Virus record (IMG/VR): IMGVR_UViG_3300032083_000683
Coordinates: 6,409-70,408 of that record
Length of the DNA stretch: 64,000 bases
Origin: a virus
Strand: one strand, 5' to 3'
The notes below the pieces were generated by a model. It worked only from the letters and a program-made list of their open reading frames with translations, did no database searches and was not told the DNA's origin. Position numbers and translations under genes: made by a program. Shown in pieces: positions 1 through 64,000 of this stretch. Each line of letters starts with the position of its first letter. Positions within the stretch are counted from its first letter, which is position 1.

Positions 1-605
1 ACCTCTGGTTTAACAAATTTATCTTGTTTTGGCCTTAAGGTTAAATAATCAGCAGATGTATTTGTTCCCCATACAAAATGAGTAGATCCATCTGTTACAC
101 CACTATTTTCATAAAAGTAATTACTTGATTCGTCTATTTCCTCAATTTGTGGTGGAACTTTACAATATAATATGCAAGAAAAAGACATAACTTTTTTATC
201 ATAACTCACATCATGGTCATGTAAAGGATTATAATCACCAGAGTAACTATGCACTGTCCAAATTGAAAAACACTCCACAGGTATTTTATCGTATTGGTCT
301 TCTGGCAATGGAAAAGTTCCAATGTTTTGTAGAAGGCGTTTACCAGCAACTCCTAATATTTGCATAAGAGATTGCACGACTGGTGCTTTTTTATCAAGGT
401 CTAACTGTGCAGACAATTCGTGTTGTTTTATTTGTCCAACTAAGTGGTTTGAATAATCTCTTGCTTTAGCTCTATTTTCATCAATATATGAGTTTAATTC
501 TTCCATATAATTTAATGGAAGTTTACCCTCAATCATAGTTACAGCTGGCATACTAACTGTTTTTAAATTAAATGCATCATTTTTACTTGGTTTACTTAAA
601 CTCAT
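1..605 (-). CDS. 2OG-Fe(II) oxygenase-like protein (TIGR02466-type), runs off the left window edge
   Basis: Hand translation from ATG at 605 (AGGAG RBS upstream): MSLSKPSKNDAF...SIWTVHSYSGDYNPLHDHDV...SFSCILYCKVP; W-x-x-x-x-x-GDYNPLHxH motif; absent from the ORF track because it is truncated. Confidence 0.75.
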   Translation of the reverse strand, partial: MSLSKPSKNDAFNLKTVSMPAVTMIEGKLPLNYMEELNSYIDENRAKARDYSNHLVGQIKQHELSAQLDLDKKAPVVQSLMQILGVAGKRLLQNIGTFPLPEDQYDKIPVECFSIWTVHSYSGDYNPLHDHDVSYDKKVMSFSCILYCKVPPQIEEIDESSNYFYENSGVTDGSTHFVWGTNTSADYLTLRPKQDKFVKPE

Positions 606-616
606 ATTATAATCTC

Positions 617-1111
617 CTAAACTTTTACACCCCATTTTTTTGCTAGTTCTTCTTTTGAAATAGAGCCTTGTTGGTCTACTTCTTTTTTATGTTCTTCATA
701 TGCTTCAACATCATCATCAGTTATCGTATTTTTTGATTCAAGTAATTTTATCTGATTCATATTATCTTCAAGAATATTATCAACTAGCATTGGTATTTCA
801 TTTAATACCATTTTCATACCCTGTCCACTTTTCATCATAGAGTCTATTTTTTCTTCCATCTCTACTTGAAGTAATGCTTTTGCAACAGATGGACTCATTT
901 TATTATCCTCTAATAATGGAAGTTTGTTTTGTAAAAAATCATCTATTTTATTTTTATATTCTATTTCAAGAAGTGCTTTAGCAGTTTTTTCAATTCTTCT
1001 TTTTTTCTCTTGTAACTTTTCTACTATCGCATCTTTTTGTCTGCGTTTTTCAGTTGCCTCTTGAACTTCTTTAATTAGTTCTGGGTCACTTGAACTTTTA
1101 GTAAAAGCCAT
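617..1111 (-). CDS. hypothetical coiled-coil protein
   Basis: 164-aa ORF with AGGAG RBS and an upstream sigma70 promoter; K/E-rich and helical. Confidence 0.7.
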   Translation of the reverse strand: MAFTKSSSDPELIKEVQEATEKRRQKDAIVEKLQEKKRRIEKTAKALLEIEYKNKIDDFLQNKLPLLEDNKMSPSVAKALLQVEMEEKIDSMMKSGQGMKMVLNEIPMLVDNILEDNMNQIKLLESKNTITDDDVEAYEEHKKEVDQQGSISKEELAKKWGVKV

Positions 1112-1138
1112 AAAATCAATCTCCTAAAAATAACAATC

Positions 1139-1168
1139 ATTATATAATAAAAAAGGGATTGATGTCAA
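1139..1168 (-). promoter_or_regulatory. sigma70-type promoter overlapping the hsp20 terminator
   Basis: TTGACA-N18-TATAAT on the minus strand. Confidence 0.55.
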
Positions 1169-1177
1169 CCCCTTTTT
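1149..1177 (-). terminator. intrinsic terminator after hsp20
   Basis: AAAAAAGGGATTGA-TG-TCAACCCCTTTTT hairpin with A/T tracts on both sides. Confidence 0.65.
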
Positions 1178-1192
1178 CACATTTTCCAAAAA

Positions 1193-1627
1193 TTATTTTA
1201 TATCAATAAGTCTTGGTTTTTTTTCTTCAGGAATAACTTGTTCTAAATGAATATTCAGAAGTCCATTCTCAAGTTTCGCATCATTTACTACAATGTCATC
1301 AGCAAGTGTAAACTTGCGAACAAATTTACGATACGAAATGCCACGATGCACAATAGAATCATCTGCATCATTTTCTTTTACAGAACGAACAGTAAGTGTT
1401 CCATTCGCAACTTCAATTTCAACATCTTTCTTACCAAAACCAGCAAGAGCCATTTCTATAACATAATTATAATCACCATCTTTGCGAATGTTGTATGGTG
1501 GGAAGCCTGTAGAAGATAGGTTATTTGATGTATAGTCTGTTAATCTATCAAAGACTCTATCAAAGCCTACAGCGTATGGTGTGAGTTGATTGAAATTATC
1601 AAATAATGTAAGTGCTTTTGTATTCAT
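1193..1627 (-). CDS. hsp20: small heat-shock protein Hsp20 (IbpA-like)
   Basis: FPPYNI...IEMALAGF...HRGISYRKFVRKFTLAD...A.LENGLL.I.L...PEEKKPRLI alpha-crystallin signature. Confidence 0.95.
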   Translation of the reverse strand: MNTKALTLFDNFNQLTPYAVGFDRVFDRLTDYTSNNLSSTGFPPYNIRKDGDYNYVIEMALAGFGKKDVEIEVANGTLTVRSVKENDADDSIVHRGISYRKFVRKFTLADDIVVNDAKLENGLLNIHLEQVIPEEKKPRLIDIK

Positions 1628-1633
1628 AAGTTT

Positions 1634-1684
1634 TCTCCTTTATTAAGCAAGATTAAAAAAAAGTGAACCCTTTCGGCGTTCACT
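1634..1684 (-). ncRNA. ROSE-like RNA thermometer in the hsp20 5'UTR
   Basis: Minus-strand UTR has hairpin I (AGUGAAC...GUUCACU), then UCUUGCUU-AAUA-AAGGAGA, in which UUGCU pairs with the SD and leaves a bulged G. Confidence 0.7.
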
Positions 1685-1686
1685 CT

Positions 1687-1694
1687 TATTTATA
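1687..1694 (-). promoter_or_regulatory. T4-type late promoter TATAAATA (hsp20)
   Basis: Exact gp55 consensus about 60 nt upstream of the hsp20 ATG. Confidence 0.75.
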
Positions 1695-1695
1695 C

Positions 1696-1722
1696 AAAAA
1701 GTGCGATTTAACTCGCACTTTT
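1696..1722 (-). terminator. intrinsic terminator after the CobS-like gene
   Basis: AAAAAGTGCGA-TTTAAC-TCGCACTTTT perfect hairpin. Confidence 0.75.
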
Positions 1723-1738
1723 CATAATTATTTACAAA

Positions 1739-2911
1739 TTAATTATTATCAGCATTATCCTCTGTGTCGTTTTCTTCTAGTGGATTAACACCAGCATCAA
1801 TCTTGGTATATAAATCCATGAAAGACTCTTTTGTGTCATCATCAAATCTTGCAACACACAATTCAATAGACTTCATTTTATCACCAAAGATTGCATAAGC
1901 CTTAGCAATGTGGTCAAGTCGTCTAGTTGAAATCAACTCATCAACTCCACCATCAAAAAATGTCTTACGAATTACCTCTGTCCAAGTAACTAAATTGTCT
2001 GCAAAGTCCTCATCAACTTTACCATACTTTGACATAGAACCTAAAACAATTTTTTTCTCAACAGTAGTAGATGGATAAGGCTGCTCAATCGTAATCGCAA
2101 ATCTCTCAAGAAATGCCTCGTTAAGAATATTAGTTCCAATAAATCTACCATCTTCAGAACCTTTACCTTTAGTGTTTGCAGTAGCAATCACATTAAAACC
2201 ATCTTTAGGAGTAACCCACTTATTTACTTTTTTAAGGTAAACACCCTTACCCTCAAGAACAGGCTGAAGTGAAAGTAATTTGTTAGATCCTAAATCACAC
2301 TCATCAAGAAGAAGTGTGCAACCTCTTTCCATTGCCTCAATGACTGGGCCTGGAACAAATTTAGTTTCACCATTAACAAGTCTAAACCCACCAAGCAAAT
2401 CGTCCTCATCAGTTTCAATAGTGATGTTAACTCTAATCAACTCTTTTTTCATTTGTGCGTGAATTTGTTCTACCATCAAAGTTTTACCATTACCTGATAA
2501 ACCAGTAATGAAAACTGGATAAAACATTTTAGATTGAATAATCTTTTTTAGTGTTGAGTGATGACCCCAAGAAACGAATCCGTCAAAAACACTAGGAATT
2601 AAATTTTGATTTTCCATGTTTGTACCCATAACTAAATTAACAGCAGTCTGAACTGGTGTTTCAACTTGTGGAACTACTGGAGCTGGAGTAGAAACTTTTT
2701 TAGGTTTGCTCACTTTTGAAACTAAAACTTCAGATGGTAATTTAAAACTACCATTCTCCAAAACTTGAATTTTTGATGTTTGATAAATGTGTCCAATACC
2801 AATCGCTCTCTTAATTTTTTTAAGAATAGACTTGACTTGATTTTCGTTAATGGTAGAACCAGAACCATATTCTGAAACTGCCTCTGAAATAAAATGTTCT
2901 ATTGCTTTCAT
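1739..2911 (-). CDS. cobS: CobS/MoxR-like AAA+ ATPase
   Basis: Walker A GLSGNGKT, Walker B LLLDECD, ATANTKGKGSEDGRF, NEAFLERF; typical of marine T4-like phages. Confidence 0.9.
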   Translation of the reverse strand: MKAIEHFISEAVSEYGSGSTINENQVKSILKKIKRAIGIGHIYQTSKIQVLENGSFKLPSEVLVSKVSKPKKVSTPAPVVPQVETPVQTAVNLVMGTNMENQNLIPSVFDGFVSWGHHSTLKKIIQSKMFYPVFITGLSGNGKTLMVEQIHAQMKKELIRVNITIETDEDDLLGGFRLVNGETKFVPGPVIEAMERGCTLLLDECDLGSNKLLSLQPVLEGKGVYLKKVNKWVTPKDGFNVIATANTKGKGSEDGRFIGTNILNEAFLERFAITIEQPYPSTTVEKKIVLGSMSKYGKVDEDFADNLVTWTEVIRKTFFDGGVDELISTRRLDHIAKAYAIFGDKMKSIELCVARFDDDTKESFMDLYTKIDAGVNPLEENDTEDNADNN

Positions 2912-2950
2912 AAAAACCTCATAATGTAGTTAAAATCAATTTATAATATA

Positions 2951-3020
2951 ATTGTAATCTAAAATGGTAGCTGTGTCAATAGTTTTTTTAAAAAAAGATT
3001 TGTTTAAAATCAATGACTTA
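2951..3020 (-). promoter_or_regulatory. sigma70 promoter with upstream IHF-consensus box
   Basis: TTGACA(2979-2974)-N17-TACAAT(2956-2951); AATCAATGACTTA at 3008-3020 matches WATCAANNNNTTR. Confidence 0.7.
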
Positions 3021-5249
3021 CGCAACCATTTTAACAAATTTGTTAAGAACTGGTCTGTTTAGCAACTTACCATTATTCATTTTACTAAATGCTCTCTTAA
3101 TCTCAGCCTTACTTGCACCAGCTTCAACATTTAAATCAGAGTTCAACTCTAATTTTTTAGTGCCTGGTAAAATGTAAAACTCATCATAACCTTTGGATTT
3201 TGCAACAAGAACATTTTCTTTTTTAAGAATATTTCTTAACTCTTTAAACTTTTCAGTTTCATAACAATTGATATCAAACTTTTCTTCAAGAACTCTTTGG
3301 TCTATTCTACCACTTTTGCCTGTTCCAGCAATGAAGAATCCAACAATATTCATACTAGGAACTCTTTTCTTTAGCAAAGACAAAAGCATAGGTGTTTGAT
3401 AATCATAACCATAATGGCCCTTTACTTTTTTAGGGAAGGCTCTGTTATTTGTAGCACTATCAGTTATTACATATTTAGTGTCACCCCTAACATAATAACT
3501 TTCACTATATATTTTAACACCATTAAAGTTTTCCTCTTTCACATGGCGGTAATACCTATGTAAACGATTACCATGCCCATCAGTTAAAAATACTGTGTTA
3601 ACTTTTTCTACACCAGTATCTTTTTTAAAATTAGGAACAATATCTAAAGCACAAATAATTGCCTCGTTTAGTGGTGTTGATCCTAAATGAAGTTCATGTG
3701 GTATTGATGGTGGCCAGTAACCTAAATTTCTACAAGTTTGTCTATCGTACGCAAAACATATTTTTAGCATATGTTTCATCATTTTAGATTGGTCTTTCTT
3801 TTTCATTTTACTTGACAGAAAATTGAGTAACCTAAGATTAGATATATCTAATTCACCATGATTAGCTGACTGAACTTTTTCTTGCATTTCCTCATCAGCT
3901 CTACAATCTATCCTATTCCAATTACTAGTAAAAGCATAAACCTCAAATGGAATCTTAACACGATTGCAAAACCATACAAGGTTAAATAATTGTTTCATAG
4001 TGCCTGCGAGATTTTCTGCCATTGAACCTGACCAATCTAAAAACATAACCATACCATGATTAGTTGCACCAGGCAAGTTAGTTACTTTTGCAAACAAATC
4101 ATCATTGAATTTATAAGTATGTAATTTACTCATATCAAGTGAGCCTGTTTTAGAAACTGAAGCACGAGCATATTGACTTGCAGCCTTCTTCATTTCAAAT
4201 TCTTTAACTAAATAAGAAACTACTTTTTTACTTGAATTTTCTACTTTAGAAAACTCATCATCAATGACACTATCCCAAACACTACTATCATCAATATTAC
4301 TAGAAGCTGCACTAAAAATTTTATCAGATGAAATAATTATCTTATCTAAATTAATTTTTGGTGTTTTAAGATAAGTTCTATCTTCAGCATTTTTATCTCG
4401 TAGTCCATCAAGTGATTTACTGTAAGTGTTATCTGTTTTAGCAACTATTGGTTTATTATCATAACTATCACTACCATACTTACCATTACTTTTTACCTCA
4501 ACTTTTTCTTCTTCAGATTCTGAAACAGTTTCGTCTTGAGTAATTTTGTTTAATCTCTCATCAATGTCTTTTTCTTCTGTTTCATTTTGTGAGTCATCAG
4601 AATTATTAGAATCATTTTGAGATTGTGTTTTTATTTCAACTTTTTCAGTATCGCCTTCTTCATTACCTTGCTGTGGAGCATAAGAAGGCTGTTGCTCTTG
4701 TTCTTGAGATTCTTCCTCTTGACTTTGATAGTCATATAATTCTTCTGCAAGATTTAAAACATCATCAGGTGTTTTAGTGTTTGCAACTCTATCAACCCAT
4801 ACTTGCTCGTCATTTGAAAAAGGAACATTAGGAACATTTTTAAAGTAAAGATTAATTCTATCAATCAATCCTAACTTTGAAATATCTTTTCCCTTTATGT
4901 CAAAGAAATCTTTTGCGTCTAATTCAGTATAACCTTTTTTGAAAGAATATTTTGAGCCAAGATACTTGTTTTGAATTAATCTCTCAATACGAGCATCTTC
5001 AATCACATTAACAAAACTAAATTCAATCTTGCGTTCTTTTGCCTCTTTTAGCATTGACAATGGTGTATATAACGCATGACCTACTTCATGTAGTGTTAAC
5101 ATATCTTGAACTGGTTTGGACATATCTTTCCAAATAGGTAAAACTAATTCTCTAGTTTCTACATTGAAAGAAGCAGTTTCTACTTGTTTATGAATAACAA
5201 ATAAATCTTCTTCAGCAAGTAATTTTGCGAGAGTAGAATTATCTTTCAT
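3018..5249 (-). CDS. CobT-like protein: N-terminal HExxH metallopeptidase-like domain plus vWA domain
   Basis: HEVGHALYTP, NVIEDARIE, acidic linker, MIDAS DWSGSM, STPLNE, LTDG; adjacent to cobS. Confidence 0.85.
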   Translation of the reverse strand: MKDNSTLAKLLAEEDLFVIHKQVETASFNVETRELVLPIWKDMSKPVQDMLTLHEVGHALYTPLSMLKEAKERKIEFSFVNVIEDARIERLIQNKYLGSKYSFKKGYTELDAKDFFDIKGKDISKLGLIDRINLYFKNVPNVPFSNDEQVWVDRVANTKTPDDVLNLAEELYDYQSQEEESQEQEQQPSYAPQQGNEEGDTEKVEIKTQSQNDSNNSDDSQNETEEKDIDERLNKITQDETVSESEEEKVEVKSNGKYGSDSYDNKPIVAKTDNTYSKSLDGLRDKNAEDRTYLKTPKINLDKIIISSDKIFSAASSNIDDSSVWDSVIDDEFSKVENSSKKVVSYLVKEFEMKKAASQYARASVSKTGSLDMSKLHTYKFNDDLFAKVTNLPGATNHGMVMFLDWSGSMAENLAGTMKQLFNLVWFCNRVKIPFEVYAFTSNWNRIDCRADEEMQEKVQSANHGELDISNLRLLNFLSSKMKKKDQSKMMKHMLKICFAYDRQTCRNLGYWPPSIPHELHLGSTPLNEAIICALDIVPNFKKDTGVEKVNTVFLTDGHGNRLHRYYRHVKEENFNGVKIYSESYYVRGDTKYVITDSATNNRAFPKKVKGHYGYDYQTPMLLSLLKKRVPSMNIVGFFIAGTGKSGRIDQRVLEEKFDINCYETEKFKELRNILKKENVLVAKSKGYDEFYILPGTKKLELNSDLNVEAGASKAEIKRAFSKMNNGKLLNRPVLNKFVKMVA

Positions 5250-5280
5250 AGTTTTTGCCTTATTTGTTAGTGATATGGTA

Positions 5281-5360
5281 ATTATGGACTATTACTATAT
5301 ATTTGTCAAGTGATTTTACACAAAAAGACAAAAAAAGAATTGTTTAAAATCAAGGACTTA
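5281..5360 (-). promoter_or_regulatory. sigma70 promoter with upstream IHF-consensus box
   Basis: TTGACA(5309-5304)-N17-CATAAT(5286-5281); AATCAAGGACTTA at 5348-5360. Confidence 0.7.
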
Positions 5361-5889
5361 CTGTAAACCCTTGATTTTCTTGATATTTTTCTGCTCGTTT
5401 TTTAACCTTTTTAAGTCTTTTTAGAGCCATATTGAGTTTTAAATTGCTTACTTTTTGTGTAAAATCTGTGCCTTCCATATGGTCATATTCATGCTGGAAT
5501 ACTCTACACTCTAAACCAAACATTGCTTTTTTGTGCAATTCACCTTTTTCATCTTCATAAGAAACTTCAATTCCATCAGGTCTACTTACCTTTAACCACA
5601 AGCCTGGATAGGATAAACACCCCTCGTCCATTACAGTTTTTTTGTTTGATACTGATAATATCTTTGGATTAAAACACGCAATAATTTCTCTTTCTTTTAC
5701 ATTTGAGTACATTACAAATACTCTTTCCATAAAACCAATTTGATTTGCAGATAATCCAATCCCTTGAAAATTTTTCATACTATCAATCAAATCCTCTTTG
5801 ATTTTATCTCTATCAATTTCATCACTACATTTTTCAATTGGTATTTTTAGCATTGGGTGTGTTGATTCTATTAATTTGTATACTGACAT
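5350..5889 (-). CDS. def: peptide deformylase
   Basis: GIGLSANQIG, EGCLS and QHEYDHMEG motifs. Confidence 0.95.
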   Translation of the reverse strand: MSVYKLIESTHPMLKIPIEKCSDEIDRDKIKEDLIDSMKNFQGIGLSANQIGFMERVFVMYSNVKEREIIACFNPKILSVSNKKTVMDEGCLSYPGLWLKVSRPDGIEVSYEDEKGELHKKAMFGLECRVFQHEYDHMEGTDFTQKVSNLKLNMALKRLKKVKKRAEKYQENQGFTVSP

Positions 5890-7343
5890 TATTTCATAAA
5901 CTCCTCTAATGGTGATGTTACTTTAATTCTTACACTTGCAATTTCATAATATTTCTTTTCTTTTTCAATTCCTATAAAATCAAAACTTTCATCTTTTGCA
6001 GCCATACCAGTTGAGCCACTTCCCATAAATGGGTCTAATACTGTGCCACCTTTTGGTGTTACAAGTCTGCAAAGATATTTCATCAATTTAATAGGTTTTA
6101 CTGTTGGGTGTATATTTTTCCTCTCTGTTACAAATCTATCAGTAACATCATTATCTATTTTAGAATCTTTCATATCATGTGCATTTCTACGACCAGGCAT
6201 ACTTGATGCTTTCTTTATTGGTAAATTATCCAATCCTTGATCTCTTTCCGACTTTGATGCTTTTGCACAATAGAAGTATCTTGATGCATCTCCACTATCC
6301 TCATATTCTATTGTATATTGTAAAGATTTCATTCCAGAATTATTATTTGTCCAAACTTTATCATCTTTTCTAGGTTGTCGGTTTACTGCTTTTCTTTTTA
6401 CATTCCGAGTCTGACCAAAACTTAATTTGTCAATACCTATATTTTCTTTAGATTGTTTGCCTTGGTCACGAAAATCTGGATTAGTATCTGGATATTTTGC
6501 TTTACCCTTTGTGCCAGTTTTTGGGAATATGTCTTTCATAACATCACTACCATCGTGAATTACATTTGCTGGGAATCTACCATCTTTAGTTCTTTCTTTT
6601 ATTTCTTCTGGTGTAATTTTTCTTATTTTGAATGTGTTAGTATCTTGATAACCTTTTCCACCGCCACCAGTTTTATGCCACCCACTTCTGTCATTTTCAT
6701 TTGCATATTCAACTCTACACTCATCAATATTAATACCACCAGTTCCATGTTTCAATACATTATCTGCAACAGTCTTTTCTGATATTGGTTTTCTTGCCAT
6801 TACGATTGGTTCATGTGCAGGCTTAAGGTGTGTTCCCCAACCATCCCAATTTCTACCATCTCCAGTTGCAAAATCATATTCTTTTGTTTTTGTAGTTCTA
6901 TAAAAAGTGTCAATATCGTTTCTAGTATTACCTTCAATTTTTTCTCTTTTTACACCATGCATTTCAGAAGAGCTATCTTTTGTTCCATGACGAACACCTC
7001 TATGAATTTTATCTATATTTTTTCCAATATTCATACTCTTTGGAAATCCACTTCCATAAATCCACATAATCTGATCTCTGATTTCAAAACCAGCATCTTC
7101 TATTGCAACGGCCATTCTATGGTAAGTTCTACTTCCAGAAAATGCAAGAAGATGTCCGCCAGGTTTCAATAATTGAAATGCAAGTTCCCATGTTTCTTTC
7201 TGGAACGCTATTCCTGTTGAATCCCAACCCTTACCCATGAATCCAAGTTCGTAAGGTGGATCTGTAACAACGGAATCTACCTGAACACCATCATCAATAA
7301 GTTTTTTCATTTCTTGAATACAATCACCATTAAGTAATAACAT
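5889..7343 (-). CDS. DNA N6-adenine/N4-cytosine methyltransferase (beta class)
   Basis: Motif IV DPPY near the N-terminus; HPTVKP and motif I VLDPFMGSGST near the C-terminus. Confidence 0.9.
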   Translation of the reverse strand: MLLLNGDCIQEMKKLIDDGVQVDSVVTDPPYELGFMGKGWDSTGIAFQKETWELAFQLLKPGGHLLAFSGSRTYHRMAVAIEDAGFEIRDQIMWIYGSGFPKSMNIGKNIDKIHRGVRHGTKDSSSEMHGVKREKIEGNTRNDIDTFYRTTKTKEYDFATGDGRNWDGWGTHLKPAHEPIVMARKPISEKTVADNVLKHGTGGINIDECRVEYANENDRSGWHKTGGGGKGYQDTNTFKIRKITPEEIKERTKDGRFPANVIHDGSDVMKDIFPKTGTKGKAKYPDTNPDFRDQGKQSKENIGIDKLSFGQTRNVKRKAVNRQPRKDDKVWTNNNSGMKSLQYTIEYEDSGDASRYFYCAKASKSERDQGLDNLPIKKASSMPGRRNAHDMKDSKIDNDVTDRFVTERKNIHPTVKPIKLMKYLCRLVTPKGGTVLDPFMGSGSTGMAAKDESFDFIGIEKEKKYYEIASVRIKVTSPLEEFMK

Positions 7344-9039
7344 GACTAAAATTCCTCACTTTCTCAAATTTAATTGTGCTTCTAAATTTATCAACTAATG
7401 TATCTTGTTTATGACTAATTACAAATACATTCTCATCTTCAAGAGTGTTTAATATTTTAAGGAACTCATCTGTTCCAGCACCATCAAGTGAACTATCAAA
7501 TATTTCATCAAGTATAAGTAAATTAGTATTAACACTATTTTTCATCTTTGCAATTGCTCTCCATGTGAATAGAAGTGCAAGGTCAATTCTCATTTTCTCA
7601 CCCTCACTAAATGATGCATAATTAAACTCATCTCTATGCCTTGACTTAATAGTTTCAGTAAAGTTTTCATCTAATGTAAAGTTTACATAAAAATCCATAG
7701 AGTTAAGATACTTGTTGATTAATTTATTCATTATAGGTAGATACTGCTTAATTACTTTTGTTTTAATACCAGTATCTTGTAGTATAGCACGAGCTGCATC
7801 AGAATATGATTTTTCTTCTTTTAGAGATTTTCTTTGCACCTCTATTGAATCTGAATTATTTTTAAGTTCAGTTAATTTTTCTATATCACTATCACTCACA
7901 CTATTTGTATTAAATGAATCAATCTCTACTTGTAACTTAACATTAAATTTTTCTAGTTGATTTATTGATGCATTTAACTCTGCAAGTTTTACTTGGTTTT
8001 TTCTAATTGTTTCACTTGCATTTACTATTTCAGAAAATCTAGTTTCCAACTTATTATTTTCTATTTCAAGTTTATCTAATCCATCTTTTAATTTATCTAT
8101 GGCTTCTTTTTTTTCTTTAATCATTTTTTCTTTAAATGATTTTTCAATCTCTTGCTTACAAGTAGGACACTCAGTATACTTTTCAAAAAACTTCATTGTC
8201 TTACTGTGTGTTTTATGTTTTTCTTTTATTGTTGTCTGATAGTTTTGCAACTCTGTTTTTTTTGTTTCAATATCACTTTTATCAGATATACTTTTTAATA
8301 GATTATCACTTTCAGTAGTAACTTTATTTCTCTCGTTTGTTTTATTTGTTATTTCTTTTTTATTTGTGTTAATTGAATTTATTTTTTGTTCTATAATCTT
8401 ATCTTTATTTTTCTTTAAATCATCAATATGATTTTCTTGTAAATTAATTTTTTCTGTAATTAAATTAAAATTATAATCTACTTCTTTTATTTCATCTTGC
8501 AATGTTTTAATATTTTGTTTAAGCAATAAATTCATAATAGAAAAAATTTGTATATCAAGTATTTCTTCAACAACTTCTCTACGATGTGTTGACTTCAGTT
8601 GCATAAATGGAACAAAAGTAGAACTACCAAGTATAACTACTTGTGTAAATGAACGATAATTAAGTTTGAGTATTTGTTGCTCTAATATTTTTTGATAATC
8701 ACGAACACTAGCTTCTTGGTTTAGCATATTATCATTTAAATAAATTTCAAACTTATTTGGTTTGATACCTCGTATCACTTTGTAGTTTTTACTTGCAATA
8801 CTAAACTCAATCTCAACCATAGTTGAGCCACCATTAATTGAATTAACAAGTTGACTTTTACTAATGACACGAAATGGTTTTCCAAACAAACCAAAACATA
8901 GTGCATCAAGAATTGTAGACTTACCAGCACCATTTTCACCTATAATGAGTGTAGTAGGATTTCTATTTAATTGTATCTCTGTAAAATTATTTCCAGTTGA
9001 CAGAAAGTTTTTCCATCTCACACTTTTAAAATTTATCAT
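7330..9039 (-). CDS. gp46: recombination endonuclease subunit gp46 (Rad50/SbcC-like)
   Basis: GENGAGKST, CPTC zinc hook, FSEGEKMRID, LILDEIFD. Confidence 0.95.
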   Translation of the reverse strand: MINFKSVRWKNFLSTGNNFTEIQLNRNPTTLIIGENGAGKSTILDALCFGLFGKPFRVISKSQLVNSINGGSTMVEIEFSIASKNYKVIRGIKPNKFEIYLNDNMLNQEASVRDYQKILEQQILKLNYRSFTQVVILGSSTFVPFMQLKSTHRREVVEEILDIQIFSIMNLLLKQNIKTLQDEIKEVDYNFNLITEKINLQENHIDDLKKNKDKIIEQKINSINTNKKEITNKTNERNKVTTESDNLLKSISDKSDIETKKTELQNYQTTIKEKHKTHSKTMKFFEKYTECPTCKQEIEKSFKEKMIKEKKEAIDKLKDGLDKLEIENNKLETRFSEIVNASETIRKNQVKLAELNASINQLEKFNVKLQVEIDSFNTNSVSDSDIEKLTELKNNSDSIEVQRKSLKEEKSYSDAARAILQDTGIKTKVIKQYLPIMNKLINKYLNSMDFYVNFTLDENFTETIKSRHRDEFNYASFSEGEKMRIDLALLFTWRAIAKMKNSVNTNLLILDEIFDSSLDGAGTDEFLKILNTLEDENVFVISHKQDTLVDKFRSTIKFEKVRNFSHVIT

Positions 9040-9839
9040 ATAAATTCTTCCAATGTTGCAGTTCCATATTTTTCTGATACTTTGTTTATATTACTAGAAT
9101 TATGTTGTTTAATATTACCATCTATGAAAGGTATATTATTTGTAAATGTGTATTCTGTTTCGCCAGGTTTTTTTATTTTCCATTGTAAGTCTTTATCTTT
9201 TGGATAATTTATTGTCCATTCCATAGTAGAGTTTTTTAAATACTTTTTAGATTTTTTGTTTATTGGATAAATGTATCTAAACTGTTTACCCCATACTCTA
9301 GTAAAACCTAACTCACCCATTTTTTTATCATTTGGTCTTGGGCCATACTTTGTATCATCTCTACCCATTTCTTTTTTCATTTTTCTTTGAATAGTCCTAA
9401 AGTGAACTTTTTCTCCACTTTCACTTAAATATATGTCTGTCCAAATAAACCCACCATATAAAAAATTAGCAGCTTGATAAACATAACCAGGCTTTCCTAC
9501 AATTCCATCTGCCCATGTGTAAAGATATTTTATTTCTGGTGTGTTTTCTTTTATCCACTTAATAGTTAAACTCTGCATTTGTGATTCACTATTTCGTGGC
9601 ATTTTTTCGTCCATACACATTTTACCTATTTCATAATAATCTGATGTGGTTAAATCTGGAAACATTTTACGAATAGTTCCCATAGGATTAGTTCCCCACC
9701 CTAATGTTAATACACCAACAAGTTCATCATTAACATATGCACCAAGATAGTGTTTAGTTAACTTTGGCATAACTGCACTATAATGTCTTTGTTGAACAAA
9801 GAGTGTTGCAACTCTCCAATCCACTTTTTTAATTATCAA
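9036..9839 (-). CDS. Mom-like (GNAT-fold) adenine-modification protein
   Basis: RHYS, LVGVLTLG, YEIGKMC...PRNSES, YTWADG..G..GYVYQAANFLYGG resemble the Mu Mom family. Confidence 0.7.
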   Translation of the reverse strand: MIIKKVDWRVATLFVQQRHYSAVMPKLTKHYLGAYVNDELVGVLTLGWGTNPMGTIRKMFPDLTTSDYYEIGKMCMDEKMPRNSESQMQSLTIKWIKENTPEIKYLYTWADGIVGKPGYVYQAANFLYGGFIWTDIYLSESGEKVHFRTIQRKMKKEMGRDDTKYGPRPNDKKMGELGFTRVWGKQFRYIYPINKKSKKYLKNSTMEWTINYPKDKDLQWKIKKPGETEYTFTNNIPFIDGNIKQHNSSNINKVSEKYGTATLEEFI

Positions 9840-10897
9840 ATTTCTAAATCCTGAGCTTCACGATATAGTTTTGCAACAGTTTCTTTAAGTTTTTTCTTAT
9901 CAAGATTCACCTCTAATTCATCAATATATTTTCCAAGTAGTGTCATAGTATCTTCTGTATTGTTTACTATATCATCAGATACAGTATTTGCATCTAAGTC
10001 AGAAAAATCTTCTACAATCTTAACTTCATGGCAATCTGCTTTAAGTAGTTTATCAGTAAACTTATCAAACTTATATAAGTCTTTTTTATTAACTACAATC
10101 AACTTTACATATTGATTTTTGTATTTTTTTACATCATGGTTATCATAATCTTCTTGCGTATCATCATAATATATTTTTGTAAATATTGTATACGGATTTA
10201 TTACTCTTGTCAACTCCCTAGTTTCTGTATCAAAGATATGAAATCCTTTTGGATCATTGTAATCGTTCCAAGTAATCTGATAAGGTGTTCCTAGATAATA
10301 AATTTGCCCATCATCTGACTTGTGATGAAAATGTCCACTCATTACTGTATGAAATTTTCTAAACTTATCTTTAGTGTACAATCCATCTGAAATTTGTCCA
10401 ACATGCATTTCAAATCCACTTATATCTAAATGGCCCATCACTACTTCTGCTTTTGTTTCTTGCATCATGCCAAACGCATAGATTTCATTTTGAGGATTAA
10501 TCCAAGGCATCAATAGTATTTGTAGTCCACCAAACTCTACTTCCTGTGCTTCTGAATAAATGTGTATGTTTGAATATCTATTTCCTAAAAGTTCTTCAAG
10601 TGAGTTAACATCATTTGTATTTCTAAAATAAATGTCGTGATTACCAACTAGCATATGTAATTGTATTTGCATATGATTAAATGGTTGAATAAATCTTTCA
10701 CGAAAATCTTTTGAAATACGATAAGAAATATATTTTCTTCTATCAAGAACATCACCTAAATGCACACAATGTTTGATATTGTTTTGCTGTAAGTATGGAA
10801 AAAATACTCCCTCATAAAACTGATAGAAGTATTCATTAAAATTCATATTATCATTCCGAGCTCCAAAATGCGTATCGGTTATTAGTGCAATTTTCAT
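9836..10897 (-). CDS. gp47: recombination endonuclease subunit gp47 (Mre11/SbcD-like)
   Basis: DTHFG, HLGD, GNHD, SGHFH metallophosphoesterase motifs. Confidence 0.95.
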   Translation of the reverse strand: MKIALITDTHFGARNDNMNFNEYFYQFYEGVFFPYLQQNNIKHCVHLGDVLDRRKYISYRISKDFRERFIQPFNHMQIQLHMLVGNHDIYFRNTNDVNSLEELLGNRYSNIHIYSEAQEVEFGGLQILLMPWINPQNEIYAFGMMQETKAEVVMGHLDISGFEMHVGQISDGLYTKDKFRKFHTVMSGHFHHKSDDGQIYYLGTPYQITWNDYNDPKGFHIFDTETRELTRVINPYTIFTKIYYDDTQEDYDNHDVKKYKNQYVKLIVVNKKDLYKFDKFTDKLLKADCHEVKIVEDFSDLDANTVSDDIVNNTEDTMTLLGKYIDELEVNLDKKKLKETVAKLYREAQDLEI

Positions 10898-11433
10898 TCT
10901 GACTTATCCATAAAGTTTTCTAATCCCTCTGGTTTATTTGATGCTTCTTTTTTCTTTGGCTTGTAAACATCTTCGTCTGGTAACATAATAGTAGGGTCAA
11001 ATCCTTGAATAGAATACTTACTATCGTCATGCTCCATAGTTGTAAATAATTCATAACTTTGTTTTTCTATAAGTTTATTTTTTACATGAGTTTGTTTTTT
11101 CTCTTTTTGTATTCTACGAATAAACGCATAGTATATTATTTGTGTAAAATATGCAAAAGGATTCTTTGATTTTTCTGGATTGAAGTTGTGAATATATTGT
11201 AAACAATTTTCTATACCATCAGATATCATTTCCTGACGATAAGTGTAATTAATAAAATTAGGTTTATATGATAACCCATTTGCAATTTTAAGAAAACACT
11301 CACCTATGTAATTCGTTATCTGTGGTTTTTCATCTCCAGCTTCTTCTGCTTCTTGACATTTTTCTTTCCACTCTTTGAGTGATTCTAAAAACTTTTTATT
11401 ATCTACATAGTGTGTATTTTTTTGCTTTGACAT
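10894..11433 (-). CDS. gp55: late-transcription sigma factor gp55
   Basis: HYVDNK, IGECFLKIA, MISDGIENC, NPFAYFTQI. Confidence 0.95.
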   Translation of the reverse strand: MSKQKNTHYVDNKKFLESLKEWKEKCQEAEEAGDEKPQITNYIGECFLKIANGLSYKPNFINYTYRQEMISDGIENCLQYIHNFNPEKSKNPFAYFTQIIYYAFIRRIQKEKKQTHVKNKLIEKQSYELFTTMEHDDSKYSIQGFDPTIMLPDEDVYKPKKKEASNKPEGLENFMDKSE

Positions 11434-11455
11434 TTAACTTTTACCATCTCTTTCT

Positions 11456-12082
11456 TTATTGTTTTCCTTTTACATGATTTATAAAACCTTTTGTATCATT
11501 CAACGCATAACTTAAAATTTGATTAACTTGCAAATGATTAAACCAGCCTGTTGTAATATATTTGTCCTGTGTTGGTGATATGACACCACGATGTGTATGA
11601 GTAAAATCTGTGGGCCATATTAAAGTCCTACCTTTTACTGGTTTAATTTTTATATTCTGATAATAAAATTCTGTTTCTCCACCATCATCTACATCATTTA
11701 AATAAGTCATCCATACTAATGCTCTTTGAGGAGGATTACTTGAAGTTCTTTCATTGTGCCATTCAAAAAATCCCTCATTAGGAGCATAGTGTTGTATATT
11801 AAATCCCTCAAGCATTTCTAACCCAAAAAAACCACAGGAATATTTTTCAGTATATATTTCAGCAAGACTAAACAAATATTTCAAATATTTTTGTATTAAA
11901 GGATTATTTGTGTATGGTGGAATTGTTAAATCTGTGGAAACTTTTGCAACATTTTTTGTTTTTATACCAGTGCTACCTTTTGTTTGATGCTCTTCATTAC
12001 TTTTAAAATATTCTAAAAGTTCATCACAAATATACAAATCTTTATCATCAAGCTGTGCTTGTAATATAAAGTTTTCACTCAT
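11456..12082 (-). CDS. 2OG-Fe(II) oxygenase
   Basis: WHNER...WMTYLNDV..GGET.F...THTHRG...K; start moved to MSENF (12082) because it has an RBS and a promoter lies at 12111-12139. Confidence 0.85.
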   Translation of the reverse strand: MSENFILQAQLDDKDLYICDELLEYFKSNEEHQTKGSTGIKTKNVAKVSTDLTIPPYTNNPLIQKYLKYLFSLAEIYTEKYSCGFFGLEMLEGFNIQHYAPNEGFFEWHNERTSSNPPQRALVWMTYLNDVDDGGETEFYYQNIKIKPVKGRTLIWPTDFTHTHRGVISPTQDKYITTGWFNHLQVNQILSYALNDTKGFINHVKGKQ

Positions 12083-12110
12083 AAAATAGTCCTTTTTTAA
12101 AATTACAACT

Positions 12111-12139
12111 ATTCTACACAATTAAAGCAGTAATGTCAA
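12111..12139 (-). promoter_or_regulatory. sigma70 promoter
   Basis: TTGACA-N17-TAGAAT. Confidence 0.65.
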
Positions 12140-12149
12140 GTCTTATCAA

Positions 12150-12758
12150 TTATTTCCACTTTGCTTGATTAAGACTAATATAATGTTTATAATCTCTTTC
12201 AGTATCATTTGTATCATAAAAATTAAACCAACCAGTAACAATATATTTGTGTTGCGTTGGTGATGTGATGCCACGATGTAAATGTGTAAAGTCTGTAGGC
12301 CATATTACACATTTACCTTTTACTGGTTTAACTTTTAATTTTTGGTAAAAAAATTCTGTTTCTCCACCATCGTCTACATCGTTGAGATATGTCATCCATA
12401 CTAATCCACGCTGCCATGATTGAGTTGTTGTTCTCTCACAGTGCCAAGCAAAATAACCCTCATTTGGTGCGTAGTGTTGTATATTAAATGATTCTTTTAG
12501 TCCTATTTTAATCCTACCTTTAAGACTGTATTTCTCAAGATATTCAATTAATTTTCCTGATAATTGTTGCACATATTTTTGAATAGTTGGGTGCTGTGTC
12601 CAAGCAACTATAACATCAGTAGATTTTTTAATTTCAGCATCAGTACCATCAGAGGTTAAACCTCTCATTTTTTCATATACATTGTTTTTATGATATTCAA
12701 TTAATTCATCACAAACAGATACATCTTTTAACATAGTTTCATATATAAAATTTTCCAT
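12150..12758 (-). CDS. 2OG-Fe(II) oxygenase (paralog of 11456-12082)
   Basis: WHCER...WMTYLNDVDDGGETEF...THLHRG. Confidence 0.85.
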   Translation of the reverse strand: MENFIYETMLKDVSVCDELIEYHKNNVYEKMRGLTSDGTDAEIKKSTDVIVAWTQHPTIQKYVQQLSGKLIEYLEKYSLKGRIKIGLKESFNIQHYAPNEGYFAWHCERTTTQSWQRGLVWMTYLNDVDDGGETEFFYQKLKVKPVKGKCVIWPTDFTHLHRGITSPTQHKYIVTGWFNFYDTNDTERDYKHYISLNQAKWK

Positions 12759-12767
12759 AATTAATCC

Positions 12768-12796
12768 TTGACAAAATTCAATTTTTTTATTATAAT
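12768..12796 (+). promoter_or_regulatory. consensus sigma70 promoter, antisense to the uvsW operon
   Basis: TTGACA-N17-TATAAT on the plus strand, with no downstream plus-strand ORF. Confidence 0.55.
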
Positions 12797-12814
12797 AAGT
12801 GTGTAACGATAAGG

Positions 12815-13219
12815 CTAGTGAACAGTTCTACTTTTGATTTCTTGCATAAGTTGTTCAATTTCACTATCATCTAGTTTTTCCAAATCATCTTCTTCTGGTA
12901 TTGGTATTTCTTCTACTTTAGTCATTTTTGGCTCATCTAGTTTTTTTAAAATATATTCATAATATTTACTCAATCCATCTGAAGCTGAAACATTAATGAC
13001 AATTGAGTTTTTTTCAATTAAATAACTATCTTCATCAGTAAATGGTTTTATCCATTTTACTAATCCTAAAGTTTCTTTTATTCTTCCATCTCTACTTGAT
13101 GTTTGTTGCACATCTAATAACAATGGATTTTCAACTTTTATTTGTTCTTTAAGAGTTTCAACGATACGACATATTATATCTTCACCATTTGATAATTTTA
13201 AAACTGAATACTTATTCAT
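12815..13219 (-). CDS. conserved T4-like phage protein downstream of uvsW (Sm-like fold suspected)
   Basis: LKLSNGEDIIC...ENPL...WIKPF pattern and position. Confidence 0.6.
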   Translation of the reverse strand: MNKYSVLKLSNGEDIICRIVETLKEQIKVENPLLLDVQQTSSRDGRIKETLGLVKWIKPFTDEDSYLIEKNSIVINVSASDGLSKYYEYILKKLDEPKMTKVEEIPIPEEDDLEKLDDSEIEQLMQEIKSRTVH

Positions 13220-14703
13220 ATCTTTATCCTATCTATTTCATAATTAAATTGTTCTTCATTGTAGATATTTATTCTGTCTTGAAAATGGGACATTGTATAA
13301 TTAATTCTTCCTTTGTAGGAAAGATCGTCTGCGATGTCGTAAAGCCGAGTGGTATTGTTATCTTTAGAAATTCGCAACCCTCGTCCAATGCTTTGTAGCA
13401 CTCTAATTCTTGACTTACTTGGACTAGAGAACACGACATTATGGAGATTCCTAATATTAATACCAGTGCTAAATGTGCCGTACGATGCAACAATAATCGC
13501 ATCTGTTTCTTTTTCAGTGATTGCACGAATCTTTTCCCTAGTTTCTGTATTTGTTCCACCATATACAAAAAATACCTTTCTTTTAAAATCTTTCATTAGT
13601 GAGTGTAACACAACTCCATGTTTTTCTACAAGTTTAAAAAGACACAAAGTGTTTCCATTAAGAGTATCGCACAGCCGAACAATAAAACTATTGCGTTTAT
13701 ATAAACTAACCAAGAAATCCATTTCCTCTGCATATGTAAAATCCTTAGATTTTTTACAATCGTCCTCTGAATGTTTTAGCACTACACATTTTATATCAAG
13801 AGTTGCAATAGTTTTTTTATCCATCAACTCTTTTGTAGTTGTTACTTTTTTTACTGAGCCAAACAAACCCTCTAAAATTAATCTATGAGTTTGTGTTCCA
13901 TCTAATGTTCCAGTTAATCCAAATCTATATTTACACATATCAAGTTTTGTCATAATACCAGTAAGTGATTTTGCTTTGAACATGTGAGCCTCATCACCTA
14001 TGACACACCCAAACTGACTAAAATATTTTTTAGGTAATTTATATAAAGATTGCCATGTTGATATGAATATAGATTTGTCTGACTGTAAATCATGCCCAGC
14101 ATAAATTCTATGTAAATGTTTTTCACTCCACCCATAATCAAGAAAATCAGAAAACATTTGCTCAACTAAAGATGTCGTTGGAACAAGTATTAATATCTTT
14201 TTATCCTGTAAAGTTTTATAGTATCTTACTAGTGCATAAATGATAAGTGATTTACCAGAAGCAGTTGGGCTTACTAATAAACATCTATTTTTTTGTATCG
14301 CATGACAAAATGCATCTGATTGATAATCTCTTACCTCTAACTGTTTTCCTTTTGACATTGGTTTAAGAGAAATGATATATTCCCTTGCTATATTACAGTT
14401 AATCTCTCTATCACTCTCTATATCGTTCTCAGAGGTATATTCTATATCATTTCTATTACAAAACTCTTTTATGTAAGGTAATAATCCCACATAAATTTTA
14501 CCAGTCTGCTGTGAAAATAATCTTATCTTACCATCCCAAACACGACTACGATAGGTAGGCATAAACTTTGCACCAGGCACTTCAAAGGTAAAATAATCTG
14601 CAAGTTCTCTTGAAACTGCATCATCTACTTCTATGTGATAATAGACTTCGTTAAGTTTAGATATGTGCATATTGTAAAGTGTTTGGCTCACCATATTCAC
14701 CAC
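13216..14703 (-). CDS. uvsW: UvsW RNA-DNA/DNA-DNA helicase
   Basis: SPTASGKS, DEAH, GLTGT, QSIGRGLR; true start probably MHISKLNE (14670). Confidence 0.95.
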   Translation of the reverse strand: MVNMVSQTLYNMHISKLNEVYYHIEVDDAVSRELADYFTFEVPGAKFMPTYRSRVWDGKIRLFSQQTGKIYVGLLPYIKEFCNRNDIEYTSENDIESDREINCNIAREYIISLKPMSKGKQLEVRDYQSDAFCHAIQKNRCLLVSPTASGKSLIIYALVRYYKTLQDKKILILVPTTSLVEQMFSDFLDYGWSEKHLHRIYAGHDLQSDKSIFISTWQSLYKLPKKYFSQFGCVIGDEAHMFKAKSLTGIMTKLDMCKYRFGLTGTLDGTQTHRLILEGLFGSVKKVTTTKELMDKKTIATLDIKCVVLKHSEDDCKKSKDFTYAEEMDFLVSLYKRNSFIVRLCDTLNGNTLCLFKLVEKHGVVLHSLMKDFKRKVFFVYGGTNTETREKIRAITEKETDAIIVASYGTFSTGINIRNLHNVVFSSPSKSRIRVLQSIGRGLRISKDNNTTRLYDIADDLSYKGRINYTMSHFQDRINIYNEEQFNYEIDRIKI

Positions 14704-15331
14704 GAGCTATAATGTTCCAAGCAATACTAATTCTTTCATCATTTGTTTGAGGCACCCAATGCTGTAACCAAGATGGAAAAATAATTCCTATTCCTATTGA
14801 AGAAGATTGAATACTATTAAATTTTAATTCCATTAAATCTGAATTTAAATTATTTTGTTCTTTTTTTCTTGGCCTAAAAACACTAGCTTGTGGCCTAGGG
14901 TCAAAAAAAACTATTGGAGAAGAATCTAATGATGATTGTAAATAAAATACTCCAGATAAAAAATTATTTGAGTGCGTGTGTGGGTGATGTGCAGACCTAG
15001 ATGAGTTAGGTTTAAGTATGTTTCCCCACATATTTGTTATTTCTAATTTTTCATACCCATATCCTAAATCTTCCATTACATCCTCAGTATGTTTATAGAT
15101 AGAATTAACTAATGGTTCAAAAACTTTAGATTCATGTAAGTGACGATTTTCTTGAGTTCCTAATCTCCGAACTTTTTTACCATCTTTTTCTGATATACTT
15201 TCAGATGCGATTAAATTGTTCATATCATTTCTTTCATTATTTTTAAAATTATGTTCAAATTTATAAATACAAGTAGGAAACGCATCAATTCTTTCCATAT
15301 TTTTTACATTAGCCATGTTACTATACTCCAT
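14657..15331 (-). CDS. 2OG-Fe(II) oxygenase (TIGR02466-type)
   Basis: MWGN...HPHTHSNNFLSGVFY...FFDPR...IFPSWLQHWV...RISIAWN. Confidence 0.85.
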   Translation of the reverse strand: MEYSNMANVKNMERIDAFPTCIYKFEHNFKNNERNDMNNLIASESISEKDGKKVRRLGTQENRHLHESKVFEPLVNSIYKHTEDVMEDLGYGYEKLEITNMWGNILKPNSSRSAHHPHTHSNNFLSGVFYLQSSLDSSPIVFFDPRPQASVFRPRKKEQNNLNSDLMELKFNSIQSSSIGIGIIFPSWLQHWVPQTNDERISIAWNIIARGEYGEPNTLQYAHI

Positions 15332-15858
15332 CTTTCACTATCAGTTATTTTTTTTACTTCATGTGGAAACATAAAGTTAGAAGGAAAAATAATACCTGAA
15401 CCCATTTTAGTTTTATACTTATTACCAGACACTACAAGTTCACCACCCTTGTAATTATCATTTAAAAATAATAATGCACTTACTTGTGGAAAACCATATT
15501 CTTGTCCATGCGAGTGGTGTATATTATCAGTATGCTCTGACATAAATCCACCAACTGAATATCTGTTTATTCTAAATCCAGAATGTCTTTGGCAACTAAA
15601 TTTATCAAATTTTTCTGAATATTTTTTAATTACTTTACCAAAAAAATCATTAATTATACTAACTACATTTTTATCTTTCACCCACATATCATCCATAACA
15701 ACTCTTTTATTACTATTTTTTATTTCCCCAGAATCGTTTGCATATGTTGATGGTTTTAGTTGCCCACTATTTTTTGCAAATTTAATTATATCTTGGCATT
15801 TGTTTTTAGGAATAATATCTTCATAATAACCTATCCATTTTTTTAAACTATTCATCAC
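15304..15858 (-). CDS. 2OG-Fe(II) oxygenase (prolyl-hydroxylase-like)
   Basis: EHTD...LNDNYKGGEL...IFPSNFMFPHEV...RWSIVTW. Confidence 0.85.
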   Translation of the reverse strand: MMNSLKKWIGYYEDIIPKNKCQDIIKFAKNSGQLKPSTYANDSGEIKNSNKRVVMDDMWVKDKNVVSIINDFFGKVIKKYSEKFDKFSCQRHSGFRINRYSVGGFMSEHTDNIHHSHGQEYGFPQVSALLFLNDNYKGGELVVSGNKYKTKMGSGIIFPSNFMFPHEVKKITDSERWSIVTWLM

Positions 15859-16283
15859 ATCATTCCTGCTTCAAATTGTCTCCAGCTGATTGCATTTTTG
15901 ATATCCCATTGCCTACTTTGAATAGATTTTAAAATACCATCAATGTACTTAATGACAGATTCTAAGTATGCAATTTTATGCTCTGCTTTAATGATATCTT
16001 CATCAGATTCTATATAAATGTGTAAATCGTTTTTGAGGACTTTAAGGTCAAATGGTTTGGTTACATAGACTTTTGCATCAGCCTTACCACCATAGTATTC
16101 CCATTTTTCACGATACAAAACTTTGTAATCACCTTTTGCACGATACAATAAAAATTCAAAGTTTGTTTTGTGGTCAAGATACTTTGCATAAAGTTCTTGG
16201 TTTTTGTAAGATTCAGTATCTAGTCGTTCATCATTTATCTTCAAGTCTTTTTCAACTTGAGCTTTCAACTCATCAAGTGTCAT
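15855..16283 (-). CDS. uvsY: UvsY recombination mediator
   Basis: KWEYYGGKA...PFDLKVLK.D...RQWDIKNAI.W..FEAG. Confidence 0.9.
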   Translation of the reverse strand: MTLDELKAQVEKDLKINDERLDTESYKNQELYAKYLDHKTNFEFLLYRAKGDYKVLYREKWEYYGGKADAKVYVTKPFDLKVLKNDLHIYIESDEDIIKAEHKIAYLESVIKYIDGILKSIQSRQWDIKNAISWRQFEAGMM

Positions 16284-16295
16284 AATTACTCCATA

Positions 16296-16874
16296 TTATA
16301 TTGTTACTATTTCATATATTTTATATTGAAAATTTACCTCTACAGTTAAATACTCTACATCAGTAGCAGCTTGTGTATAACTTAATCCACCTAAAGATGT
16401 TGGAAAAATATCTTGAAAACGAACTTCTACTAGTGGATTATTTTTATTAGATAATATTGTAAGTGTTGCATCACCATACATTCCTCTATCTGGTGTTGCT
16501 GGTTGTGTATCTCCAATATCATTACTTGTTCCTAAAGTTGCTTGTGGACTGTTTGAAGTTGAGGATCTAAAAGTTGCAAATTGTGTTCTACTTTTAGGAA
16601 AACCAGTTCCAGTAATCCAATCATGTATTGTTATATAATTTTCTAAAAACTCATCTACAATAAAAGATATTGTTAAATCTTCATAGTCTGGCTTATCACC
16701 TAGTGTTGGAATATTTTTAAATGGTGTATTGTAAGTTGCAGCTGGTAAACTAACGCCAGGCAAATTTGCAGCTGTAGTAAAAAACTCAACTTTAGGAAGT
16801 TGATTAATACTAAACTTAAATTGAGTTGGTGAAGAATAGTCTAGTTTAGTTGGTTGTCTTGATATTGATGTCAT
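16296..16874 (-). CDS. gp3: tail completion and sheath stabilizer gp3
   Basis: SPTQFKF...PKVEFF...LPG...FIVDE.LENY..IHDW...FP.SL; start at MTSIS, just downstream of late promoter 16880-16887. Confidence 0.85.
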   Translation of the reverse strand: MTSISRQPTKLDYSSPTQFKFSINQLPKVEFFTTAANLPGVSLPAATYNTPFKNIPTLGDKPDYEDLTISFIVDEFLENYITIHDWITGTGFPKSRTQFATFRSSTSNSPQATLGTSNDIGDTQPATPDRGMYGDATLTILSNKNNPLVEVRFQDIFPTSLGGLSYTQAATDVEYLTVEVNFQYKIYEIVTI

Positions 16875-16879
16875 AACAT

Positions 16880-16887
16880 TATTTATA
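16880..16887 (-). promoter_or_regulatory. T4 late promoter TATAAATA (gp3)
   Basis: Exact consensus. Confidence 0.7.
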
Positions 16888-16891
16888 ATGT

Positions 16892-16921
16892 AAAAAAGGG
16901 ACTCCATAAGAAGTCCCTTTT
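16892..16921 (-). terminator. intrinsic terminator after pqqA
   Basis: AAAAAAGGGACT...AGTCCCTTTT hairpin. Confidence 0.75.
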
Positions 16922-16944
16922 CTGTTTGACAAATTTAAATTTGA

Positions 16945-17016
16945 TTACTTGTTAGCAATATACATTGTTACTTCAAAACCAAATCTCATTTCTTCGTATG
17001 ATGGTGTATTCCACAT
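16945..17016 (-). CDS. pqqA: coenzyme PQQ precursor peptide PqqA
   Basis: Hand translation MWNTPSYEEMRFGFEVTMYIANK*; W-x-x-P leader and GFEVTMY core with the E-x3-Y pair; AGGAG RBS at 17025-17029. Confidence 0.93.
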   Translation of the reverse strand: MWNTPSYEEMRFGFEVTMYIANK

Positions 17017-17096
17017 GATAATATCTCCTATTATAATATTACTCTTATATAGTATTTTTAAATTGTTTTAACCATACAGAAAATCATTATTTTTAC

Positions 17097-17129
17097 AAAA
17101 AAAAAAGGGAAACCGAAGTCTCCCTTTTT
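17097..17129 (-). terminator. intrinsic terminator after gp23
   Basis: A10-GGGAAAC-CGAA-GTCTCCC-TTTTT; UUCG loop on the minus strand. Confidence 0.8.
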
Positions 17130-17159
17130 AGTTTTGGTTGGTTATTCCAACTCTTGTTA

Positions 17160-18491
17160 TTACATAAGGTTTGTAACTTTAACTCGTCTGTAATACTTGT
17201 TAGTGTTACCAGTAATACTGATTGCACCCTCGGCTGTTGCAGCAACTGTTCCAGTATGGAATGGGTTAGCAGCAATTCCGTAACGAGTCTTAAATCCAAT
17301 TTTTGGTTGGAAAGTGTGCTCACCAACTGCACGAACCATTTGTAATGGAACATATGGGCAGTAGAACATACCAGCATCGTATGGTGATGTACCTTTGTAA
17401 CCAACAACATAGTATTGTGATGCAGCTACATTTGCAGCATATGGATCAACATATACTTTATATCTACCATTAAGTACACCAGCAAATGTTGTTGTAGTGT
17501 CATCAACATTTAAGTTGTTGTTAAGAGCAGGAGCATAGTCAAGAACACCAGCCATTTGAAGTGCAGATGCAACATCAGCAGAACAAAGGATCATGTTACC
17601 CTTTCCTCTACGAGTTTGTTGACCGATTGCGTTTGCGTCTCTTTCAACTGCGAACATTAAACCCTTGAACTTCTCAACACTCCATCTACCATTAGAATCT
17701 GTGTCAAGGTCAAAGATACCACCAGTTGTTGTATTAGTTTGAGCACCAGCAACAGCTGTTACATAAATGTTTCTAACAACTTCTCTGTTAATTTCTGCAA
17801 GAATTTCAGCAGATAAGATGTTTGCAAGTTCTGTTTCTGCATCTAAACCATGAATTGCTTTTAAGTCTTGAGCAAGTTCCATTGAATATTCTGCTTTAAG
17901 AGCTCTAGTAACTGCTGTTACTGTGTGCTTCTCAATTGAGAAAGCCATCTCAGCGAATACATTAGTAGATGTGTTATCACCTAATGCTTCACCTTGTGCA
18001 GTTGTCATACCAGTTACAGTTTCGTATGTTCCAGCAGATGGGCTGTCATTTAATACAGCAGGGTTAGTTGCAGTATCAGTAACATCACCACCACCAGTTG
18101 TACTAGCTTTGTTCTGGTTAGAGAAATCTGGCATAGACTCGTCAGCAAGTGCTTCAGCACCAGTTTGCGAATTGAATCTTGAACGCATTGCAAAGATAAG
18201 TCCAGTTGGGCCTGTCATTGGTTGCACACCACAAATGTCATATGCAATTAAGTTTGGCATTGATCTTCTAACTAAAGAAATGAGAATCGGATCCCAATTA
18301 TCAACTGAAGATCCAGTTGAGTTAGATGGTGCAGCCTCTGATAGAAATGATCTATCTTCTCTTAAGGCTTTTTCTTGGTTTTCAAGAATTAAAGTAGTAA
18401 CTGCCCTCTTGTAAGAATCGCTGATTTCAGGTAAATCAGGATGTGCAAGGACTGGCTTCCACTTTTCTTGTAGATCTTGTGTTTGATACAT
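17160..18491 (-). CDS. gp23: major capsid protein gp23
   Basis: DPILISLVRRSMPNLIAYDICGVQPMTGPTGLIFAMRS; RALKAEYSMELAQDLKAIHGLDAE; FQPKIGFKTRYG. Confidence 0.98.
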   Translation of the reverse strand: MYQTQDLQEKWKPVLAHPDLPEISDSYKRAVTTLILENQEKALREDRSFLSEAAPSNSTGSSVDNWDPILISLVRRSMPNLIAYDICGVQPMTGPTGLIFAMRSRFNSQTGAEALADESMPDFSNQNKASTTGGGDVTDTATNPAVLNDSPSAGTYETVTGMTTAQGEALGDNTSTNVFAEMAFSIEKHTVTAVTRALKAEYSMELAQDLKAIHGLDAETELANILSAEILAEINREVVRNIYVTAVAGAQTNTTTGGIFDLDTDSNGRWSVEKFKGLMFAVERDANAIGQQTRRGKGNMILCSADVASALQMAGVLDYAPALNNNLNVDDTTTTFAGVLNGRYKVYVDPYAANVAASQYYVVGYKGTSPYDAGMFYCPYVPLQMVRAVGEHTFQPKIGFKTRYGIAANPFHTGTVAATAEGAISITGNTNKYYRRVKVTNLM

Positions 18492-18517
18492 TGTATCTCT
18501 CCTTATTATTTTCTACT

Positions 18518-18525
18518 TATTTATA
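18518..18525 (-). promoter_or_regulatory. T4 late promoter TATAAATA (gp23)
   Basis: Exact consensus; further copies at 19997-20004, 25691-25698, 37033-37040, 47266-47273, 56416-56423, 60113-60120 and 60438-60445 (minus) and 25739-25746 (plus). Confidence 0.8.
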
Positions 18526-18533
18526 ATTTTCTG

Positions 18534-19961
18534 TTACTTTGCACTATTGCCAAACTTACCAATTGCAGACATATATGCCTTCATTGAATCAGTTGTGTCA
18601 ATGTCCTGTGCTAGGCCAGTTTCTACATCATCAATAGTTTCAGTCGGTTCATCTTTTTTTTGCTTTGGGAAGTAGTTTTCTTTTAAAGTACCTAACTTTT
18701 CACGAAAGGATTCTTCATCAGTAAATTCTACATCTTCAATTAGTGACTTAAACTTCTCAATTTCTGTATCAGCCAAATCGTTAGTTTCCTGACGAATGAC
18801 TTGCTCCCTTACTAGACTTCCGTTGTTCTTTTTCAAGTCTACTATTTTCTTAACAGACTCGTTCAACTTACTTTCTAGTTCGGTAATTTTTTCTGATTGT
18901 GCTTCTAACACATCGTATTTCTCATCTGGTATATCAACATAATGGTCTTCAAATAGAGTTTTTAATCCAGAAATGAAGTCCTCTGCAATTTCGCCTTTTA
19001 AGCCTCTTTCAATTGCAAGTTCATTTTCTTTCATCCATTCCTCAACGACATAGTTCAAATAAGTATCAACTTTTTCTGATAAATCTGACTTTGTCTTTTG
19101 GATATTTTCTTCTAACTCAGTTGAATATTCTTGCTCTAAACGAGTAACTTCGTCACGAATTTTAGATTTAACTGCAGCTTCAAATACTGTTGCAGCTTTC
19201 TTCTTAAATTCTTCAGATAAGTCTCCCTCACCATTGATAAGAGCATCAACATGTTCTTTTACATCAACTGATTGAACTCTCTTTTCAATAGCTTCTTCCA
19301 TATCCTTATCATCTTCCTCGTCATCTTCTTCATCACCATGAGCAGCATTGTTTAATCTATCATACATTGCTTTTAACTCGTCTTTCTTTGCATGTTTCAT
19401 CATGTTATTCATTGCAGTCATGTATTCAGTTTTAGTTTTTGGCTCTTTTTCTTCTTTATTGTGTGAAGATTCAGAGATAATTTCCATATCACTTGCCATA
19501 ACTTTTTCTTCAATACCATGCTTGAATTGAACATCATACCACTCAACATGTCCGTCATCATCTGGAATTGCGTGTGACTTTAAGATTGGTTTACCTTTAC
19601 CCCAAATTGGGTGTTCCACGACTGTTGCACAATCATGGTCTTTAGAATGGCATAACTCACGAATTTCTTCGTCTGTATAACCTTCTTTTACTTTTTTCAT
19701 TTTTTCTGGTGCAACTTCACCTTTTTGTGCTTTATCACCACTAACTTCTTTAGAAGCTGCAGCAACTTTTTTAGCAGGTGAATCACCTTGAGTTGGTGAC
19801 ACTACAGCTTTACCTGTATCTTGCATTTCACCATTCTTTTGTTTCTTCATAGGTTCTGCTGGAACAGCAGACTTTTTAGGAGCATCGTGCATGGCTTCGT
19901 CCAACTCAGCAATGACTTCCGCTTCTAATTCCTCAATGGTTTTGTCTAATTCATTCGCCAT
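18534..19961 (-). CDS. gp22: prohead core/scaffold protein gp22
   Basis: LSEEFKKKAATVFEAAV, VDTYLNYVVEEWMKENELAIERGL; lies between gp21 and gp23. Confidence 0.92.
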   Translation of the reverse strand: MANELDKTIEELEAEVIAELDEAMHDAPKKSAVPAEPMKKQKNGEMQDTGKAVVSPTQGDSPAKKVAAASKEVSGDKAQKGEVAPEKMKKVKEGYTDEEIRELCHSKDHDCATVVEHPIWGKGKPILKSHAIPDDDGHVEWYDVQFKHGIEEKVMASDMEIISESSHNKEEKEPKTKTEYMTAMNNMMKHAKKDELKAMYDRLNNAAHGDEEDDEEDDKDMEEAIEKRVQSVDVKEHVDALINGEGDLSEEFKKKAATVFEAAVKSKIRDEVTRLEQEYSTELEENIQKTKSDLSEKVDTYLNYVVEEWMKENELAIERGLKGEIAEDFISGLKTLFEDHYVDIPDEKYDVLEAQSEKITELESKLNESVKKIVDLKKNNGSLVREQVIRQETNDLADTEIEKFKSLIEDVEFTDEESFREKLGTLKENYFPKQKKDEPTETIDDVETGLAQDIDTTDSMKAYMSAIGKFGNSAK

Positions 19962-20006
19962 GGGGATTTCTCCTTGTTTTAAGTTATTTGTTAATTTATT
20001 TATAAA

Positions 20007-20654
20007 TTATAAAAGTTTTAAAAACCTAGCAAACTCCAATGCATCTTGATTTGCTTGCTTGTTTCGGACTTTTTCATTTATTCTTTTTTTCATCTGCATC
20101 AATTCTTCTTCAATTAACGCACCATTGTTCCAAACCCACTCTTTGCCTTCCATAATTCCTTGAACAAATGCGTTTGGAGCAGATGGATCTGCGACAATAT
20201 CAGCTGCAGTCGCAAGATAAAAATCATTCTTTACATAATTCGCACCATTTTTTTGTTCTAAACTACCCATACCTCTTGAAGATACACCTAGTTTTCCACC
20301 AGCATCCATTAAATTTTCTACTATTCTACCCATAGGAGTTTTAAGAATTTTTGCTTCTCCAATAAAGTTTTTTCCGTCTGGTTTTAAAGATGTAATCATA
20401 TGAGATGCACGCTCAAGATTTACAGTTGGGCCATCTGGGTGTCCTAATTCACCAAATGCACGATTTTCATTGACATAATCTTTATTGTATCTATTTACCT
20501 CTTTTTCAAGAACTGGAAATGGATATACTCTACCATTTCTATTCTTTACTTCGGATTGCATAAAGACACCCTTTATTTTATATGTCTTTTCTCCGTTATC
20601 TTTTTCTTCTGTGATGTATTCTACATCTTCTATGTGTTCTGATATTAACTTCAT
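20007..20654 (-). CDS. gp21: prohead protease gp21
   Basis: NRNGRVYP, GELGHP, GVSSRGMGS, DIVADPSAPNA. Confidence 0.95.
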   Translation of the reverse strand: MKLISEHIEDVEYITEEKDNGEKTYKIKGVFMQSEVKNRNGRVYPFPVLEKEVNRYNKDYVNENRAFGELGHPDGPTVNLERASHMITSLKPDGKNFIGEAKILKTPMGRIVENLMDAGGKLGVSSRGMGSLEQKNGANYVKNDFYLATAADIVADPSAPNAFVQGIMEGKEWVWNNGALIEEELMQMKKRINEKVRNKQANQDALEFARFLKLL

Positions 20655-21118
20655 ACTGAGCTTCCTTGTGCGACTTCTTGTATATGAACTCCACCATCAC
20701 TTCCAGCAGTTTCGTTTATGACTGATATAAAGTAAGAGGTTTGTCCGAAATTGTATTGAAGTGCATTACCAACATTACTTGATTCATCAGTTGCATCTTC
20801 CATTGATATAAAAGAACCAGCATCTGAACCTGAACTATCTGTTCCGTCTAATAATGCTTTACCCTCACCATTTCTTATTATTTCCTCTGGAATTACTGTG
20901 ATTGATGAGCTGGCTTTTAAATAAAAACCATTTGTTGCAGTCACAGTTGTTCTATCTGAATTAAGTGTTATTTTAAAAAATACATCATTTCCACCAAATT
21001 CACTTATTCTAAATGAAGAACCTCTTGATAATTTTCCTAATTCTAGTCCATGAGCTGCATCATCACCTAATGTTGAAGCAGTGATTGTGCCTACGAACCT
21101 TACTAATTTTAATGCCAT
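20651..21118 (-). CDS. hypothetical protein in the head operon (probable virion protein)
   Basis: RBS; overlaps the gp21 start; carries an LLDGTDSSGSDAG motif. Confidence 0.65.
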   Translation of the reverse strand: MALKLVRFVGTITASTLGDDAAHGLELGKLSRGSSFRISEFGGNDVFFKITLNSDRTTVTATNGFYLKASSSITVIPEEIIRNGEGKALLDGTDSSGSDAGSFISMEDATDESSNVGNALQYNFGQTSYFISVINETAGSDGGVHIQEVAQGSSV

Positions 21119-21133
21119 GTCTCTATTCCTTAC

Positions 21134-21382
21134 CTAGATTGTTAACATTTCTCGTTCAAAATATTTTAAAAGTTCCTTTTCTGGAACTCTATACTTTTTT
21201 GAGGTTGCAGTTATAGTTTTATCAAAACTATTTAGGAAATCTTGAGGTTTAGAGTCCATTTTTTTAAAAATGTTATCAACAGCCTCTTTCATTTTAGGTG
21301 AAAGTTTTTTATATTCTTTTGATTTTTTATGCTCGTCTTTTTCTACGACTGGAGTATAAAATTCATCAAACTTCTTCGTCAT
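21134..21382 (-). CDS. small prohead-core-region protein (gp68 position)
   Basis: Synteny between the gp67-like gene and gp21; charged and helical. Confidence 0.55.
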   Translation of the reverse strand: MTKKFDEFYTPVVEKDEHKKSKEYKKLSPKMKEAVDNIFKKMDSKPQDFLNSFDKTITATSKKYRVPEKELLKYFEREMLTI

Positions 21383-21542
21383 CTTTCTCTACCTGTGGTG
21401 TTTTGACAAAATTATTTGCGACTTCTCGTCTTTTTAATTCAAGTGCATCACCAACTTTTTGTTGCATTACAGATTTAAATGAAGTTTCTGCACCTAAATT
21501 GTCGTCTTTTGATAATGCGTCTACTATTTCATCTGTGTTCAT
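21366..21542 (-). CDS. prohead core protein gp67-like
   Basis: Hand translation MNTDEIVDALSKDDNLGAETSFKSVMQQKVGDALELKRREVANNF...; ATGA overlap with the portal stop. Confidence 0.7.
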   Translation of the reverse strand: MNTDEIVDALSKDDNLGAETSFKSVMQQKVGDALELKRREVANNFVKTPQVEKDDEEV

Positions 21543-23074
21543 TCTTCATCTCCTTTATCACTATTACCTCTGGTTATACCATCAGTATCATTTACATTAA
21601 TTCCACCATCATCTGGGTCTGAATTAGCTTCTTTATTAATTTCTTTTTGCATATCATCAATTTCCATGTCAGTCATATTTAAAATATTTTTCTGTACCCA
21701 TTTCTTACTAAAGAATGTTCCAACATATGACTCTACTTGTGAAAGTGAATCTAATTGTTCTTTAAGTATCTCTGCTTTCTTTAGCTCTGCAAAATGACCA
21801 TCTTGCATGAAATCATATTGAATATGCTCTTTCATGTTAGACCAATCTTCTAATGTTATAATACCTTTTAAAATTAATTGTGTTTTAAGAACATCAGTAA
21901 AGAGTGGAGTAAATTTCTTTCTTAATCTTTGAACAAACTTTGTAAATTTAAGTTCATCTCTAGTAATCTCTGTTGAACGGCCAAGACTAAAATTGTTCTC
22001 TGCTTCCATACGAGATACTGGAACATTTAATGCACGATAAAGTTTGTTTTGAAAATACTTGATGTCATCTATTTCACCAAGATTAGAACCGCCTGGTAGT
22101 GTAGTAATTTCTGTTCCTCTACCACCCTCTCGTCTTGGCAACCAAAAATCTTCTAGCATAGACATATGACTTCTATCATCTCTTATCTCACCAGTTGATG
22201 CATCATAAACCAACTTATTACGATAACGATTCATTACATCTTTTAGATATTGTTCTGCTTTAATCTTTGGTAAATTACCAACATCAATATAAAATATTCT
22301 TCTTTCTGGAGCTCTTGATATTCTGTATATAACAACAGAATCCTCAATCATTCGTAGTTGATTAACTGGTTTGATTGCTTTGTGAAGATAAGATAAAACA
22401 TTACCTTTGTTTTGATCTACTAAACCAGATGGGCAATATGTAATACTGTCAGGTGATATTCTTATACCCTCTGATGTTCCATAGTTTACAAGACCTTTTT
22501 CATTGTAAAGATAATATTCTTCTACTTTTTTAATTAAGTCAGCACCACTATTAGATTTAGCATCTTTTTGAATACTTCTAACTTTTCTAATTTTACGAGG
22601 ATCAATATATCTTAATTCTTGCACACCAGCTTTAGGATTGTTTTTGTTAATTACTTTATGATAAAATAGTCTACCATCAACATACCATCTACGAAATATG
22701 TCATGTCCTTTTACATCAAAATCAAGAAGTTGTAATACATGATTAAATTCTTCTTGTATTCTTTTTTTAATATTATTAGGATATGGTAATCTATCTAAAA
22801 CAATAGAAACAGACTGGTCTTTTTCATCAGACACAATGCCTTCATTTACAATGTCCTCTATTGCAGAGTCACATTCTGGTTGCTGTGAAATGTCACGATA
22901 TCTGCGAACTAAATCTTGTTCAGTTCTTTCTCTACCATCTGTATTTAAGACTTGCCCAAAAAAACCACCACCAGCAATATCTATCGTTCCGTCATCGCTA
23001 GATGGGGGAGTGAATTTGTCACTCCCCTTTTGGTCTTTTATTCTTTCAAACTTGAATCCAAACAATTCTGCCAT
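21539..23074 (-). CDS. gp20: portal vertex protein gp20
   Basis: RAPERRIFYIDVGNLP, EDFWLPRREGGRGTEITTLPG. Confidence 0.98.
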   Translation of the reverse strand: MAELFGFKFERIKDQKGSDKFTPPSSDDGTIDIAGGGFFGQVLNTDGRERTEQDLVRRYRDISQQPECDSAIEDIVNEGIVSDEKDQSVSIVLDRLPYPNNIKKRIQEEFNHVLQLLDFDVKGHDIFRRWYVDGRLFYHKVINKNNPKAGVQELRYIDPRKIRKVRSIQKDAKSNSGADLIKKVEEYYLYNEKGLVNYGTSEGIRISPDSITYCPSGLVDQNKGNVLSYLHKAIKPVNQLRMIEDSVVIYRISRAPERRIFYIDVGNLPKIKAEQYLKDVMNRYRNKLVYDASTGEIRDDRSHMSMLEDFWLPRREGGRGTEITTLPGGSNLGEIDDIKYFQNKLYRALNVPVSRMEAENNFSLGRSTEITRDELKFTKFVQRLRKKFTPLFTDVLKTQLILKGIITLEDWSNMKEHIQYDFMQDGHFAELKKAEILKEQLDSLSQVESYVGTFFSKKWVQKNILNMTDMEIDDMQKEINKEANSDPDDGGINVNDTDGITRGNSDKGDEE

Positions 23075-23118
23075 TATCTTATATCTCCTAATTCGTACTA
23101 CTATTTAGTAGTGTTAAA

Positions 23119-23652
23119 TTAGAAACTTACACCAGATGGCTCAAAGTGTTGGTATCTCCAAGTAACTTCAAATGTTTCTAACTCAGTTGCTTCTGCACTT
23201 GATAATTCAACTGCTGCAACAGTTAATGGATAACAAGCTCTAAAGATATAAGTTTTTAAAACTGTATCATCTCTATCTAGTTGCTCAACAAATACATCAG
23301 TTTGATAATCAGCAGGAGCAGTAACACCAGTATTATTTGCATAATCATTAATACCATTCTGCCATCTTTCCATTGCGTTTCTTATCATAAAGTCAGTATC
23401 ATTATAGAATGTGGTAGTCCAAGTTTCAGGAGCTGGCCTATCACCAGAAACATAAATGTTTCTTCCTCTAAATGGAACTGCAATCTCACCTAATGTTGAT
23501 GCAGGCAATTGTGATGCTGTGCAAAGAAAAGAAGTTCTACGAACATCAAGTCCTATTGCAATACCTGATGGTGGAGTAATTGTCACTCTAAATTGATTGG
23601 CTCTTGCACCACCACCGATTAAGTTTGCTTTAAAATCGTCTATATTTGCCAT
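23119..23652 (-). CDS. gp19: tail tube protein gp19
   Basis: GGGARANQF, VPFRGR..SGDR, W..TFYND.DF.IR. Confidence 0.95.
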   Translation of the reverse strand: MANIDDFKANLIGGGARANQFRVTITPPSGIAIGLDVRRTSFLCTASQLPASTLGEIAVPFRGRNIYVSGDRPAPETWTTTFYNDTDFMIRNAMERWQNGINDYANNTGVTAPADYQTDVFVEQLDRDDTVLKTYIFRACYPLTVAAVELSSAEATELETFEVTWRYQHFEPSGVSF

Positions 23653-23654
23653 GA

Positions 23655-25658
23655 TTAACCTCCTACCTCAGAAAATGCAACTCCAGTTCTTGTTGCAATG
23701 AAGTTAAGTGATATAAAGTTAATTGAACGAGCAGGTTTGACAAAAATATCTGCAACAAACTCATTTCTGTCTATGACTTCACCAGTATTATTGGTTGCAT
23801 CACATTTCACAGAAAAATCTTGTATACCTCGTCTACCTTGAACATCTCTTAAGAAAGGTTCAACTAAGTTTCTAAACTGTGCTCTTGTAAACTCATCATT
23901 GAACTCAAAGAGTTGGAACTTAGCCGCAGTTGCAATTGCCTTTTCAAGAACCAAGAATAATCTTCTAACATTGATTCTATCAAACGCACTTGGTTTTGCA
24001 AGTGCAGTTTTATCACCAAAGAGTGTTACACCTTGGCCTGGAAAGTTAACAACAGGGTTAACTCTTGCACGATAAAGAACATCTCTGTTTGCTTTAGTTG
24101 GATTGTATGATAGTTTGATTGCGTTTCTAACTCTACCACGATTAAAACCAGCTGGAGAGAACCATGCGTCTTGAACTAAATCAGTATTTGCACAAAGTCC
24201 AGCAGTATCACCATTCAATGGTACGAATCTAAACACATCATTATACTTATCAAATTGATACTTATATCCACTATCAAACACTACATAAGAAGATGATGGA
24301 CATAAATCAAATGCAGTTTTAACATTTTCTGTTGCAGTTACATTTGAAGTAACACCTACTGTTGCAGAGCGATAAGGTGAAACAAATGCAACACAATCTT
24401 TTCTTGTTTCTACAAGTGCAGTTAACATTGTTACATGAGTATCTTGTGATGAACTAGTATCAGCTGCACCTCCACCTTTACCACCAAGAATTAAATTAAC
24501 ATCTTCTGATTCAGTATCTTCAAACTTATCATATGCAAGTTCTAATTCACCAGCTGTCACTGCGTAATCGTCAGTACCACCTGATAATGAATCTATGGTA
24601 ATTGTATCAACATCTGTATATGTACTTGTTGTGTCAGTTCCCCAATTAGTACCAGCAGATATGTGGTCAGTCCAGTAAATAAATTCTGATTGTCTGAAAA
24701 TAACATCTGCATAGTAAATAGAATCACCTTGTGGTGATTTTGCATTTGGATTCTTTGACATACGAGCAAATGTTTCTATAACTGCTTCTGTTCTTTTTCC
24801 ATTTGCTTGAAAATCTGCACCAGTAATATCGCCTGTTGTATCATAAACAACAACATGCATTTCATCGTTAGAACCACGAGCTTGATCTGTTGCGTATTGT
24901 GATGTGCCTGGAGCACCATCAAATAAATCGTAAAACTCCCATCTTCTCTTGATGTAAGAATTATCTGGAACTATATTTTGTAATCCAGCACCATTTGGAT
25001 CGTCTTTTAATTTAATTGTTAATACATTTGTGCTAGTGTTAATTGCAGTTACTTGATATTCATTTCGGTCATCTACTGGTGTTGCAGCTGCAGAGTCAGA
25101 GTAGAAAGAGATTAAATCTCCAACATTAAATGTTTCACCAGATGCATCAACATCGTCTACTGCAATTTCAGTAGCACCAACTGCATCTTCACCTACTGTT
25201 AAAACACTACCTGATGTAATTTGTTCGTATGCATCTGCTTCTGCACAAATTTGAACACCTATTGAATTACCCCATGTTCCAGCTGACCTTGCAGCCCATT
25301 CTCCATGTGAGCCTTGTCCAGTTGAAAAACTTGCAAGATAATGATCGTCATCACGAATGAGAATACCAGAGTTTGCACCAGCATTTAAAATTCCTGATTC
25401 TACACGAACAACTTTAAGTGAATCTGTGTATGATAGAAAACTAGATGCTGTAAACCAGTTTTCAAACTGATTACTATCTGTTTTTGGTTTACCAAATATT
25501 TTTACTAATTCTTCTTCTGAGGTAATATTTACCACAGTAGAAACTGGCCCTTTCTCAAAGGCTGAGGCAATTGCACCTATTGAAGTTGCAACTGCTGGTA
25601 CGACATTCGTTAAATCTATTTCTTTAACTTGAACGCCAGGAGAAACTAAAAATGCCAT
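23655..25658 (-). CDS. gp18: tail sheath protein gp18
   Basis: SPGVQVKEIDLT, WFSPAG..RG, FDRINVRRLF, KPARSINFI. Confidence 0.97.
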   Translation of the reverse strand: MAFLVSPGVQVKEIDLTNVVPAVATSIGAIASAFEKGPVSTVVNITSEEELVKIFGKPKTDSNQFENWFTASSFLSYTDSLKVVRVESGILNAGANSGILIRDDDHYLASFSTGQGSHGEWAARSAGTWGNSIGVQICAEADAYEQITSGSVLTVGEDAVGATEIAVDDVDASGETFNVGDLISFYSDSAAATPVDDRNEYQVTAINTSTNVLTIKLKDDPNGAGLQNIVPDNSYIKRRWEFYDLFDGAPGTSQYATDQARGSNDEMHVVVYDTTGDITGADFQANGKRTEAVIETFARMSKNPNAKSPQGDSIYYADVIFRQSEFIYWTDHISAGTNWGTDTTSTYTDVDTITIDSLSGGTDDYAVTAGELELAYDKFEDTESEDVNLILGGKGGGAADTSSSQDTHVTMLTALVETRKDCVAFVSPYRSATVGVTSNVTATENVKTAFDLCPSSSYVVFDSGYKYQFDKYNDVFRFVPLNGDTAGLCANTDLVQDAWFSPAGFNRGRVRNAIKLSYNPTKANRDVLYRARVNPVVNFPGQGVTLFGDKTALAKPSAFDRINVRRLFLVLEKAIATAAKFQLFEFNDEFTRAQFRNLVEPFLRDVQGRRGIQDFSVKCDATNNTGEVIDRNEFVADIFVKPARSINFISLNFIATRTGVAFSEVGG

Positions 25659-25745
25659 GACTTTACTCCCTATAAATTATTATTTTTAAATATTTATAAA
25701 AAATCACTTTCTAATATAATTCATTTATAATCAAAAGTTATAAAT

Positions 25746-26036
25746 ATGGTTATGAAAACACATTATGAAAAATATAAATCAACAATTAAAAAAGTTGCAA
25801 GACGACACAGATTGTTAAAAGATAAATGGATAACAGATTATCTTATGACTAATTCTTGCTATGTCTGTGGTGAATCTGAACTTATATGCTTACAATTTTA
25901 TCCTGACGATAGAAAAATAAGAGCATTATCTAAAAAGTCTAATGATAAAAAAGATGTAATTAAGTATATAGAAAAAAATAAAATTGTATGTAGAAATTGC
26001 TTTCAAAAATTAGATTCAGATATAATTACCAGTTAG
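25746..26036 (+). CDS. small degenerate HNH-like zinc-finger protein
   Basis: CYVCGE...CLQFYP...VCRNCF; own plus-strand late promoter at 25739-25746; likely start 25752. Confidence 0.6.
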   Translation: MVMKTHYEKYKSTIKKVARRHRLLKDKWITDYLMTNSCYVCGESELICLQFYPDDRKIRALSKKSNDKKDVIKYIEKNKIVCRNCFQKLDSDIITS

Positions 26037-27666
26037 TATCATATTTTCTAACAACAGGCGACCAGCGAGTTCCATATTCATCAGTCATTTGTCCAACATT
26101 ATCGTCCTCTAATCCATCAACAACAAATCCAAATGGAGCCATGTCTTGCTCTAACTGGTCTTGCTGTTCACGATACATTTGTTTTCTAATATCACTATCA
26201 GTTAGTTCTTTAAAGTATGTTTGGTCTGTTGCCCAACCAAATAAGAATAAGCACGCAACTAAATCATCTGTGCAGCCATCGTCTGCTTCAAAAGAACTAC
26301 CTTTAACAATAAATGTAGATAGTTCACTAATTAAATCATAATCTTCCACAATTATTTTACTATCTTCTAGCATTTGTTTTAAATTAGAGCAACCTATTTT
26401 TTTAACTGCTTTTGTAGTTCTAACACCTAGTTGGACTTTTCCACCAGAAAAACCAGTTCCCATAACTTGTCCAGAGCGTCCACGCATAGATGCCATAATT
26501 AAGTTTTCATATTCTAAATCATATTGCAATGCGTTTGCAACTTGCTCACCTATGTCATTTACTTCAACTAAAACAAAAGCTTCATTGTATGCTTTTGCAA
26601 CATGATATATTTTTTGTGGAAATAATAAAGGCTTGATTTCATTATCTCTAAACTTTGCAACGATACGATATGGAACTTGTGAAACATCAAATACAATATA
26701 TGCAGAGTAATCATTTGATGTTCCTCTTGATACATCTGCAACTATTAAATATGTTTTATCTTTTTGTGGATTCTCGTATATGTCAAGTCCAGCATTTGAC
26801 TTTATTGGACTTCTATATGCAAGTGTTTTAAGTTTACTTGGATTAATTAGAGTGTTGATTGAGCCAAGAAACTGACACTCAAACTCAGTGTTAAATTGTG
26901 ATTCTGATGTATTTTTAATTGTTTCTTGCTTCCATTTTTCATCACGGCCAGGCACTTCACTCCAATGCACCTCTATTGGAATATATGAGTTTCTTTTTTC
27001 TTCTGCATCTATCCATAGTTTATAAAACATATTCATACCATGTGGTGTAGATACAATCATTACCTTTGTTGTTTTACCAGATGATATTGTAGGATATACA
27101 GAGCTAAAGAATTGCTCTGCGACATTAGATGGAACATATGCAAACTCGTCTAAGAATATGATGTTATACGAGCCACCACGAACTGCACTTGCAGATGTTG
27201 ATGATGCGAGTATTTTAGAACCATTCTCTAACTCCAGAGAACCTTTATTCCATGACATAACTCCTTGCTGTAACCATTTAGGTAAGTGCTCATATGCAAG
27301 TTGTAATCGTCCTAATAAATCTCTTGCAGTTGCAGCTTTGTTTGCAAGTATTGCTACATTAACTGAGTCATTAAATAACACATAATGCAGTAAATATGAT
27401 ATGATTGTTGTTGATTTACCTGATTGTCTTGGAAGTTTACAAATAGTAAAACGATTACTATGAAATGTTCCAATCATTTCTTTCTGAAAATCGTATAATT
27501 TAAATGGAACTAAACCCTCATCAAGAGAAACAATTTTCACATAATTCTGTATGAAATACATAGGGTCTTTCATACATTGTGCAAATTCTTTTACTTGTTT
27601 TTCTGTCCATTGAACAGAAACATTTGCACGCTTTAAATTGGGATTACCTAGATAATTATTTTCCAT
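26026..27666 (-). CDS. gp17: terminase large subunit gp17
   Basis: YLGNPNLK, PRQSGKST, FLDEFA, STPHG, DVSRG...DYS, DDLV. Confidence 0.97.
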   Translation of the reverse strand: MENNYLGNPNLKRANVSVQWTEKQVKEFAQCMKDPMYFIQNYVKIVSLDEGLVPFKLYDFQKEMIGTFHSNRFTICKLPRQSGKSTTIISYLLHYVLFNDSVNVAILANKAATARDLLGRLQLAYEHLPKWLQQGVMSWNKGSLELENGSKILASSTSASAVRGGSYNIIFLDEFAYVPSNVAEQFFSSVYPTISSGKTTKVMIVSTPHGMNMFYKLWIDAEEKRNSYIPIEVHWSEVPGRDEKWKQETIKNTSESQFNTEFECQFLGSINTLINPSKLKTLAYRSPIKSNAGLDIYENPQKDKTYLIVADVSRGTSNDYSAYIVFDVSQVPYRIVAKFRDNEIKPLLFPQKIYHVAKAYNEAFVLVEVNDIGEQVANALQYDLEYENLIMASMRGRSGQVMGTGFSGGKVQLGVRTTKAVKKIGCSNLKQMLEDSKIIVEDYDLISELSTFIVKGSSFEADDGCTDDLVACLFLFGWATDQTYFKELTDSDIRKQMYREQQDQLEQDMAPFGFVVDGLEDDNVGQMTDEYGTRWSPVVRKYDTNW

Positions 27667-28087
27667 TCTTCAAACTCTCAATTGCTTCACGATTACTTAC
27701 AATGTGTTTATCCTGATTGGCATCTATGAGTGCTTGAAGTTTTTCTGCTTTTTCTTTGTCAGTATCTAAATGTAATTCTGAATTAATTATTTTTTCTATT
27801 TTTAATACATGTATTCTTTCATTTGGAACATATCTCCAGATATATCCTTTTTCAGAATAAACACCAAATACAGTTTCACTTATACCAATTTTTATGATAA
27901 CTGCATCATTACCCTCAAGAAGAACTTTATCTCCCTCATTAAATGCTGGATTCATTTTAAATTTTATACCTTTTGCAAGGCCAGTTGCAATATCTTTCAC
28001 CCAAATTGCAATAATAAAACTAATTAATATTCCAACCCAAGGCAGTATAAACTCAGTCAGTTGTAATGTCTGTGCTTCCATGTCCAT
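27656..28087 (-). CDS. single-TM membrane protein with MscS-like beta domain
   Basis: TM helix, then KDIATGLAKG...F.EGDKV.LEG....KIG...T......VPN pattern of the MscS TM3b/beta domain. Confidence 0.55.
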   Translation of the reverse strand: MDMEAQTLQLTEFILPWVGILISFIIAIWVKDIATGLAKGIKFKMNPAFNEGDKVLLEGNDAVIIKIGISETVFGVYSEKGYIWRYVPNERIHVLKIEKIINSELHLDTDKEKAEKLQALIDANQDKHIVSNREAIESLKNGK

Positions 28088-28499
28088 CTGTTTTTCCTTT
28101 TAACATCTTTTGTAACTCAGCAGTTGAACCCACAAACAATGCGTTAGTAACATTTTTAGGTGCAGTATTAGGAACTTCTTTGAGTCTTTTCATCTTTTCT
28201 TGCAGCTCACCAAGTTTCTCTGTAACCTCTGCAACCTGTTTAATTAAATTACCAGCTACCTCATAAGTGCGAGGATGCTCAGATTCTTTTGCAATTTCAA
28301 GAATACCCTCAATTGCGTCTTGCCCTCTCTCTACCAAATTGTAAAAATTTTCTCTCTGATATTTGTAGTCTGCATCAACATCTTCTAATTTATCTGATGG
28401 CCTTTTAACAATTACTTTTGTTTTTGCACCCTTAAGTTCTTGTTCAACAGGGTCAAGAACACCAAGAGTTTCATCAAGAACATCAGCTGCAGTTTTCAT
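28053..28499 (-). CDS. gp16: terminase small subunit gp16
   Basis: DYKYQRENFY.L, SEHPRTYEVAG.L, NALFVGSTAELQKML. Confidence 0.92.
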   Translation of the reverse strand: MKTAADVLDETLGVLDPVEQELKGAKTKVIVKRPSDKLEDVDADYKYQRENFYNLVERGQDAIEGILEIAKESEHPRTYEVAGNLIKQVAEVTEKLGELQEKMKRLKEVPNTAPKNVTNALFVGSTAELQKMLKGKTDGHGSTDITTD

Positions 28500-29305
28500 T
28501 ACTTATCAGTTCCACTTTCAGAATCAAAATTCTTTGCGTCTTGGAAGAAAGATGTTGTTTCATTAAACCCAAAATCATCATCTGCATCAGCAGTAAATGG
28601 TTTTGGTGCAACTGTGTATCGTTGCTCTCTTTTAGGTGCATTATCTTGAATATCTGTATACTGGTCAACTTGTACTGTCTTAATAACTTTCTGTGAAGTA
28701 ACTGGGCCATATAAGTAAAACTTAGTTGTAAATGCTAAAGTGTAAATGATTGCTCGTCTTTCACCATACTCACCACGATAGTTGTCCTCATATGAAACAC
28801 TATTTAAAATAATAGGAACATCTCTTGCTATTCCCATATCTGTCATATCTTTAATTGTAAGAGTATAATCTGGCTGAAAGTATGGTAATATTTGTTCAAC
28901 AACTTGTAATGCATCATCAGACTGCTTTGCCATTGCATACAATTCAATATCTAAATTATATGGAACAGGCATATACTGAGAATCTAATTTATTAGACGCT
29001 GATGATGAACTTTTTACTTTTTTAAATCTTTGCACACGATTCAATTTTCTTGATGGGTCATATGTAAGATTTTGTATTTCAAATCCTAATCTTGGTAAAG
29101 TGATTGCAACTTTAGTATCAAGGCTTGCATCTGCATCTAATCTTGTTAGCCATTTTTGCCTTGGCCCATACGCAAGTGGCACTTTCATAGTTTGAATAAT
29201 ATTTCCACTATTATTTTTACGAACCAAATGTATATTGTTAAATAAAGTACCAAATGCAACAATAACATTTCGCATGGTTTCATGGTAGAACTGCTGCCCT
29301 AACAT
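28499..29305 (-). CDS. gp15: tail sheath stabilizer/terminator gp15
   Basis: FYHE.R...FGTLFNNI, VPLAYGP, LPR.GFE, EQILPYFQP. Confidence 0.93.
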   Translation of the reverse strand: MLGQQFYHETMRNVIVAFGTLFNNIHLVRKNNSGNIIQTMKVPLAYGPRQKWLTRLDADASLDTKVAITLPRLGFEIQNLTYDPSRKLNRVQRFKKVKSSSSASNKLDSQYMPVPYNLDIELYAMAKQSDDALQVVEQILPYFQPDYTLTIKDMTDMGIARDVPIILNSVSYEDNYRGEYGERRAIIYTLAFTTKFYLYGPVTSQKVIKTVQVDQYTDIQDNAPKREQRYTVAPKPFTADADDDFGFNETTSFFQDAKNFDSESGTDK

Positions 29306-29345
29306 AATATCATCTCCTTTTTCTTCATAGCATATCTCTCACGCC

Positions 29346-30497
29346 TTATGTTCCTCCAGCATCACCAAATGGGTTACTCTCTGAAAAGTCTAAAACATTA
29401 TCGTCTAGTTGGTCAAAGAGTTCATTTTGTGCCGTTTTATCTATATTTGATGTGTCTGTACTGCTACCACCTACTATATATGTTTCTTGTAAGAGGTATG
29501 CATCATTACCGCTATCAGCTGCGTTTTCAAGTAATATGTTTATACCAACTGAAGTTTCATCATCTTCACCAATGACATTATCACCAGCGTTTGATCCAGT
29601 TCCATCAGTTCCATCAAGTAATAGTAATCCATCTTCGTTTGCAGCGTGCAATATTCTGATGTTTTCATTAACTGCACTTGATTGCTCTAATGTAAACTGA
29701 TGCTCACCAACATCAGTTGTAAGTGTTGCTTCAATGTTATCAACCTCTGTGATACCAGTATCAATTCTTTCCTGACTGTATTCAAACTGCTGGCATCTAA
29801 GTTTATAAACAGGATTGTTGTCAAGTTGATGAAATGGTTGATCGTGGTCAACAAAATTAACTTGAAACATTTTGTTTAATATTGGGTGATAAACTAAATC
29901 TCCCTCTTGTGGCCTATCTGCATCAGTTGTTGCAGTATCCATAATTAAATAAAACTCACTACCACTTTCCTCTGATAATATAAAAGATGTATTATCATCT
30001 TCTAACATAATATTATCTCCAGCATTACTTGATGAAATGTCTGTTCCATTCATTGTAATAAATCTTTGTGTAACTGTTTCAAGTCTTGATGAATTTGAAT
30101 TTTGGTTTATTGAGCCAGCTTCAAGCTGTATTGAGCCACCAGTGGTATCTGTTCCATCTTCAAGAGTAATTTGACTATCCATCTCTTGAAATCTTTGCTT
30201 ACTTACGACAAAAGTAATTTCATTTCTATTCTCTAAACCAAACTGGCTCATAATTTCTTTTTCACCAGCGTATCCACCCTCTGCATCTTCCACATACATT
30301 TCTATTGGATGTTGCGTAGTAAATTTAGAAATTGCGTCCTCACCAAGTATGGTATCTATTGCAACAGTTGTTCTGTCAACATAATATACATCATGCCCAT
30401 GAATTTGTATTGCTTCTTTAATTAAGTCACGATAAAGGTTTTGCTCTGATTTAAGTGCAGCAAGATTATTTGTATGGAAAAAACTATTGACTGCCAT
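29346..30497 (-). CDS. gp14: neck protein gp14 with acidic insertions
   Basis: EQNL..DLI.EAIQIHG.DVYY, RPQEGDLVY, C-terminal DFSESNPFG. Confidence 0.9.
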   Translation of the reverse strand: MAVNSFFHTNNLAALKSEQNLYRDLIKEAIQIHGHDVYYVDRTTVAIDTILGEDAISKFTTQHPIEMYVEDAEGGYAGEKEIMSQFGLENRNEITFVVSKQRFQEMDSQITLEDGTDTTGGSIQLEAGSINQNSNSSRLETVTQRFITMNGTDISSSNAGDNIMLEDDNTSFILSEESGSEFYLIMDTATTDADRPQEGDLVYHPILNKMFQVNFVDHDQPFHQLDNNPVYKLRCQQFEYSQERIDTGITEVDNIEATLTTDVGEHQFTLEQSSAVNENIRILHAANEDGLLLLDGTDGTGSNAGDNVIGEDDETSVGINILLENAADSGNDAYLLQETYIVGGSSTDTSNIDKTAQNELFDQLDDNVLDFSESNPFGDAGGT

Positions 30498-30498
30498 A

Positions 30499-31314
30499 TT
30501 AACCTACCATATAATCTATAGGTGTTTCGTATGCAAGTTGTATTTGTTCTTCTAGTTTTGTTATTTCGTCTAATGCTTGAGTGTATATTTGCTCACCATT
30601 CATAGTGACACCACCTAACATTGCAACTCCATTAAATTTAGATAGATTTGCACCCCATTGTTTTTTAATCAATGCACTTGCATATCTTTTTAAATATATG
30701 TCATTGTAAATGTCTGTATATGTATCTGGGTCTATTTTACGATAACACTCAATAATAAGAAACTCATCTGCAGCTATGTCATTAGACCAGTCCATGTCTA
30801 TGTAAAGACGATTTTGATGTTGATTAAATCTTAGTGGTTTTTCTCCAACTAAAATATGTGACAAGAAATCTAAATGTTTCATTGTCATTTGATAATGAAT
30901 AATTGATGTAGATGAAAAATCATATAAATCATTTAATCTTAATTGATAACGAAGGTCAAACATATTATTTGTTGTTTGATCGTCAAAAGGAAATACATTA
31001 ACTACGGATACAACTGCTTCTGGGACTGTAATAAATCCTTTACCCTCTAGCCAGTCAGCAGTAATACTACTATCTCTCTTATCAGTTGCAGTTACAGTTT
31101 CGTTTTCCAGAGCTCTATCTAACTCTGTTTGTGTCATTTTGTGCTTGAGGTACATTCTCTCAACACCATCATAATGGTATTGTGCAAAATATTGTAGTGC
31201 TTCGTCTATTCTGTCATCAACTTGGTCATCTGATACATTAATATCAATGACACCAAAACCAAGTGAGCGAAGGCAATAGTCTTTAAATGTAGATTTTGAA
31301 TTTGGTGTTGCCAT
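30499..31314 (-). CDS. gp13: neck protein gp13
   Basis: YCLRSLG..VI.INV..DQ..DRIDEALQ.F...HYDG, QWGANLSKF. Confidence 0.93.
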   Translation of the reverse strand: MATPNSKSTFKDYCLRSLGFGVIDINVSDDQVDDRIDEALQYFAQYHYDGVERMYLKHKMTQTELDRALENETVTATDKRDSSITADWLEGKGFITVPEAVVSVVNVFPFDDQTTNNMFDLRYQLRLNDLYDFSSTSIIHYQMTMKHLDFLSHILVGEKPLRFNQHQNRLYIDMDWSNDIAADEFLIIECYRKIDPDTYTDIYNDIYLKRYASALIKKQWGANLSKFNGVAMLGGVTMNGEQIYTQALDEITKLEEQIQLAYETPIDYMVG

Positions 31315-31366
31315 ATCTTATCCTTTATAACCTATTTAGGTATTATAAAACTGGAAAAGAATATAA

Positions 31367-31720
31367 TTAAGATTTAGGATACTTGTCCTTGACAGCTTTT
31401 ATTTTTGCAGCCATATCATCAGGAAATGCTCCTGCTTTATATAGTGCGTCTAACTGGTCACCAATATTTGGATACTCACTTACTCTGTTTCTTTTATACT
31501 CATCAGCATTGTATTCATCTTTTAATCTTTTAACTTCTGCATCAAACTCTGCTTGTGTTGGTTTGGTCACTCCATCTTGAATAACTATTGCGTGTTCCCA
31601 ACACATTCTTTGGTCATTAGGTATTTTGTTACCACTTGAATCTGTCTTTGCCCAACCATACCAATTAGGAGTGTCAGGTCTTAAATTTTTTAATGCCTCT
31701 TGAACCCAATCTCTTTCCAT
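31367..31720 (-). CDS. tail-fibre assembly chaperone-like protein
   Basis: KPT.AE...YKRNR..EYP.IGDQLD.LY...IKAVKDKYPK; paralogous to 32484 and 34755. Confidence 0.55.
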   Translation of the reverse strand: MERDWVQEALKNLRPDTPNWYGWAKTDSSGNKIPNDQRMCWEHAIVIQDGVTKPTQAEFDAEVKRLKDEYNADEYKRNRVSEYPNIGDQLDALYKAGAFPDDMAAKIKAVKDKYPKS

Positions 31721-31721
31721 C

Positions 31722-32477
31722 TTATGTATCTCCTAATCTAGTAAAAAGAACTCCAGTTCTAGTAACATCTGATGCACCTAAAATTTGTGTACTAGAATTT
31801 CCAACACTATAATTAAATCTTACCTTTGTATTTGAAACATCTGTAACATCAATTATTGCATACATGGTAGTATTACCTCCACCTGTAAAAGTACCACTTG
31901 TGGTAGAGTTACCAGATAAAGTTCTTGCAACACTTGTATATGATGAATCATCTGTTGTTACTTCAGTTTGTATTTGTTGTTGAGTATCATTTAGCGAAGT
32001 TTGATATACCTGTCCAGTAAATTCTATAAGGTATATACCTGTTGATGGAAAACTAAAAATACCACTTGATTCTGACATTCCTGTTCCAACTTTAGCATTT
32101 GCTGTATAATCAATTCTTTCCCAATTTGCATTTATCACTCCAGTTCCTGTTTTAGTAGTAGTTAATCTCCATTGGTCAGCACCAAAAAATGTAGTGTTAG
32201 AAGTATCTAAAATAGTTCCACCTGTGGTGCTAGATGGTAATAATATTTTTCTACCAGCTGTCCTATTGGTTGTTTTTATATCATCTAAAAAAGTGCTGGT
32301 ATTTGTAACTGATGAATCTCCAGCACCAGATTCAAAAGACATAATAGAACCCACATCTGTATTAGATGCACTTGCGTCTAATAGAACTTTACTATTTGCA
32401 TTTGCACTTGTACTATCAGTTCCATCTAAAAGTATATGGTCTGAAGTAAGTGTATTATGAACTTTACTTAATGGCAT
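31722..32477 (-). CDS. fibre-tip-like virion protein
   Basis: DQWRL...W...MSESSGIFSFPSTGIYLI...F.RLGDT C-terminal domain; paralogous to the genes at 58374-60085. Confidence 0.55.
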   Translation of the reverse strand: MPLSKVHNTLTSDHILLDGTDSTSANANSKVLLDASASNTDVGSIMSFESGAGDSSVTNTSTFLDDIKTTNRTAGRKILLPSSTTGGTILDTSNTTFFGADQWRLTTTKTGTGVINANWERIDYTANAKVGTGMSESSGIFSFPSTGIYLIEFTGQVYQTSLNDTQQQIQTEVTTDDSSYTSVARTLSGNSTTSGTFTGGGNTTMYAIIDVTDVSNTKVRFNYSVGNSSTQILGASDVTRTGVLFTRLGDT

Positions 32478-32483
32478 TTAATT

Positions 32484-32852
32484 TTATCCTTTAGGGTATT
32501 TATCTTTTATTTTTTTAATAGAAGCTTTCCATGCGTCTATTCCCTCATTGTATATCATATCTAATTGTTCTGACCATTTGGGATATTCATTTCTTCTTTG
32601 TCTTTTATACTCTGCAGCTTTGTATGCAGTTTTTAATTCAGAAATTTTTGCATTAACCTCAGATTCAGTTGGCTTAGAAAAATTACTTGGAAGATTATCG
32701 TGAGTTGTAATATTAGAATATTTGTAGCCTTCATGTGGTTTAATTAATCTATACCAGTTAAGAGTGTCACCACCTAATTCCATTAGTGCAAATTGATAGT
32801 AATCTTCTTCAGTAGGTTCTCTTGGATCTAAATCATACATTACTCTAGGCAT
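32484..32852 (-). CDS. tail-fibre assembly chaperone-like protein
   Basis: KPTE.E...YKRQRRNEYP...QLDMIY..G...W...IKDKYPK. Confidence 0.55.
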   Translation of the reverse strand: MPRVMYDLDPREPTEEDYYQFALMELGGDTLNWYRLIKPHEGYKYSNITTHDNLPSNFSKPTESEVNAKISELKTAYKAAEYKRQRRNEYPKWSEQLDMIYNEGIDAWKASIKKIKDKYPKG

Positions 32853-32855
32853 TTA

Positions 32856-33572
32856 TTATTTCTCCTTTAATAACCAACCATTGGTTGAGTTGTGATATAC
32901 CAACGCAGAAGCACCACCCTCTGTTGTTACTGTTAAATCTGTTGAGCTTCTTTGTATCTTATGCCCATTTCTACCAACTGTTAGGTTATTTGTATCAAAT
33001 GTTCCAGCAACATCAATAAATCTTACTTCATCACCTATGTTTGCAGTTGCTGGTAAAGTCATTGTAATTGCTGTTGAAGATGTGTCAATAAAGTATTGCT
33101 CTCCAGCAACAGCAGTAAAGGCTGTTGATTTTGTGCTTGAAATCCATCTAGGAGTGTTCTGTGCATTTACTGTTGCAGTTGCAGTTGATAATACAACATT
33201 ACCAGTTGATACTGTCATATTTCCACTTGATACTGTCGTTCCATTTGCAAAAGAAACAGAATTATCAAAAGTTCCACCATCTCTTTTACTTACTGTGTCA
33301 GCAGAAGCAAAAGTTTCAAATGCAAGTATTTCAACTTCATCATTAAGATTAAGTGCAGATAAACCACCAATGGTGTTTGCAGTTGAAGTATTATAGTCCT
33401 CACCTGATTTTAATTTAACACCATTTAAAAATACATCTACAAGATTACCATCTTCAAATGTTAAAGTTTGCCCATTTGCATCTGAGCCACTTATTGAAGT
33501 TTGTCCAGCAGTTGCAAGAAAAGTAAATCTCTTACGAAGTCCTGATACTGCAGCTTTTCCTATATATGGCAT
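32856..33572 (-). CDS. virion structural/fibre protein
   Basis: MPYIG start; DVFLNGVKL..DY; YFIDTS...TLPA...GDEV.FID...F.TNNLTV.RNG domain seen in T4-like baseplate/fibre proteins. Confidence 0.7.
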   Translation of the reverse strand: MPYIGKAAVSGLRKRFTFLATAGQTSISGSDANGQTLTFEDGNLVDVFLNGVKLKSGEDYNTSTANTIGGLSALNLNDEVEILAFETFASADTVSKRDGGTFDNSVSFANGTTVSSGNMTVSTGNVVLSTATATVNAQNTPRWISSTKSTAFTAVAGEQYFIDTSSTAITMTLPATANIGDEVRFIDVAGTFDTNNLTVGRNGHKIQRSSTDLTVTTEGGASALVYHNSTNGWLLKEK

Positions 33573-33641
33573 ATTTTATTCCTTTTAATCTATTTAGGTA
33601 TTTAGGTATTATAAAATACCTTAAATATAAACTACAATATG

Positions 33642-34178
33642 TTATTTAACTTTTCTACCACTATCAAAGTAATATTTTTGATTTTTTCCACGACTTAGAA
33701 CATAGTGAAAAAACGCTTGACTATAATAGTTTCCATTATATAAATCTCTACCATGTGTTATTTCTGCTCCAAGATATAAAACAGCATCGCCACTTTCTAA
33801 ATCAATTGATTTTTTGTTTCCCTCTTTATCATACAAATAAAAAGGCCAGTTTTTATCTCCATCTAAATGTAGTGTTAAAGATATTTCACAAGCTAATCTG
33901 TCTCTATGTGGTATTAAAACAGAATTTTTTAAATAAACTCTAGCATAATTGTATGTAGGTAAAACTGTTTCTCCAATTAATTCTGTAACCTCATTTGTTT
34001 TTTCACATAGTAACTCTAAAAATGGTAGATAGTTGTAATAACAATAAGAGTTTTCAGCCTGTGGATCTCCTGTTAAATTATTTTTTTTACTAAAGTCATA
34101 AAATTCATTGTGTAAAGATTTAGCTCTTTTTTTATCAATGAAGTTTTTAATACACAAATAACCATTATCTACTTTCAT
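33642..34178 (-). CDS. 2OG-Fe(II) oxygenase
   Basis: PTY.YARVY...L.PHRDR.ACEIS.TL...GDA.LY.G...HGR...Q.FFHY. Confidence 0.85.
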   Translation of the reverse strand: MKVDNGYLCIKNFIDKKRAKSLHNEFYDFSKKNNLTGDPQAENSYCYYNYLPFLELLCEKTNEVTELIGETVLPTYNYARVYLKNSVLIPHRDRLACEISLTLHLDGDKNWPFYLYDKEGNKKSIDLESGDAVLYLGAEITHGRDLYNGNYYSQAFFHYVLSRGKNQKYYFDSGRKVK

Positions 34179-34183
34179 AATAT

Positions 34184-34753
34184 TTAATCAAACCATTTGT
34201 CTTTAGAATGATGTAACCAAGTTACAACAGCATACCTAACTCCATTTGTAACAGGCAATACTTTGTGAGGATATAACCGATTAGATGGAAACATACAAAT
34301 TTGTCCAGCTTTTAAATTTATTTTTTCCTCATACTTAATTGCATTTGTATAATCATCTCTAAAAAAGATTAGCTCTCCACCCTCGTAATCTTCATTTAAA
34401 ACAATAGATACAGATAAAAGTCTATTAAATTCACCTACATCAGTATGTAATTTATATTCTTGTCCTTTTTCATATCTCATTAAACCTAATGCTTCCACCT
34501 GAGAACAACTATTCTCATAATTTTGACATTTTTTTACATATTCAAAATAAGATTCTTTAATGGTGTGGATTAAAATTCTGTGATACCTAGAATTAAGTAA
34601 AGATAATTGTGAGCAAGTGCGATAATCACTTGATCCAGTGCCTGTCCATGACTGTTCCCATTTTCTTGAATATTGAGATTCTTTTATGATATTATTGCAC
34701 ACATTAGGAGTCAAAGCATCCATTACATGGATGTAGTCTTTTAATTTATCCAT
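34184..34753 (-). CDS. 2OG-Fe(II) oxygenase (prolyl-hydroxylase-like)
   Basis: LHTD...LNEDYEGGEL...FPSN..YPHKV.PVT.GVRY..VTW. Confidence 0.85.
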   Translation of the reverse strand: MDKLKDYIHVMDALTPNVCNNIIKESQYSRKWEQSWTGTGSSDYRTCSQLSLLNSRYHRILIHTIKESYFEYVKKCQNYENSCSQVEALGLMRYEKGQEYKLHTDVGEFNRLLSVSIVLNEDYEGGELIFFRDDYTNAIKYEEKINLKAGQICMFPSNRLYPHKVLPVTNGVRYAVVTWLHHSKDKWFD

Positions 34754-34754
34754 G

Positions 34755-35099
34755 TTAAGACTTTGGATATTTTGCTTTTATTTCTGCAACTTTAGCTCGC
34801 CAAGCTTCTAAACCATTTTCAGTTATGAACTCAATTTGTTGCTCAAACCCACCATACTCAGCGCATCTTTTTTCGTACCAAGTTACTTCAGGTTCTGGAT
34901 TTGAAGAATTATTAATCACATTATTAGATACTGCCCATGCTCCATCTCTAAAGGTTATACTCTGCGTTTCAGCATTATAATCAGGTGGTTTAACATCTGT
35001 AGAATTTGCAGGCTGGTGAAAAACTCCAGGCTCTTTTGGGGATTCCCATCCCTTAACTTCATATCCAGTTTTCAAGTCATAGAAACTTTTATATTTCAT
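34755..35099 (-). CDS. tail-fibre assembly chaperone-like protein
   Basis: ESP.EPGVF..PANST...PP; C-terminal QIEFITENGLEAW..KVAEIKAKYPK; follows the collar protein gene. Confidence 0.6.
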   Translation of the reverse strand: MKYKSFYDLKTGYEVKGWESPKEPGVFHQPANSTDVKPPDYNAETQSITFRDGAWAVSNNVINNSSNPEPEVTWYEKRCAEYGGFEQQIEFITENGLEAWRAKVAEIKAKYPKS

Positions 35100-35108
35100 A
35101 ATTATCTC

Positions 35109-36215
35109 CTATATTTTAATACAATAAAGTAAAGTTGCATTGAAAGGAACTGTTTCATTACCAACAGTAGGTGCTGGATAATCATCAGATTCCTGAACAT
35201 CATCTATATATATTCTTGGTTCATTTACACCGCCAGGATTTTCTTTATCAACTTTACCAAATAAACAAGGCTCTGGCGAGTTATCAGGGTAATTAGAATT
35301 GTTATTACACAACATATGAGGTCTATTATCTGCAATAGTATTACCAGCAGCATTAGTTGTTCTAACTGTATGTCCATGCCCTCGTAAAGTATCTACAGTT
35401 TTATCACCGACATCACCACCAGCATATGTATTAGTATATGATTGAGTTCCAGAACCTCTTAAAAATGCACCTCGCAAATCAGGAACATTAAAATTAGCAC
35501 TTCCATCACCAACTCCCCAAGTAGTAGATATTGCAGAAAATAAATCAGCATAAGTTGTTCTACTAACAGCAGACCCATCACAAGACAACCAACCACTAGG
35601 TGCAGATGTACCAGCAAATGGTGCAACCATGCCTGTTAATTCTTCAGTTAAAAAAGCTGTACCAGTTGCATCAGGTAAAGTTAGTGTTCTTGCAGTTGAG
35701 CTATCAGGAGCTTGAAGTGTGAACAATCCAGTTCCAGATGCAGTTCCATCTACTTTAATTCTTGGATTTTGAAGGTCATTTTTAAATGTAACACCACCAC
35801 CAGTAGAAACTGTCATTGCATCTGTAGTTCCAGTAGAGCCAATTGTTCCACCATTATTAATTTTTAAGTTACCACTAGTTGTTAAATTACCAGTAACATC
35901 TAATGTTCCACCCATGTTGTAGTTCTTATCACCTAAATCTGCTGGTGGTAAGACTGTATCTTTTTGTCTACCACGATGTAACACATAGATGTTATCTGTT
36001 CCACTAGGTGGAGCTTCTGTGAATGTTAAAGTTGCACCACTAATAGAATAAGCAACAATAGGCTCTTGTTGTACATTTCCTACTAAAACTTCAGCATCAT
36101 TTGTTGATGATGTTTGAGAAAGTGTAAATTCAACTGTTGAACCATCACCACTGAATGTATCTTTTACTGTTCCAGAAAATCCATCATCTTTTGCAGATGT
36201 TCCAAAATAAGGCAT
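35109..36215 (-). CDS. tail-collar-domain fibre protein
   Basis: GMVAPFAG..APSGWLSCDGSAVSRTTYADLF.AI...WG.GDGS..FNVPDLRG.FLRG collar domain. Confidence 0.88.
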   Translation of the reverse strand: MPYFGTSAKDDGFSGTVKDTFSGDGSTVEFTLSQTSSTNDAEVLVGNVQQEPIVAYSISGATLTFTEAPPSGTDNIYVLHRGRQKDTVLPPADLGDKNYNMGGTLDVTGNLTTSGNLKINNGGTIGSTGTTDAMTVSTGGGVTFKNDLQNPRIKVDGTASGTGLFTLQAPDSSTARTLTLPDATGTAFLTEELTGMVAPFAGTSAPSGWLSCDGSAVSRTTYADLFSAISTTWGVGDGSANFNVPDLRGAFLRGSGTQSYTNTYAGGDVGDKTVDTLRGHGHTVRTTNAAGNTIADNRPHMLCNNNSNYPDNSPEPCLFGKVDKENPGGVNEPRIYIDDVQESDDYPAPTVGNETVPFNATLLYCIKI

Positions 36216-36544
36216 TAGGTTATCTCCATTATAGCCATTACTATGTCAACACTATTTGCTGTATCTGACTGAACGATTATACTATCTCCTGCCTGTAAGA
36301 TAACTTTATTACCTGACATAAATTCAAAACTGGACGCAGTTGGGATAGGAAGATCTTTTACAAGATGTACTGTCGTTCCAGCATTGAGTTTTGCATCAAC
36401 AGTAATTTGACTTCCAGTTAAATTTGCAACGGATAATCCAATTACAACTGTTGTTGTAGAGGAGGGGCAAGTATAAACGATAATGTCTGTATTTGCAGCT
36501 GTGTTTCCCCCAGCAAAGACTTCATTTTTAAATGTATTTGCCAT
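36215..36544 (-). CDS. small virion structural protein
   Basis: MANTFKN...YTCP...GL.VAN...K.IL..GD pattern common in marine phage structural regions. Confidence 0.6.
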   Translation of the reverse strand: MANTFKNEVFAGGNTAANTDIIVYTCPSSTTTVVIGLSVANLTGSQITVDAKLNAGTTVHLVKDLPIPTASSFEFMSGNKVILQAGDSIIVQSDTANSVDIVMAIMEIT

Positions 36545-36555
36545 TTAATTACTCC

Positions 36556-37005
36556 TTAACCTACATCGTCAAGTAGAGCGGCAACTACACAATTAACTGT
36601 TCCTGTTGACGAAATTGCATGAATATCATCAACTGTCGCATTTGGTAATCTACCATACCAAGTTTGTGATGGGCCGACTAAAAATGCATCTCCAGTTGTG
36701 CTTGCAGCAGTTCCACCATCAACAACAATGTAAACACTTGCAGTAGAACTTTGATTTTGCACAAGTAAAAAATTTACTTTATCACCAGCTGCGATTGCTG
36801 TTGTTGCAGTATCATCATCAACTGCTGTGTAGTCAATATAATCTCCAGCCATTAAATTTGTGCTAGAGTTTGATACACTTGTTAATTTGTAATACCACTT
36901 ATCATTCGCATCAGCAGGTGATACTGATAATGTGCCTGATATAATTTTTTGTATCTCGTCTGGTAAGACACTTGCAGATACTGTTACTGTAGCGTCATCA
37001 GCCAT
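36556..37005 (-). CDS. hypothetical structural protein
   Basis: RBS AGGAG; late promoter at 37033-37040. Confidence 0.65.
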   Translation of the reverse strand: MADDATVTVSASVLPDEIQKIISGTLSVSPADANDKWYYKLTSVSNSSTNLMAGDYIDYTAVDDDTATTAIAAGDKVNFLLVQNQSSTASVYIVVDGGTAASTTGDAFLVGPSQTWYGRLPNATVDDIHAISSTGTVNCVVAALLDDVG

Positions 37006-37044
37006 GTTTTTCTCCTATCCTATTTTTAATTCTATTTATAATTC

Positions 37045-38181
37045 TTATCCTAATGCTATTGCAAGAGCAGTTGCTTCATCTCCAATATCACTTGTCAATG
37101 CAACTGTGCCAGTTGAAGTTGGAAGTGTTAGTGTGCCTGTATTTGATATTGAAGAAATTATAGGACTTGTTAATGTTTTATTTGTAAGTGTTTGTGATAC
37201 ATCTGTTCCAACTAATGTTGTAGTTGCAGCTGGTAGTGTTATTGTTTTGTTACCATCAAATTCTGAGTGAGCAGGTGCTTGTATTTCAGCGTAATGTGCA
37301 TTTGCACTCTCACAATAAAATCTTACAACTGATTGAGCTCCACTATTTTTAACATTAATAACACCTGATTCAATCTCTACACCATTACTACCATCAACTT
37401 GAAAAACACCAGTTCCATCTAACGCAACTGCAACATTACCATTAGCTGCATCTGTAATTGTGATTGAGCTAGAGTTTGTTCCTGAATTTGTATTAAGAGT
37501 TAAATCACCAGTTCCATTTGTTGTGATTGTTGCATTTGCATTACTATCACCAACAATTACTGTGTCTGCACTTAATGATACATCACCATTTCCGTTTGGT
37601 GTAATTGATATATTTCCATCTGCACCATCAGGTATAACTATAGAACCAGAGTTTGTTCCTGAATTTGTATTAAGAGTTAAATCACCAGTTCCATTTGTTG
37701 TAATAGTAACATCTTCGTTACTACTTCCTAACTGAACTGTATCTGTTTGTAATGTAACATTACCAGTTCCATTTGGAATAATATCTATGTCTGCGTCTGA
37801 TGTAGATACAATATCATTTCCATTAATATCTAAATCACCACCTAATTGTGGAGTAGTATCACCTACTACATCTGTAGTAACTGTTCCATCAGATGTGACT
37901 ACTATTGTTCCAGTTGAATTTGGAAGTGATATAGTTCTATCAGCAGTTGGATCTACAACTGTTAGAGTAGTTTCAAATGCGTCATCAGTTGCACCCTCAA
38001 AAACAATTTTACCATCTTCTAAAATATTTAATGTTACAACATCACTACTTGTTGTAACAGTAGAAGTAAAAGTTTGTGTTCCAGATTCTAATCCACCAAC
38101 ATCAGTAACAAGATTATTAAATTGTAATCTAAACTGTTCTAGTGTGCTTGAGGTTGTAATTTCTGATGCTGTTATTGCCAT
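37045..38181 (-). CDS. fibre-like virion protein with internal repeats
   Basis: FEGAT.D.FETTL...DPTADRTI.LP, DTTPQLGGDLD.NG, repeated I.PNGTG, ends ALAIALG. Confidence 0.75.
   Translation of the reverse strand: MAITASEITTSSTLEQFRLQFNNLVTDVGGLESGTQTFTSTVTTSSDVVTLNILEDGKIVFEGATDDAFETTLTVVDPTADRTISLPNSTGTIVVTSDGTVTTDVVGDTTPQLGGDLDINGNDIVSTSDADIDIIPNGTGNVTLQTDTVQLGSSNEDVTITTNGTGDLTLNTNSGTNSGSIVIPDGADGNISITPNGNGDVSLSADTVIVGDSNANATITTNGTGDLTLNTNSGTNSSSITITDAANGNVAVALDGTGVFQVDGSNGVEIESGVINVKNSGAQSVVRFYCESANAHYAEIQAPAHSEFDGNKTITLPAATTTLVGTDVSQTLTNKTLTSPIISSISNTGTLTLPTSTGTVALTSDIGDEATALAIALG
37471..37701. repeat. perfect 54-bp direct repeat, 177-bp period
   Basis: AGAGTTTGTTCCTGAATTTGTATTAAGAGTTAAATCACCAGTTCCATTTGTTGT at 37471-37524 and 37648-37701. 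Confidence 0.9.
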
Positions 38182-38408
38182 TAGTTTTTATCCAGTAAAG
38201 TTTTTAACATTGATTTAATTTCGTGCATTTCACATTTAATGTTATTTATCTCTCTTGATGCGTTTCTTATTTCATCTCTTTGTCTTTGTGCATCAGCAGC
38301 TCTTCTTTTTGCCATCTGATACGCAGTTTTATCAGTATTAACAATTGCGTTAGTTTTTGTATCTCTAACTAAATTACTATAACCTTCAACTTTTAAATAT
38401 TCACTCAT
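38181..38408 (-). CDS. conserved small protein downstream of the VrlC-like gene
   Basis: KVEG.SNLVRD..TNAIVN.D...EI..IK....EIKSML; start MSEYL. Confidence 0.7.
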   Translation of the reverse strand: MSEYLKVEGYSNLVRDTKTNAIVNTDKTAYQMAKRRAADAQRQRDEIRNASREINNIKCEMHEIKSMLKTLLDKN

Positions 38409-38409
38409 A

Positions 38410-41400
38410 CTATGTTGCCAATGCAATTGCTCTTAAATCTTTAATTCTTGGTGGATTAGCTGCATCTGTTCCTTGCATAACAATCTTAATTTGAAAAGAT
38501 ATGAACTCATCAAGTGCATCACCAATACCATCATCTTTAATCCCAGCAGAGAATGAATACTCTTGGAAATCATCCTTACCTAAAGAATTTGGTGGAACTG
38601 TGTCTGCAAGTCCAGTATCATTAAAGAATGTATATCCTAATTCATCAAGACTAGATGTATCATCAGTTCTTAATATTTTGAACAATACTTTTATCTCCGA
38701 AGTATTTACTTTATTTGCAGAGAAAAACACTCTTAATGCAGTAGCAGGATTTTCTAGCTGAACTGATTTTGTTATATAAATTGCAGAATTATTATCACCA
38801 TCAGGCTCGGTAGACGGAGCATAATCTGAGGTAGGATAAACATCTGATGAACTATCTATGTTATCTAATCTATTTGCAACTAAAACAGTAGATGCTCTAT
38901 CTAAATCAATTACTGGTGAAACATTAGAGTTTGTAGTATTAAGTGTAAGTATAGTTTCTAGCGACTTAACCGAACTCATTTCATTTGCCTCATTAATATT
39001 TGATGCAACCATTTTACTTATATCATGTTCAAAGTTTTCACCAATCGGTACAAAAGTATTAGTAGTTTCTTTTGTAAATGAAGTTTCTGTTCCAGATGGA
39101 CTTGTTGCAGTTGTTCCTTTTATAGCTGCAGTTATAACAGTATCCTCAACTTCCATAGTATTTAAAACAGTTTTAGTAAGCTCATATCTATAATTTTCAG
39201 ATGCATAAACATTTATTCCACCGACTTCTGTATCAGTAGATGCACCAGTTACTGATGCAGATGTTGATAATGCAATTGTATATGAATCCATCTGTATGTT
39301 TGCAATAGCAGTATGAGTTTTATTAATCTCTGTAAGTGGAACACTATTAATCATATATAACTCAATTGTTGCATCATCTGAGTGTGCAACAGCTGTTGAG
39401 CCACCTTGCCCTCTGGTAATACTTGATAATGTTGTTCCAGATATTGTTCCAGACATTATTTCGTTACTAATTTTAATATGAACTGTTCCTGAACTTGGAA
39501 AATTAGTTGATGATGTTAGAGTTAAAGTTGTTGCAGTATCAGTTATTGCACCATCTAATGTTGTTGATATTCCAGATGTAACACCAGTAATTGTTACATT
39601 ATTAGATGTGCTGTACATTCCATGATCTCTATGCTTTACTTTTGCAACAGCAGAACTATTAGTTAAAATAATTGGATTTGAAAGTAATCTTGCACCATAA
39701 ACAGTTGAACCAATTTCATTTGTAACTGCCTGTCCAATAATATCATTTTGTAATGTGACTGTTCCAGGCGTTGTTGAGAAATTAGCTGCATGTAAAGTAA
39801 ACTTCATGTCTTGAGATTGAACTGCATCCCAAGTTGTATTATTCTGTGATTTAAACAATGAACCTAAATGTGGTTGTGTTGATATTAAACGATTAGAGCC
39901 AGACACATCTTTTTCACCCATTTGTGCAATCCACAATTTGTAATCTAAACTATTTGACATTACAACAAAACAATATTCTGTTCCCTCTTGTATATAAACT
40001 GGAGAATCAAAAGTAAATGTGGTTACAGCAAGTCCATTGTCTGGATCTAAAGTAACATCTGATGGCTCTAAAACTTTTCTACCAAATGGTAACAGTTTAG
40101 GGCCTGGATAACCATTGATAACATTTCTTACTTCTACCCAAACTGGTAAATCGTTATCTTTTTCAGAGAAAAATAAATCTAGTTTTGTTAAGAAAGAGCC
40201 ACCTCTTTTATATGTGATAAATGTTTGTGCAAGTGGATCACCACCTTTATTGTGTACAACAATAAATTCATCATGCTCTTTCATTTTAACCATGTAAGTA
40301 TGATTACCAGTTAAAACAAAGTTATATAATTGTAAATCTCTTTTATCTTCTAGGTACTCTATGGAAGTAACTTCAATAGTTTTATCTCCCTCACCAATTA
40401 ACATATCACCAATTTCTAAAGTTTTTAACTCTATTTTATTTCTATCTAAAACACCTTTATGAATAATTTTAGACTTTTCAGCATTTGGTGCTTTCCACCC
40501 ATCTGTTGTTAAAAACATATGGTCTTCAGATGCATCATATCCACCATTATTTAAACTTACCATTCTTAAAGGAGTTTCTATTGCAATATCGTCATCACCT
40601 AAAAGTGGCCTATGGAATTGTAAAACTTCATTAATCATTCCATCTTGTCCAACAAGTTTATCACCTATTTCTACATCCTCAATATTCTTTTCAATTCCAC
40701 CCTCTAGTAAAACTTTTGTTTCACCTCTAAAGCATCTATTATGAACTAGCCAACCATTTGCATAATATGTTTTATCCCCATCAAGAGAAAAATTGTAAAC
40801 TGGTGTATCACTATCAACATCTTTTGTTTGAATAGAATTAACAACCACAGAATTACCATCGTGAGTTACAATTTCATCACCAAGTTTAAACTCCGTTGTA
40901 TTAAGTTCTTTATACCATGGCTTATCATTTGCCATTTCTGGATTAACAACTTTCCACCCATTGTTTGTCATTATAGGGTGGTCTTCTGTAAAGAAAAATT
41001 CACCATCATTAATAGATACTAATTTTCTTCCATCAGCAATTGCATGCTGTAAATGTATTACTGTATTATAAGAACCTTTTGAATTTAAAACTCTATCACC
41101 AACAACAATATGTTCAATATCTTTATAATCACCATTTTCAAGTAACACTTTTGTTCCAGCAATAAAACAAATTGATGCAGGCCTATTTTCTCTAATTGTA
41201 CTTGTTGATGTAAATTTACTTGTTGTTTGGTTTACTGATGTTTGAACAACTCTCGCATTTCTAGTTGAGATAATTGTTTCTTGCTCAGTTTCTATTACAC
41301 CCTTTGCAGTATATATTTCTTGTCCGGCTGTTAAAGGTAGTGTTGACCTATCGTCAGTTGAGCTTGATGTTAATCTAAATTCTACATCACCTGATTTAAA

Positions 41401-44400
41401 TTTAGGCACAGCTTGTTGCCCTGCAAATCTATATTCTGGTATTCTAAATGTAAACTCTACTTTACCAGCACCATTTGTAACTAATGCACTACCCTCAACT
41501 GGATTATTACTATCAGAAAATTCTGATGAAGATGGAGTAATGAACTGACTAACAGCTGTTCTATCAAAGTATGCATAAAGTCTAGTTCCTGGCCTAAAAC
41601 ATTCACCAGTTATAGTAATAGTTCTTGGGCGAACAAATGGAATTAATGCTCTTGATATAATTCTTTTACCTTGAGATTCATGCTCAACATGTTCAACAAC
41701 TGATGTTCTTACACCAGTTCTTTTTAAATCTGTTCTTGATGTTGTAGTCGTTCTAGTGCCTGATCGCACACTTGGAACTTGTTGACCCCAACGACCAGTT
41801 GTTGTAGTTCTTACACTTGTTCTTTCAGTTTTTGTGCTAACAACACCAGACCATTGTGTTTCCCAATTGTTCCAAACTGTTCCTAAAGCTCCAGAGTTTT
41901 TTAGTGCATTTTTAACGCTGTCAAAGTTACCCTCACGATTAATTATAAGTGCTGGTGCTTCTTCGGTTTCAAACCATTCATCACCACTTGGTGATAGTGT
42001 TATTTTACCAACCCATTCTTGTATCAAATAAGTTTGAACATTTTCAACTCTTGTTGCATACGGCTGTTTAATTAATTCCTCATGCGTGTAAGGTAAAGTC
42101 AATAAATCACCAGTTTTTTGATAACCAGCAGATGCTCTTGCAGTGTCTGTAGTTGCAAGCTCAGTAAGTGAAGAATTTCTCATTACACAAATTGGACGAG
42201 CTTCATTCTCCTCCATATCAATTGCAATTTTATAATCCTTATTTAAAGTATCACCAACTTTATGCCCAGAAAAATTATCTACAATGAAACCAGATTTAAA
42301 TCTGTCTAATCCATTTGCATCTTGAATCTGGAATGATTCTGCATCTCTTTCTAATAAATTAAGTGCAGTATAAAATTCTAAATTTTCTATTCTTTCTTGT
42401 AATCTACCAATATCTCTCATGGTAAATCTTTGTGTTTTATACCTTTGTATTTTCATTCCATTTGCAACTTCTGTAAATGCTGGAATGTAAATAGTTGCAA
42501 GTTTCATTGCATTGTCTATATCTTTTGGCTCTGTTGGATCTTCAGCAGATACACCCTCTACTACTTTAAATTCACCATCTGGTAGTAAAAATACTGATGC
42601 AAATTTATTAAGAAAAAATTCAAAATCATTTGTCATTGCAGCACCAGGCTGTGGTGTATCAACGACAACTGCACCAGTTGAATCAAATGTTCTATTTGTG
42701 TGATTAAATGAATTTCCTGTGATTTCATCAACTGCTGTAATTACAGTTGACGCACCAGTTACATTTGAAACAGTAGGCCTAAAGTCTACACTATTTCTAA
42801 GTTCAAATGAACCTGATGGCTCTGGATCGTCTGGGTCAATTTTTGTCGCACTATAGTCTGGTATATCTGCATAATTCATTTGCCCAGAAACAGAGGAATA
42901 AGAATCAACAGAGAAAAAGTCTCCAGCACCATGCTCAAAAAAGTCATAAACAATTAACAGTCTACCTCTTGGAGCTGCAACGCCAGGTTTTCTAACTAAT
43001 CTTGAAATATCGTAATAAGTATCTCTTTGTCCATTGTCTAATGTAAAGTTACTTGTAATCACTTTACTACCAGCAGTAACACCACCAGTATCAATTGTTG
43101 CAGTTGCACCTGAGTGAACACCAGTAATTGTTTCACCAGCAATGAAATCAGTCGCACCAAATCCACCAATTAAAACATATTGCAATGGACTTGCAGTTGT
43201 GATTAATCTACCTTTAGCACCAGATGTTCCACCAGTAATTCTTTCACCTCTTTCAAATACACCAGTTGCAGAAGATATAGTAAGTGTTGGTGCAGTTGCG
43301 TCTGTAGAAGTATCCTCTGAATCAAATACTGCATTGAGTCTGAATACATCTGCACGGCCAAAAGAAATAGTTTTATCTGCTGGCCTTGTTCCAAATGCAT
43401 CTGTAGCACCAGTAGTAACTTTCAATTGCTTCATCAATTGAGTAGTTTTAATCTTTGGTTGCTGTGCAGATTTTGTAAGTGTTGCTAAAACTTTAACTTT
43501 TGCACCAGATCCAAATACAGTATTATCTGTAATTGTAAGTGTTTGTGTTCCAGTTCCAGAAGTATTACCACTTGCAGAAACTATATCACCAGCTGCACCA
43601 CTACCAGTTCCAGCTGTAATAATTGAAACAAGGTAATCTTTTTCTGCAAAAGTAACAAATGTTTCATTTGTTCCAGCACTTAAAGTTACAACACCAGATG
43701 CGTTTGATGTTGCGACAAATTGTGTTCTTGCATTAAATGATGTATCACTTGCACCACTGTTTGATTCTGTTTTAAGTGTCTTAATTGGTTCTTTAGGTAA
43801 TTTGAATACTGCAATAGATTTTTCTGAATCTCTTACTTTAGCTTCTTCTTGAACTTCTAGTCCAACTGCAAAACCTTGAGCATCTGTATTACCTGTTTCA
43901 AAAACTATACGATCAACTGGGTCAGCATCATTATTAAATCCACCACCTCTAAACACTGCATCATCATCTGTTCTTTCTAAAAGAATGTCAGCTGAAAAGT
44001 TTGTAGTAGTTGAACCACCTTGTATTTGTCTTGCTTCTCTTAATTGATTTGTTTCTATGGAAACAATTGTTAAATCTGTATCAGTAGCATCTTCTACAAT
44101 TAAATCTGTTTCAGATGAATCTGATGCTTTGATTTTTTCTCCAGCTGAAAATTTACCTACAACTTGAGTTAATATAACTTTATCTCCAGATGTTCCAGTT
44201 GGGAATACAAATCCTGTCGCACCAGAAGTGTTGCCTGTAACTTGAACACCACCATTAGAATGATTTGCAAGTAAAGTTGCACTTGGAGTTCCAGACATTG
44301 TTAATGTCGTAAACATTTGAGTATCAAATACTGACAACTTATAAACTGATTCTGTATTTGAACTTGTTGCGCCTGGAGTTTGTCCTTGCTCAAATTCCAT

Positions 44401-45744
44401 GAAACGAGCTCGTGTGACACCAATTTGCCTACCAGCACTAGAACCTCTAGTTGTTGTTCTTTCTGTAAATAAGCCTATTTGACTATAGGGTGTTGTTTCA
44501 CCTGAAATATTAGATATATCTGGAGTACCAAATACATTTGTAAGTCTAAGTGTATTACCAACTTCTAAGTTTGTAACACCAGCATTAATTGTTTGAAAAT
44601 CTCTTGCTTTATCTATGTCTATGAGTTTTGTTGCAATTTGCTCAACTTCGTAACCTTTTACATATGCTTTTCCTGGCGATACTGAAAGTGTAAATAAAGA
44701 TTCTGACGCAGTATTACCATCATTAGTTGTTGCACCAGCAGTATAAGTTCCAGTAAAATCTTGCCCCTTAACTGTTGTGTCAACACTTTCTTTTGCATCA
44801 AAAATAAAAGGAACTACTGTATAATCTCCAGATTCATCAAATGTTCTTCTTGCAAGAGTATCACCTAAAACTGAATATTCAGTTGCTTGAACATGAGAAA
44901 CTATAACTCCGTTATCTATTCTCATTAACTCTATAAAATTTGTATCAGCGGTAGAGTCAAAGTCTAACTTTGAAAGTGTTAATGATACTTTTAATCTATG
45001 AGCTCCTTTAGCTGCATAGTTTGATGAGCCAGTTGCATTGTCTGTAAGAGTTGCATCTATCTCTGGTGTAATAAGTTCCTCTGTAACTGTAAAACCAATT
45101 CTTGCAGTTTCTGTTGTTGAATTAACACTCAATGGTAAAGTTTGCTCTGCACATTGTACAAACTGCCCTCGTATAAAATAAATTCCTTTGTCTACTTTTA
45201 CTGATGAACCAGTCTGTGATGCGTTAGATGAAAAAGTTGTTCCAGATGCAACACCAGAACCATATGTCGTTGTGTGTGTTACACTTGCATCAGCAGTAAT
45301 ATTTTCACTATTTGAAAAGACTCCAGAAGTTAAATCTGTTCCAGTCTGTATATAATAGATGTATAAAATTGGTTGTGTTGTAGTAGTTGCAGCTTGAAAT
45401 CCAATTACCTTTGCTTTAACACCAGAAGTTACGCCTGTAATTATTACTGGTGTAGTTGCATTATAAAATGATTCTGGTTTAATTGTTTCACCAGCAAATG
45501 TTGACTCTAATTGTAATGTATCAAATCTATCAGAGTAGGATACTTGGCCAGGTATGACCATTGCACCCTCTTTAAACATATGATTACCATGTCTTTCAAC
45601 TTGATTTTGAAGTATGGATTGAAGTTGTGTTAATTCTCTTGCCTGAACTGCATATCCAGGCCTAAAAAGAATACGATGAAATAAATCGTCTTGGTCAAAA
45701 TCGTCATAATAAGGTACTACATTTAAATCGGTAATTTGTGGCAT
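38410..45744 (-). CDS. VrlC-like (DUF4815-type) giant baseplate/virion protein containing two tandem Hint domains
   Basis: PYYDDF...FRPG..VQARELTQLQS, GAHRLK, RRTFDESGDY, RFTMRDIG, DPLAQTF, C-terminal PRIKDLRAIAL; follows gp8. Confidence 0.88.
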   Translation of the reverse strand: MPQITDLNVVPYYDDFDQDDLFHRILFRPGYAVQARELTQLQSILQNQVERHGNHMFKEGAMVIPGQVSYSDRFDTLQLESTFAGETIKPESFYNATTPVIITGVTSGVKAKVIGFQAATTTTQPILYIYYIQTGTDLTSGVFSNSENITADASVTHTTTYGSGVASGTTFSSNASQTGSSVKVDKGIYFIRGQFVQCAEQTLPLSVNSTTETARIGFTVTEELITPEIDATLTDNATGSSNYAAKGAHRLKVSLTLSKLDFDSTADTNFIELMRIDNGVIVSHVQATEYSVLGDTLARRTFDESGDYTVVPFIFDAKESVDTTVKGQDFTGTYTAGATTNDGNTASESLFTLSVSPGKAYVKGYEVEQIATKLIDIDKARDFQTINAGVTNLEVGNTLRLTNVFGTPDISNISGETTPYSQIGLFTERTTTRGSSAGRQIGVTRARFMEFEQGQTPGATSSNTESVYKLSVFDTQMFTTLTMSGTPSATLLANHSNGGVQVTGNTSGATGFVFPTGTSGDKVILTQVVGKFSAGEKIKASDSSETDLIVEDATDTDLTIVSIETNQLREARQIQGGSTTTNFSADILLERTDDDAVFRGGGFNNDADPVDRIVFETGNTDAQGFAVGLEVQEEAKVRDSEKSIAVFKLPKEPIKTLKTESNSGASDTSFNARTQFVATSNASGVVTLSAGTNETFVTFAEKDYLVSIITAGTGSGAAGDIVSASGNTSGTGTQTLTITDNTVFGSGAKVKVLATLTKSAQQPKIKTTQLMKQLKVTTGATDAFGTRPADKTISFGRADVFRLNAVFDSEDTSTDATAPTLTISSATGVFERGERITGGTSGAKGRLITTASPLQYVLIGGFGATDFIAGETITGVHSGATATIDTGGVTAGSKVITSNFTLDNGQRDTYYDISRLVRKPGVAAPRGRLLIVYDFFEHGAGDFFSVDSYSSVSGQMNYADIPDYSATKIDPDDPEPSGSFELRNSVDFRPTVSNVTGASTVITAVDEITGNSFNHTNRTFDSTGAVVVDTPQPGAAMTNDFEFFLNKFASVFLLPDGEFKVVEGVSAEDPTEPKDIDNAMKLATIYIPAFTEVANGMKIQRYKTQRFTMRDIGRLQERIENLEFYTALNLLERDAESFQIQDANGLDRFKSGFIVDNFSGHKVGDTLNKDYKIAIDMEENEARPICVMRNSSLTELATTDTARASAGYQKTGDLLTLPYTHEELIKQPYATRVENVQTYLIQEWVGKITLSPSGDEWFETEEAPALIINREGNFDSVKNALKNSGALGTVWNNWETQWSGVVSTKTERTSVRTTTTGRWGQQVPSVRSGTRTTTTSRTDLKRTGVRTSVVEHVEHESQGKRIISRALIPFVRPRTITITGECFRPGTRLYAYFDRTAVSQFITPSSSEFSDSNNPVEGSALVTNGAGKVEFTFRIPEYRFAGQQAVPKFKSGDVEFRLTSSSTDDRSTLPLTAGQEIYTAKGVIETEQETIISTRNARVVQTSVNQTTSKFTSTSTIRENRPASICFIAGTKVLLENGDYKDIEHIVVGDRVLNSKGSYNTVIHLQHAIADGRKLVSINDGEFFFTEDHPIMTNNGWKVVNPEMANDKPWYKELNTTEFKLGDEIVTHDGNSVVVNSIQTKDVDSDTPVYNFSLDGDKTYYANGWLVHNRCFRGETKVLLEGGIEKNIEDVEIGDKLVGQDGMINEVLQFHRPLLGDDDIAIETPLRMVSLNNGGYDASEDHMFLTTDGWKAPNAEKSKIIHKGVLDRNKIELKTLEIGDMLIGEGDKTIEVTSIEYLEDKRDLQLYNFVLTGNHTYMVKMKEHDEFIVVHNKGGDPLAQTFITYKRGGSFLTKLDLFFSEKDNDLPVWVEVRNVINGYPGPKLLPFGRKVLEPSDVTLDPDNGLAVTTFTFDSPVYIQEGTEYCFVVMSNSLDYKLWIAQMGEKDVSGSNRLISTQPHLGSLFKSQNNTTWDAVQSQDMKFTLHAANFSTTPGTVTLQNDIIGQAVTNEIGSTVYGARLLSNPIILTNSSAVAKVKHRDHGMYSTSNNVTITGVTSGISTTLDGAITDTATTLTLTSSTNFPSSGTVHIKISNEIMSGTISGTTLSSITRGQGGSTAVAHSDDATIELYMINSVPLTEINKTHTAIANIQMDSYTIALSTSASVTGASTDTEVGGINVYASENYRYELTKTVLNTMEVEDTVITAAIKGTTATSPSGTETSFTKETTNTFVPIGENFEHDISKMVASNINEANEMSSVKSLETILTLNTTNSNVSPVIDLDRASTVLVANRLDNIDSSSDVYPTSDYAPSTEPDGDNNSAIYITKSVQLENPATALRVFFSANKVNTSEIKVLFKILRTDDTSSLDELGYTFFNDTGLADTVPPNSLGKDDFQEYSFSAGIKDDGIGDALDEFISFQIKIVMQGTDAANPPRIKDLRAIALAT
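40249..40734 (-). other. Hint domain 2 (162 aa, CFRGET...VVHN)
   Basis: N-terminal Cys block A, SEDH block B, LYNF block F, terminal HN followed by K. Confidence 0.85.
40738..41169 (-). other. Hint domain 1 (144 aa, CFIAGT...LVHN)
   Basis: CFIAGTKV block A, TEDHP block B, VYNF...TYYANG.LVHN blocks F/G, followed by R. Confidence 0.9.
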
Positions 45745-45746
45745 AT

Positions 45747-47246
45747 TTAAAACTCTATAATTAATTTAATATCTTCGGTTTGATCCGAATCTCGTTGAAT
45801 TGGTTTTCTATTTTCTAAGTAGACAATGTTTCCACTATCTGGTTGTAACTCTGGATTTGCATATCCTGATGTTAAGGTTAATGTGTTATTATTTGCAAGT
45901 GTTACTGTCTCTGTTGTTCCTGATGTTGTTCCAGTTGCACCAGATGTTCCACCAGTTATTTGGTTTGCTCCACTAAATACAGTCAGTCCACTATTTGTAG
46001 CACTAGTTCCAAATCCAGAAAATCTCTCTTGTTGAAAATATAAAAGTTTGAGTGTGCTATCCCACTCTACCACTTTACCTACTGCTCCTGTAGTTGCTTG
46101 AGTAATTTGTTCGTCTGCCTCAAATGTTCCACTGTTGGTATCAAGTTTAACAACAAAGGTTTGTCTTGCAGTTGTAGAAGATGCAATGGTAGAAGTTCCA
46201 TATGTTGTTGGGTCTACCACAAGTCCTACTTGCCTGAAATCATTTTGAGTCGTTACATCGTCACCCTCTGCTTGTGTAAGTGTTACTGCACTCATTACAA
46301 AGTGTCCACCTAACTCCCCAATCGCATCATTACCATGCCCACCCTTTGGACTGATGACGACATTAATTGCACCACCAGTTCCACTACCTAAAGTAGATGA
46401 TGTTGACAAAGAAGCATCAGAAAAAATAAAATCATCACCAAGATTGACTGTTCCAAAAGTATATCCAGCTCCACCAGCGTGAATTGTTGTATCTGTTCCA
46501 GCAGTCAATCCAAAAGATGCAATTGCACCACTTGAAACAGTAATTCTAACTATTGCACCAGATGATGTTCCTTGACTTGTTCCATCACCAAACACAGCTG
46601 CATAGTATGTTCCGTCTGTATATCCAGAGCCAGCAGTTACAACTAATGATTCTATTTTACCATCTGTTGCAGCTGCAGCTACAGTTGTATCATTAGAAAC
46701 AGGCATATAATCAGTGGTTAAATATTTTGCAGCTTCAGATGCAGTTATGGAATACATATATTTAAGAACATAACCACCTGAAGCAAATGGTGAGGTTGAT
46801 TCTGATGTCGGTTCAGCACCAGAAAATGCAGCTCCACCATTATTATCTAAAACTTTGTAAACTCTATGGTCAGAAGTCATAAAGAAAAATGTTGAATCAT
46901 ATAAATTTGATGCACCAGAAGATGAGGTGTTTGAAGAACTTATGTTATGCTCATACATGTCATAAATTGTTCCGTTTACCCAATTTCTTCTTGGTAATGC
47001 ATAGGTAATATCTGTTGATGCGATTTTTTTTGCAGCTAACATAGAATCCCATGCATAAAATTCTGTTTCTCCTACTGCATCAGCAGGAGTTGGTGGAGAA
47101 CTGTCACTACCAGTTGTAGTTGCAGTTGTAAATGCAGTTGCTTTTCCTATGAAAAGATAATATGTTGATGCAGATGCTTCTGTGAAAGATTCAAAGAATT
47201 GATCTGCGTTGTGTTGCCTAAATTTTTCTGTTATAATTGCCGACAT
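45747..47246 (-). CDS. gp8: baseplate wedge subunit gp8
   Basis: MSAIITEKFR, RVYKVLDN, GYVLKYMY, P.GGHG, Y.ENR.PI.R...QTEDIKLIIEF. Confidence 0.9.
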   Translation of the reverse strand: MSAIITEKFRQHNADQFFESFTEASASTYYLFIGKATAFTTATTTGSDSSPPTPADAVGETEFYAWDSMLAAKKIASTDITYALPRRNWVNGTIYDMYEHNISSSNTSSSGASNLYDSTFFFMTSDHRVYKVLDNNGGAAFSGAEPTSESTSPFASGGYVLKYMYSITASEAAKYLTTDYMPVSNDTTVAAAATDGKIESLVVTAGSGYTDGTYYAAVFGDGTSQGTSSGAIVRITVSSGAIASFGLTAGTDTTIHAGGAGYTFGTVNLGDDFIFSDASLSTSSTLGSGTGGAINVVISPKGGHGNDAIGELGGHFVMSAVTLTQAEGDDVTTQNDFRQVGLVVDPTTYGTSTIASSTTARQTFVVKLDTNSGTFEADEQITQATTGAVGKVVEWDSTLKLLYFQQERFSGFGTSATNSGLTVFSGANQITGGTSGATGTTSGTTETVTLANNNTLTLTSGYANPELQPDSGNIVYLENRKPIQRDSDQTEDIKLIIEF

Positions 47247-47280
47247 AGTTTAAAACCCTTTAGTTTATTTATACAATAAT

Positions 47281-50200
47281 TTATACTGTTATTCCTGTTG
47301 CACCCTCTAAATCAAAATTATCTCCAGCATTTGATGATGTGCTGTCTGTTCCGTTTAATACTAAATAACCATGAGAAGTTACACCATCTATATTGTTTAT
47401 AGTTTCGTCCTCTAACGCAATATCACCAGTTGTCCTCACAACAATTTCTGATGCTTGAACTATTGGTTGAGCCCCTACTGGATTTACACTACTATTTAGT
47501 GTCCAATTCTCAATAGGTATCTGTCCTTCTGAAATAATTAAATTTGTTGACTCAAGTAATAATTCTGATGCAGTATCATTTCGTAATGAATCTTCTAGTA
47601 ACACTTTATCGCCTGCATTAGGAATTGGATCATCAATACCCGTTCCGTTTAATATAATTACATCATCACCACTTGTTCCTTGTATTTCTAGTTTAATACC
47701 AGAATCATCTGTAAGATCTTCTTGTGATTCTAAATTAAGAAGTGAACTGTTTTCACCCTCTAAAAGTATTCTTTCAACAACTGAATTAGAAGAATATTCT
47801 TCTTCAATTAAACTTCCAGATAGTTCTAAAGTAAACCTATTTCTTTTTGTAGTTTCTTGCAACAAATGATTACCAGCATTTGATGATGTACTGTCTGTTC
47901 CATCTAAAATAAGTTGTCCAAAATCCTCAAGAAGAACTCCAGTATTTTCAATTGCATTTGCATTATTTTGCTCTACTGATTTACTAAGATTATCATTAAT
48001 AATAATTTTACTCTTATTAAGAATATCGTTAAAAGTTAAACTATTTACATCACTGAGTTTAACTGAAGTGTCATCATGGTCATCTTCTAATAATATTTTT
48101 TCATGCTCATTTATATAATACCCAACTGGAAATGCCCATGTATCTGATTCAGCCATGAGAACAGAATCATCACCACCTTGCTCTAATAGTATTCTATCTT
48201 TTAAGCCTCTTGTTACAAAAGTAGAATCCTCTTGTAATATTCTACTACCATCTTCCATTAAAATATTACCGCCATCATCTGTACCAGATCCATCTGTTGC
48301 ATTTAATACAACATGGTCTCTATCCTCATCACCCTCAAGTAATATTGGAACATTAGGGTCATTAAATGGAAGTGTTCCATCTATGACTAAGTTACCAGAC
48401 TCAAAAGAACCCTCAGTTGAGTTTTCTAATTGTAGTGCAGATTGCCCACTTCCAAAAGGATTTTGTGCAAGTTGTAGTAAAAGATTTCTTGCAGCTCTAA
48501 CTGTAGGCCTTGTAGATATATCTACCTTTGTTCTTTTAACTAAAACTCTCTCTGCTTTACCACTCGGTGCATGAGAAGTTTCTGCCATGAGCCTACCACC
48601 ACCATCATCATTGGTATCTCTTTCTGGATTACCCTCAAATAAAATATTGTCTCCAGCATTACTTGATGAAATATCTGTTCCATCAAGAATAATCGTATCA
48701 TCTCTATCACCTCTATCACCATCTGGTGCAACTTCTAGTCTACTTTTAATAACTTGGTCAAATATAGTTTCAAATGTAGATGCAAGTATTGGTGAGAATC
48801 TATCATCACCAGTAAATCCTGATAATGTGGCACCAGCATTTGTTACTGCAACTGATATTGCAGATGCAATTGACACTTTACCAAATGGTCTAAATCCAGC
48901 TGGGTGAACTGCTTTCTTGAGTTCATTTACATAAGTTCCAAATGCTTCACCAACTTGAACCTCATATGAATAATCTTGATAGTAATAAGAGTCTTGAACA
49001 CGAATTAAATCTTCACCTATTAAACTTTTTATACCACTATAAGAACCCTCAGAAGTTGATGTTTGTCCTATTTGACTTGATGCAGTTGCAATGTCTGCTT
49101 TGATGATTGTTCCTGTTGCACCAGTGTTGTCAGTTATAACAACATTATCTTTACTAAAATCTATTGCATCTTCATTAATAATATTGTCACCAGCATCACT
49201 TGATGAACTATCAGTTCCATCAAGAAGTATATCTCCAGTTCCAGTTTCATCTTCTCCTAGTAAATTACTATTTGCATCAGTAGAGTCTGAATCAGTTCCA
49301 TTTAAAATTAATCTGTTTCCAGCTTCTTCTATTGCAACAACTTCACCAGCTGCTGTTCCGTCAGAATCAATTCCATCAAGGAGTAAAAATTGCCCTGATA
49401 AATTTTCTTGATACCTATCTAATTTAATTACACCTACTCCTGACTCTGGTGCAATAAAACTTGAATCACTAACTTCTAAAATAAATCTATCACCAGTATC
49501 AGAAAAACCAGTAAGTGTAACTCTTGGTTCATTTTCCTCCATGACTAAAATGGAATCTTGTCCATCATTAGAACCAACTTCTAATAAAATATTATCATTT
49601 TGGTCAACACCACCAGATGCAGTTTGATTAAATCCTATTCTTGATTCTCTTGTGACTGCAAGACTTTCTTGCATTAAGAAACCAAGTCCTGTATCAGTTC
49701 CGTCCTCTAATAAAAGTCCACGAATAGCAGTTTGACTTGCATCTAATAAAACATTTTCACTCTCATCTTCTATGGTGGTTTGTGGATCTGGTGTATATGC
49801 AAGTCCACCCATACCAGAGTGATTTACACAATAATAATATAAGTCTGGAGCTCCAGATGCAACAACTATTTGAATATATGCACCTGTTGTTCCAATATCA
49901 ATATAAGATGCAGAAGTTGTAACACCATCAGTATATTCAGATCCACCACCATGTGTTCCGTTTGGTGTTATTGAAAATTTAAGTTGATGATTTTTAGATG
50001 ATACTGCGTTGTACAACGAACTATCTGATAAGTCAAAGTAATAAGTGTTACCCTCTGTTAATCTAAGTGTTGGTTGTGGAACACTATCAATTGCAAAAAT
50101 GTTAGCAGTGTCTGATGCATTTCTAACAACAGTAACTTTTTTAGTAATTGTTCTTGTGGATGGTGTTGTAATTGATGTTCCATCTAATAAAACATCTTCA

Positions 50201-52344
50201 CCATCATCAAAGTCTTGTGTGTCCTCTAATAAAATACCACCAGCAATATCACCAGTATTTGTTCCAACCTCTAAATCTATACCCTCATTAAAAGTTGCAG
50301 TTGATTCTTGCTCAACACGAATTACATTTTCAAATTCTGTATCAAGAACATTTGTATTTGAATCAAAACTTTTAACTGTTCCCACATGAGATGTAAGAGT
50401 ATTTCCATTTGTAAAAGTTCCAGATACATCTTTAAGAACAAAGTGAGCTCTAGGCACAACTGTGGGTGCATTATTAGTAAAATTAAAACCAGAATCACTT
50501 ACTTTTAAAGATTTTATCCCACCAATATCACTCGTTGTTGCGAGAACTGATGCACCAGTTCCAGATGTAGTTGTAATAGTGACTGTTGGTAATTTTGTAT
50601 ATCCATCACCACCATTTGCAACATGAACTTTTTGTATAGCACCAGCCTCTGCTGTGCTAAATGTGTCAGACTCTAAAACAATTTGATCTGTTTCTGTTGT
50701 GTGAGTATCCTCTGCTTCAAAAACAGTATCAGTAAGAATTTGGTGATTTGCATTTGCACCAAGTCCATCTGTTCCATCTAAAATTAAATTATTAAGAACA
50801 TTACCACGAACATATATTTTTGCACCATCTGCTGGTGCAGTGGTAAATGTTAAAGTTGTTCCACTTGCAGTCCAATTAGTTGGTGAAGTTAAAGTATCAT
50901 CTGTTTCTGGAAAATTAACATCATCAATGGTAACAATTATTGTATCTGTTGTTGTATTTAAATTTGTTAAAGTAAATACTGTTGTTGTTCCATCACCAAT
51001 AAAATTATCATCTAATATATTTTCTAATTGAATATTAAATGATTCTAAATGTGTTTGAGTTCCACTTTCTAAAATTATACTATCAGATGTAAATGTAGGA
51101 TCATCAAGTGTTCCTGATTCTAATTGAATACCACCACCAACCATACTGACAAAACCAGATGCAGACTCAACTAAATTATCTGATGTGGATTCAGTAAATG
51201 TTAAAGTATCACCAACCTCATAACTTGTTCCAGCGTCATCAACTTTAACTTCACTTACTGAGCCACTATGAATTTCACTTACAAGAACATCACCAAATCC
51301 ATTTCCTAAACTTTCAACAACTGTTGGCTCATTCACACTATGAAGAATACCATCATTACCAACACTTGCAGATGAAATAATTGATGAAATTGTAAACTTA
51401 ACATTTAAATCTCTAGTAGAGGATAAACCACTTACAATTTCACCTTTAGAAAATGTTCCTGATACATTTTCAATTGTAAATTCTGTTATTGATTCAGTTC
51501 CTTGTTGAAACGATAAAGAGGAAACAACAGTTGCAGTTGCACCAGATGTTGCACCAGTAATAACTGCATCAATAACTTCAGCGCCAGATACTCCTGATGT
51601 ATTAGGAGTGACACGCATAGTTGTTGTTCTTCCCCAATTACCATCTGAAGTTCTTAAAACATTTTCCGTTGGATAAAATATTTCTGGCTGCTCTCCTACG
51701 AACAATCTCATAAACAGTTTATGACCCTCTGATGTTCCTTTAGCTGCATAGAGGTCTTTAATACTTTTTATGAGATTCCTCTTTGATACTCCTGATGCAA
51801 GAGTGTTTGGTATTGCGTTCATAAATGAGTTACGGAACTCATCTAAGAAATCATAGATTGTATTATCTGTGTTTGCGTATTCTAATAACTGCTGAATGTT
51901 TTGAACTGGATTTGCACGATACTGCTTTATTGCTCCAGTTGCACCAGATGTTGCACCAGTAATTGTTTCACCAGTAATAAATTTTTGCTGAGAGCTAATG
52001 TAAAGATAATTGTTTCTTAAATCTTGTAGTAATACTGTTGCAGTTGCACCAGATGTTGCACCAGTAACAGTTTCATTTTCAACAAAGTTTGAAGTAGAGC
52101 CTGCACCAGATTCAGTAACAACTCTGTCACCATCTGCATTTAAAATATAATTTGTTGTTGTAGTTTCTTGTATGATATAATCTATGTCTGGAGTATCTAA
52201 AGTTATTCTTCCAGCTTCAAGGTATTGATAATAGTGCTTAAGAAAACGAACAAAAACAGGGTGGTCTGATTGAACAAAATCAGGAACTTGGCCTTCTATT
52301 AAAGGTGAAACTTTTGTAACTAATTTAGAATCGTTTTTACTCAT
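47281..52344 (-). CDS. gp7: baseplate wedge initiator gp7-like, with long acidic repeat insertions
   Basis: Q.PDFV..DHP.FV.FLK.YY, IKDLY.AKGT..., QDSYYYQDYSYEV...VHPAGF..FG. Confidence 0.85.
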   Translation of the reverse strand: MSKNDSKLVTKVSPLIEGQVPDFVQSDHPVFVRFLKHYYQYLEAGRITLDTPDIDYIIQETTTTNYILNADGDRVVTESGAGSTSNFVENETVTGATSGATATVLLQDLRNNYLYISSQQKFITGETITGATSGATGAIKQYRANPVQNIQQLLEYANTDNTIYDFLDEFRNSFMNAIPNTLASGVSKRNLIKSIKDLYAAKGTSEGHKLFMRLFVGEQPEIFYPTENVLRTSDGNWGRTTTMRVTPNTSGVSGAEVIDAVITGATSGATATVVSSLSFQQGTESITEFTIENVSGTFSKGEIVSGLSSTRDLNVKFTISSIISSASVGNDGILHSVNEPTVVESLGNGFGDVLVSEIHSGSVSEVKVDDAGTSYEVGDTLTFTESTSDNLVESASGFVSMVGGGIQLESGTLDDPTFTSDSIILESGTQTHLESFNIQLENILDDNFIGDGTTTVFTLTNLNTTTDTIIVTIDDVNFPETDDTLTSPTNWTASGTTLTFTTAPADGAKIYVRGNVLNNLILDGTDGLGANANHQILTDTVFEAEDTHTTETDQIVLESDTFSTAEAGAIQKVHVANGGDGYTKLPTVTITTTSGTGASVLATTSDIGGIKSLKVSDSGFNFTNNAPTVVPRAHFVLKDVSGTFTNGNTLTSHVGTVKSFDSNTNVLDTEFENVIRVEQESTATFNEGIDLEVGTNTGDIAGGILLEDTQDFDDGEDVLLDGTSITTPSTRTITKKVTVVRNASDTANIFAIDSVPQPTLRLTEGNTYYFDLSDSSLYNAVSSKNHQLKFSITPNGTHGGGSEYTDGVTTSASYIDIGTTGAYIQIVVASGAPDLYYYCVNHSGMGGLAYTPDPQTTIEDESENVLLDASQTAIRGLLLEDGTDTGLGFLMQESLAVTRESRIGFNQTASGGVDQNDNILLEVGSNDGQDSILVMEENEPRVTLTGFSDTGDRFILEVSDSSFIAPESGVGVIKLDRYQENLSGQFLLLDGIDSDGTAAGEVVAIEEAGNRLILNGTDSDSTDANSNLLGEDETGTGDILLDGTDSSSSDAGDNIINEDAIDFSKDNVVITDNTGATGTIIKADIATASSQIGQTSTSEGSYSGIKSLIGEDLIRVQDSYYYQDYSYEVQVGEAFGTYVNELKKAVHPAGFRPFGKVSIASAISVAVTNAGATLSGFTGDDRFSPILASTFETIFDQVIKSRLEVAPDGDRGDRDDTIILDGTDISSSNAGDNILFEGNPERDTNDDGGGRLMAETSHAPSGKAERVLVKRTKVDISTRPTVRAARNLLLQLAQNPFGSGQSALQLENSTEGSFESGNLVIDGTLPFNDPNVPILLEGDEDRDHVVLNATDGSGTDDGGNILMEDGSRILQEDSTFVTRGLKDRILLEQGGDDSVLMAESDTWAFPVGYYINEHEKILLEDDHDDTSVKLSDVNSLTFNDILNKSKIIINDNLSKSVEQNNANAIENTGVLLEDFGQLILDGTDSTSSNAGNHLLQETTKRNRFTLELSGSLIEEEYSSNSVVERILLEGENSSLLNLESQEDLTDDSGIKLEIQGTSGDDVIILNGTGIDDPIPNAGDKVLLEDSLRNDTASELLLESTNLIISEGQIPIENWTLNSSVNPVGAQPIVQASEIVVRTTGDIALEDETINNIDGVTSHGYLVLNGTDSTSSNAGDNFDLEGATGITV

Positions 52345-52350
52345 ATCTTA

Positions 52351-52641
52351 TTAACCAGAAAATACATTACCAGAGCCTTGTGCAACTTTACTACCACACG
52401 CAACTGGATCTCCTATTCTTCCTAATTGTAAATTATTTGCAAATACAGTTGATGAGCCAGACTCAAGAGTTGATGAGTGACTTGTTCCATCATTTATACA
52501 AACATGAACTCCCCAAGTGTCTGTTGCTCTATGAACTCCAATATTATTTGCAAATACAGTTGTGCTTCCACTAGTGTTGACTCTAGGTGGAAAACACCCA
52601 TGCCCAGTTCCTAAATCTCCAATCCTAGTAACCGCCGGCAT
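52351..52641 (-). CDS. PAAR spike-tip protein (gp5.4-like)
   Basis: MPAVTRIGD..TGHGCFPP...VHR..D...H.C...H...GS.TVFAN...GRIGD...CGS. Confidence 0.92.
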   Translation of the reverse strand: MPAVTRIGDLGTGHGCFPPRVNTSGSTTVFANNIGVHRATDTWGVHVCINDGTSHSSTLESGSSTVFANNLQLGRIGDPVACGSKVAQGSGNVFSG

Positions 52642-53983
52642 CTTCACTCTCCTCTGTTTCTGTAGTTGTTTGCTGTAAACTACTAGTTCTTATACCATCT
52701 TTATAATCAGACGAGTTAAAGTAATCACTTATAAATGTTCCTGTCTTTGAATAGTCTTGTGTGTTTGTAAGATATCCTACTTGCCCACTAGTAAAACCAG
52801 TTACAGTACCAATTCCATTTTTTTCATAGTCTTGTAGACTAGTAAATAATTTATCTGTGCGATAAGGAGTAGCGCCTGTTAAACCCACACTGTATCTATA
52901 ATCACTACCGCCTAACTCAAATGCTCTTTGAAACTCTGGCCAATGCTGTCTAGCTTGTATTCTAATTGGAAGAAGAACTTGTTGAGTAGCATCTGGTTTT
53001 ATTTCATATACCTCTTGTCCTTGTGGTATTCCAGATAATACACCACTGTAATTAACTTGATTACCACCCAAAGATATGTTTGGTGTAGATAAATCAGATT
53101 CTCCAACAGGAACATATTTTGCAGTTACATCAGAAAATAATTCATCATGTGTATAATATCCAGATATAGTTGCTTTTGCTGAGAAAATAACATCACCAGT
53201 TACATTTAATGCATTATCAATAATACTATTGTATTGAGTATTTTTAGAAACAAAGTCAGCATCACCAGTTCTATCATATCCATTAAAATAACTTACATAA
53301 TCTCCTAAATTTTGAAAAGTTCTACTACTTCTTCCTCTAGGAAGTCTGTCTGCATCTATAATTTGTTCAAAAGTACCATCTTTTCTAGGGTCATTTCTAA
53401 ACATCCAAAAAGGATAAATTCTATTATCACCTTGTGATGAAGTATATGATGTGTCTAAAATAAAGTCGTCAACAGTCCAATCATCTTTAAATGCAAAACT
53501 GTTGTAAGGTTCAATTCCAGAAGTACCATTAAAATAAACTAATGGATCGGTTGCTGATGGAAATGGTGGAATTACTCTTTCATCTACATAGATACTATTT
53601 GTTACTGTAATATTTTTTCCTTTAATTAAAGGGTCTAGCATTAAATAAAATATGTGCTGACCTACATTAAAATCACCACCAAGTGGTATAGTTGTTGGAT
53701 CAACTTGATACATCCAAAGTGTGTATGTAAATTCAACCTCTGGAAATATTTGAACAGTATCCACAAAACTATCAGTATCTAGTAAATTCTGATATGCACT
53801 TGGTTCATATCTTTGACTAAATCTATCACCACTTAAAATATTTGTTATTTGGTCAGTAGTAAATTTTCTTGAAACAGTGCTGAGATTAGTTACAGGAATC
53901 ATAGGATCAGTTCCAGATTCTGGAGCTTCACTTCCTGTGCTCCAAAGAAAATTTGCAGCATAATCAACAGCAACTACTGTCAT
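52625..53983 (-). CDS. hypothetical baseplate-region protein (possibly gp5.1-related C-terminal half)
   Basis: 452-aa ORF between gp6 and PAAR; weak resemblance only. Confidence 0.55.
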   Translation of the reverse strand: MTVVAVDYAANFLWSTGSEAPESGTDPMIPVTNLSTVSRKFTTDQITNILSGDRFSQRYEPSAYQNLLDTDSFVDTVQIFPEVEFTYTLWMYQVDPTTIPLGGDFNVGQHIFYLMLDPLIKGKNITVTNSIYVDERVIPPFPSATDPLVYFNGTSGIEPYNSFAFKDDWTVDDFILDTSYTSSQGDNRIYPFWMFRNDPRKDGTFEQIIDADRLPRGRSSRTFQNLGDYVSYFNGYDRTGDADFVSKNTQYNSIIDNALNVTGDVIFSAKATISGYYTHDELFSDVTAKYVPVGESDLSTPNISLGGNQVNYSGVLSGIPQGQEVYEIKPDATQQVLLPIRIQARQHWPEFQRAFELGGSDYRYSVGLTGATPYRTDKLFTSLQDYEKNGIGTVTGFTSGQVGYLTNTQDYSKTGTFISDYFNSSDYKDGIRTSSLQQTTTETEESEDAGGY

Positions 53984-54028
53984 AATACTTTCCAGTTATA
54001 ATGCTTAGAATTATTTCGTATCCACATA

Positions 54029-55954
54029 TTAGTAACTTGATGATGTTGGAGTTGAAGATGGTGTTGATACAGTTGTAGTTGTTACTGTTCCACCACTTGT
54101 AACTGTTGTTGTATATCCTGTTCCAGTTGTTGTTGTTTGGTCAACTGAGCCAACAATAGTTGTATTTGTTAAATCTATTTCTAGTATTTGATTACGAACT
54201 GGAACAACATCATTTGAATTTGGTATCGCAGTAATTCTTATTGATACTGATGTTTCATCATCAACATTTGATATTGCAGTAATTGTAAGTGGATTGATTG
54301 TAACAGTTCCTTTTGTGTAATCAATTGTGCCTGCAGCTGAATCAAAATAAACTCTTGCACCAGCAACCACAGAATAAATTCTAAGGTTGCCTGCACCATC
54401 ATCATCAAAGAAATACTCAGTCGCTCCACCAAGAAAAAATCCTGTTGATGCAATAATACCACCAGCAGCTGCATTGTGTCCTGAGTGTGGATTAAAAAGT
54501 GCGTTTGCAAAGTTTACAATGAAAGATTGCTTAGTTGATAAAGTAGGTGTAATAAATTTACCAAGTGTAACTGTTACAGTATTGTTTAATATTGCAGTAT
54601 CAGTATCATCAATCTGTCCAGTAAGTTTTGAGTGCCTAAATGGGTTGTCAAAGTTTTTTAAATCTGTATCGTTATATGCAGATATTGTATCACTAATCAA
54701 AGACTCTAATCCACCTTTTGTTTGTGTGGTAGAATTTGAGTCATATGCAAATGAAACATTTAAAATTAAAAATGTAGTTTCTGCATCAACAATAACTGGT
54801 GTAACAGATGATACTTTAAATTTTTTTAAGTCTGTAACTAGTTGAGTTTTCTGTGCATCTGATAAATTTAATCCTGTTGTAGACTTAACTGATATAAAAA
54901 CTTTACCATATTCTGGTGTATCACTTACGCCTGTACTAGTGTCATAACTTCCATCTTCTCCACCCCATACTGAAACAGCTTGAGTGTTTGCAAAAAGTTT
55001 CTTTATATAAACTTTGTAATCTTCTGTTGTAACTGCACGGCCTTGAGATGCGTAATCAAGTGGTGCGTTAAGTTTGATTGAAGTTAGTGATTCTGGCTCT
55101 GAACCACCAAATGCAGCTGTAACAGTTGATGTGGTAACGCCTGTTACACCATCTATAGCTCCAGAGTTTGAAAATGTATTTGCACCATTTGCTAAAGATT
55201 TATTTGTTACAACATATGATAATACCACAATATTATCATCAGTAAGTGCTTTACTTACAACACCATCACCAAAATAAACTTCAAACTTTCCATTTTCAAC
55301 TTCTTGTAAATAATAGACTGTGCTTGATGCATTAAGCTGTGATATATCAGTTGCTCTAGTGTAAGTTGTCGTAGTAGAATCAGAGGCAGAGTTTTGCACC
55401 TTAACAGTTAAAGTTGTAGTGTCTGCACGATTATCTCTAAGTAAAAATCTTTGCTCTACATTAGATGAATCAACTGTGTACTTTGTCGTTACATAAGTTC
55501 CCTCATATATTTCTGTGCTGTCAAAAATAACTTTATTACCAGAATTTGATTTTGTAACATCTGATGCAGTAACAAATTGATATGATGTTCCATCTACTGT
55601 TGTATTAAACGCAGTGCCAGCTGGCATTGTTTTAGTTGTATCTCCAGTAGCAAGTTCAATATTTACAGTTGCTTTTGAAGCTCTACAAGAACTCACTTCG
55701 TATCCAAGTGTCTTTGCGTGTGATACGATACTTGATCTGAGTGATGCACTATCAAGAAACATTTCATTTGCTAGCATGTTTGCATTAAAACCAAGATAGT
55801 GTGTATTGTACGCAAGAGTGTCTAGTAGTATTGACATACCAGAACCCTCAAAGTCATAGTCTTTAAATTCTGTCTGTGCTTTTAAAAAATTTTTTAGGTT
55901 TGCTTTGATATCATCAAAGTCTAATTCTGTTACTCTTAATTTAGTGTCTGCCAT
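54029..55954 (-). CDS. gp6: baseplate wedge subunit gp6
   Basis: LDFD.IK.NLK.FL, DYDFEGS, LAYNTHY, FGDG, QGRAVT.EDY. Confidence 0.95.
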   Translation of the reverse strand: MADTKLRVTELDFDDIKANLKNFLKAQTEFKDYDFEGSGMSILLDTLAYNTHYLGFNANMLANEMFLDSASLRSSIVSHAKTLGYEVSSCRASKATVNIELATGDTTKTMPAGTAFNTTVDGTSYQFVTASDVTKSNSGNKVIFDSTEIYEGTYVTTKYTVDSSNVEQRFLLRDNRADTTTLTVKVQNSASDSTTTTYTRATDISQLNASSTVYYLQEVENGKFEVYFGDGVVSKALTDDNIVVLSYVVTNKSLANGANTFSNSGAIDGVTGVTTSTVTAAFGGSEPESLTSIKLNAPLDYASQGRAVTTEDYKVYIKKLFANTQAVSVWGGEDGSYDTSTGVSDTPEYGKVFISVKSTTGLNLSDAQKTQLVTDLKKFKVSSVTPVIVDAETTFLILNVSFAYDSNSTTQTKGGLESLISDTISAYNDTDLKNFDNPFRHSKLTGQIDDTDTAILNNTVTVTLGKFITPTLSTKQSFIVNFANALFNPHSGHNAAAGGIIASTGFFLGGATEYFFDDDGAGNLRIYSVVAGARVYFDSAAGTIDYTKGTVTINPLTITAISNVDDETSVSIRITAIPNSNDVVPVRNQILEIDLTNTTIVGSVDQTTTTGTGYTTTVTSGGTVTTTTVSTPSSTPTSSSY

Positions 55955-56385
55955 TATCGTAATCTTTCTAACAAGATTGTTAAATCTACAAGTTCTGTGG
56001 GAGTATTTAAAACATAAAACTCTATACTCACATTGTATGCGTTATTATCTAAGTCTGGAAATGCTCTGACTGCAACCAGTCTTGCTCTAGGCTCAAAGTT
56101 ATTAATTACATCTTCAATTTTTCTAGTGAGTATAACAGCAGTTGTTGGTGTCATTAGTTCAAATAACATATCTCTTACACCAGAGCCAATCTCTGGGTGA
56201 AAAGGTTTCTCATAATGATTAAGAAGAACTAAGTTACGAATGGAACGCTTGACTGCTTGGACATCTGTAACTTTACTAATGTCACTATCAGAACTTTTTT
56301 TACCAAAGAACAAATCAAGGTCGGTGTACTGTCTTGAATTTCTGTCACTATTGTTATTTGATTGTGCATCAATATACGCAGACAC
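55954..56385 (-). CDS. gp25: baseplate wedge subunit gp25
   Basis: YTDLDL.F, AVKRSIRNLV.....EKPF.P.IGS, I.NFEPR. Confidence 0.93.
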   Translation of the reverse strand: MSAYIDAQSNNNSDRNSRQYTDLDLFFGKKSSDSDISKVTDVQAVKRSIRNLVLLNHYEKPFHPEIGSGVRDMLFELMTPTTAVILTRKIEDVINNFEPRARLVAVRAFPDLDNNAYNVSIEFYVLNTPTELVDLTILLERLR

Positions 56386-56430
56386 TTATAACTCCTATTG
56401 TTATTATTGTTATATTATTTATACGAGTTA

Positions 56431-58371
56431 CTAACCATATGAAGTGTTTACTTCTGTGTATGCTGGAACACTATACCCTGCTGTGTTAAAGATATTTCTA
56501 AAGTAAGTGTACTGCTCACCACCACCTTGCCTCCATTCTCTTTGAAGTAAAATATCAAGATGGAATCTACCTTTGTTTGGATTTTGAAAATATGTTCCAA
56601 TGCCAGTAAATCCAGTATCAATACAAAGCTGTAAAAAGTCTTGCCTTTGCTTTGTTGTAAGCTTTCCTACAAAGATATCACACGCTTTTCCAGTTCTGTG
56701 TGGAAAAGAACCTTTAACAGCTGCATTTCTACGAATACCTCTAAATCCACTTGTGACAATTATTCTTGGTAAATCTGGATACGCATCTCTCCAAGAAACT
56801 GCAAGCTTGTCTATTAATTGACCTAACTCTGAGCGTATTCTTTTATCTACATCAGTATTCCAATCCCAAAGAGTTGATGTATATTCACTCTCTACAAACG
56901 CACCATCTAAATGAGATGAATACAATGCAAGTTTTGATTCACTCTTAAACCCAAAAGGGTCACCATTCCAAGTTTTACCATTGTCAACTGTCTTTTGTCG
57001 TAAAAATGCAACATCAGAATTATTTTGGCTAATGTAAGTTAAATTTCTTGGATTATCTAATTGGAAGTTTCCATCATAGTCATTCCATGAGCCAAGATAT
57101 CTTTCACTTTCAACTGGACTATCAGTAAAGACATCATTGTCCTCTTTTTGCTCGTCTTGTTGCTTACGCAAATCATCAGCTGCAACATAATTGTTTGCAA
57201 ATCCTTGTGGTATATCTGATGCTGGATAAGCATCTTGAACTTCTGATGTTGGATCTGATATAATAGTCGTAGGATTTTGAACATCTCTTTCTTGAGATTT
57301 ATTAAGATGAACTGTTGAAGCTTCTAAATCATATTCACCAGTTAAATCTAAATCATATCTGCCTGTGATTTCTGTTGATAAATCTGCACCATAAACTTCA
57401 GTAACTTTACCTGTAACATCTGTTCTTTGCGTTGAGCCGTAAACCTCATCTACTGTTCCATGCACTTCTTGCTTTAAGTCACCTCGCACAACTTCTGTTT
57501 TATTACCATCAACAATCGTAGTCATATTACCTTGCACATAGGTATTGATATCACCCTCAACTGTAAGATTAACTGAGCCTTTAACATTAACATATTCAGT
57601 TCCAACAACAACTTCAAACTTATCACCAACTACACGAATGGACTTTGTTCCGTCTGCATCAACCTCATAGAATGTTCCAGAGGTATGATACTCATGGATT
57701 CTTTCACTATTTTCTGTATCATCAAATTCTTTGATATGCCCACTTTCAGTTTCATAGACATGATTCTTTGGATAAACAGATTTGTATCTTGATGATAATT
57801 TAAGCGTTAATTCACTTGTTGCAAGCTCACCCCACTCATCACCAATTGAAGTCGTTACACTTTTTGTTCTTCCTTTAGGTGCAGTTGCTTCACTAAATTC
57901 CTCATCTTTTGTTTCTAAAACTTTATGCTCTTTTCCAGTATCATTTCTTGCAAGGCGATTTGTATCACTCTCTCCTAAGTCATGCCCAGATAAAGTGCTT
58001 GGATTTTGAGGATACACTCCATTAGGATCATTGAAACCTTTTAACTTATCTGATATAGATTCTGGAACGCCTGGAAGTGTTCCCATAATCATAGGCTGCT
58101 GTTTTTGCCTTGCGTCCATGAAGAATCCAACAACCCATGCACCCTCAACTAAAAATGATGGAGTCTTTCCCATACCTTGCATAGACGGATCGGTAACAGG
58201 ATGCATGACATGAGCCCATGGCAAATCTTCTGTGGGTATTAATTCTTTATTTTCTGTGTGATATCCTAAGCATCTTACACGAACTCTCCCTAATTTATCT
58301 GGATCGTTCCTATCTTCAACAACGCCAGTGAACCAGATAAATCCATCTAGTCCCATGTATTCAGTATTCAT
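56431..58371 (-). CDS. gp5: baseplate hub/spike gp5 with C-terminal peptidase M15 domain
   Basis: OB-fold GVVEDR.DP..LGRVRVR..G.H...LPWA, YP.NHV.ETESGH..EFDDT, V.G beta-helix repeats, then VTSGFR...N...H..GKACDI...FHLD. Confidence 0.88.
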   Translation of the reverse strand: MNTEYMGLDGFIWFTGVVEDRNDPDKLGRVRVRCLGYHTENKELIPTEDLPWAHVMHPVTDPSMQGMGKTPSFLVEGAWVVGFFMDARQKQQPMIMGTLPGVPESISDKLKGFNDPNGVYPQNPSTLSGHDLGESDTNRLARNDTGKEHKVLETKDEEFSEATAPKGRTKSVTTSIGDEWGELATSELTLKLSSRYKSVYPKNHVYETESGHIKEFDDTENSERIHEYHTSGTFYEVDADGTKSIRVVGDKFEVVVGTEYVNVKGSVNLTVEGDINTYVQGNMTTIVDGNKTEVVRGDLKQEVHGTVDEVYGSTQRTDVTGKVTEVYGADLSTEITGRYDLDLTGEYDLEASTVHLNKSQERDVQNPTTIISDPTSEVQDAYPASDIPQGFANNYVAADDLRKQQDEQKEDNDVFTDSPVESERYLGSWNDYDGNFQLDNPRNLTYISQNNSDVAFLRQKTVDNGKTWNGDPFGFKSESKLALYSSHLDGAFVESEYTSTLWDWNTDVDKRIRSELGQLIDKLAVSWRDAYPDLPRIIVTSGFRGIRRNAAVKGSFPHRTGKACDIFVGKLTTKQRQDFLQLCIDTGFTGIGTYFQNPNKGRFHLDILLQREWRQGGGEQYTYFRNIFNTAGYSVPAYTEVNTSYG

Positions 58372-58373
58372 AA

Positions 58374-58928
58374 CTATCCTATTTTTTCAAATGTAACTGT
58401 TGTGTATGCAAGTGTTGAGCTACCAAGAACATAATTACTATTATTGCTGTGTCCTTTAAACCATTGATAAAATATTTTATCAGTAGATGTATTTTCACAT
58501 TTAAAAGATGTCACATAAGAGCCAGTTAGCCGCATGTCATTATCTTCAATATTTTGAGTATTATTCAACATACTAATACTAGTAGAATTATTATCTTTAG
58601 TTGCTTTTAAAAACCACTGAGCTTGCCTTAATTGAGTACCACTAGAATAATAAAATGACCAATTACCACTTATCTTCCATAGTCCAGTTTTTGGAAAAGA
58701 AAATAAGCCACTTGTTGAATCAAATGACATTGCATCACCTTTAGTTGCACCACTCTGAAACTCGCTAGATAATGTAGTTTCTCTACTAAAATTAAGAATT
58801 GGTGTTGATCTATCCAAAAAATTACTTGTCAGCCACCAGACATCAACATTAGTTGTTTCAATTGAAGTATCCTCAACATTTGTAAAGAAATCACTTGAGC
58901 CGTGTCGTAATGTATTATAATCACTCAT
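58374..58928 (-). CDS. fibre-tip-like paralog 3
   Basis: DVWWL...MSFDSTSGLFSFPKTGLWKI...TFEKIG. Confidence 0.55.
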   Translation of the reverse strand: MSDYNTLRHGSSDFFTNVEDTSIETTNVDVWWLTSNFLDRSTPILNFSRETTLSSEFQSGATKGDAMSFDSTSGLFSFPKTGLWKISGNWSFYYSSGTQLRQAQWFLKATKDNNSTSISMLNNTQNIEDNDMRLTGSYVTSFKCENTSTDKIFYQWFKGHSNNSNYVLGSSTLAYTTVTFEKIG

Positions 58929-59463
58929 TTATTGAATCACCTATCCTTTCAAAAACTGCAAATGTTCTATTTGGTAGAGTTGAATCACCTCTTACATGAT
59001 TAGTTCCAGCAGCACCCACTATTCCCATAGCATAAAGATGTGTAGAAACATTTGGTATGTCAACTGTCATTTGGCTTGTTGTTACTGTTTCATATCCCTC
59101 AACTTCTACATAGGCTCTGTCTTTTAAAAGTCTATTATTTGTAGAACCACCATCAGCGCTGAGATAATGGTAAATGTCTATTATATCACCATCACTGTTT
59201 CTTGCATAAATCCACGCACTTAGAGATATAGAGTAAATGCCTGTGCGTGGAAAAGTCCAGTATCCAGTTGTTGAACTAACAGACATTGCAGTTCCCTTAT
59301 GAGCGGTATAAACATCTCCTCCACTCGTTAAGGTATTTGTCCAATTTTTAAAAAAAGTAGTTCCAGAGTGGTCTGAGTTTAAATGCCAATAATCTATGAT
59401 TTTTAAAGTAGTATTATCACCACCTCTTTTTCTACCATATCTTTGTCTATCATATCTAGGCAT
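58921..59463 (-). CDS. fibre-tip-like paralog 2
   Basis: MPRYDRQRYGR...DYWHL...MSVSSTTGYWTFPRTGIYSI...FERIGD. Confidence 0.55.
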   Translation of the reverse strand: MPRYDRQRYGRKRGGDNTTLKIIDYWHLNSDHSGTTFFKNWTNTLTSGGDVYTAHKGTAMSVSSTTGYWTFPRTGIYSISLSAWIYARNSDGDIIDIYHYLSADGGSTNNRLLKDRAYVEVEGYETVTTSQMTVDIPNVSTHLYAMGIVGAAGTNHVRGDSTLPNRTFAVFERIGDSINE

Positions 59464-59464
59464 A

Positions 59465-60085
59465 TTACAATTCTCCTATTTTTCTAAAAATGAGATGAGA
59501 TTCATTTTCATACGCAGTGCTTCCATAGATATTGTTAGTTGACTCATTATTGGATATATACGCTGCAAATCTATCAGTTGATGTATTAGTCACAGCAGCA
59601 ACCATAGATGGGGATTGTGAAAATTGATGCCCATGGCCTTCTACATAACTCCTACTGTACCAGCGGTTATAAAAATTAGTGCCACCATCAGTAGACCAAT
59701 AGAAACCAAAATTAAGATCATCTGCGTTACTTGTTGTTTGACTTATTGCAAAATGACCTTCTATTCTGTAAATGCCTTTAGTAGGAAAAGTAAACATAGG
59801 GTAAGTGCCTGTGCTGTCAAACTGAATACCAGTAGCTTCAGCATTGCCTGTTGAAGTGTTCTGGATTCTCTTTGGAGCTGTTTGCCCCATCAATCTAACT
59901 TCAGTAAGACTTGGATTAGTTGTAGACGAGTAATTAGTTGTATTATCATTTGTTCCTACCTTTTCCCAAGTCTGAGTTGCAGTTGAGCTGTTATAGGCAG
60001 CTTGTAAAAGAAATACATCAACTAATGCTTGATTTGGAGTTCCCCACAATCTTCTTCCGTATCTTTGCTGATTATAATTTGGCAT
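59465..60085 (-). CDS. fibre-tip-like paralog 1
   Basis: MPNYNQQRYGR...FTFPTKGIYRI...FRKIGE; late promoter at 60113-60120. Confidence 0.55.
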   Translation of the reverse strand: MPNYNQQRYGRRLWGTPNQALVDVFLLQAAYNSSTATQTWEKVGTNDNTTNYSSTTNPSLTEVRLMGQTAPKRIQNTSTGNAEATGIQFDSTGTYPMFTFPTKGIYRIEGHFAISQTTSNADDLNFGFYWSTDGGTNFYNRWYSRSYVEGHGHQFSQSPSMVAAVTNTSTDRFAAYISNNESTNNIYGSTAYENESHLIFRKIGEL

Positions 60086-60115
60086 ACTTTTTTTTCTCTT
60101 TTTTTTATTTATTAT

Positions 60116-60247
60116 TTATATTCCATAGTAATATCTTAAGATAATTCTTAATCCTATGAAAGAAATGAAAAGTGGAGTGCATGCCCAAATCCAAAATACC
60201 CAATGATGCAATCTGGATTTTTTTCTACTCCTATGAATGTTATTCAT
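60116..60247 (-). CDS. small putative membrane peptide
   Basis: Hand translation MNNIHRSRKKSRLHHWVFWIWACTPLFISFIGLRIILRYYYGI; ATGA overlap with the upstream gene. Confidence 0.45.
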   Translation of the reverse strand: MNNIHRSRKKSRLHHWVFWIWACTPLFISFIGLRIILRYYYGI

Positions 60248-60432
60248 TTATCGCTAGTTTTTGGGGGTAGGGCTCTATTCATATACTGCAAGAATTTAAA
60301 TGATTCTTGCTGAGTAGAGAAAAACTTTACTGGGCGCCCGTCTGGAACTCCCTCATTTTCATTAGATAAAGTCATCTCCCAAAACCCTAATCTGTTTTGA
60401 TATACGCACCATTTTTCTAATTTATCCCTCAT
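60244..60432 (-). CDS. hypothetical protein
   Basis: 62-aa ORF in a tightly packed run. Confidence 0.5.
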   Translation of the reverse strand: MRDKLEKWCVYQNRLGFWEMTLSNENEGVPDGRPVKFFSTQQESFKFLQYMNRALPPKTSDK

Positions 60433-60436
60433 GGGA

Positions 60437-60589
60437 TTATTTATATTTTTGAGGTATCCTTAAATTGTTTGCGTAAGAGTTTGGTATGGTGTATGATGCA
60501 AAAGATTTTGATTGATAATTGTAATCATTGTATATGGGTTTTCCATATTTATCTCTAGGTATTTCTGGTGCAAATGTATACTTTTTCAT
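60437..60589 (-). CDS. hypothetical small protein
   Basis: MKKYTFAPEIPRDKYGKPIY...; ATGA overlap with the upstream ORF. Confidence 0.45.
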   Translation of the reverse strand: MKKYTFAPEIPRDKYGKPIYNDYNYQSKSFASYTIPNSYANNLRIPQKYK

Positions 60590-60747
60590 TTTATAAAATC
60601 TTTTAACGCTCCTATTTGAACTTGTATTTCATAAATTAAATCTTCAAGAGATGTATTTTCTGTGCATGATTCAACTGCTAACTCATCTAATTTGTTTTCA
60701 ATTTCATTAATCTTATCTAGGAAAATTAAGACTTGCTCGTTTGTCAT
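60586..60747 (-). CDS. hypothetical small coiled-coil protein
   Basis: MTNEQVLIFLDKINEIENKLDELAVES...; fills the gap after uvsX. Confidence 0.5.
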   Translation of the reverse strand: MTNEQVLIFLDKINEIENKLDELAVESCTENTSLEDLIYEIQVQIGALKDFIK

Positions 60748-60761
60748 ACTCGTATTTAGTC

Positions 60762-61769
60762 TTATCCATATTTAAATTCTTTTGATGCAGCTTCATTAAG
60801 CAAGTCCATAATGTCTTGCGTAAAGTATTTCTCTGGCTCATTGTTAATGGTTTTTGCGTATTGCTTTGTTCCGTCTGGTAATTCAATGCGAGTAGAGACT
60901 TGCTTGAACATTCCGTATTTTAACGCTAAGTCTAACAGTCCGTAATACTTATCCAATCCTTTATTATAGGTTAGGCGAACATCAACCATTTTATTTTCTT
61001 GCGTTAATCTTGACTTATGATTCTTGCAATGAATAATATTACCAATCACCTCAGTACCATCTTTTTCTTTTTTCTTTGAGAGATACACAATTGACGAAGC
61101 TGCGTATTTTAATCCACTACCACCGCCCATCTCTTTAGTGGGAAACATACTCCCAACTACATCGTAAGTATGATTCGTGATTATCATAGGGATTTTCGCT
61201 TTGCCGAGCTTGAGGGTTAGAACTCTAAACGCCGCTTTTAGAACTTGCGCTCGTGTCATGTCACGAGTTTCTTTGCCTGAAGAAGTATCTTCTACCTCTT
61301 TGGTAGTGGATAACATTCCGAGAGAATCCAAGCACATGAGCATGGGACGCTTGTCTGCTTTCATTAGATAGGTGTCTAATACTTTGAGTGACTGCGTTCT
61401 GAACTCTTGAACTGTGGTAACTGGAAGTATTACCATTCTTTCTGAGTCAATTCCTCTGTCAACCACCATCTGCCTGGTAATCGCAGATTCTGATTCAAAG
61501 TATATGACACCAGCGTCAGGATTACTATCCAGAAAGTTTTTTACAATACCCATGAGAAAGAATGTCTTTCCTGTTGCAGATTCGCCTGCAAGTGCAGTTA
61601 TCTTATTTGCAGGCAATCCACCATACAAACTACCTGACAGTAATGCATTGAATATGTAAGAGCCAGTGTCAATAAAACTATCAACATCTCCTGCTTCAAC
61701 ACCATCAGAAACAAGAGATGCGTATTCGTTTCCAGTTTCTTTAATTATATCTTTGAGAAAATTACTCAT
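60762..61769 (-). CDS. uvsX: UvsX RecA-like recombinase
   Basis: [35 protein letters not shown]. Confidence 0.95.
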
Positions 61770-61947
61770 TATACATACCCCCTCTTACATTGTATTTCCA
61801 ATTATCATCAACCTCTTTATTACTGACGAGATAATCTATCTTTTTTTCTAATTCATTTAATTTGTCTTTGATTTGCAGAACAGCAGATTCAATCTTTTCT
61901 ATTCTGTCATTTGGGTTCACATAGGGCTTTACTGTTGTTGTCGTCAT
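61762..61947 (-). CDS. hypothetical small protein
   Basis: 61 aa, overlapping both neighbours. Confidence 0.55.
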
Positions 61948-62183
61948 ATCATTCTATCCTCATCAAGTATATTCATCATTTCATTGAGTATATCCTCAAA
62001 ATCATCATCAGGGTGCATACCTTTATCTATAACGACTTTGTGATACATCTCTTGAAGATTCTTTGAAATATCATTCACAAATCCCATATCCATATGACTG
62101 TAATATTCTTGAGGATAAAATGCGAGAGTGTACATGTCAATTTGATCGTCTAGTATTTTCTTTACTACTTCTTCTCTTGTCAT
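61944..62183 (-). CDS. hypothetical acidic protein
   Basis: Start moved to MTREEVV (ATGA overlap); HPDDDFEDI motif. Confidence 0.55.
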   Translation of the reverse strand: MTREEVVKKILDDQIDMYTLAFYPQEYYSHMDMGFVNDISKNLQEMYHKVVIDKGMHPDDDFEDILNEMMNILDEDRMI

Positions 62184-62329
62184 TTTAATTTCATTCCCAT
62201 AAAGATAAACATTGCAGTTAACATATAGAATGTCGCAGAGAGTATATCTCCGATACCCCAATTAACAATGGATAAGAGGACACACGCAAACAAGAGTCCT
62301 TGGCCGAATGGCTTAATAAAATTTTTCAT
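62180..62329 (-). CDS. small two-TM membrane protein
   Basis: MKNFIKPFGQGLLFACVLLSIVNWGIGDILSATFYMLTAMFIFMGMKLK; AAGGA RBS. Confidence 0.55.
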   Translation of the reverse strand: MKNFIKPFGQGLLFACVLLSIVNWGIGDILSATFYMLTAMFIFMGMKLK

Positions 62330-62430
62330 AATCAACTTTCCTTTTCTCTAAAATAGTTTACTGGATACTTATTGCATTTATAGATTACAAAGTGCATTAC
62401 AGTTTTAACCCCCCCACAAAGTTATCTACC

Positions 62431-62459
62431 AGTATACACTAGTGGTGTGCGAGTGTCAA
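62431..62459 (-). promoter_or_regulatory. sigma70 early promoter
   Basis: TTGACA-N17-TATACT. Confidence 0.7.
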
Positions 62460-62629
62460 CCCTTTTCTTCTACTGCGAGTGTTCCCCACATCATCAGAAA
62501 CACACCCACAGTCACCATTGCGAGAGTCACCCACATCTGCATAGGTGTGAGAGTATCCTCTACTCGCATGTATCCGCCACCAAAGTATACCATCACAACA
62601 CCTGTGACAAATCTGATTGTGCCTTTCAT
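62456..62629 (-). CDS. small two-TM membrane protein
   Basis: MKGTIRFVTGVVMVYFGGG...MWVTLAMVTVGVFLMMWGTLAVEEKG; GGAG RBS and ATGA overlap. Confidence 0.6.
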   Translation of the reverse strand: MKGTIRFVTGVVMVYFGGGYMRVEDTLTPMQMWVTLAMVTVGVFLMMWGTLAVEEKG

Positions 62630-62787
62630 GCACCAATCTCCATCTTAATGGTATCAATGTCATCTTGAATTTCAGAAACTTTATTATTCAAACTCTCCAA
62701 GAGTTCTTGATTCTTCTTCATCTTTGCGATGAACTCCTCTGAGTCCTTGTAGAACTTCTGAGTTATTTTATCTATTTCGTCAAACAT
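62626..62787 (-). CDS. small coiled-coil protein
   Basis: MFDEIDKITQKFYKDSEEFIAKMKKNQE...; AGGAG RBS. Confidence 0.6.
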   Translation of the reverse strand: MFDEIDKITQKFYKDSEEFIAKMKKNQELLESLNNKVSEIQDDIDTIKMEIGA

Positions 62788-62892
62788 ATTATAATACTCC
62801 TTGTAATAATGTTAAGAATTGTAAGTTAGAGTGTATGTCAATTAATATTAATGCAACCACTCCAATGAAAATATCTGATATCCAATTAGTCA

Positions 62893-63162
62893 TTATGCAG
62901 CCTCCAGCATAGAGAATGGAACAGTATATCTTCTACCAAGCATTTTAACAATCGCTCTCGTTTGATTGAGTTTCTCTATCACACCAGGCGTTCTCTTGGT
63001 TTTCTGAACAACTACGCAATTACTACCAACAGTTAATGCAGACTTCGCTTTCATTGTTTTGATTTGCTTAATTGTTTCTTGAACTTGCGCTAACTCTGAA
63101 ATGGTTAACCCCATAAGTGTATCAGTAAGGTTTTGCATATCTTTTCCTTTATTGTTAATCAT
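62893..63162 (-). CDS. hypothetical early protein (SH3/KOW-like C-terminus)
   Basis: L.VG..V.V......G.I.K.N.TRA.V......Y.VP.SML pattern. Confidence 0.6.
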   Translation of the reverse strand: MINNKGKDMQNLTDTLMGLTISELAQVQETIKQIKTMKAKSALTVGSNCVVVQKTKRTPGVIEKLNQTRAIVKMLGRRYTVPFSMLEAA

Positions 63163-63168
63163 ATACCC

Positions 63169-63270
63169 ATTATACCAGTTTGGTAGAGAATATCAATAGG
63201 TATTTTAAAATAAAAACCCTTATAAATCAAGGACTTAGAGGAATTGCATGTAAGTATCTGATTTATAAGG
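63169..63270 (-). promoter_or_regulatory. sigma70 promoter plus an inverted pair of IHF-like boxes
   Basis: TTGATA-N16-TATAAT (63196-63169); AATCAAGGACTTA at 63225-63237 and inverted AATCAGATACTTA at 63263-63251. Confidence 0.65.
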
Positions 63271-63278
63271 AAACTTTC

Positions 63279-63593
63279 TTAATTGTGTACTTCCCACCAA
63301 AGTTCTTTTAAATTCCCTATCCAGAAAGTATTCTTTGAATTATGGTAAGAAACACTGTATTTAACTGCATTAGGATAGAGTTTCTTCATACTCTCAAGAT
63401 ACTTCTCGCATCTGTCAATGAACTCAAAGATGAACTCTGAATCTCTTGCAAGCATCTCAAAGGTTTTCCAGAAAGAGTTTACTAGCACAGCCTCTCTCTC
63501 CAACTCTGCAGCTATGTGGGCAGAGTTACCTAGTTCCACCTCCTTTTGCAACTCTGCAACCTCACTCGGACTCATCTCTTTAGAGTAATTCAT
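63279..63593 (-). CDS. hypothetical early protein
   Basis: 104 aa, GAGGA RBS. Confidence 0.6.
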   Translation of the reverse strand: MNYSKEMSPSEVAELQKEVELGNSAHIAAELEREAVLVNSFWKTFEMLARDSEFIFEFIDRCEKYLESMKKLYPNAVKYSVSYHNSKNTFWIGNLKELWWEVHN

Positions 63594-63748
63594 AGTAAAT
63601 CCTCATCTTCATCATCAACTTCGTCCCAGTTGATTGTTTTAGCCATGTTGATAAGGTACTGCTGGTACTCTTTCTCGGTACTACACCCAGCGTTCTTCAT
63701 ATCCTCTGCAACCTTGTCTTGCATTAACTTCATAAACTCTTTATTCAT
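63590..63748 (-). CDS. hypothetical small acidic early protein
   Basis: MNKEFMKLMQDKVAEDMK...WDEVDDEDEDLL; GAGGA RBS; directly behind a promoter. Confidence 0.6.
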   Translation of the reverse strand: MNKEFMKLMQDKVAEDMKNAGCSTEKEYQQYLINMAKTINWDEVDDEDEDLL

Positions 63749-63780
63749 TTACTTTCCTCTTTATCGTTAATTACAAGACT

Positions 63781-63849
63781 AGTATACCACACTCTGCGAA
63801 TATGTCAAGAGATATTTCAAAGAAATATTCTTTTAGAATCAGGTACTTA
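63781..63849 (-). promoter_or_regulatory. sigma70 early promoter with upstream IHF-like box
   Basis: TTGACA-N16-TATACT (63808-63781); AATCAGGTACTTA at 63837-63849. Confidence 0.65.
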
Positions 63850-63874
63850 TACCTAGTGGCCTCTAGCACTAGAG

Positions 63875-63903
63875 AGTATATCACAGTTACTACCCTCTGT
63901 CAA
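63875..63903 (-). promoter_or_regulatory. sigma70 early promoter
   Basis: TTGACA-N17-TATACT. Confidence 0.65.
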
Positions 63904-64000
63904 CCCCCATGCTTACTGGTGTCTGGGGTGGTGGTGGACTTGACAAACTGATAAATAACTGTTAAAGTCCCACTCTCTCGCACACCTTTCTATGTTTTTT

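Follow-up and report, generated by a model that had tools for sequence, protein, structure and literature searches.

A pqqA cassette behind the major capsid gene of a marine T4-like phage: a probable stand-alone auxiliary metabolic gene

The DNA studied here, hereafter the window, is a 64-kb part of a linear 70,408-base IMG/VR record whose completeness is estimated at 39%. Behind its major capsid gene lies a 23-codon gene that both sequence models of the PqqA family confirm as a genuine phage pqqA. This gene is probably functional, a stand-alone auxiliary metabolic gene that would feed the PQQ enzymes of the host during infection. We base this reading on the identity and anatomy of the gene, its insertion into the phage genome, its spread among viruses, the purifying selection that it appears to be under and the enzymes encoded by candidate hosts.

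Results

The record and the neighbours of pqqA

The record has a GC content of 28-36% and every large ORF lies on its minus strand. Among deposited phages, Pelagibacter phage Mosig and Methylophilales phage Melnitz come closest, with about 72-73% nucleotide identity over gp23. The genes 5' of pqqA encode portal, head protease, scaffold and gp23, and those 3' of it the tail tube, UvsY, 2OG-Fe(II) oxygenases and a helicase. The features of the junction are as follows.

17160..18491, minus strand: gene for the major capsid protein gp23 (Pfam Gp23 PF07068, E 9.7e-146), 5' of the cassette
17102..17129, minus strand: intrinsic terminator T1, from the terminator scan; a 12-pair stem and then a T-run, 30 nt past the gp23 stop
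17044..17071, minus strand: candidate sigma-70-type promoter, degenerate, found by eye (TTAAAA-16-TATAAG, 9/12, without the final T)
17025..17029, minus strand: Shine-Dalgarno sequence AGGAG, 8 nt 5' of the pqqA ATG at 17016
16945..17016, minus strand: pqqA, 23-residue PQQ precursor peptide (PF08042 and TIGR02107 above cut-off; cross-link residues E15 and Y19)
16892..16923, minus strand: intrinsic terminator T2, directly 3' of pqqA (-19.6 kcal/mol, z -6.3)
16880..16887, minus strand: TATAAATA box just 5' of the tail-tube start, of putative function
16296..16874, minus strand: tail-tube gene (phrog_45, E 4.1e-34), 3' of the cassette

The downstream neighbour had been taken for gp3 in the first-pass annotation and is, by its phrog_45 match, the tail-tube gene instead. 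Its ORF as listed extends to 16907; translation probably begins at the in-frame ATG 16874 instead, because the ATG at 16907 sits in the T2 loop and the annotated start of Mosig aligns with 16874. The TATAAATA box ends just 5 nt from ATG 16874, which would leave almost no leader.

Four 2OG-Fe(II) oxygenase-type genes were seen near UvsY and the helicase (11456-12121, 12150-12758, 14657-15331 and 15304-15858), as well as two very long minus-strand ORFs further away (38410-45744, 2444 aa; 47281-52344, 1687 aa). Neither tRNA genes nor Rfam families were detected when the window was scanned. The ORF at 12815-13219, which carries a "methylamine utilization" label (PHROG 471), was rejected as a host clue, Pfam assigning it to the Sm-like family (PF16243).

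A genuine pqqA by both family models

The minus-strand ORF at 16945-17016 translates to MWNTPSYEEMRFGFEVTMYIANK and stops with TAA; the 23-codon frame and its AGGAG ribosome site (17029-17025) are present just as the first-pass annotation had them. By itself a frame of this size is uninformative, because 80 ORFs of at least 20 aa occur between 14000 and 20000 of the window, and its significance comes from the PqqA models. PF08042 (Pfam PqqA) matched the peptide with 41 bits (cut-off 21.1, E 1.7e-10) over profile positions 1-19, that is, the whole 19 positions, and TIGR02107 (NCBIfam equivalog) with 47.4 bits (cut-off 20, E 1.1e-12). Both curated cut-offs were thus exceeded about two-fold, and the identification as PqqA, for which a model search had been proposed, is borne out.

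We then aligned the window peptide with six phage copies and one bacterial operon copy (alignment A1). Ten of its 23 residues, W2, P5, R11, G13, F14, E15, V16, T17, M18 and Y19, were invariant, W2 and P5 lying in the leader, and E15 and Y19 were also invariant in 67 distinct viral coding sequences. The roles of this Glu and Tyr, which are cross-linked by PqqE, and of the leader are those given in the available text of PMC10906245.

The nearest bacterial peptides, 74-86% identical, come from Burkholderiales and other betaproteobacterial MAGs, Methylophilaceae, Methylotenera and Methylophaga, in line with the beta/gamma-proteobacterial type that had been read from the sequence.

Selection on the viral copies

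Selection was estimated on 83 viral coding sequences, 67 of them distinct, which encode 34 distinct peptides. In the core (residues 9-19) pS was 0.655 and pN 0.025, a pN/pS of 0.038; the ratio was 0.21 for the whole peptide and 0.55 for the leader (residues 2-8), the most variable part, all these values being inflated by ascertainment since the loci had been found with [FI]GFEVTM and the regular expression had W, P, R/K, G, E and Y as set positions. Arg11 was encoded by AGA plus four CGN codons. Equal length, the start codon, W2, P5, N22 and the position of the stop lie outside the search pattern (the core motif) and yet were kept. Judged from these substitution patterns, and with the same reservation about the size of the figures, the core of viral pqqA is under strong purifying selection.

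These data bear on the idea that the peptide is a decoy or regulator, which would occupy host PqqD or PqqE, or have a role unrelated to PQQ, and so lower or redirect PQQ synthesis in the host. The variable leader would suit it, as binding to PqqD could then differ from that of the host peptide. However, neither the cross-link Glu and Tyr nor the rest of the core varies, and strong purifying selection acts on them; from a blocker one would expect the loss of a reactive residue. Several phage peptides are also nearly identical to host ones (20/23 residues between Venkman and the OM43 type in our own comparison), and another virus pairs pqqA with a methanol dehydrogenase gene (available text of PMC7678222), which fits supply rather than blockade. 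We consider a decoy quite improbable.

The cassette as an insertion at the gp23-tube junction

By alignment, the junction reads gp23 stop, T1, an A/T-rich stretch, the ribosome site, pqqA, T2, ATAAATA and the tail-tube start, and in Mosig T1 and the ATAAATA box alone are found. The gap between gp23 and the tube gene is 89 bp in Mosig, 95 bp in Melnitz and 252 bp in the window (to the listed ORF start).

An IMG/VR scan with gp23, from which the 80 closest loci were kept (72-97% identity), gave 62 loci with both gp23 and a downstream tube homologue. Only two of these 62 evaluable relatives (2/80 of all) had pqqA at the junction, and they were those whose gp23 was at least 96% identical to that of the window, L013 and L171 (the latter being the same contig as L014). 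In 45 of the 62 the gap was 30-75 nt, and in 15 other inserts of 161-1478 nt occupied the junction (loci L172-L249), these sizes being approximate as they were extrapolated from a 203-residue ORF. The inserts include ferredoxin (L243), aspartate carbamoyltransferase (L187), a piece of a Na/Pi cotransporter (L197), a glycosyltransferase (L174), and Usg-like (L190), DUF4278 (L172) and DUF6445 (L247) sequences. Mosig, Melnitz and 60/62 evaluable relatives are without pqqA at this site, the absence from related phages that characterizes a phage moron or auxiliary gene. On these comparisons, the pqqA cassette was inserted behind gp23, at a junction that is a hot-spot for cargo.

The order gp23-pqqA-tube-uvsY was also found on the independent contigs L013 (gp23 97% identical), L014 (96%) and L019 (63%). 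The tube protein of L019 is only 31% identical to that of the window, yet pqqA occupies the same site, which points to a second insertion or an exchange. Recurrence of the junction also speaks to the suspicion of an assembly chimera or host contamination, in which a bacterial pqqA stretch was wrongly joined to a phage contig. The record does come from metagenome assembly, and many organisms in the same water share the conserved core of pqqA; but the same junction, with both terminators, is present in contigs of other IMG/VR data sets (L013, L014 and L019), and 14 DNA runs from five studies contain 0.91-1.00 of the words sampled from 15800-19000, three of these runs being possible sources of the record. 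A chimera is hardly credible.

Comparison of the 256-base cassette by blastn with 240 loci revealed no donor among the 80 bacterial ones. Its flanks aligned with phage loci only, namely L013, L014 and L010, and partly L059, L060, L065 and L069.

That pqqA could be a neutral hitch-hiker, host DNA recently captured at a permissive insertion site and of no benefit to the phage, is suggested by the hot-spot itself, with its other inserts in 15/62 relatives, and by the restriction of the pqqA insert to the closest relatives (gp23 at least 96%). Against it, the best 80 of at least 592 viral copies all keep an intact frame of equal length, synonymous change being saturated and replacement in the core almost nil; the gene turns up repeatedly in phages of unrelated types, in either orientation and at differing genome sites; and the cassette flanks match none of the 80 bacterial loci. 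We regard this explanation as very improbable, and retain that of a functional gene.

In other loci pqqA adjoins the 3' end of a capsid gene: L059 (pqqA 4001-4069, capsid gene 4132-5307), L069 (2713-2781 and 1398-2570) and L067. The head modules concerned are of the T4 type, and their gp23 shares only about 33% identity with that of the window. The orientation of pqqA behind the capsid gene varies, being convergent or antisense in three loci (L059, L060 and L065) and the same as that of the capsid gene in two (L067 and L069). In L059, L060, L065 and L069, nucleotide similarity of about 70% extends into the region upstream of the window cassette.

Terminators and promoter signals

The first-pass annotation placed pqqA between two terminators, and both T1 (-15.8 kcal/mol, z -3.4) and T2 (-19.6 kcal/mol) fold strongly. 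None of 200 shuffles of T2 was as good, and T2 is absent from the list of the terminator scan. T1 is conserved in the alignment with L013, L014, L019 and Mosig. A hairpin followed by a T-run (-10 kcal/mol or better) was found 3' of 47/80 viral pqqA genes (the best 80 of at least 592) versus 2/366 control positions. T2 thus gives the window gene the terminator of its own that is typical of a phage moron or auxiliary gene.

The promoter and terminator scan of the window made no call for the candidate promoter at 17044-17071. The columns aligned to it read TTGAAA-16-TATAAT in L013 and TTGACA-16-TATACT in L014, each scoring 11/12, a sigma-70-type score attained by 2/362 control stretches. Consensus sigma-70 promoters (at least 9/12) were not enriched 5' of viral pqqA, with 9/80 (the best 80 of at least 592) versus 43/362 controls. 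Across the upstream sequences compared (66 distinct ones from phages and 79 from bacteria), nothing was conserved but AAGGAGA at -12 to -6; a shared upstream promoter motif for pqqA was thus rejected, the ribosome site alone being conserved.

The TATAAATA box, which we take to resemble the T4 late-promoter consensus, has 12 matches in the window, 10 of them on the coding strand. Most lie 19-60 nt 5' of the starts of structural genes, including gp23 and gp22 (by reading against the ORF list), and a search of the whole window gave none 5' of pqqA. ATAAATA is kept in 5/5 aligned sequences at the gp23-tube junction.

Late expression of pqqA by read-through from gp23, as proposed in the first-pass annotation, finds no support in these data. 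The strict form of that proposal, a late gene transcribed only through T1 from the strong gp23 late transcript, can appeal to the co-orientation of pqqA with gp23, 144 nt past the gp23 stop, to the weakness of the sigma-70-like match in the window (9/12, without the final T) and to the fact that a consensus promoter is not general 5' of viral pqqA. However, T1 has a 12-pair stem and a long T-run, pqqA is not preceded by a TATAAATA box, and L013 and L014 show 11/12 promoters in the matching columns, as high as in 2/362 controls. Moreover, in Venkman, MEP301, the spring virus MW202481, L010 and L059 the gene runs antisense to those beside it, so that read-through from the neighbours is impossible there and an own promoter is needed. 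We find the strict form doubtful. As to where pqqA transcription starts, an early promoter of the sigma-70 type belonging to the gene itself, which is strong in the closest relatives but weak in the window, is about an even call; some read-through from gp23 is a lesser possibility, and any other source makes up what is left.

Metatranscriptome contigs

Four metatranscriptome runs, all kept as contigs, which give neither strand nor level, were compared with 15800-19000. Contigs of runs X15, X16 and X17 cover the bins 16870-17083. This cover was rejected as proof that pqqA of this phage is transcribed, as the contigs match the conserved core only and diverge at 16961 and 16992. One loose contig end, reverse-complemented by hand, encodes the tail YVCNK-stop of an OM43-type peptide. 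Since the contigs end unlike the window, one of them with an OM43-type tail, they derive from other pqqA genes. RNA pieces without any difference from the window were on gp23 and gp22 only. For the contig with the OM43-type tail, contig depths in X17 sum to about 1000. Contig depth is a poor measure, and this is no more than a hint of strong transcription of pqqA genes in seawater.

Stand-alone pqqA in other viruses

An IMG/VR scan with the peptide alignment gave at least 592 confirmed stretches (at least 600 listed). The best 80 of these all had an intact pqqA ORF of the same length (80/80), and none of the 80 had pqqB-E in its flanks of up to 4 kb, whereas the same queries found pqqB-E near pqqA in 29/80 bacterial loci. 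The first-pass annotation had seen no pqqB-F in the window, and this extends to the full 70,408-base record, itself about 39% complete, where pqqB-E (best tblastn E 0.26), PqqD and PQQ alcohol dehydrogenase all gave no match. Further pqq genes may lie in the portion of the genome beyond the record, although the complete genomes of isolates contain none. Linkage to pqqBCDE, which the window gene does not have, is not strictly defining, as 51/80 bacterial loci and three OM43 copies are unlinked as well.

When the peptide was compared by tblastn with 50,697 phage records, 12 matched. Ten are real phage records: P19250A, Venkman, MEP301, MEP401, MEP402, four Melnitz variants and the uncultured spring virus MW202481. 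The other two, both "Acinetobacter phage MD-2021a", were rejected as phage pqqA because they carry a bacterial ppk-pqqABCDE region; these records (L008, CAKLQF020000010.1 105710-110763, and CAKLQH020000055.1) look like bacterial contigs filed as phage, and were the only ones among the 50,697 to contain PqqC. PqqC and PqqE were absent from the five isolate phage genomes searched, and both models matched in 5/5 bacterial genomes. No pelagiphage in the 50,697 records matched pqqA by tblastn.

The isolate-phage genes are intact and 64-74% identical to that of the window, and in none of the six isolate phages is the gene annotated as PqqA. Their sites vary: pqqA of Melnitz is beside tRNA-Leu and gp5, about 53 kb from gp23, and in Venkman and MEP301 it lies inside recombination modules, on the strand opposite to the genes beside it. 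More generally, viral pqqA may often be directly behind the capsid gene, in either orientation, and may be missed by gene callers almost everywhere because it has only 23 codons. A hypothetical CDS is drawn opposite an intact pqqA in L002 (3461-3556, Melnitz MZ577097.1 76100-76195) and in L006 (2067-2195, MW202481.1); such opposite-strand CDSs are probably gene-caller artefacts that hide a real gene of 23-24 codons. Five "Methylophilales" records matched a 2.2-kb query, and gp23 was matched by the four Melnitz records only; the fifth probably matched through the pqqA stretch.

We tentatively suggest that stand-alone pqqA, with carriers among siphoviruses, Zobellviridae and at least three diverged T4-type lineages, may be a hallmark, acquired repeatedly and independently, of phages of PQQ-dependent methylotrophs.

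Candidate hosts and their pqqA genes

All nine real pqqA-positive phage records with a stated host infect Methylophilales/Methylophilaceae; other named methylophages exist, among them MEP431-434, HIM624-A, MG-MTP1 and RSA-MFP1. By this association, the PQQ-using, possibly methylotrophic host suggested in the first-pass annotation gains ground. The five candidate host-type genomes carry a single pqqC and a single pqqE each, together with 1-3 pqqA genes and 1-7 PQQ alcohol dehydrogenases. The three pqqA genes of OM43 strain LSUCC0665 all lie more than 100 kb from pqqC and pqqE. The RuMP hexulose-phosphate synthase was found in OM43 alone among the five genomes; that it was not found in the MAGs with the nearest peptide type is weak evidence, these MAGs being incomplete. 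A host call from the peptide type was rejected as too close, with 18/23 residues matching the marine betaproteobacterial MAG type and 17/23 the OM43 type in our own count. A PQQ-using host is well supported, and this host is likely methylotrophic and likely an obligate methylotroph.

Methylotrophs keep several pqqA genes, and one strain has five, three of them separate (PMC9851590); the extra copies are read as raising precursor supply. We observed two or three tandem pqqA genes about 100-300 bases apart in several bacterial loci (L091 4255-4420, L101, L102 and L127), and up to three pqqA genes 5' of pqqB in Methylophaga-type loci.

Discussion

We infer that the phage gene is expressed, that its product is processed by the host and that the phage benefits, along the following lines. 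A cassette made of a ribosome site, 23 codons and its own terminator was inserted between the capsid-gene terminator and the tail-tube gene, and through it the phage would supply only the consumable part of the pathway, one PqqA being spent per PQQ. The PqqD chaperone, the radical-SAM enzyme PqqE, PqqB and PqqC of the host are catalysts that could outlast host shut-off. Host PqqD would bind phage PqqA through its N-terminal leader (W2 and P5), and PqqE would cross-link E15 to Y19, the peptide maturing to PQQ. The periplasmic PQQ-dependent methanol and alcohol dehydrogenases would thereby stay supplied during infection. One counterpoint is that PQQ is a cofactor, not consumed by catalysis, and the need for new PQQ within one infection cycle is unclear.

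Viral pqqA as such has already been published, and the first-pass annotation overrated its novelty. According to the available text of Coutinho et al. 2020 (PMC7678222), virus population VP_266 of Lake Baikal encodes PqqA and a methanol dehydrogenase gene; viral PqqA is also listed among viral phosphorus genes of reservoir sediments in the part available of PMC13188868. The term pqqA is absent from the available text of the papers on Melnitz (PMC9004378), MEP301 (PMC8024684) and MEP401/402 (PMC10580990) and of the Venkman preprint, and "pqq" from an mBio 2026 paper on two further methylotroph phages. No other report of viral pqqA was found in the literature searched, which covers main texts. 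Within that literature, the wider pattern, with unannotated pqqA in six isolated methylophages and its recurrence beside capsid genes, has apparently not been published.

That a phage should bring just a consumable cofactor precursor suggests a vulnerable step in the energy metabolism of the infected host. The abundant coastal methylotroph OM43 has a PQQ-dependent XoxF methanol dehydrogenase as its most highly transcribed gene, according to the available text of PMC5120137. If stand-alone pqqA is truly a hallmark of such phages, the supply of precursor peptide would be the first step of cofactor synthesis to fail after host shut-off, and a 69-base gene could mark the host metabolism of uncultured viruses. 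The gene is invisible to standard annotation and is therefore probably undercounted in viral gene catalogues. Cultured systems that would allow a direct test are Melnitz or Venkman on strain H5P1, for which the published medium includes 1 nM PQQ (PMC9004378).

Comparison with known systems

The window gene resembles bacterial PqqA (TIGR02107/PF08042) in its 23 residues, its full-length match to both models, E-x3-Y, the W..P leader, the strong ribosome site and the terminator hairpin. It differs in its carrier, a T4-like phage of lytic type, in the absence of pqqB-E from the record and in flanks that match none of 80 bacterial loci.

With VP_266 it shares a methylotroph virus that carries PqqA, for which a boost of the PQQ supply to methanol dehydrogenase was proposed (available text of PMC7678222). 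Compared by description, VP_266 is from fresh water and has a methanol dehydrogenase gene, whereas the window belongs to a marine T4-like myophage with pqqA alone in 70 kb. The likeness to P19250A, Venkman, MEP301, MEP401, MEP402 and Melnitz lies in an intact stand-alone pqqA, although the genome sites differ.

The orphan copies of multi-copy pqqA in methylotrophs are likewise away from pqqBCDE, as with the three of OM43 (all more than 100 kb away). Those are chromosomal and under host regulation, whereas the window pqqA travels with the phage.

Morons and auxiliary metabolic genes are a familiar concept for T4-like marine phages. As in such morons, the window pqqA is a small host-derived gene with its own terminator, lying between conserved structural genes at a cargo site. 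In contrast to them, a promoter of its own is clear in the two closest relatives only, and it is an unusual auxiliary gene in that its product is a consumable substrate and not an enzyme.

Follow-up and report, generated by a model that had tools for sequence, protein, structure and literature searches.

What becomes of a giant phage baseplate protein whose chain is interrupted by two intein-like Hint domains that lack the residue required for ordinary splicing? The question is raised by a 64,000-nucleotide stretch (hereafter the window) of IMG/VR virus record IMGVR_UViG_3300032083_000683, which belongs to an uncultured marine T4-like myovirus. An open reading frame on the minus strand (38410..45744) gives a stop-free translation of 2444 aa, the precursor of a VrlC/DUF4815-type baseplate protein. 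Pfam places DUF4815 at residues 1024-1262 (E 2.9e-56, 191.4 bits) and the ORF matches phrog_358 with 1766.8 bits; identity amounts to 46% with the homologue of Methylophilales phage Melnitz and to 35-40% with the “VrlC protein” of Pelagibacter phages and cyanomyophages. A gp8-like baseplate wedge subunit is encoded immediately upstream (45747..47246, minus strand; phrog_438, E 2.4e-125), and the order of wedge gene then VrlC is identical in Melnitz, HTVC008M and Mosig. The genes around VrlC in the window are structural genes, and all features of the VrlC/DUF4815 class are present, namely DUF4815 itself, the part beginning with DPLAQ(T/S)F and the gp8-like wedge gene as neighbor.

The Hint domains lie at positions 40249-41169, an interval given by a first-pass annotation of this DNA and reproduced exactly by residue-to-base mapping. 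Unit 1, of a “short” type, comprises residues 1526-1669 (144 aa; 40738..41169, minus strand), with Cys1526 at 41167-41169, His1589, and Asn1669 at 40738-40740. Unit 2, of a “long” type, comprises residues 1671-1832 (162 aa; 40249..40734, minus strand), with Cys1671 at 40732-40734, His1742, and Asn1832 at 40249-40251. Between them stands a single residue, Arg1670 (40735..40737, minus strand), which is both the +1 residue of unit 1 and the -1 residue of unit 2; unit 2 is followed by Lys1833 (40246-40248). Neither +1 residue is C, S or T, confirming the R and K read in the first pass. Of the 142 residues that align between the two units, 47 are identical (33%). The N-terminal Cys nucleophile (C1526, C1671) and the block-B Thr-x-x-His element that mark the HINT superfamily are found in both, block B reading TEDH (1586-1589) in unit 1 and SEDH (1739-1742) in unit 2, and both contain a YNF...HTY block and end in HN (1668-1669 and 1831-1832). 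A Pfam search for an endonuclease insert in the 307-aa Hint stretch found none, and no ORF of at least 70 aa lies on the opposite strand within it. Pfam, motifs and residue mapping together bear out the description of two endonuclease-free Hint domains separated by one Arg.

On the N-terminal side, residues 1-1525 (41170..45744, minus strand; ending ...RPASI) form the N-extein and predicted N fragment, which can be aligned, as far as the insertion point, with the corresponding part of homologues that lack Hints. The C-extein and predicted C fragment, residues 1833-2444 (38413..40248, minus strand), starts K-GG-DPLAQTF, with the DPLAQTF motif at 40219-40239; the Hint pair does stand immediately before this motif, and the fragment has the 612 aa that had been estimated. 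From DPLAQTF on, it aligns with Hint-less homologues and with ORFs that, where VrlC is split, encode the C half alone. Pfam gave zero matches on this C part (residues 1833-2444), which matches PDB 9EUF_0 (“DUF4815 domain-containing protein” of the phage 812 baseplate), residues 792-947; judging by gene order, the 1152-aa DUF4815 chain of phage 812 may be its “Tripod protein”.

The tandem arrangement is real. All sampled words of window positions 40100-41300 were found in 18 sequencing runs of 6 studies, and positions 39800-41600 are spanned unbroken and with zero differences by contigs of 4 runs from 4 studies, some of these runs and contigs possibly being the source sample itself. A protein from another contig (P0004), 83% identical, carries the same two units, its Hints being 89% and 78% and its flanks 83% and 87% identical to those of the window. 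The 18 runs, the four spanning contig sets and P0004 rule out an assembly chimera.

The first-pass annotation had taken the units for non-canonical, BIL- or PT-HINT-like Hints without a +1 C/S/T, a reading that Pfam, a 14-unit profile and Foldseek all uphold. With the 307-aa pair as query, and bits given against the curated Pfam cut-off, Hom_end_hint scores 72.6 (cut-off 32.1), PT-HINT 51 (27.7), Hint_2 39 (28.4), Vint 37.6 (27) and Hint 37.5 (29.7). Either unit alone clears the Hom_end_hint and PT-HINT cut-offs (unit 1: Hom_end_hint 36.3, Vint 30.8, PT-HINT 28.7; unit 2: Hom_end_hint 42.7, PT-HINT 31), and unit 1 additionally reaches 18.4 bits with TIGR01443 intein_Cterm (NCBIfam, cut-off 15.6). 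Intein_splicing stays at 12.5 bits on the pair, under its Pfam cut-off of 35.8; on this score and on the R and K at +1, a canonical intein was rejected. An HMM of the unit matches both copies full-length (227 bits for unit 2). Run against solved structures, the 14-unit profile has 2LWY, the BIL domain of C. thermocellum, as its top match (E 6.2e-15) and Tetrahymena BIL2 as its second (2e-10), with the best intein at 8.1e-9; by this measure neither inteins nor Hog domains appear as near to the units as BIL domains do. The AF2 model of the pair (pLDDT 84.4, pTM 0.53) consists of two separate beta-rich domains, and the hinge between them is predicted to be flexible since pLDDT drops below 50 at model residues 155-158, i.e., in the region of the Arg1670 spacer. 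Foldseek ranks BIL2 at the top (E 4e-10, TM 0.75-0.79), 2LWY reaches TM 0.80, and each of the 46 matches with E<=1e-3 has a Hint fold, being a BIL, intein, Hedgehog or Vint structure; as modeled, the units possess the beta-rich horseshoe with adjacent termini that characterizes this fold.

By sequence comparison, the pair is part of a large, unnamed Hint subfamily of the form “C...HN-K/R”. Across 136 full units in 48 proteins, Cys1 is found in every one and the terminal HN in 135, with K (125), R (10) or C (1) at +1, so that K/R occupies this position in all units but one. A further 144 representatives contribute 201 units, of which 200 have Cys1, 194 have HN, and 139 and 17 have K and R at +1, respectively. 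Overall identity between units is only ~33-50%, yet Cys1, the block-B His and the terminal HN are near-absolute; the catalytic residues of the subfamily are under selection. Relatives are encoded by 284 stretches in IMG/VR, and 652 protein clusters give matches with E<=1e-30. Members of the subfamily are also carried by unrelated proteins, which account for 25 of the 79 Hint ORFs, and some other metagenomic proteins contain six or more units, frequently with one-residue K/R spacers. The tandem layout, unfamiliar to the first reading, is not one of a kind: one-residue K/R-spaced tandems recur in many metagenomic proteins. Tandem arrays are ordered, the short unit coming first and the 162-aa units after it. 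In a quick tree with SH-aLRT support, unit 1 groups with the first units of P0004, P0021, P0025, P0026, P0032 and P0033 and with the second unit of P0033, unit 2 falls inside a clade of 162-aa units (29 rows, SH-aLRT 99), and positional orthology of units is maintained across lineages. The subfamily is carried by no cultured phage, with 0 close matches in 50,697 GenBank phage records: megablast of positions 38000-46000 against GenBank phages gave no match, tblastn of the Hint pair returned nothing at E<=1e-8, and the four weak matches at E<=1e-3 are three ordinary helicase/terminase inteins and one hypothetical protein.

The Hints are inserted into a variable Pro/Gly/basic linker, 0-13 residues upstream of the conserved DPLAQTF, and the cultured relatives Melnitz, HTVC008M and Mosig run through this site uninterrupted. 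Eighteen Hint-less VrlC ORFs from IMG/VR likewise have Pro/Gly/basic linkers ahead of DPLAQ, with K/R directly before this motif in 5 of them. The closest C-part relatives in IMG/VR comprise 19 loci, the site being visible in 18 and Hint-less in all 18, a count that gives no estimate of site occupancy. Judged from these homologues, the Hint insert is dispensable. Another 40 continuous VrlC ORFs carry Hints directly before DPLAQ, 28 of them with one unit, 9 with two, 1 with three and 2 with four; aligned homologues therefore hold 0 to 4 Hints at the site before DPLAQTF. The spacer after the last unit measures 0-13 residues and is “R” in 8 of the 40 ORFs, with further spacers being R-initial.

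In several lineages the gene itself is split at this point. In four loci (L069, L070, L073, L077), the gene for the N part continues through a single Hint into a Peptidase_S74 tail and a stop, and the next ORF, of 536 aa, begins 8-9 residues ahead of the motif. L050 and L067 encode the N part, two Hints and a tail, L055 the N part, two Hints and a terminal divergent Hint without HN; the C half is a separate gene in all three. Because several lineages split the gene here, the VrlC halves need not be joined, and a chain break is tolerated exactly at the Hint site. Peptidase_S74, a Ser-Lys protease that directly follows the Hint in split VrlC relatives and is absent from the window, resembles the Hint units as a self-removing C-terminal module of phage tail proteins, but the fold and chemistry of this intramolecular chaperone are unrelated to Hint. 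Split VrlC genes retain their Hints, which is not expected if cutting the chain is the sole role of these domains; this may point to an additional function or to the persistence of a selfish element.

Among known systems, we compared the units with A-type BIL domains as defined in passages of three reviews (PMC7765530, PMC5874633, PMC7664689). The A-type BIL domain 2LWY shares with them the YNF...HTY...LVHN C-terminal block, Cys1 and terminal HN, as well as the lack of a +1 C/S/T and of an endonuclease and a position in a variable region of the host protein. Both units end in His-Asn without a nucleophilic C-flank; they also sit in a variable region without a homing endonuclease, a likeness that is only partly comparable because VrlC itself is conserved among T4-like marine phages. 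The BIL host is a bacterial secreted protein, whereas the host here is a phage baseplate protein, and the present units differ further in their almost invariable Lys/Arg at +1, their ordered tandem arrays, a recurrent insertion hot spot and an activity that is predicted. BIL2 from the BUBL1 locus of Tetrahymena thermophila (6TMM, 6Y75) is likewise located between two domains and does without canonical splicing, but its identity is only 19% and it is flanked by ubiquitin-like domains, one of which it conjugates via an isopeptide according to passages of PMC8616854. PT-HINT domains (PF07591) of polymorphic toxins are of the self-cleaving Hint type and belong to large extracellular or structural proteins, whereas the C-terminal toxin with nearby immunity gene that defines them is not found here, the C part being a conserved baseplate domain with structural-gene neighbors. 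Class-1 mini-inteins (cyanophage-like gp41-1, 6QAZ) have the same fold (TM 0.81), Cys1, block-B His and terminal His-Asn and no endonuclease, but they require a +1 C/S/T in place of the R/K seen here and insert at a conserved active site rather than in a variable linker.

By analogy with BIL domains, we lean towards a self-excision that would leave two chains, 1-1525 and 1833-2444. In each unit, the peptide bond before Cys1 (I1525-C1526, R1670-C1671) would be converted to a thioester, and the last Asn (N1669, N1832) would cyclise and cut the bond after itself. As no C/S/T is present at +1, the usual intein trans-esterification is impossible, so that the Hint units would fall out and the protein would be left mainly as two chains, 1-1525 plus 1833-2444. 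BIL domains have no +1 nucleophile and their products are mainly cleaved, according to review passages (PMC7664689, PMC7765530). The two chains would be held together non-covalently in the baseplate, as those of the two-gene relatives must be, and a fraction may re-ligate via the amine route described for BIL domains. A re-ligated product would be functional too, because the Hint-less and phage 812 homologues are continuous through the site. Self-processing into ~1525-aa and ~612-aa parts, which the first-pass annotation had put forward, thus appears to be the best-supported reading, relatives encoding these parts as separate genes split at the site. Its further suggestion of a new kind of system does not hold: the proposed chemistry has already been described for A-type BIL domains, which makes the Hint pair a variant of a known system. 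The triggering role also raised there is speculative.

The flanks might instead be re-joined. In non-canonical splicing of the BIL type, the N-terminal thioester would be attacked by the amine freed at +1 and both units would excise, the flanks being re-joined unit by unit by aminolysis to give a continuous VrlC with 1-2 extra basic residues. Both the solved homologue from phage 812 and those lacking Hints are continuous through the site, and the K/R directly before DPLAQ in 5 of 18 Hint-less relatives is the form that such a product would take; A-type BILs are sometimes able to splice by an alternative mechanism (as stated in a passage of PMC5874633), and a title cited in PMC7664689 has 2LWY supporting ligation without nucleophilic side chains. 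We nevertheless consider this outcome unlikely: BILs yield predominantly cleaved products according to the same review passages, the 0-13-residue range of the last-unit spacer leaves no conserved junction geometry, and split VrlC genes, in which ligation is unnecessary, keep complete Hints without a C-extein to ligate. These same genes would be explained if the thioester of the N part were passed to an amine, either the Lys+1 side chain or a lysine of another baseplate or fiber protein, resulting in an isopeptide-stapled baseplate in which tandem units relay or multiply the reactive group. For BIL2, the best structural match of the AF2 model, the depositors describe isopeptide formation between a lysine side chain and a C-terminus and the attachment of a ubiquitin-like domain to other proteins (passages of PMC8616854); in addition, the basic +1 residue is nearly invariant and Hints are kept at the ends of N-half genes even beside an already self-cleaving S74 module. 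Many last units, however, have Arg instead of Lys at +1, as does unit 1 here, so that the +1 side chain is not a universal nucleophile and Lys+1 is disfavored in that role. Cross-linking by this route is improbable in our estimate, and equally so the broader idea that “HN-K/R” Hints are ATP-free thioester dispensers building covalent tail links as BIL2 does for ubiquitin-like domains. If true, phage baseplates would in general mature through a step of Hint chemistry that has gone undescribed.

A different alternative concerns origin and is compatible with the two-chain mechanism: the units may be a selfish, endonuclease-free cassette, mobile in frame by recombination at the conserved DPLAQTF flank, that persists only by removing itself and brings no benefit to the phage. 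Patchy distribution in 0-4 copies and the presence of the same subfamily in unrelated proteins speak for such a passenger, as does the disagreement between Hint and host histories, the Hints of the window being 49-57% identical to those of P0021 and P0026 with VrlC flanks at only 26-33%, while L023 and L037 are 50-54% identical in the flanks and have a second unit of another type (41%). The lack of a homing endonuclease, the retention of units in split genes beside other maturation modules, and unit positions conserved across lineages, which are unexpected of a purely neutral passenger, make this origin a tentative proposal at most. Finally, the Hints might remain in the mature protein as unprocessed spacer domains. 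The AF2 model, with two independent, well-folded beta domains and a flexible hinge, and arrays of six or more units that resemble repeat spacers would suit such beads; near-absolute conservation of Cys1, block-B His and HN at ~33-50% identity is hard to explain without catalysis, and we regard this as very improbable.

A literature search that covered few subscription journals, directed at tandem Hints and at Hint-type domains (BIL and intein-like ones included) within VrlC, DUF4815 and other baseplate or tail proteins, returned no paper that describes this layout. Hint self-processing of phage baseplate proteins is not described in the literature searched, although uncultured viral contigs commonly carry the module, and its conserved basic +1 residue is not considered in the passages of BIL and intein reviews used here. 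The compact tandem of predicted self-cleaving units may serve as a source of protein-engineering parts. Annotation of such genomes should allow for a mature virion protein that probably differs from the 2444-aa gene product, and for the family as a whole, one site occupied by 0-4 units or marked by a split gene provides a natural series in which the purpose of BIL-type domains can be asked.

The longest ORF of the window (38410-45744, minus strand) encodes a 2444-aa baseplate protein of the VrlC/DUF4815 type (Pfam, E 2.9e-56). The first-pass annotation had placed a tandem pair of Hint domains in this protein, and ORF translation and residue mapping confirmed the pair with exact coordinates and residues. 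Unit 1 covers residues 1526-1669 (144 aa; Pfam, and NCBIfam intein_Cterm above cut-off) and unit 2 residues 1671-1832 (162 aa; Pfam), both on the minus strand, with R1670 as sole spacer and K1833-GG-DPLAQTF following unit 2. The units are identical at 47 of 142 aligned residues, and both keep Cys1, (T/S)EDH, YNF...HTY and the terminal HN. Five Pfam models exceed their own curated cut-offs on the 307-aa pair (Hom_end_hint 72.6, PT-HINT 51, Hint_2 39, Hint 37.5 and Vint 37.6 bits), and Intein_splicing stays under its cut-off (12.5 vs 35.8). Neither an endonuclease insert (Pfam) nor an opposite-strand ORF of at least 70 aa was found inside the pair, and the whole virus record (70,408 bases, estimated 39% complete) holds no Hints beyond these two. 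An assembly artefact is ruled out as the source of the tandem: all sampled words of window positions 40100-41300 were found in 18 runs from 6 studies, contigs of 4 runs from 4 studies, some of which may be the source sample, span 39800-41600 in one piece with 0 differences, and protein P0004 from another contig has the same layout, with 83-89% identity to the window in flanks and unit 1 and 78% in unit 2.

The best GenBank relatives of the host protein are the Methylophilales phage Melnitz homologue (46%) and, at 35-40%, the "VrlC protein" that Pelagibacter phages and cyanomyophages encode; the VrlC gene adjoins a wedge gene in each of them. The C part matches 9EUF_0, a 1152-aa "DUF4815 domain-containing protein" from the baseplate of Staphylococcus phage 812. 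In this chain, which we infer to be the trimeric "tripod" protein, DPLAQSF is found at residue 792. Excerpts of two papers describe VrlC as a baseplate component in phages with two-layered baseplates (PMC7029224, PMC4621102). Neighbouring genes in the window encode gp8-like (45747-47246 (-), phrog_438) and gp6-like (54029-55954, phrog_219) wedge subunits, a small virion protein and tail-fibre-like products. Between the two wedge genes lies a 1687-aa structural protein (47281-52344, minus strand) with mixed PHROG hits, namely head closure Hc2, baseplate wedge and virion structural protein. Two small genes labelled 2OG-Fe(II) oxygenase and "ferrochelatase" by PHROG (33642-34753, minus strand) sit inside the tail-fibre/host-recognition region downstream of VrlC.

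Residues 1500-1860 as query retrieved 48 proteins (1344-4277 aa), several of which outscore the query itself because they carry more Hint units. A unit HMM recognized 136 full units in them, with Cys1 in 136 and terminal HN in 135; at +1, the position after the last Asn, 125 have K, 10 have R and 1 has C. Neighbouring units are very often linked by a single K or R, and the largest arrays comprise six full units and a divergent terminal one. Against 1.84 billion representatives, a 14-unit profile matched 23,246 at E<=1e-3, 4,805 at <=1e-10 and 652 at <=1e-30. At least one full unit was present in 135 of 144 new top representatives, and at least two in 53 of those 135. Their 66 adjacent pairs are spaced by one residue in 12 cases and by one to three in 30. 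A first-position Cys is seen in 200 of their 201 units, a final HN in 194, and K or R at +1 in 156. Among the proteins that carry such units are VrlC, further large proteins from phage contigs and a 4119-aa protein assigned by NCBI to Mucilaginibacter angelicae (P0007), which combines laminin-B and laminin-G domains with five family units spaced by 4-6 residues (K-G/S), so that this Hint family extends beyond phages.

Relatives of the pair are encoded in 284 IMG/VR stretches; close relatives were absent across GenBank phage records. In the 80 best loci, the ORFs that contain a full unit comprised 40 continuous VrlC proteins with Hints 0-13 residues before DPLAQ (one unit in 28, two in 9, three in 1, four in 2), 13 VrlC N-part ORFs lacking DPLAQ downstream of the Hints, one C-part fragment and 25 other proteins, all copy numbers being lower bounds owing to contig ends. 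In L006, L013 and L048, VrlC frames break within or right after near-identical 162-aa unit arrays, reflecting genuine frameshifts or else misassembly of the repeats.

In Melnitz, HTVC008M and Mosig the VrlC sequence can be aligned on either side of the insert and is missing the insert itself, with a gap that stops 0-3 residues before DPLAQ, and 18 Hint-less IMG/VR VrlC ORFs have a Pro-, Gly- or Arg/Lys-rich linker at this point. Judged by these alignments, the Hint insert is optional and located in a linker. Six Hint-less linkers (L088-L091, L095, L100) run from poly-Pro to Arg/Gly, often with K or C right before DPLAQ, and look like the sequences flanking the Hints in alleles that carry them (PPP...CC, Hint, K-DPLAQ); they may be the footprint of Hint gain or loss.

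Arrays are ordered, with short units (~142-146 aa) first and 162-aa units after. A quick tree built on 69 units puts those of 162 aa, window unit 2 among them, in a single clade (29 rows, SH-aLRT 99). Window unit 1 clusters together with the first units of P0004, P0021, P0025, P0026, P0032 and P0033 and the second unit of P0033. These placements imply that the short-then-long pair was inherited, and the separate grouping argues against a recent duplication. P0021 and P0026 are 49-57% identical to the window in the Hints and only 26-33% in the flanks; L023 and L037 share 50-54% of flank residues with it and have a second unit of a different type. This conflict between Hint and host-protein histories suggests that Hint cassettes have been exchanged among VrlC genes.

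Some lineages split the gene at the Hint site. In L069 (6335-12382), and likewise in L070, L073 and L077, a single complete Hint comes after the VrlC N part, then a Peptidase_S74 chaperone tail of ~86-97 aa (34 bits, cut-off 22) and a stop; past a 48-base spacer, a 536-aa ORF opens 8-9 residues before the DPLAQTF-equivalent motif. The spacer contains TATAAATA, which resembles the T4 late-promoter consensus. L050 and L067 carry two Hints and a ~120-aa tail, L055 two Hints and a divergent terminal Hint without HN; their C halves are separate (533-538 aa) and begin a few bases from the stop. The N-half gene of L009 ends in four Hints and a divergent terminal one without HN. Given such separate genes, the VrlC halves function as separate chains in several lineages. 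The ~120-aa tail (L050:10436-10798, L067), a C-terminal module whose start reads G-rich...VICTALY / ICTEL, matched nothing in Pfam or PHROG; similar motifs follow Hints in the unrelated ORFs of L054, L082 and L083. The divergent terminal Hint (L055:10436-11131, L009:10976-11647) starts with CF, lacks the terminal His-Asn and has ~100 extra residues; it closes VrlC N-half genes and P0002-type proteins, resembling a Hedgehog-like "N-cleavage only" layout.

By profile search the best solved relative is the bacterial intein-like (BIL) domain of Clostridium thermocellum (2LWY; E 6.2e-15), followed by Tetrahymena BIL2 (2e-10) and then inteins; BIL2 and 2LWY are also the best matches of an AF2 model of the pair (pLDDT 84.4, pTM 0.53, pLDDT below 50 at the R1670 hinge). 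In the published excerpts, A-type BILs are defined by a conserved C-terminal HN, no nucleophilic flank and a position in variable protein regions (PMC7765530, PMC5874633, PMC7664689). The first-pass annotation had proposed self-cleavage into two chains, with possible ligation to an amine or non-canonical splicing, and this interpretation is supported in part. The cleavage stands as the course we somewhat favour: thioesters would form at Cys1526 and Cys1671, Asn1669 and Asn1832 would then cyclise, both units would be lost, and products 1-1525 and 1833-2444 would stay paired non-covalently.

A-type BILs mostly cleave, according to the excerpt of PMC7664689, and occasionally splice by an alternative route, according to that of PMC5874633; re-ligation of the flanks is a distinctly less probable outcome here, and split VrlC genes keep their Hints although nothing lies downstream to ligate. 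Transfer of the thioester to an amine, the other part of the earlier proposal, has a precedent in the lysine isopeptide formation that the depositors ascribe to Tetrahymena BIL2 (PMC8616854, in excerpt), but Arg at +1 in many units counters Lys+1 as a universal nucleophile, and we regard this route as improbable. That the Hints remain unprocessed in a structural role seems very unlikely to us, Cys1, the block-B His and the terminal HN being almost invariant across the family. Apart from the mechanism, the cassette may either be of benefit to the phage or be a passenger that it tolerates.

Collectively, the sequence comparisons point to a variant of probable BIL-type autoprocessing, distinguished by ordered tandem arrays, a conserved basic +1 residue and a hot spot in phage baseplate proteins. 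The literature searched contained no description of tandem BIL-type Hints in such proteins. BIL-type autoprocessing is the known element, and the ordered arrays, the basic +1 residue and the baseplate hot spot would be the new ones.
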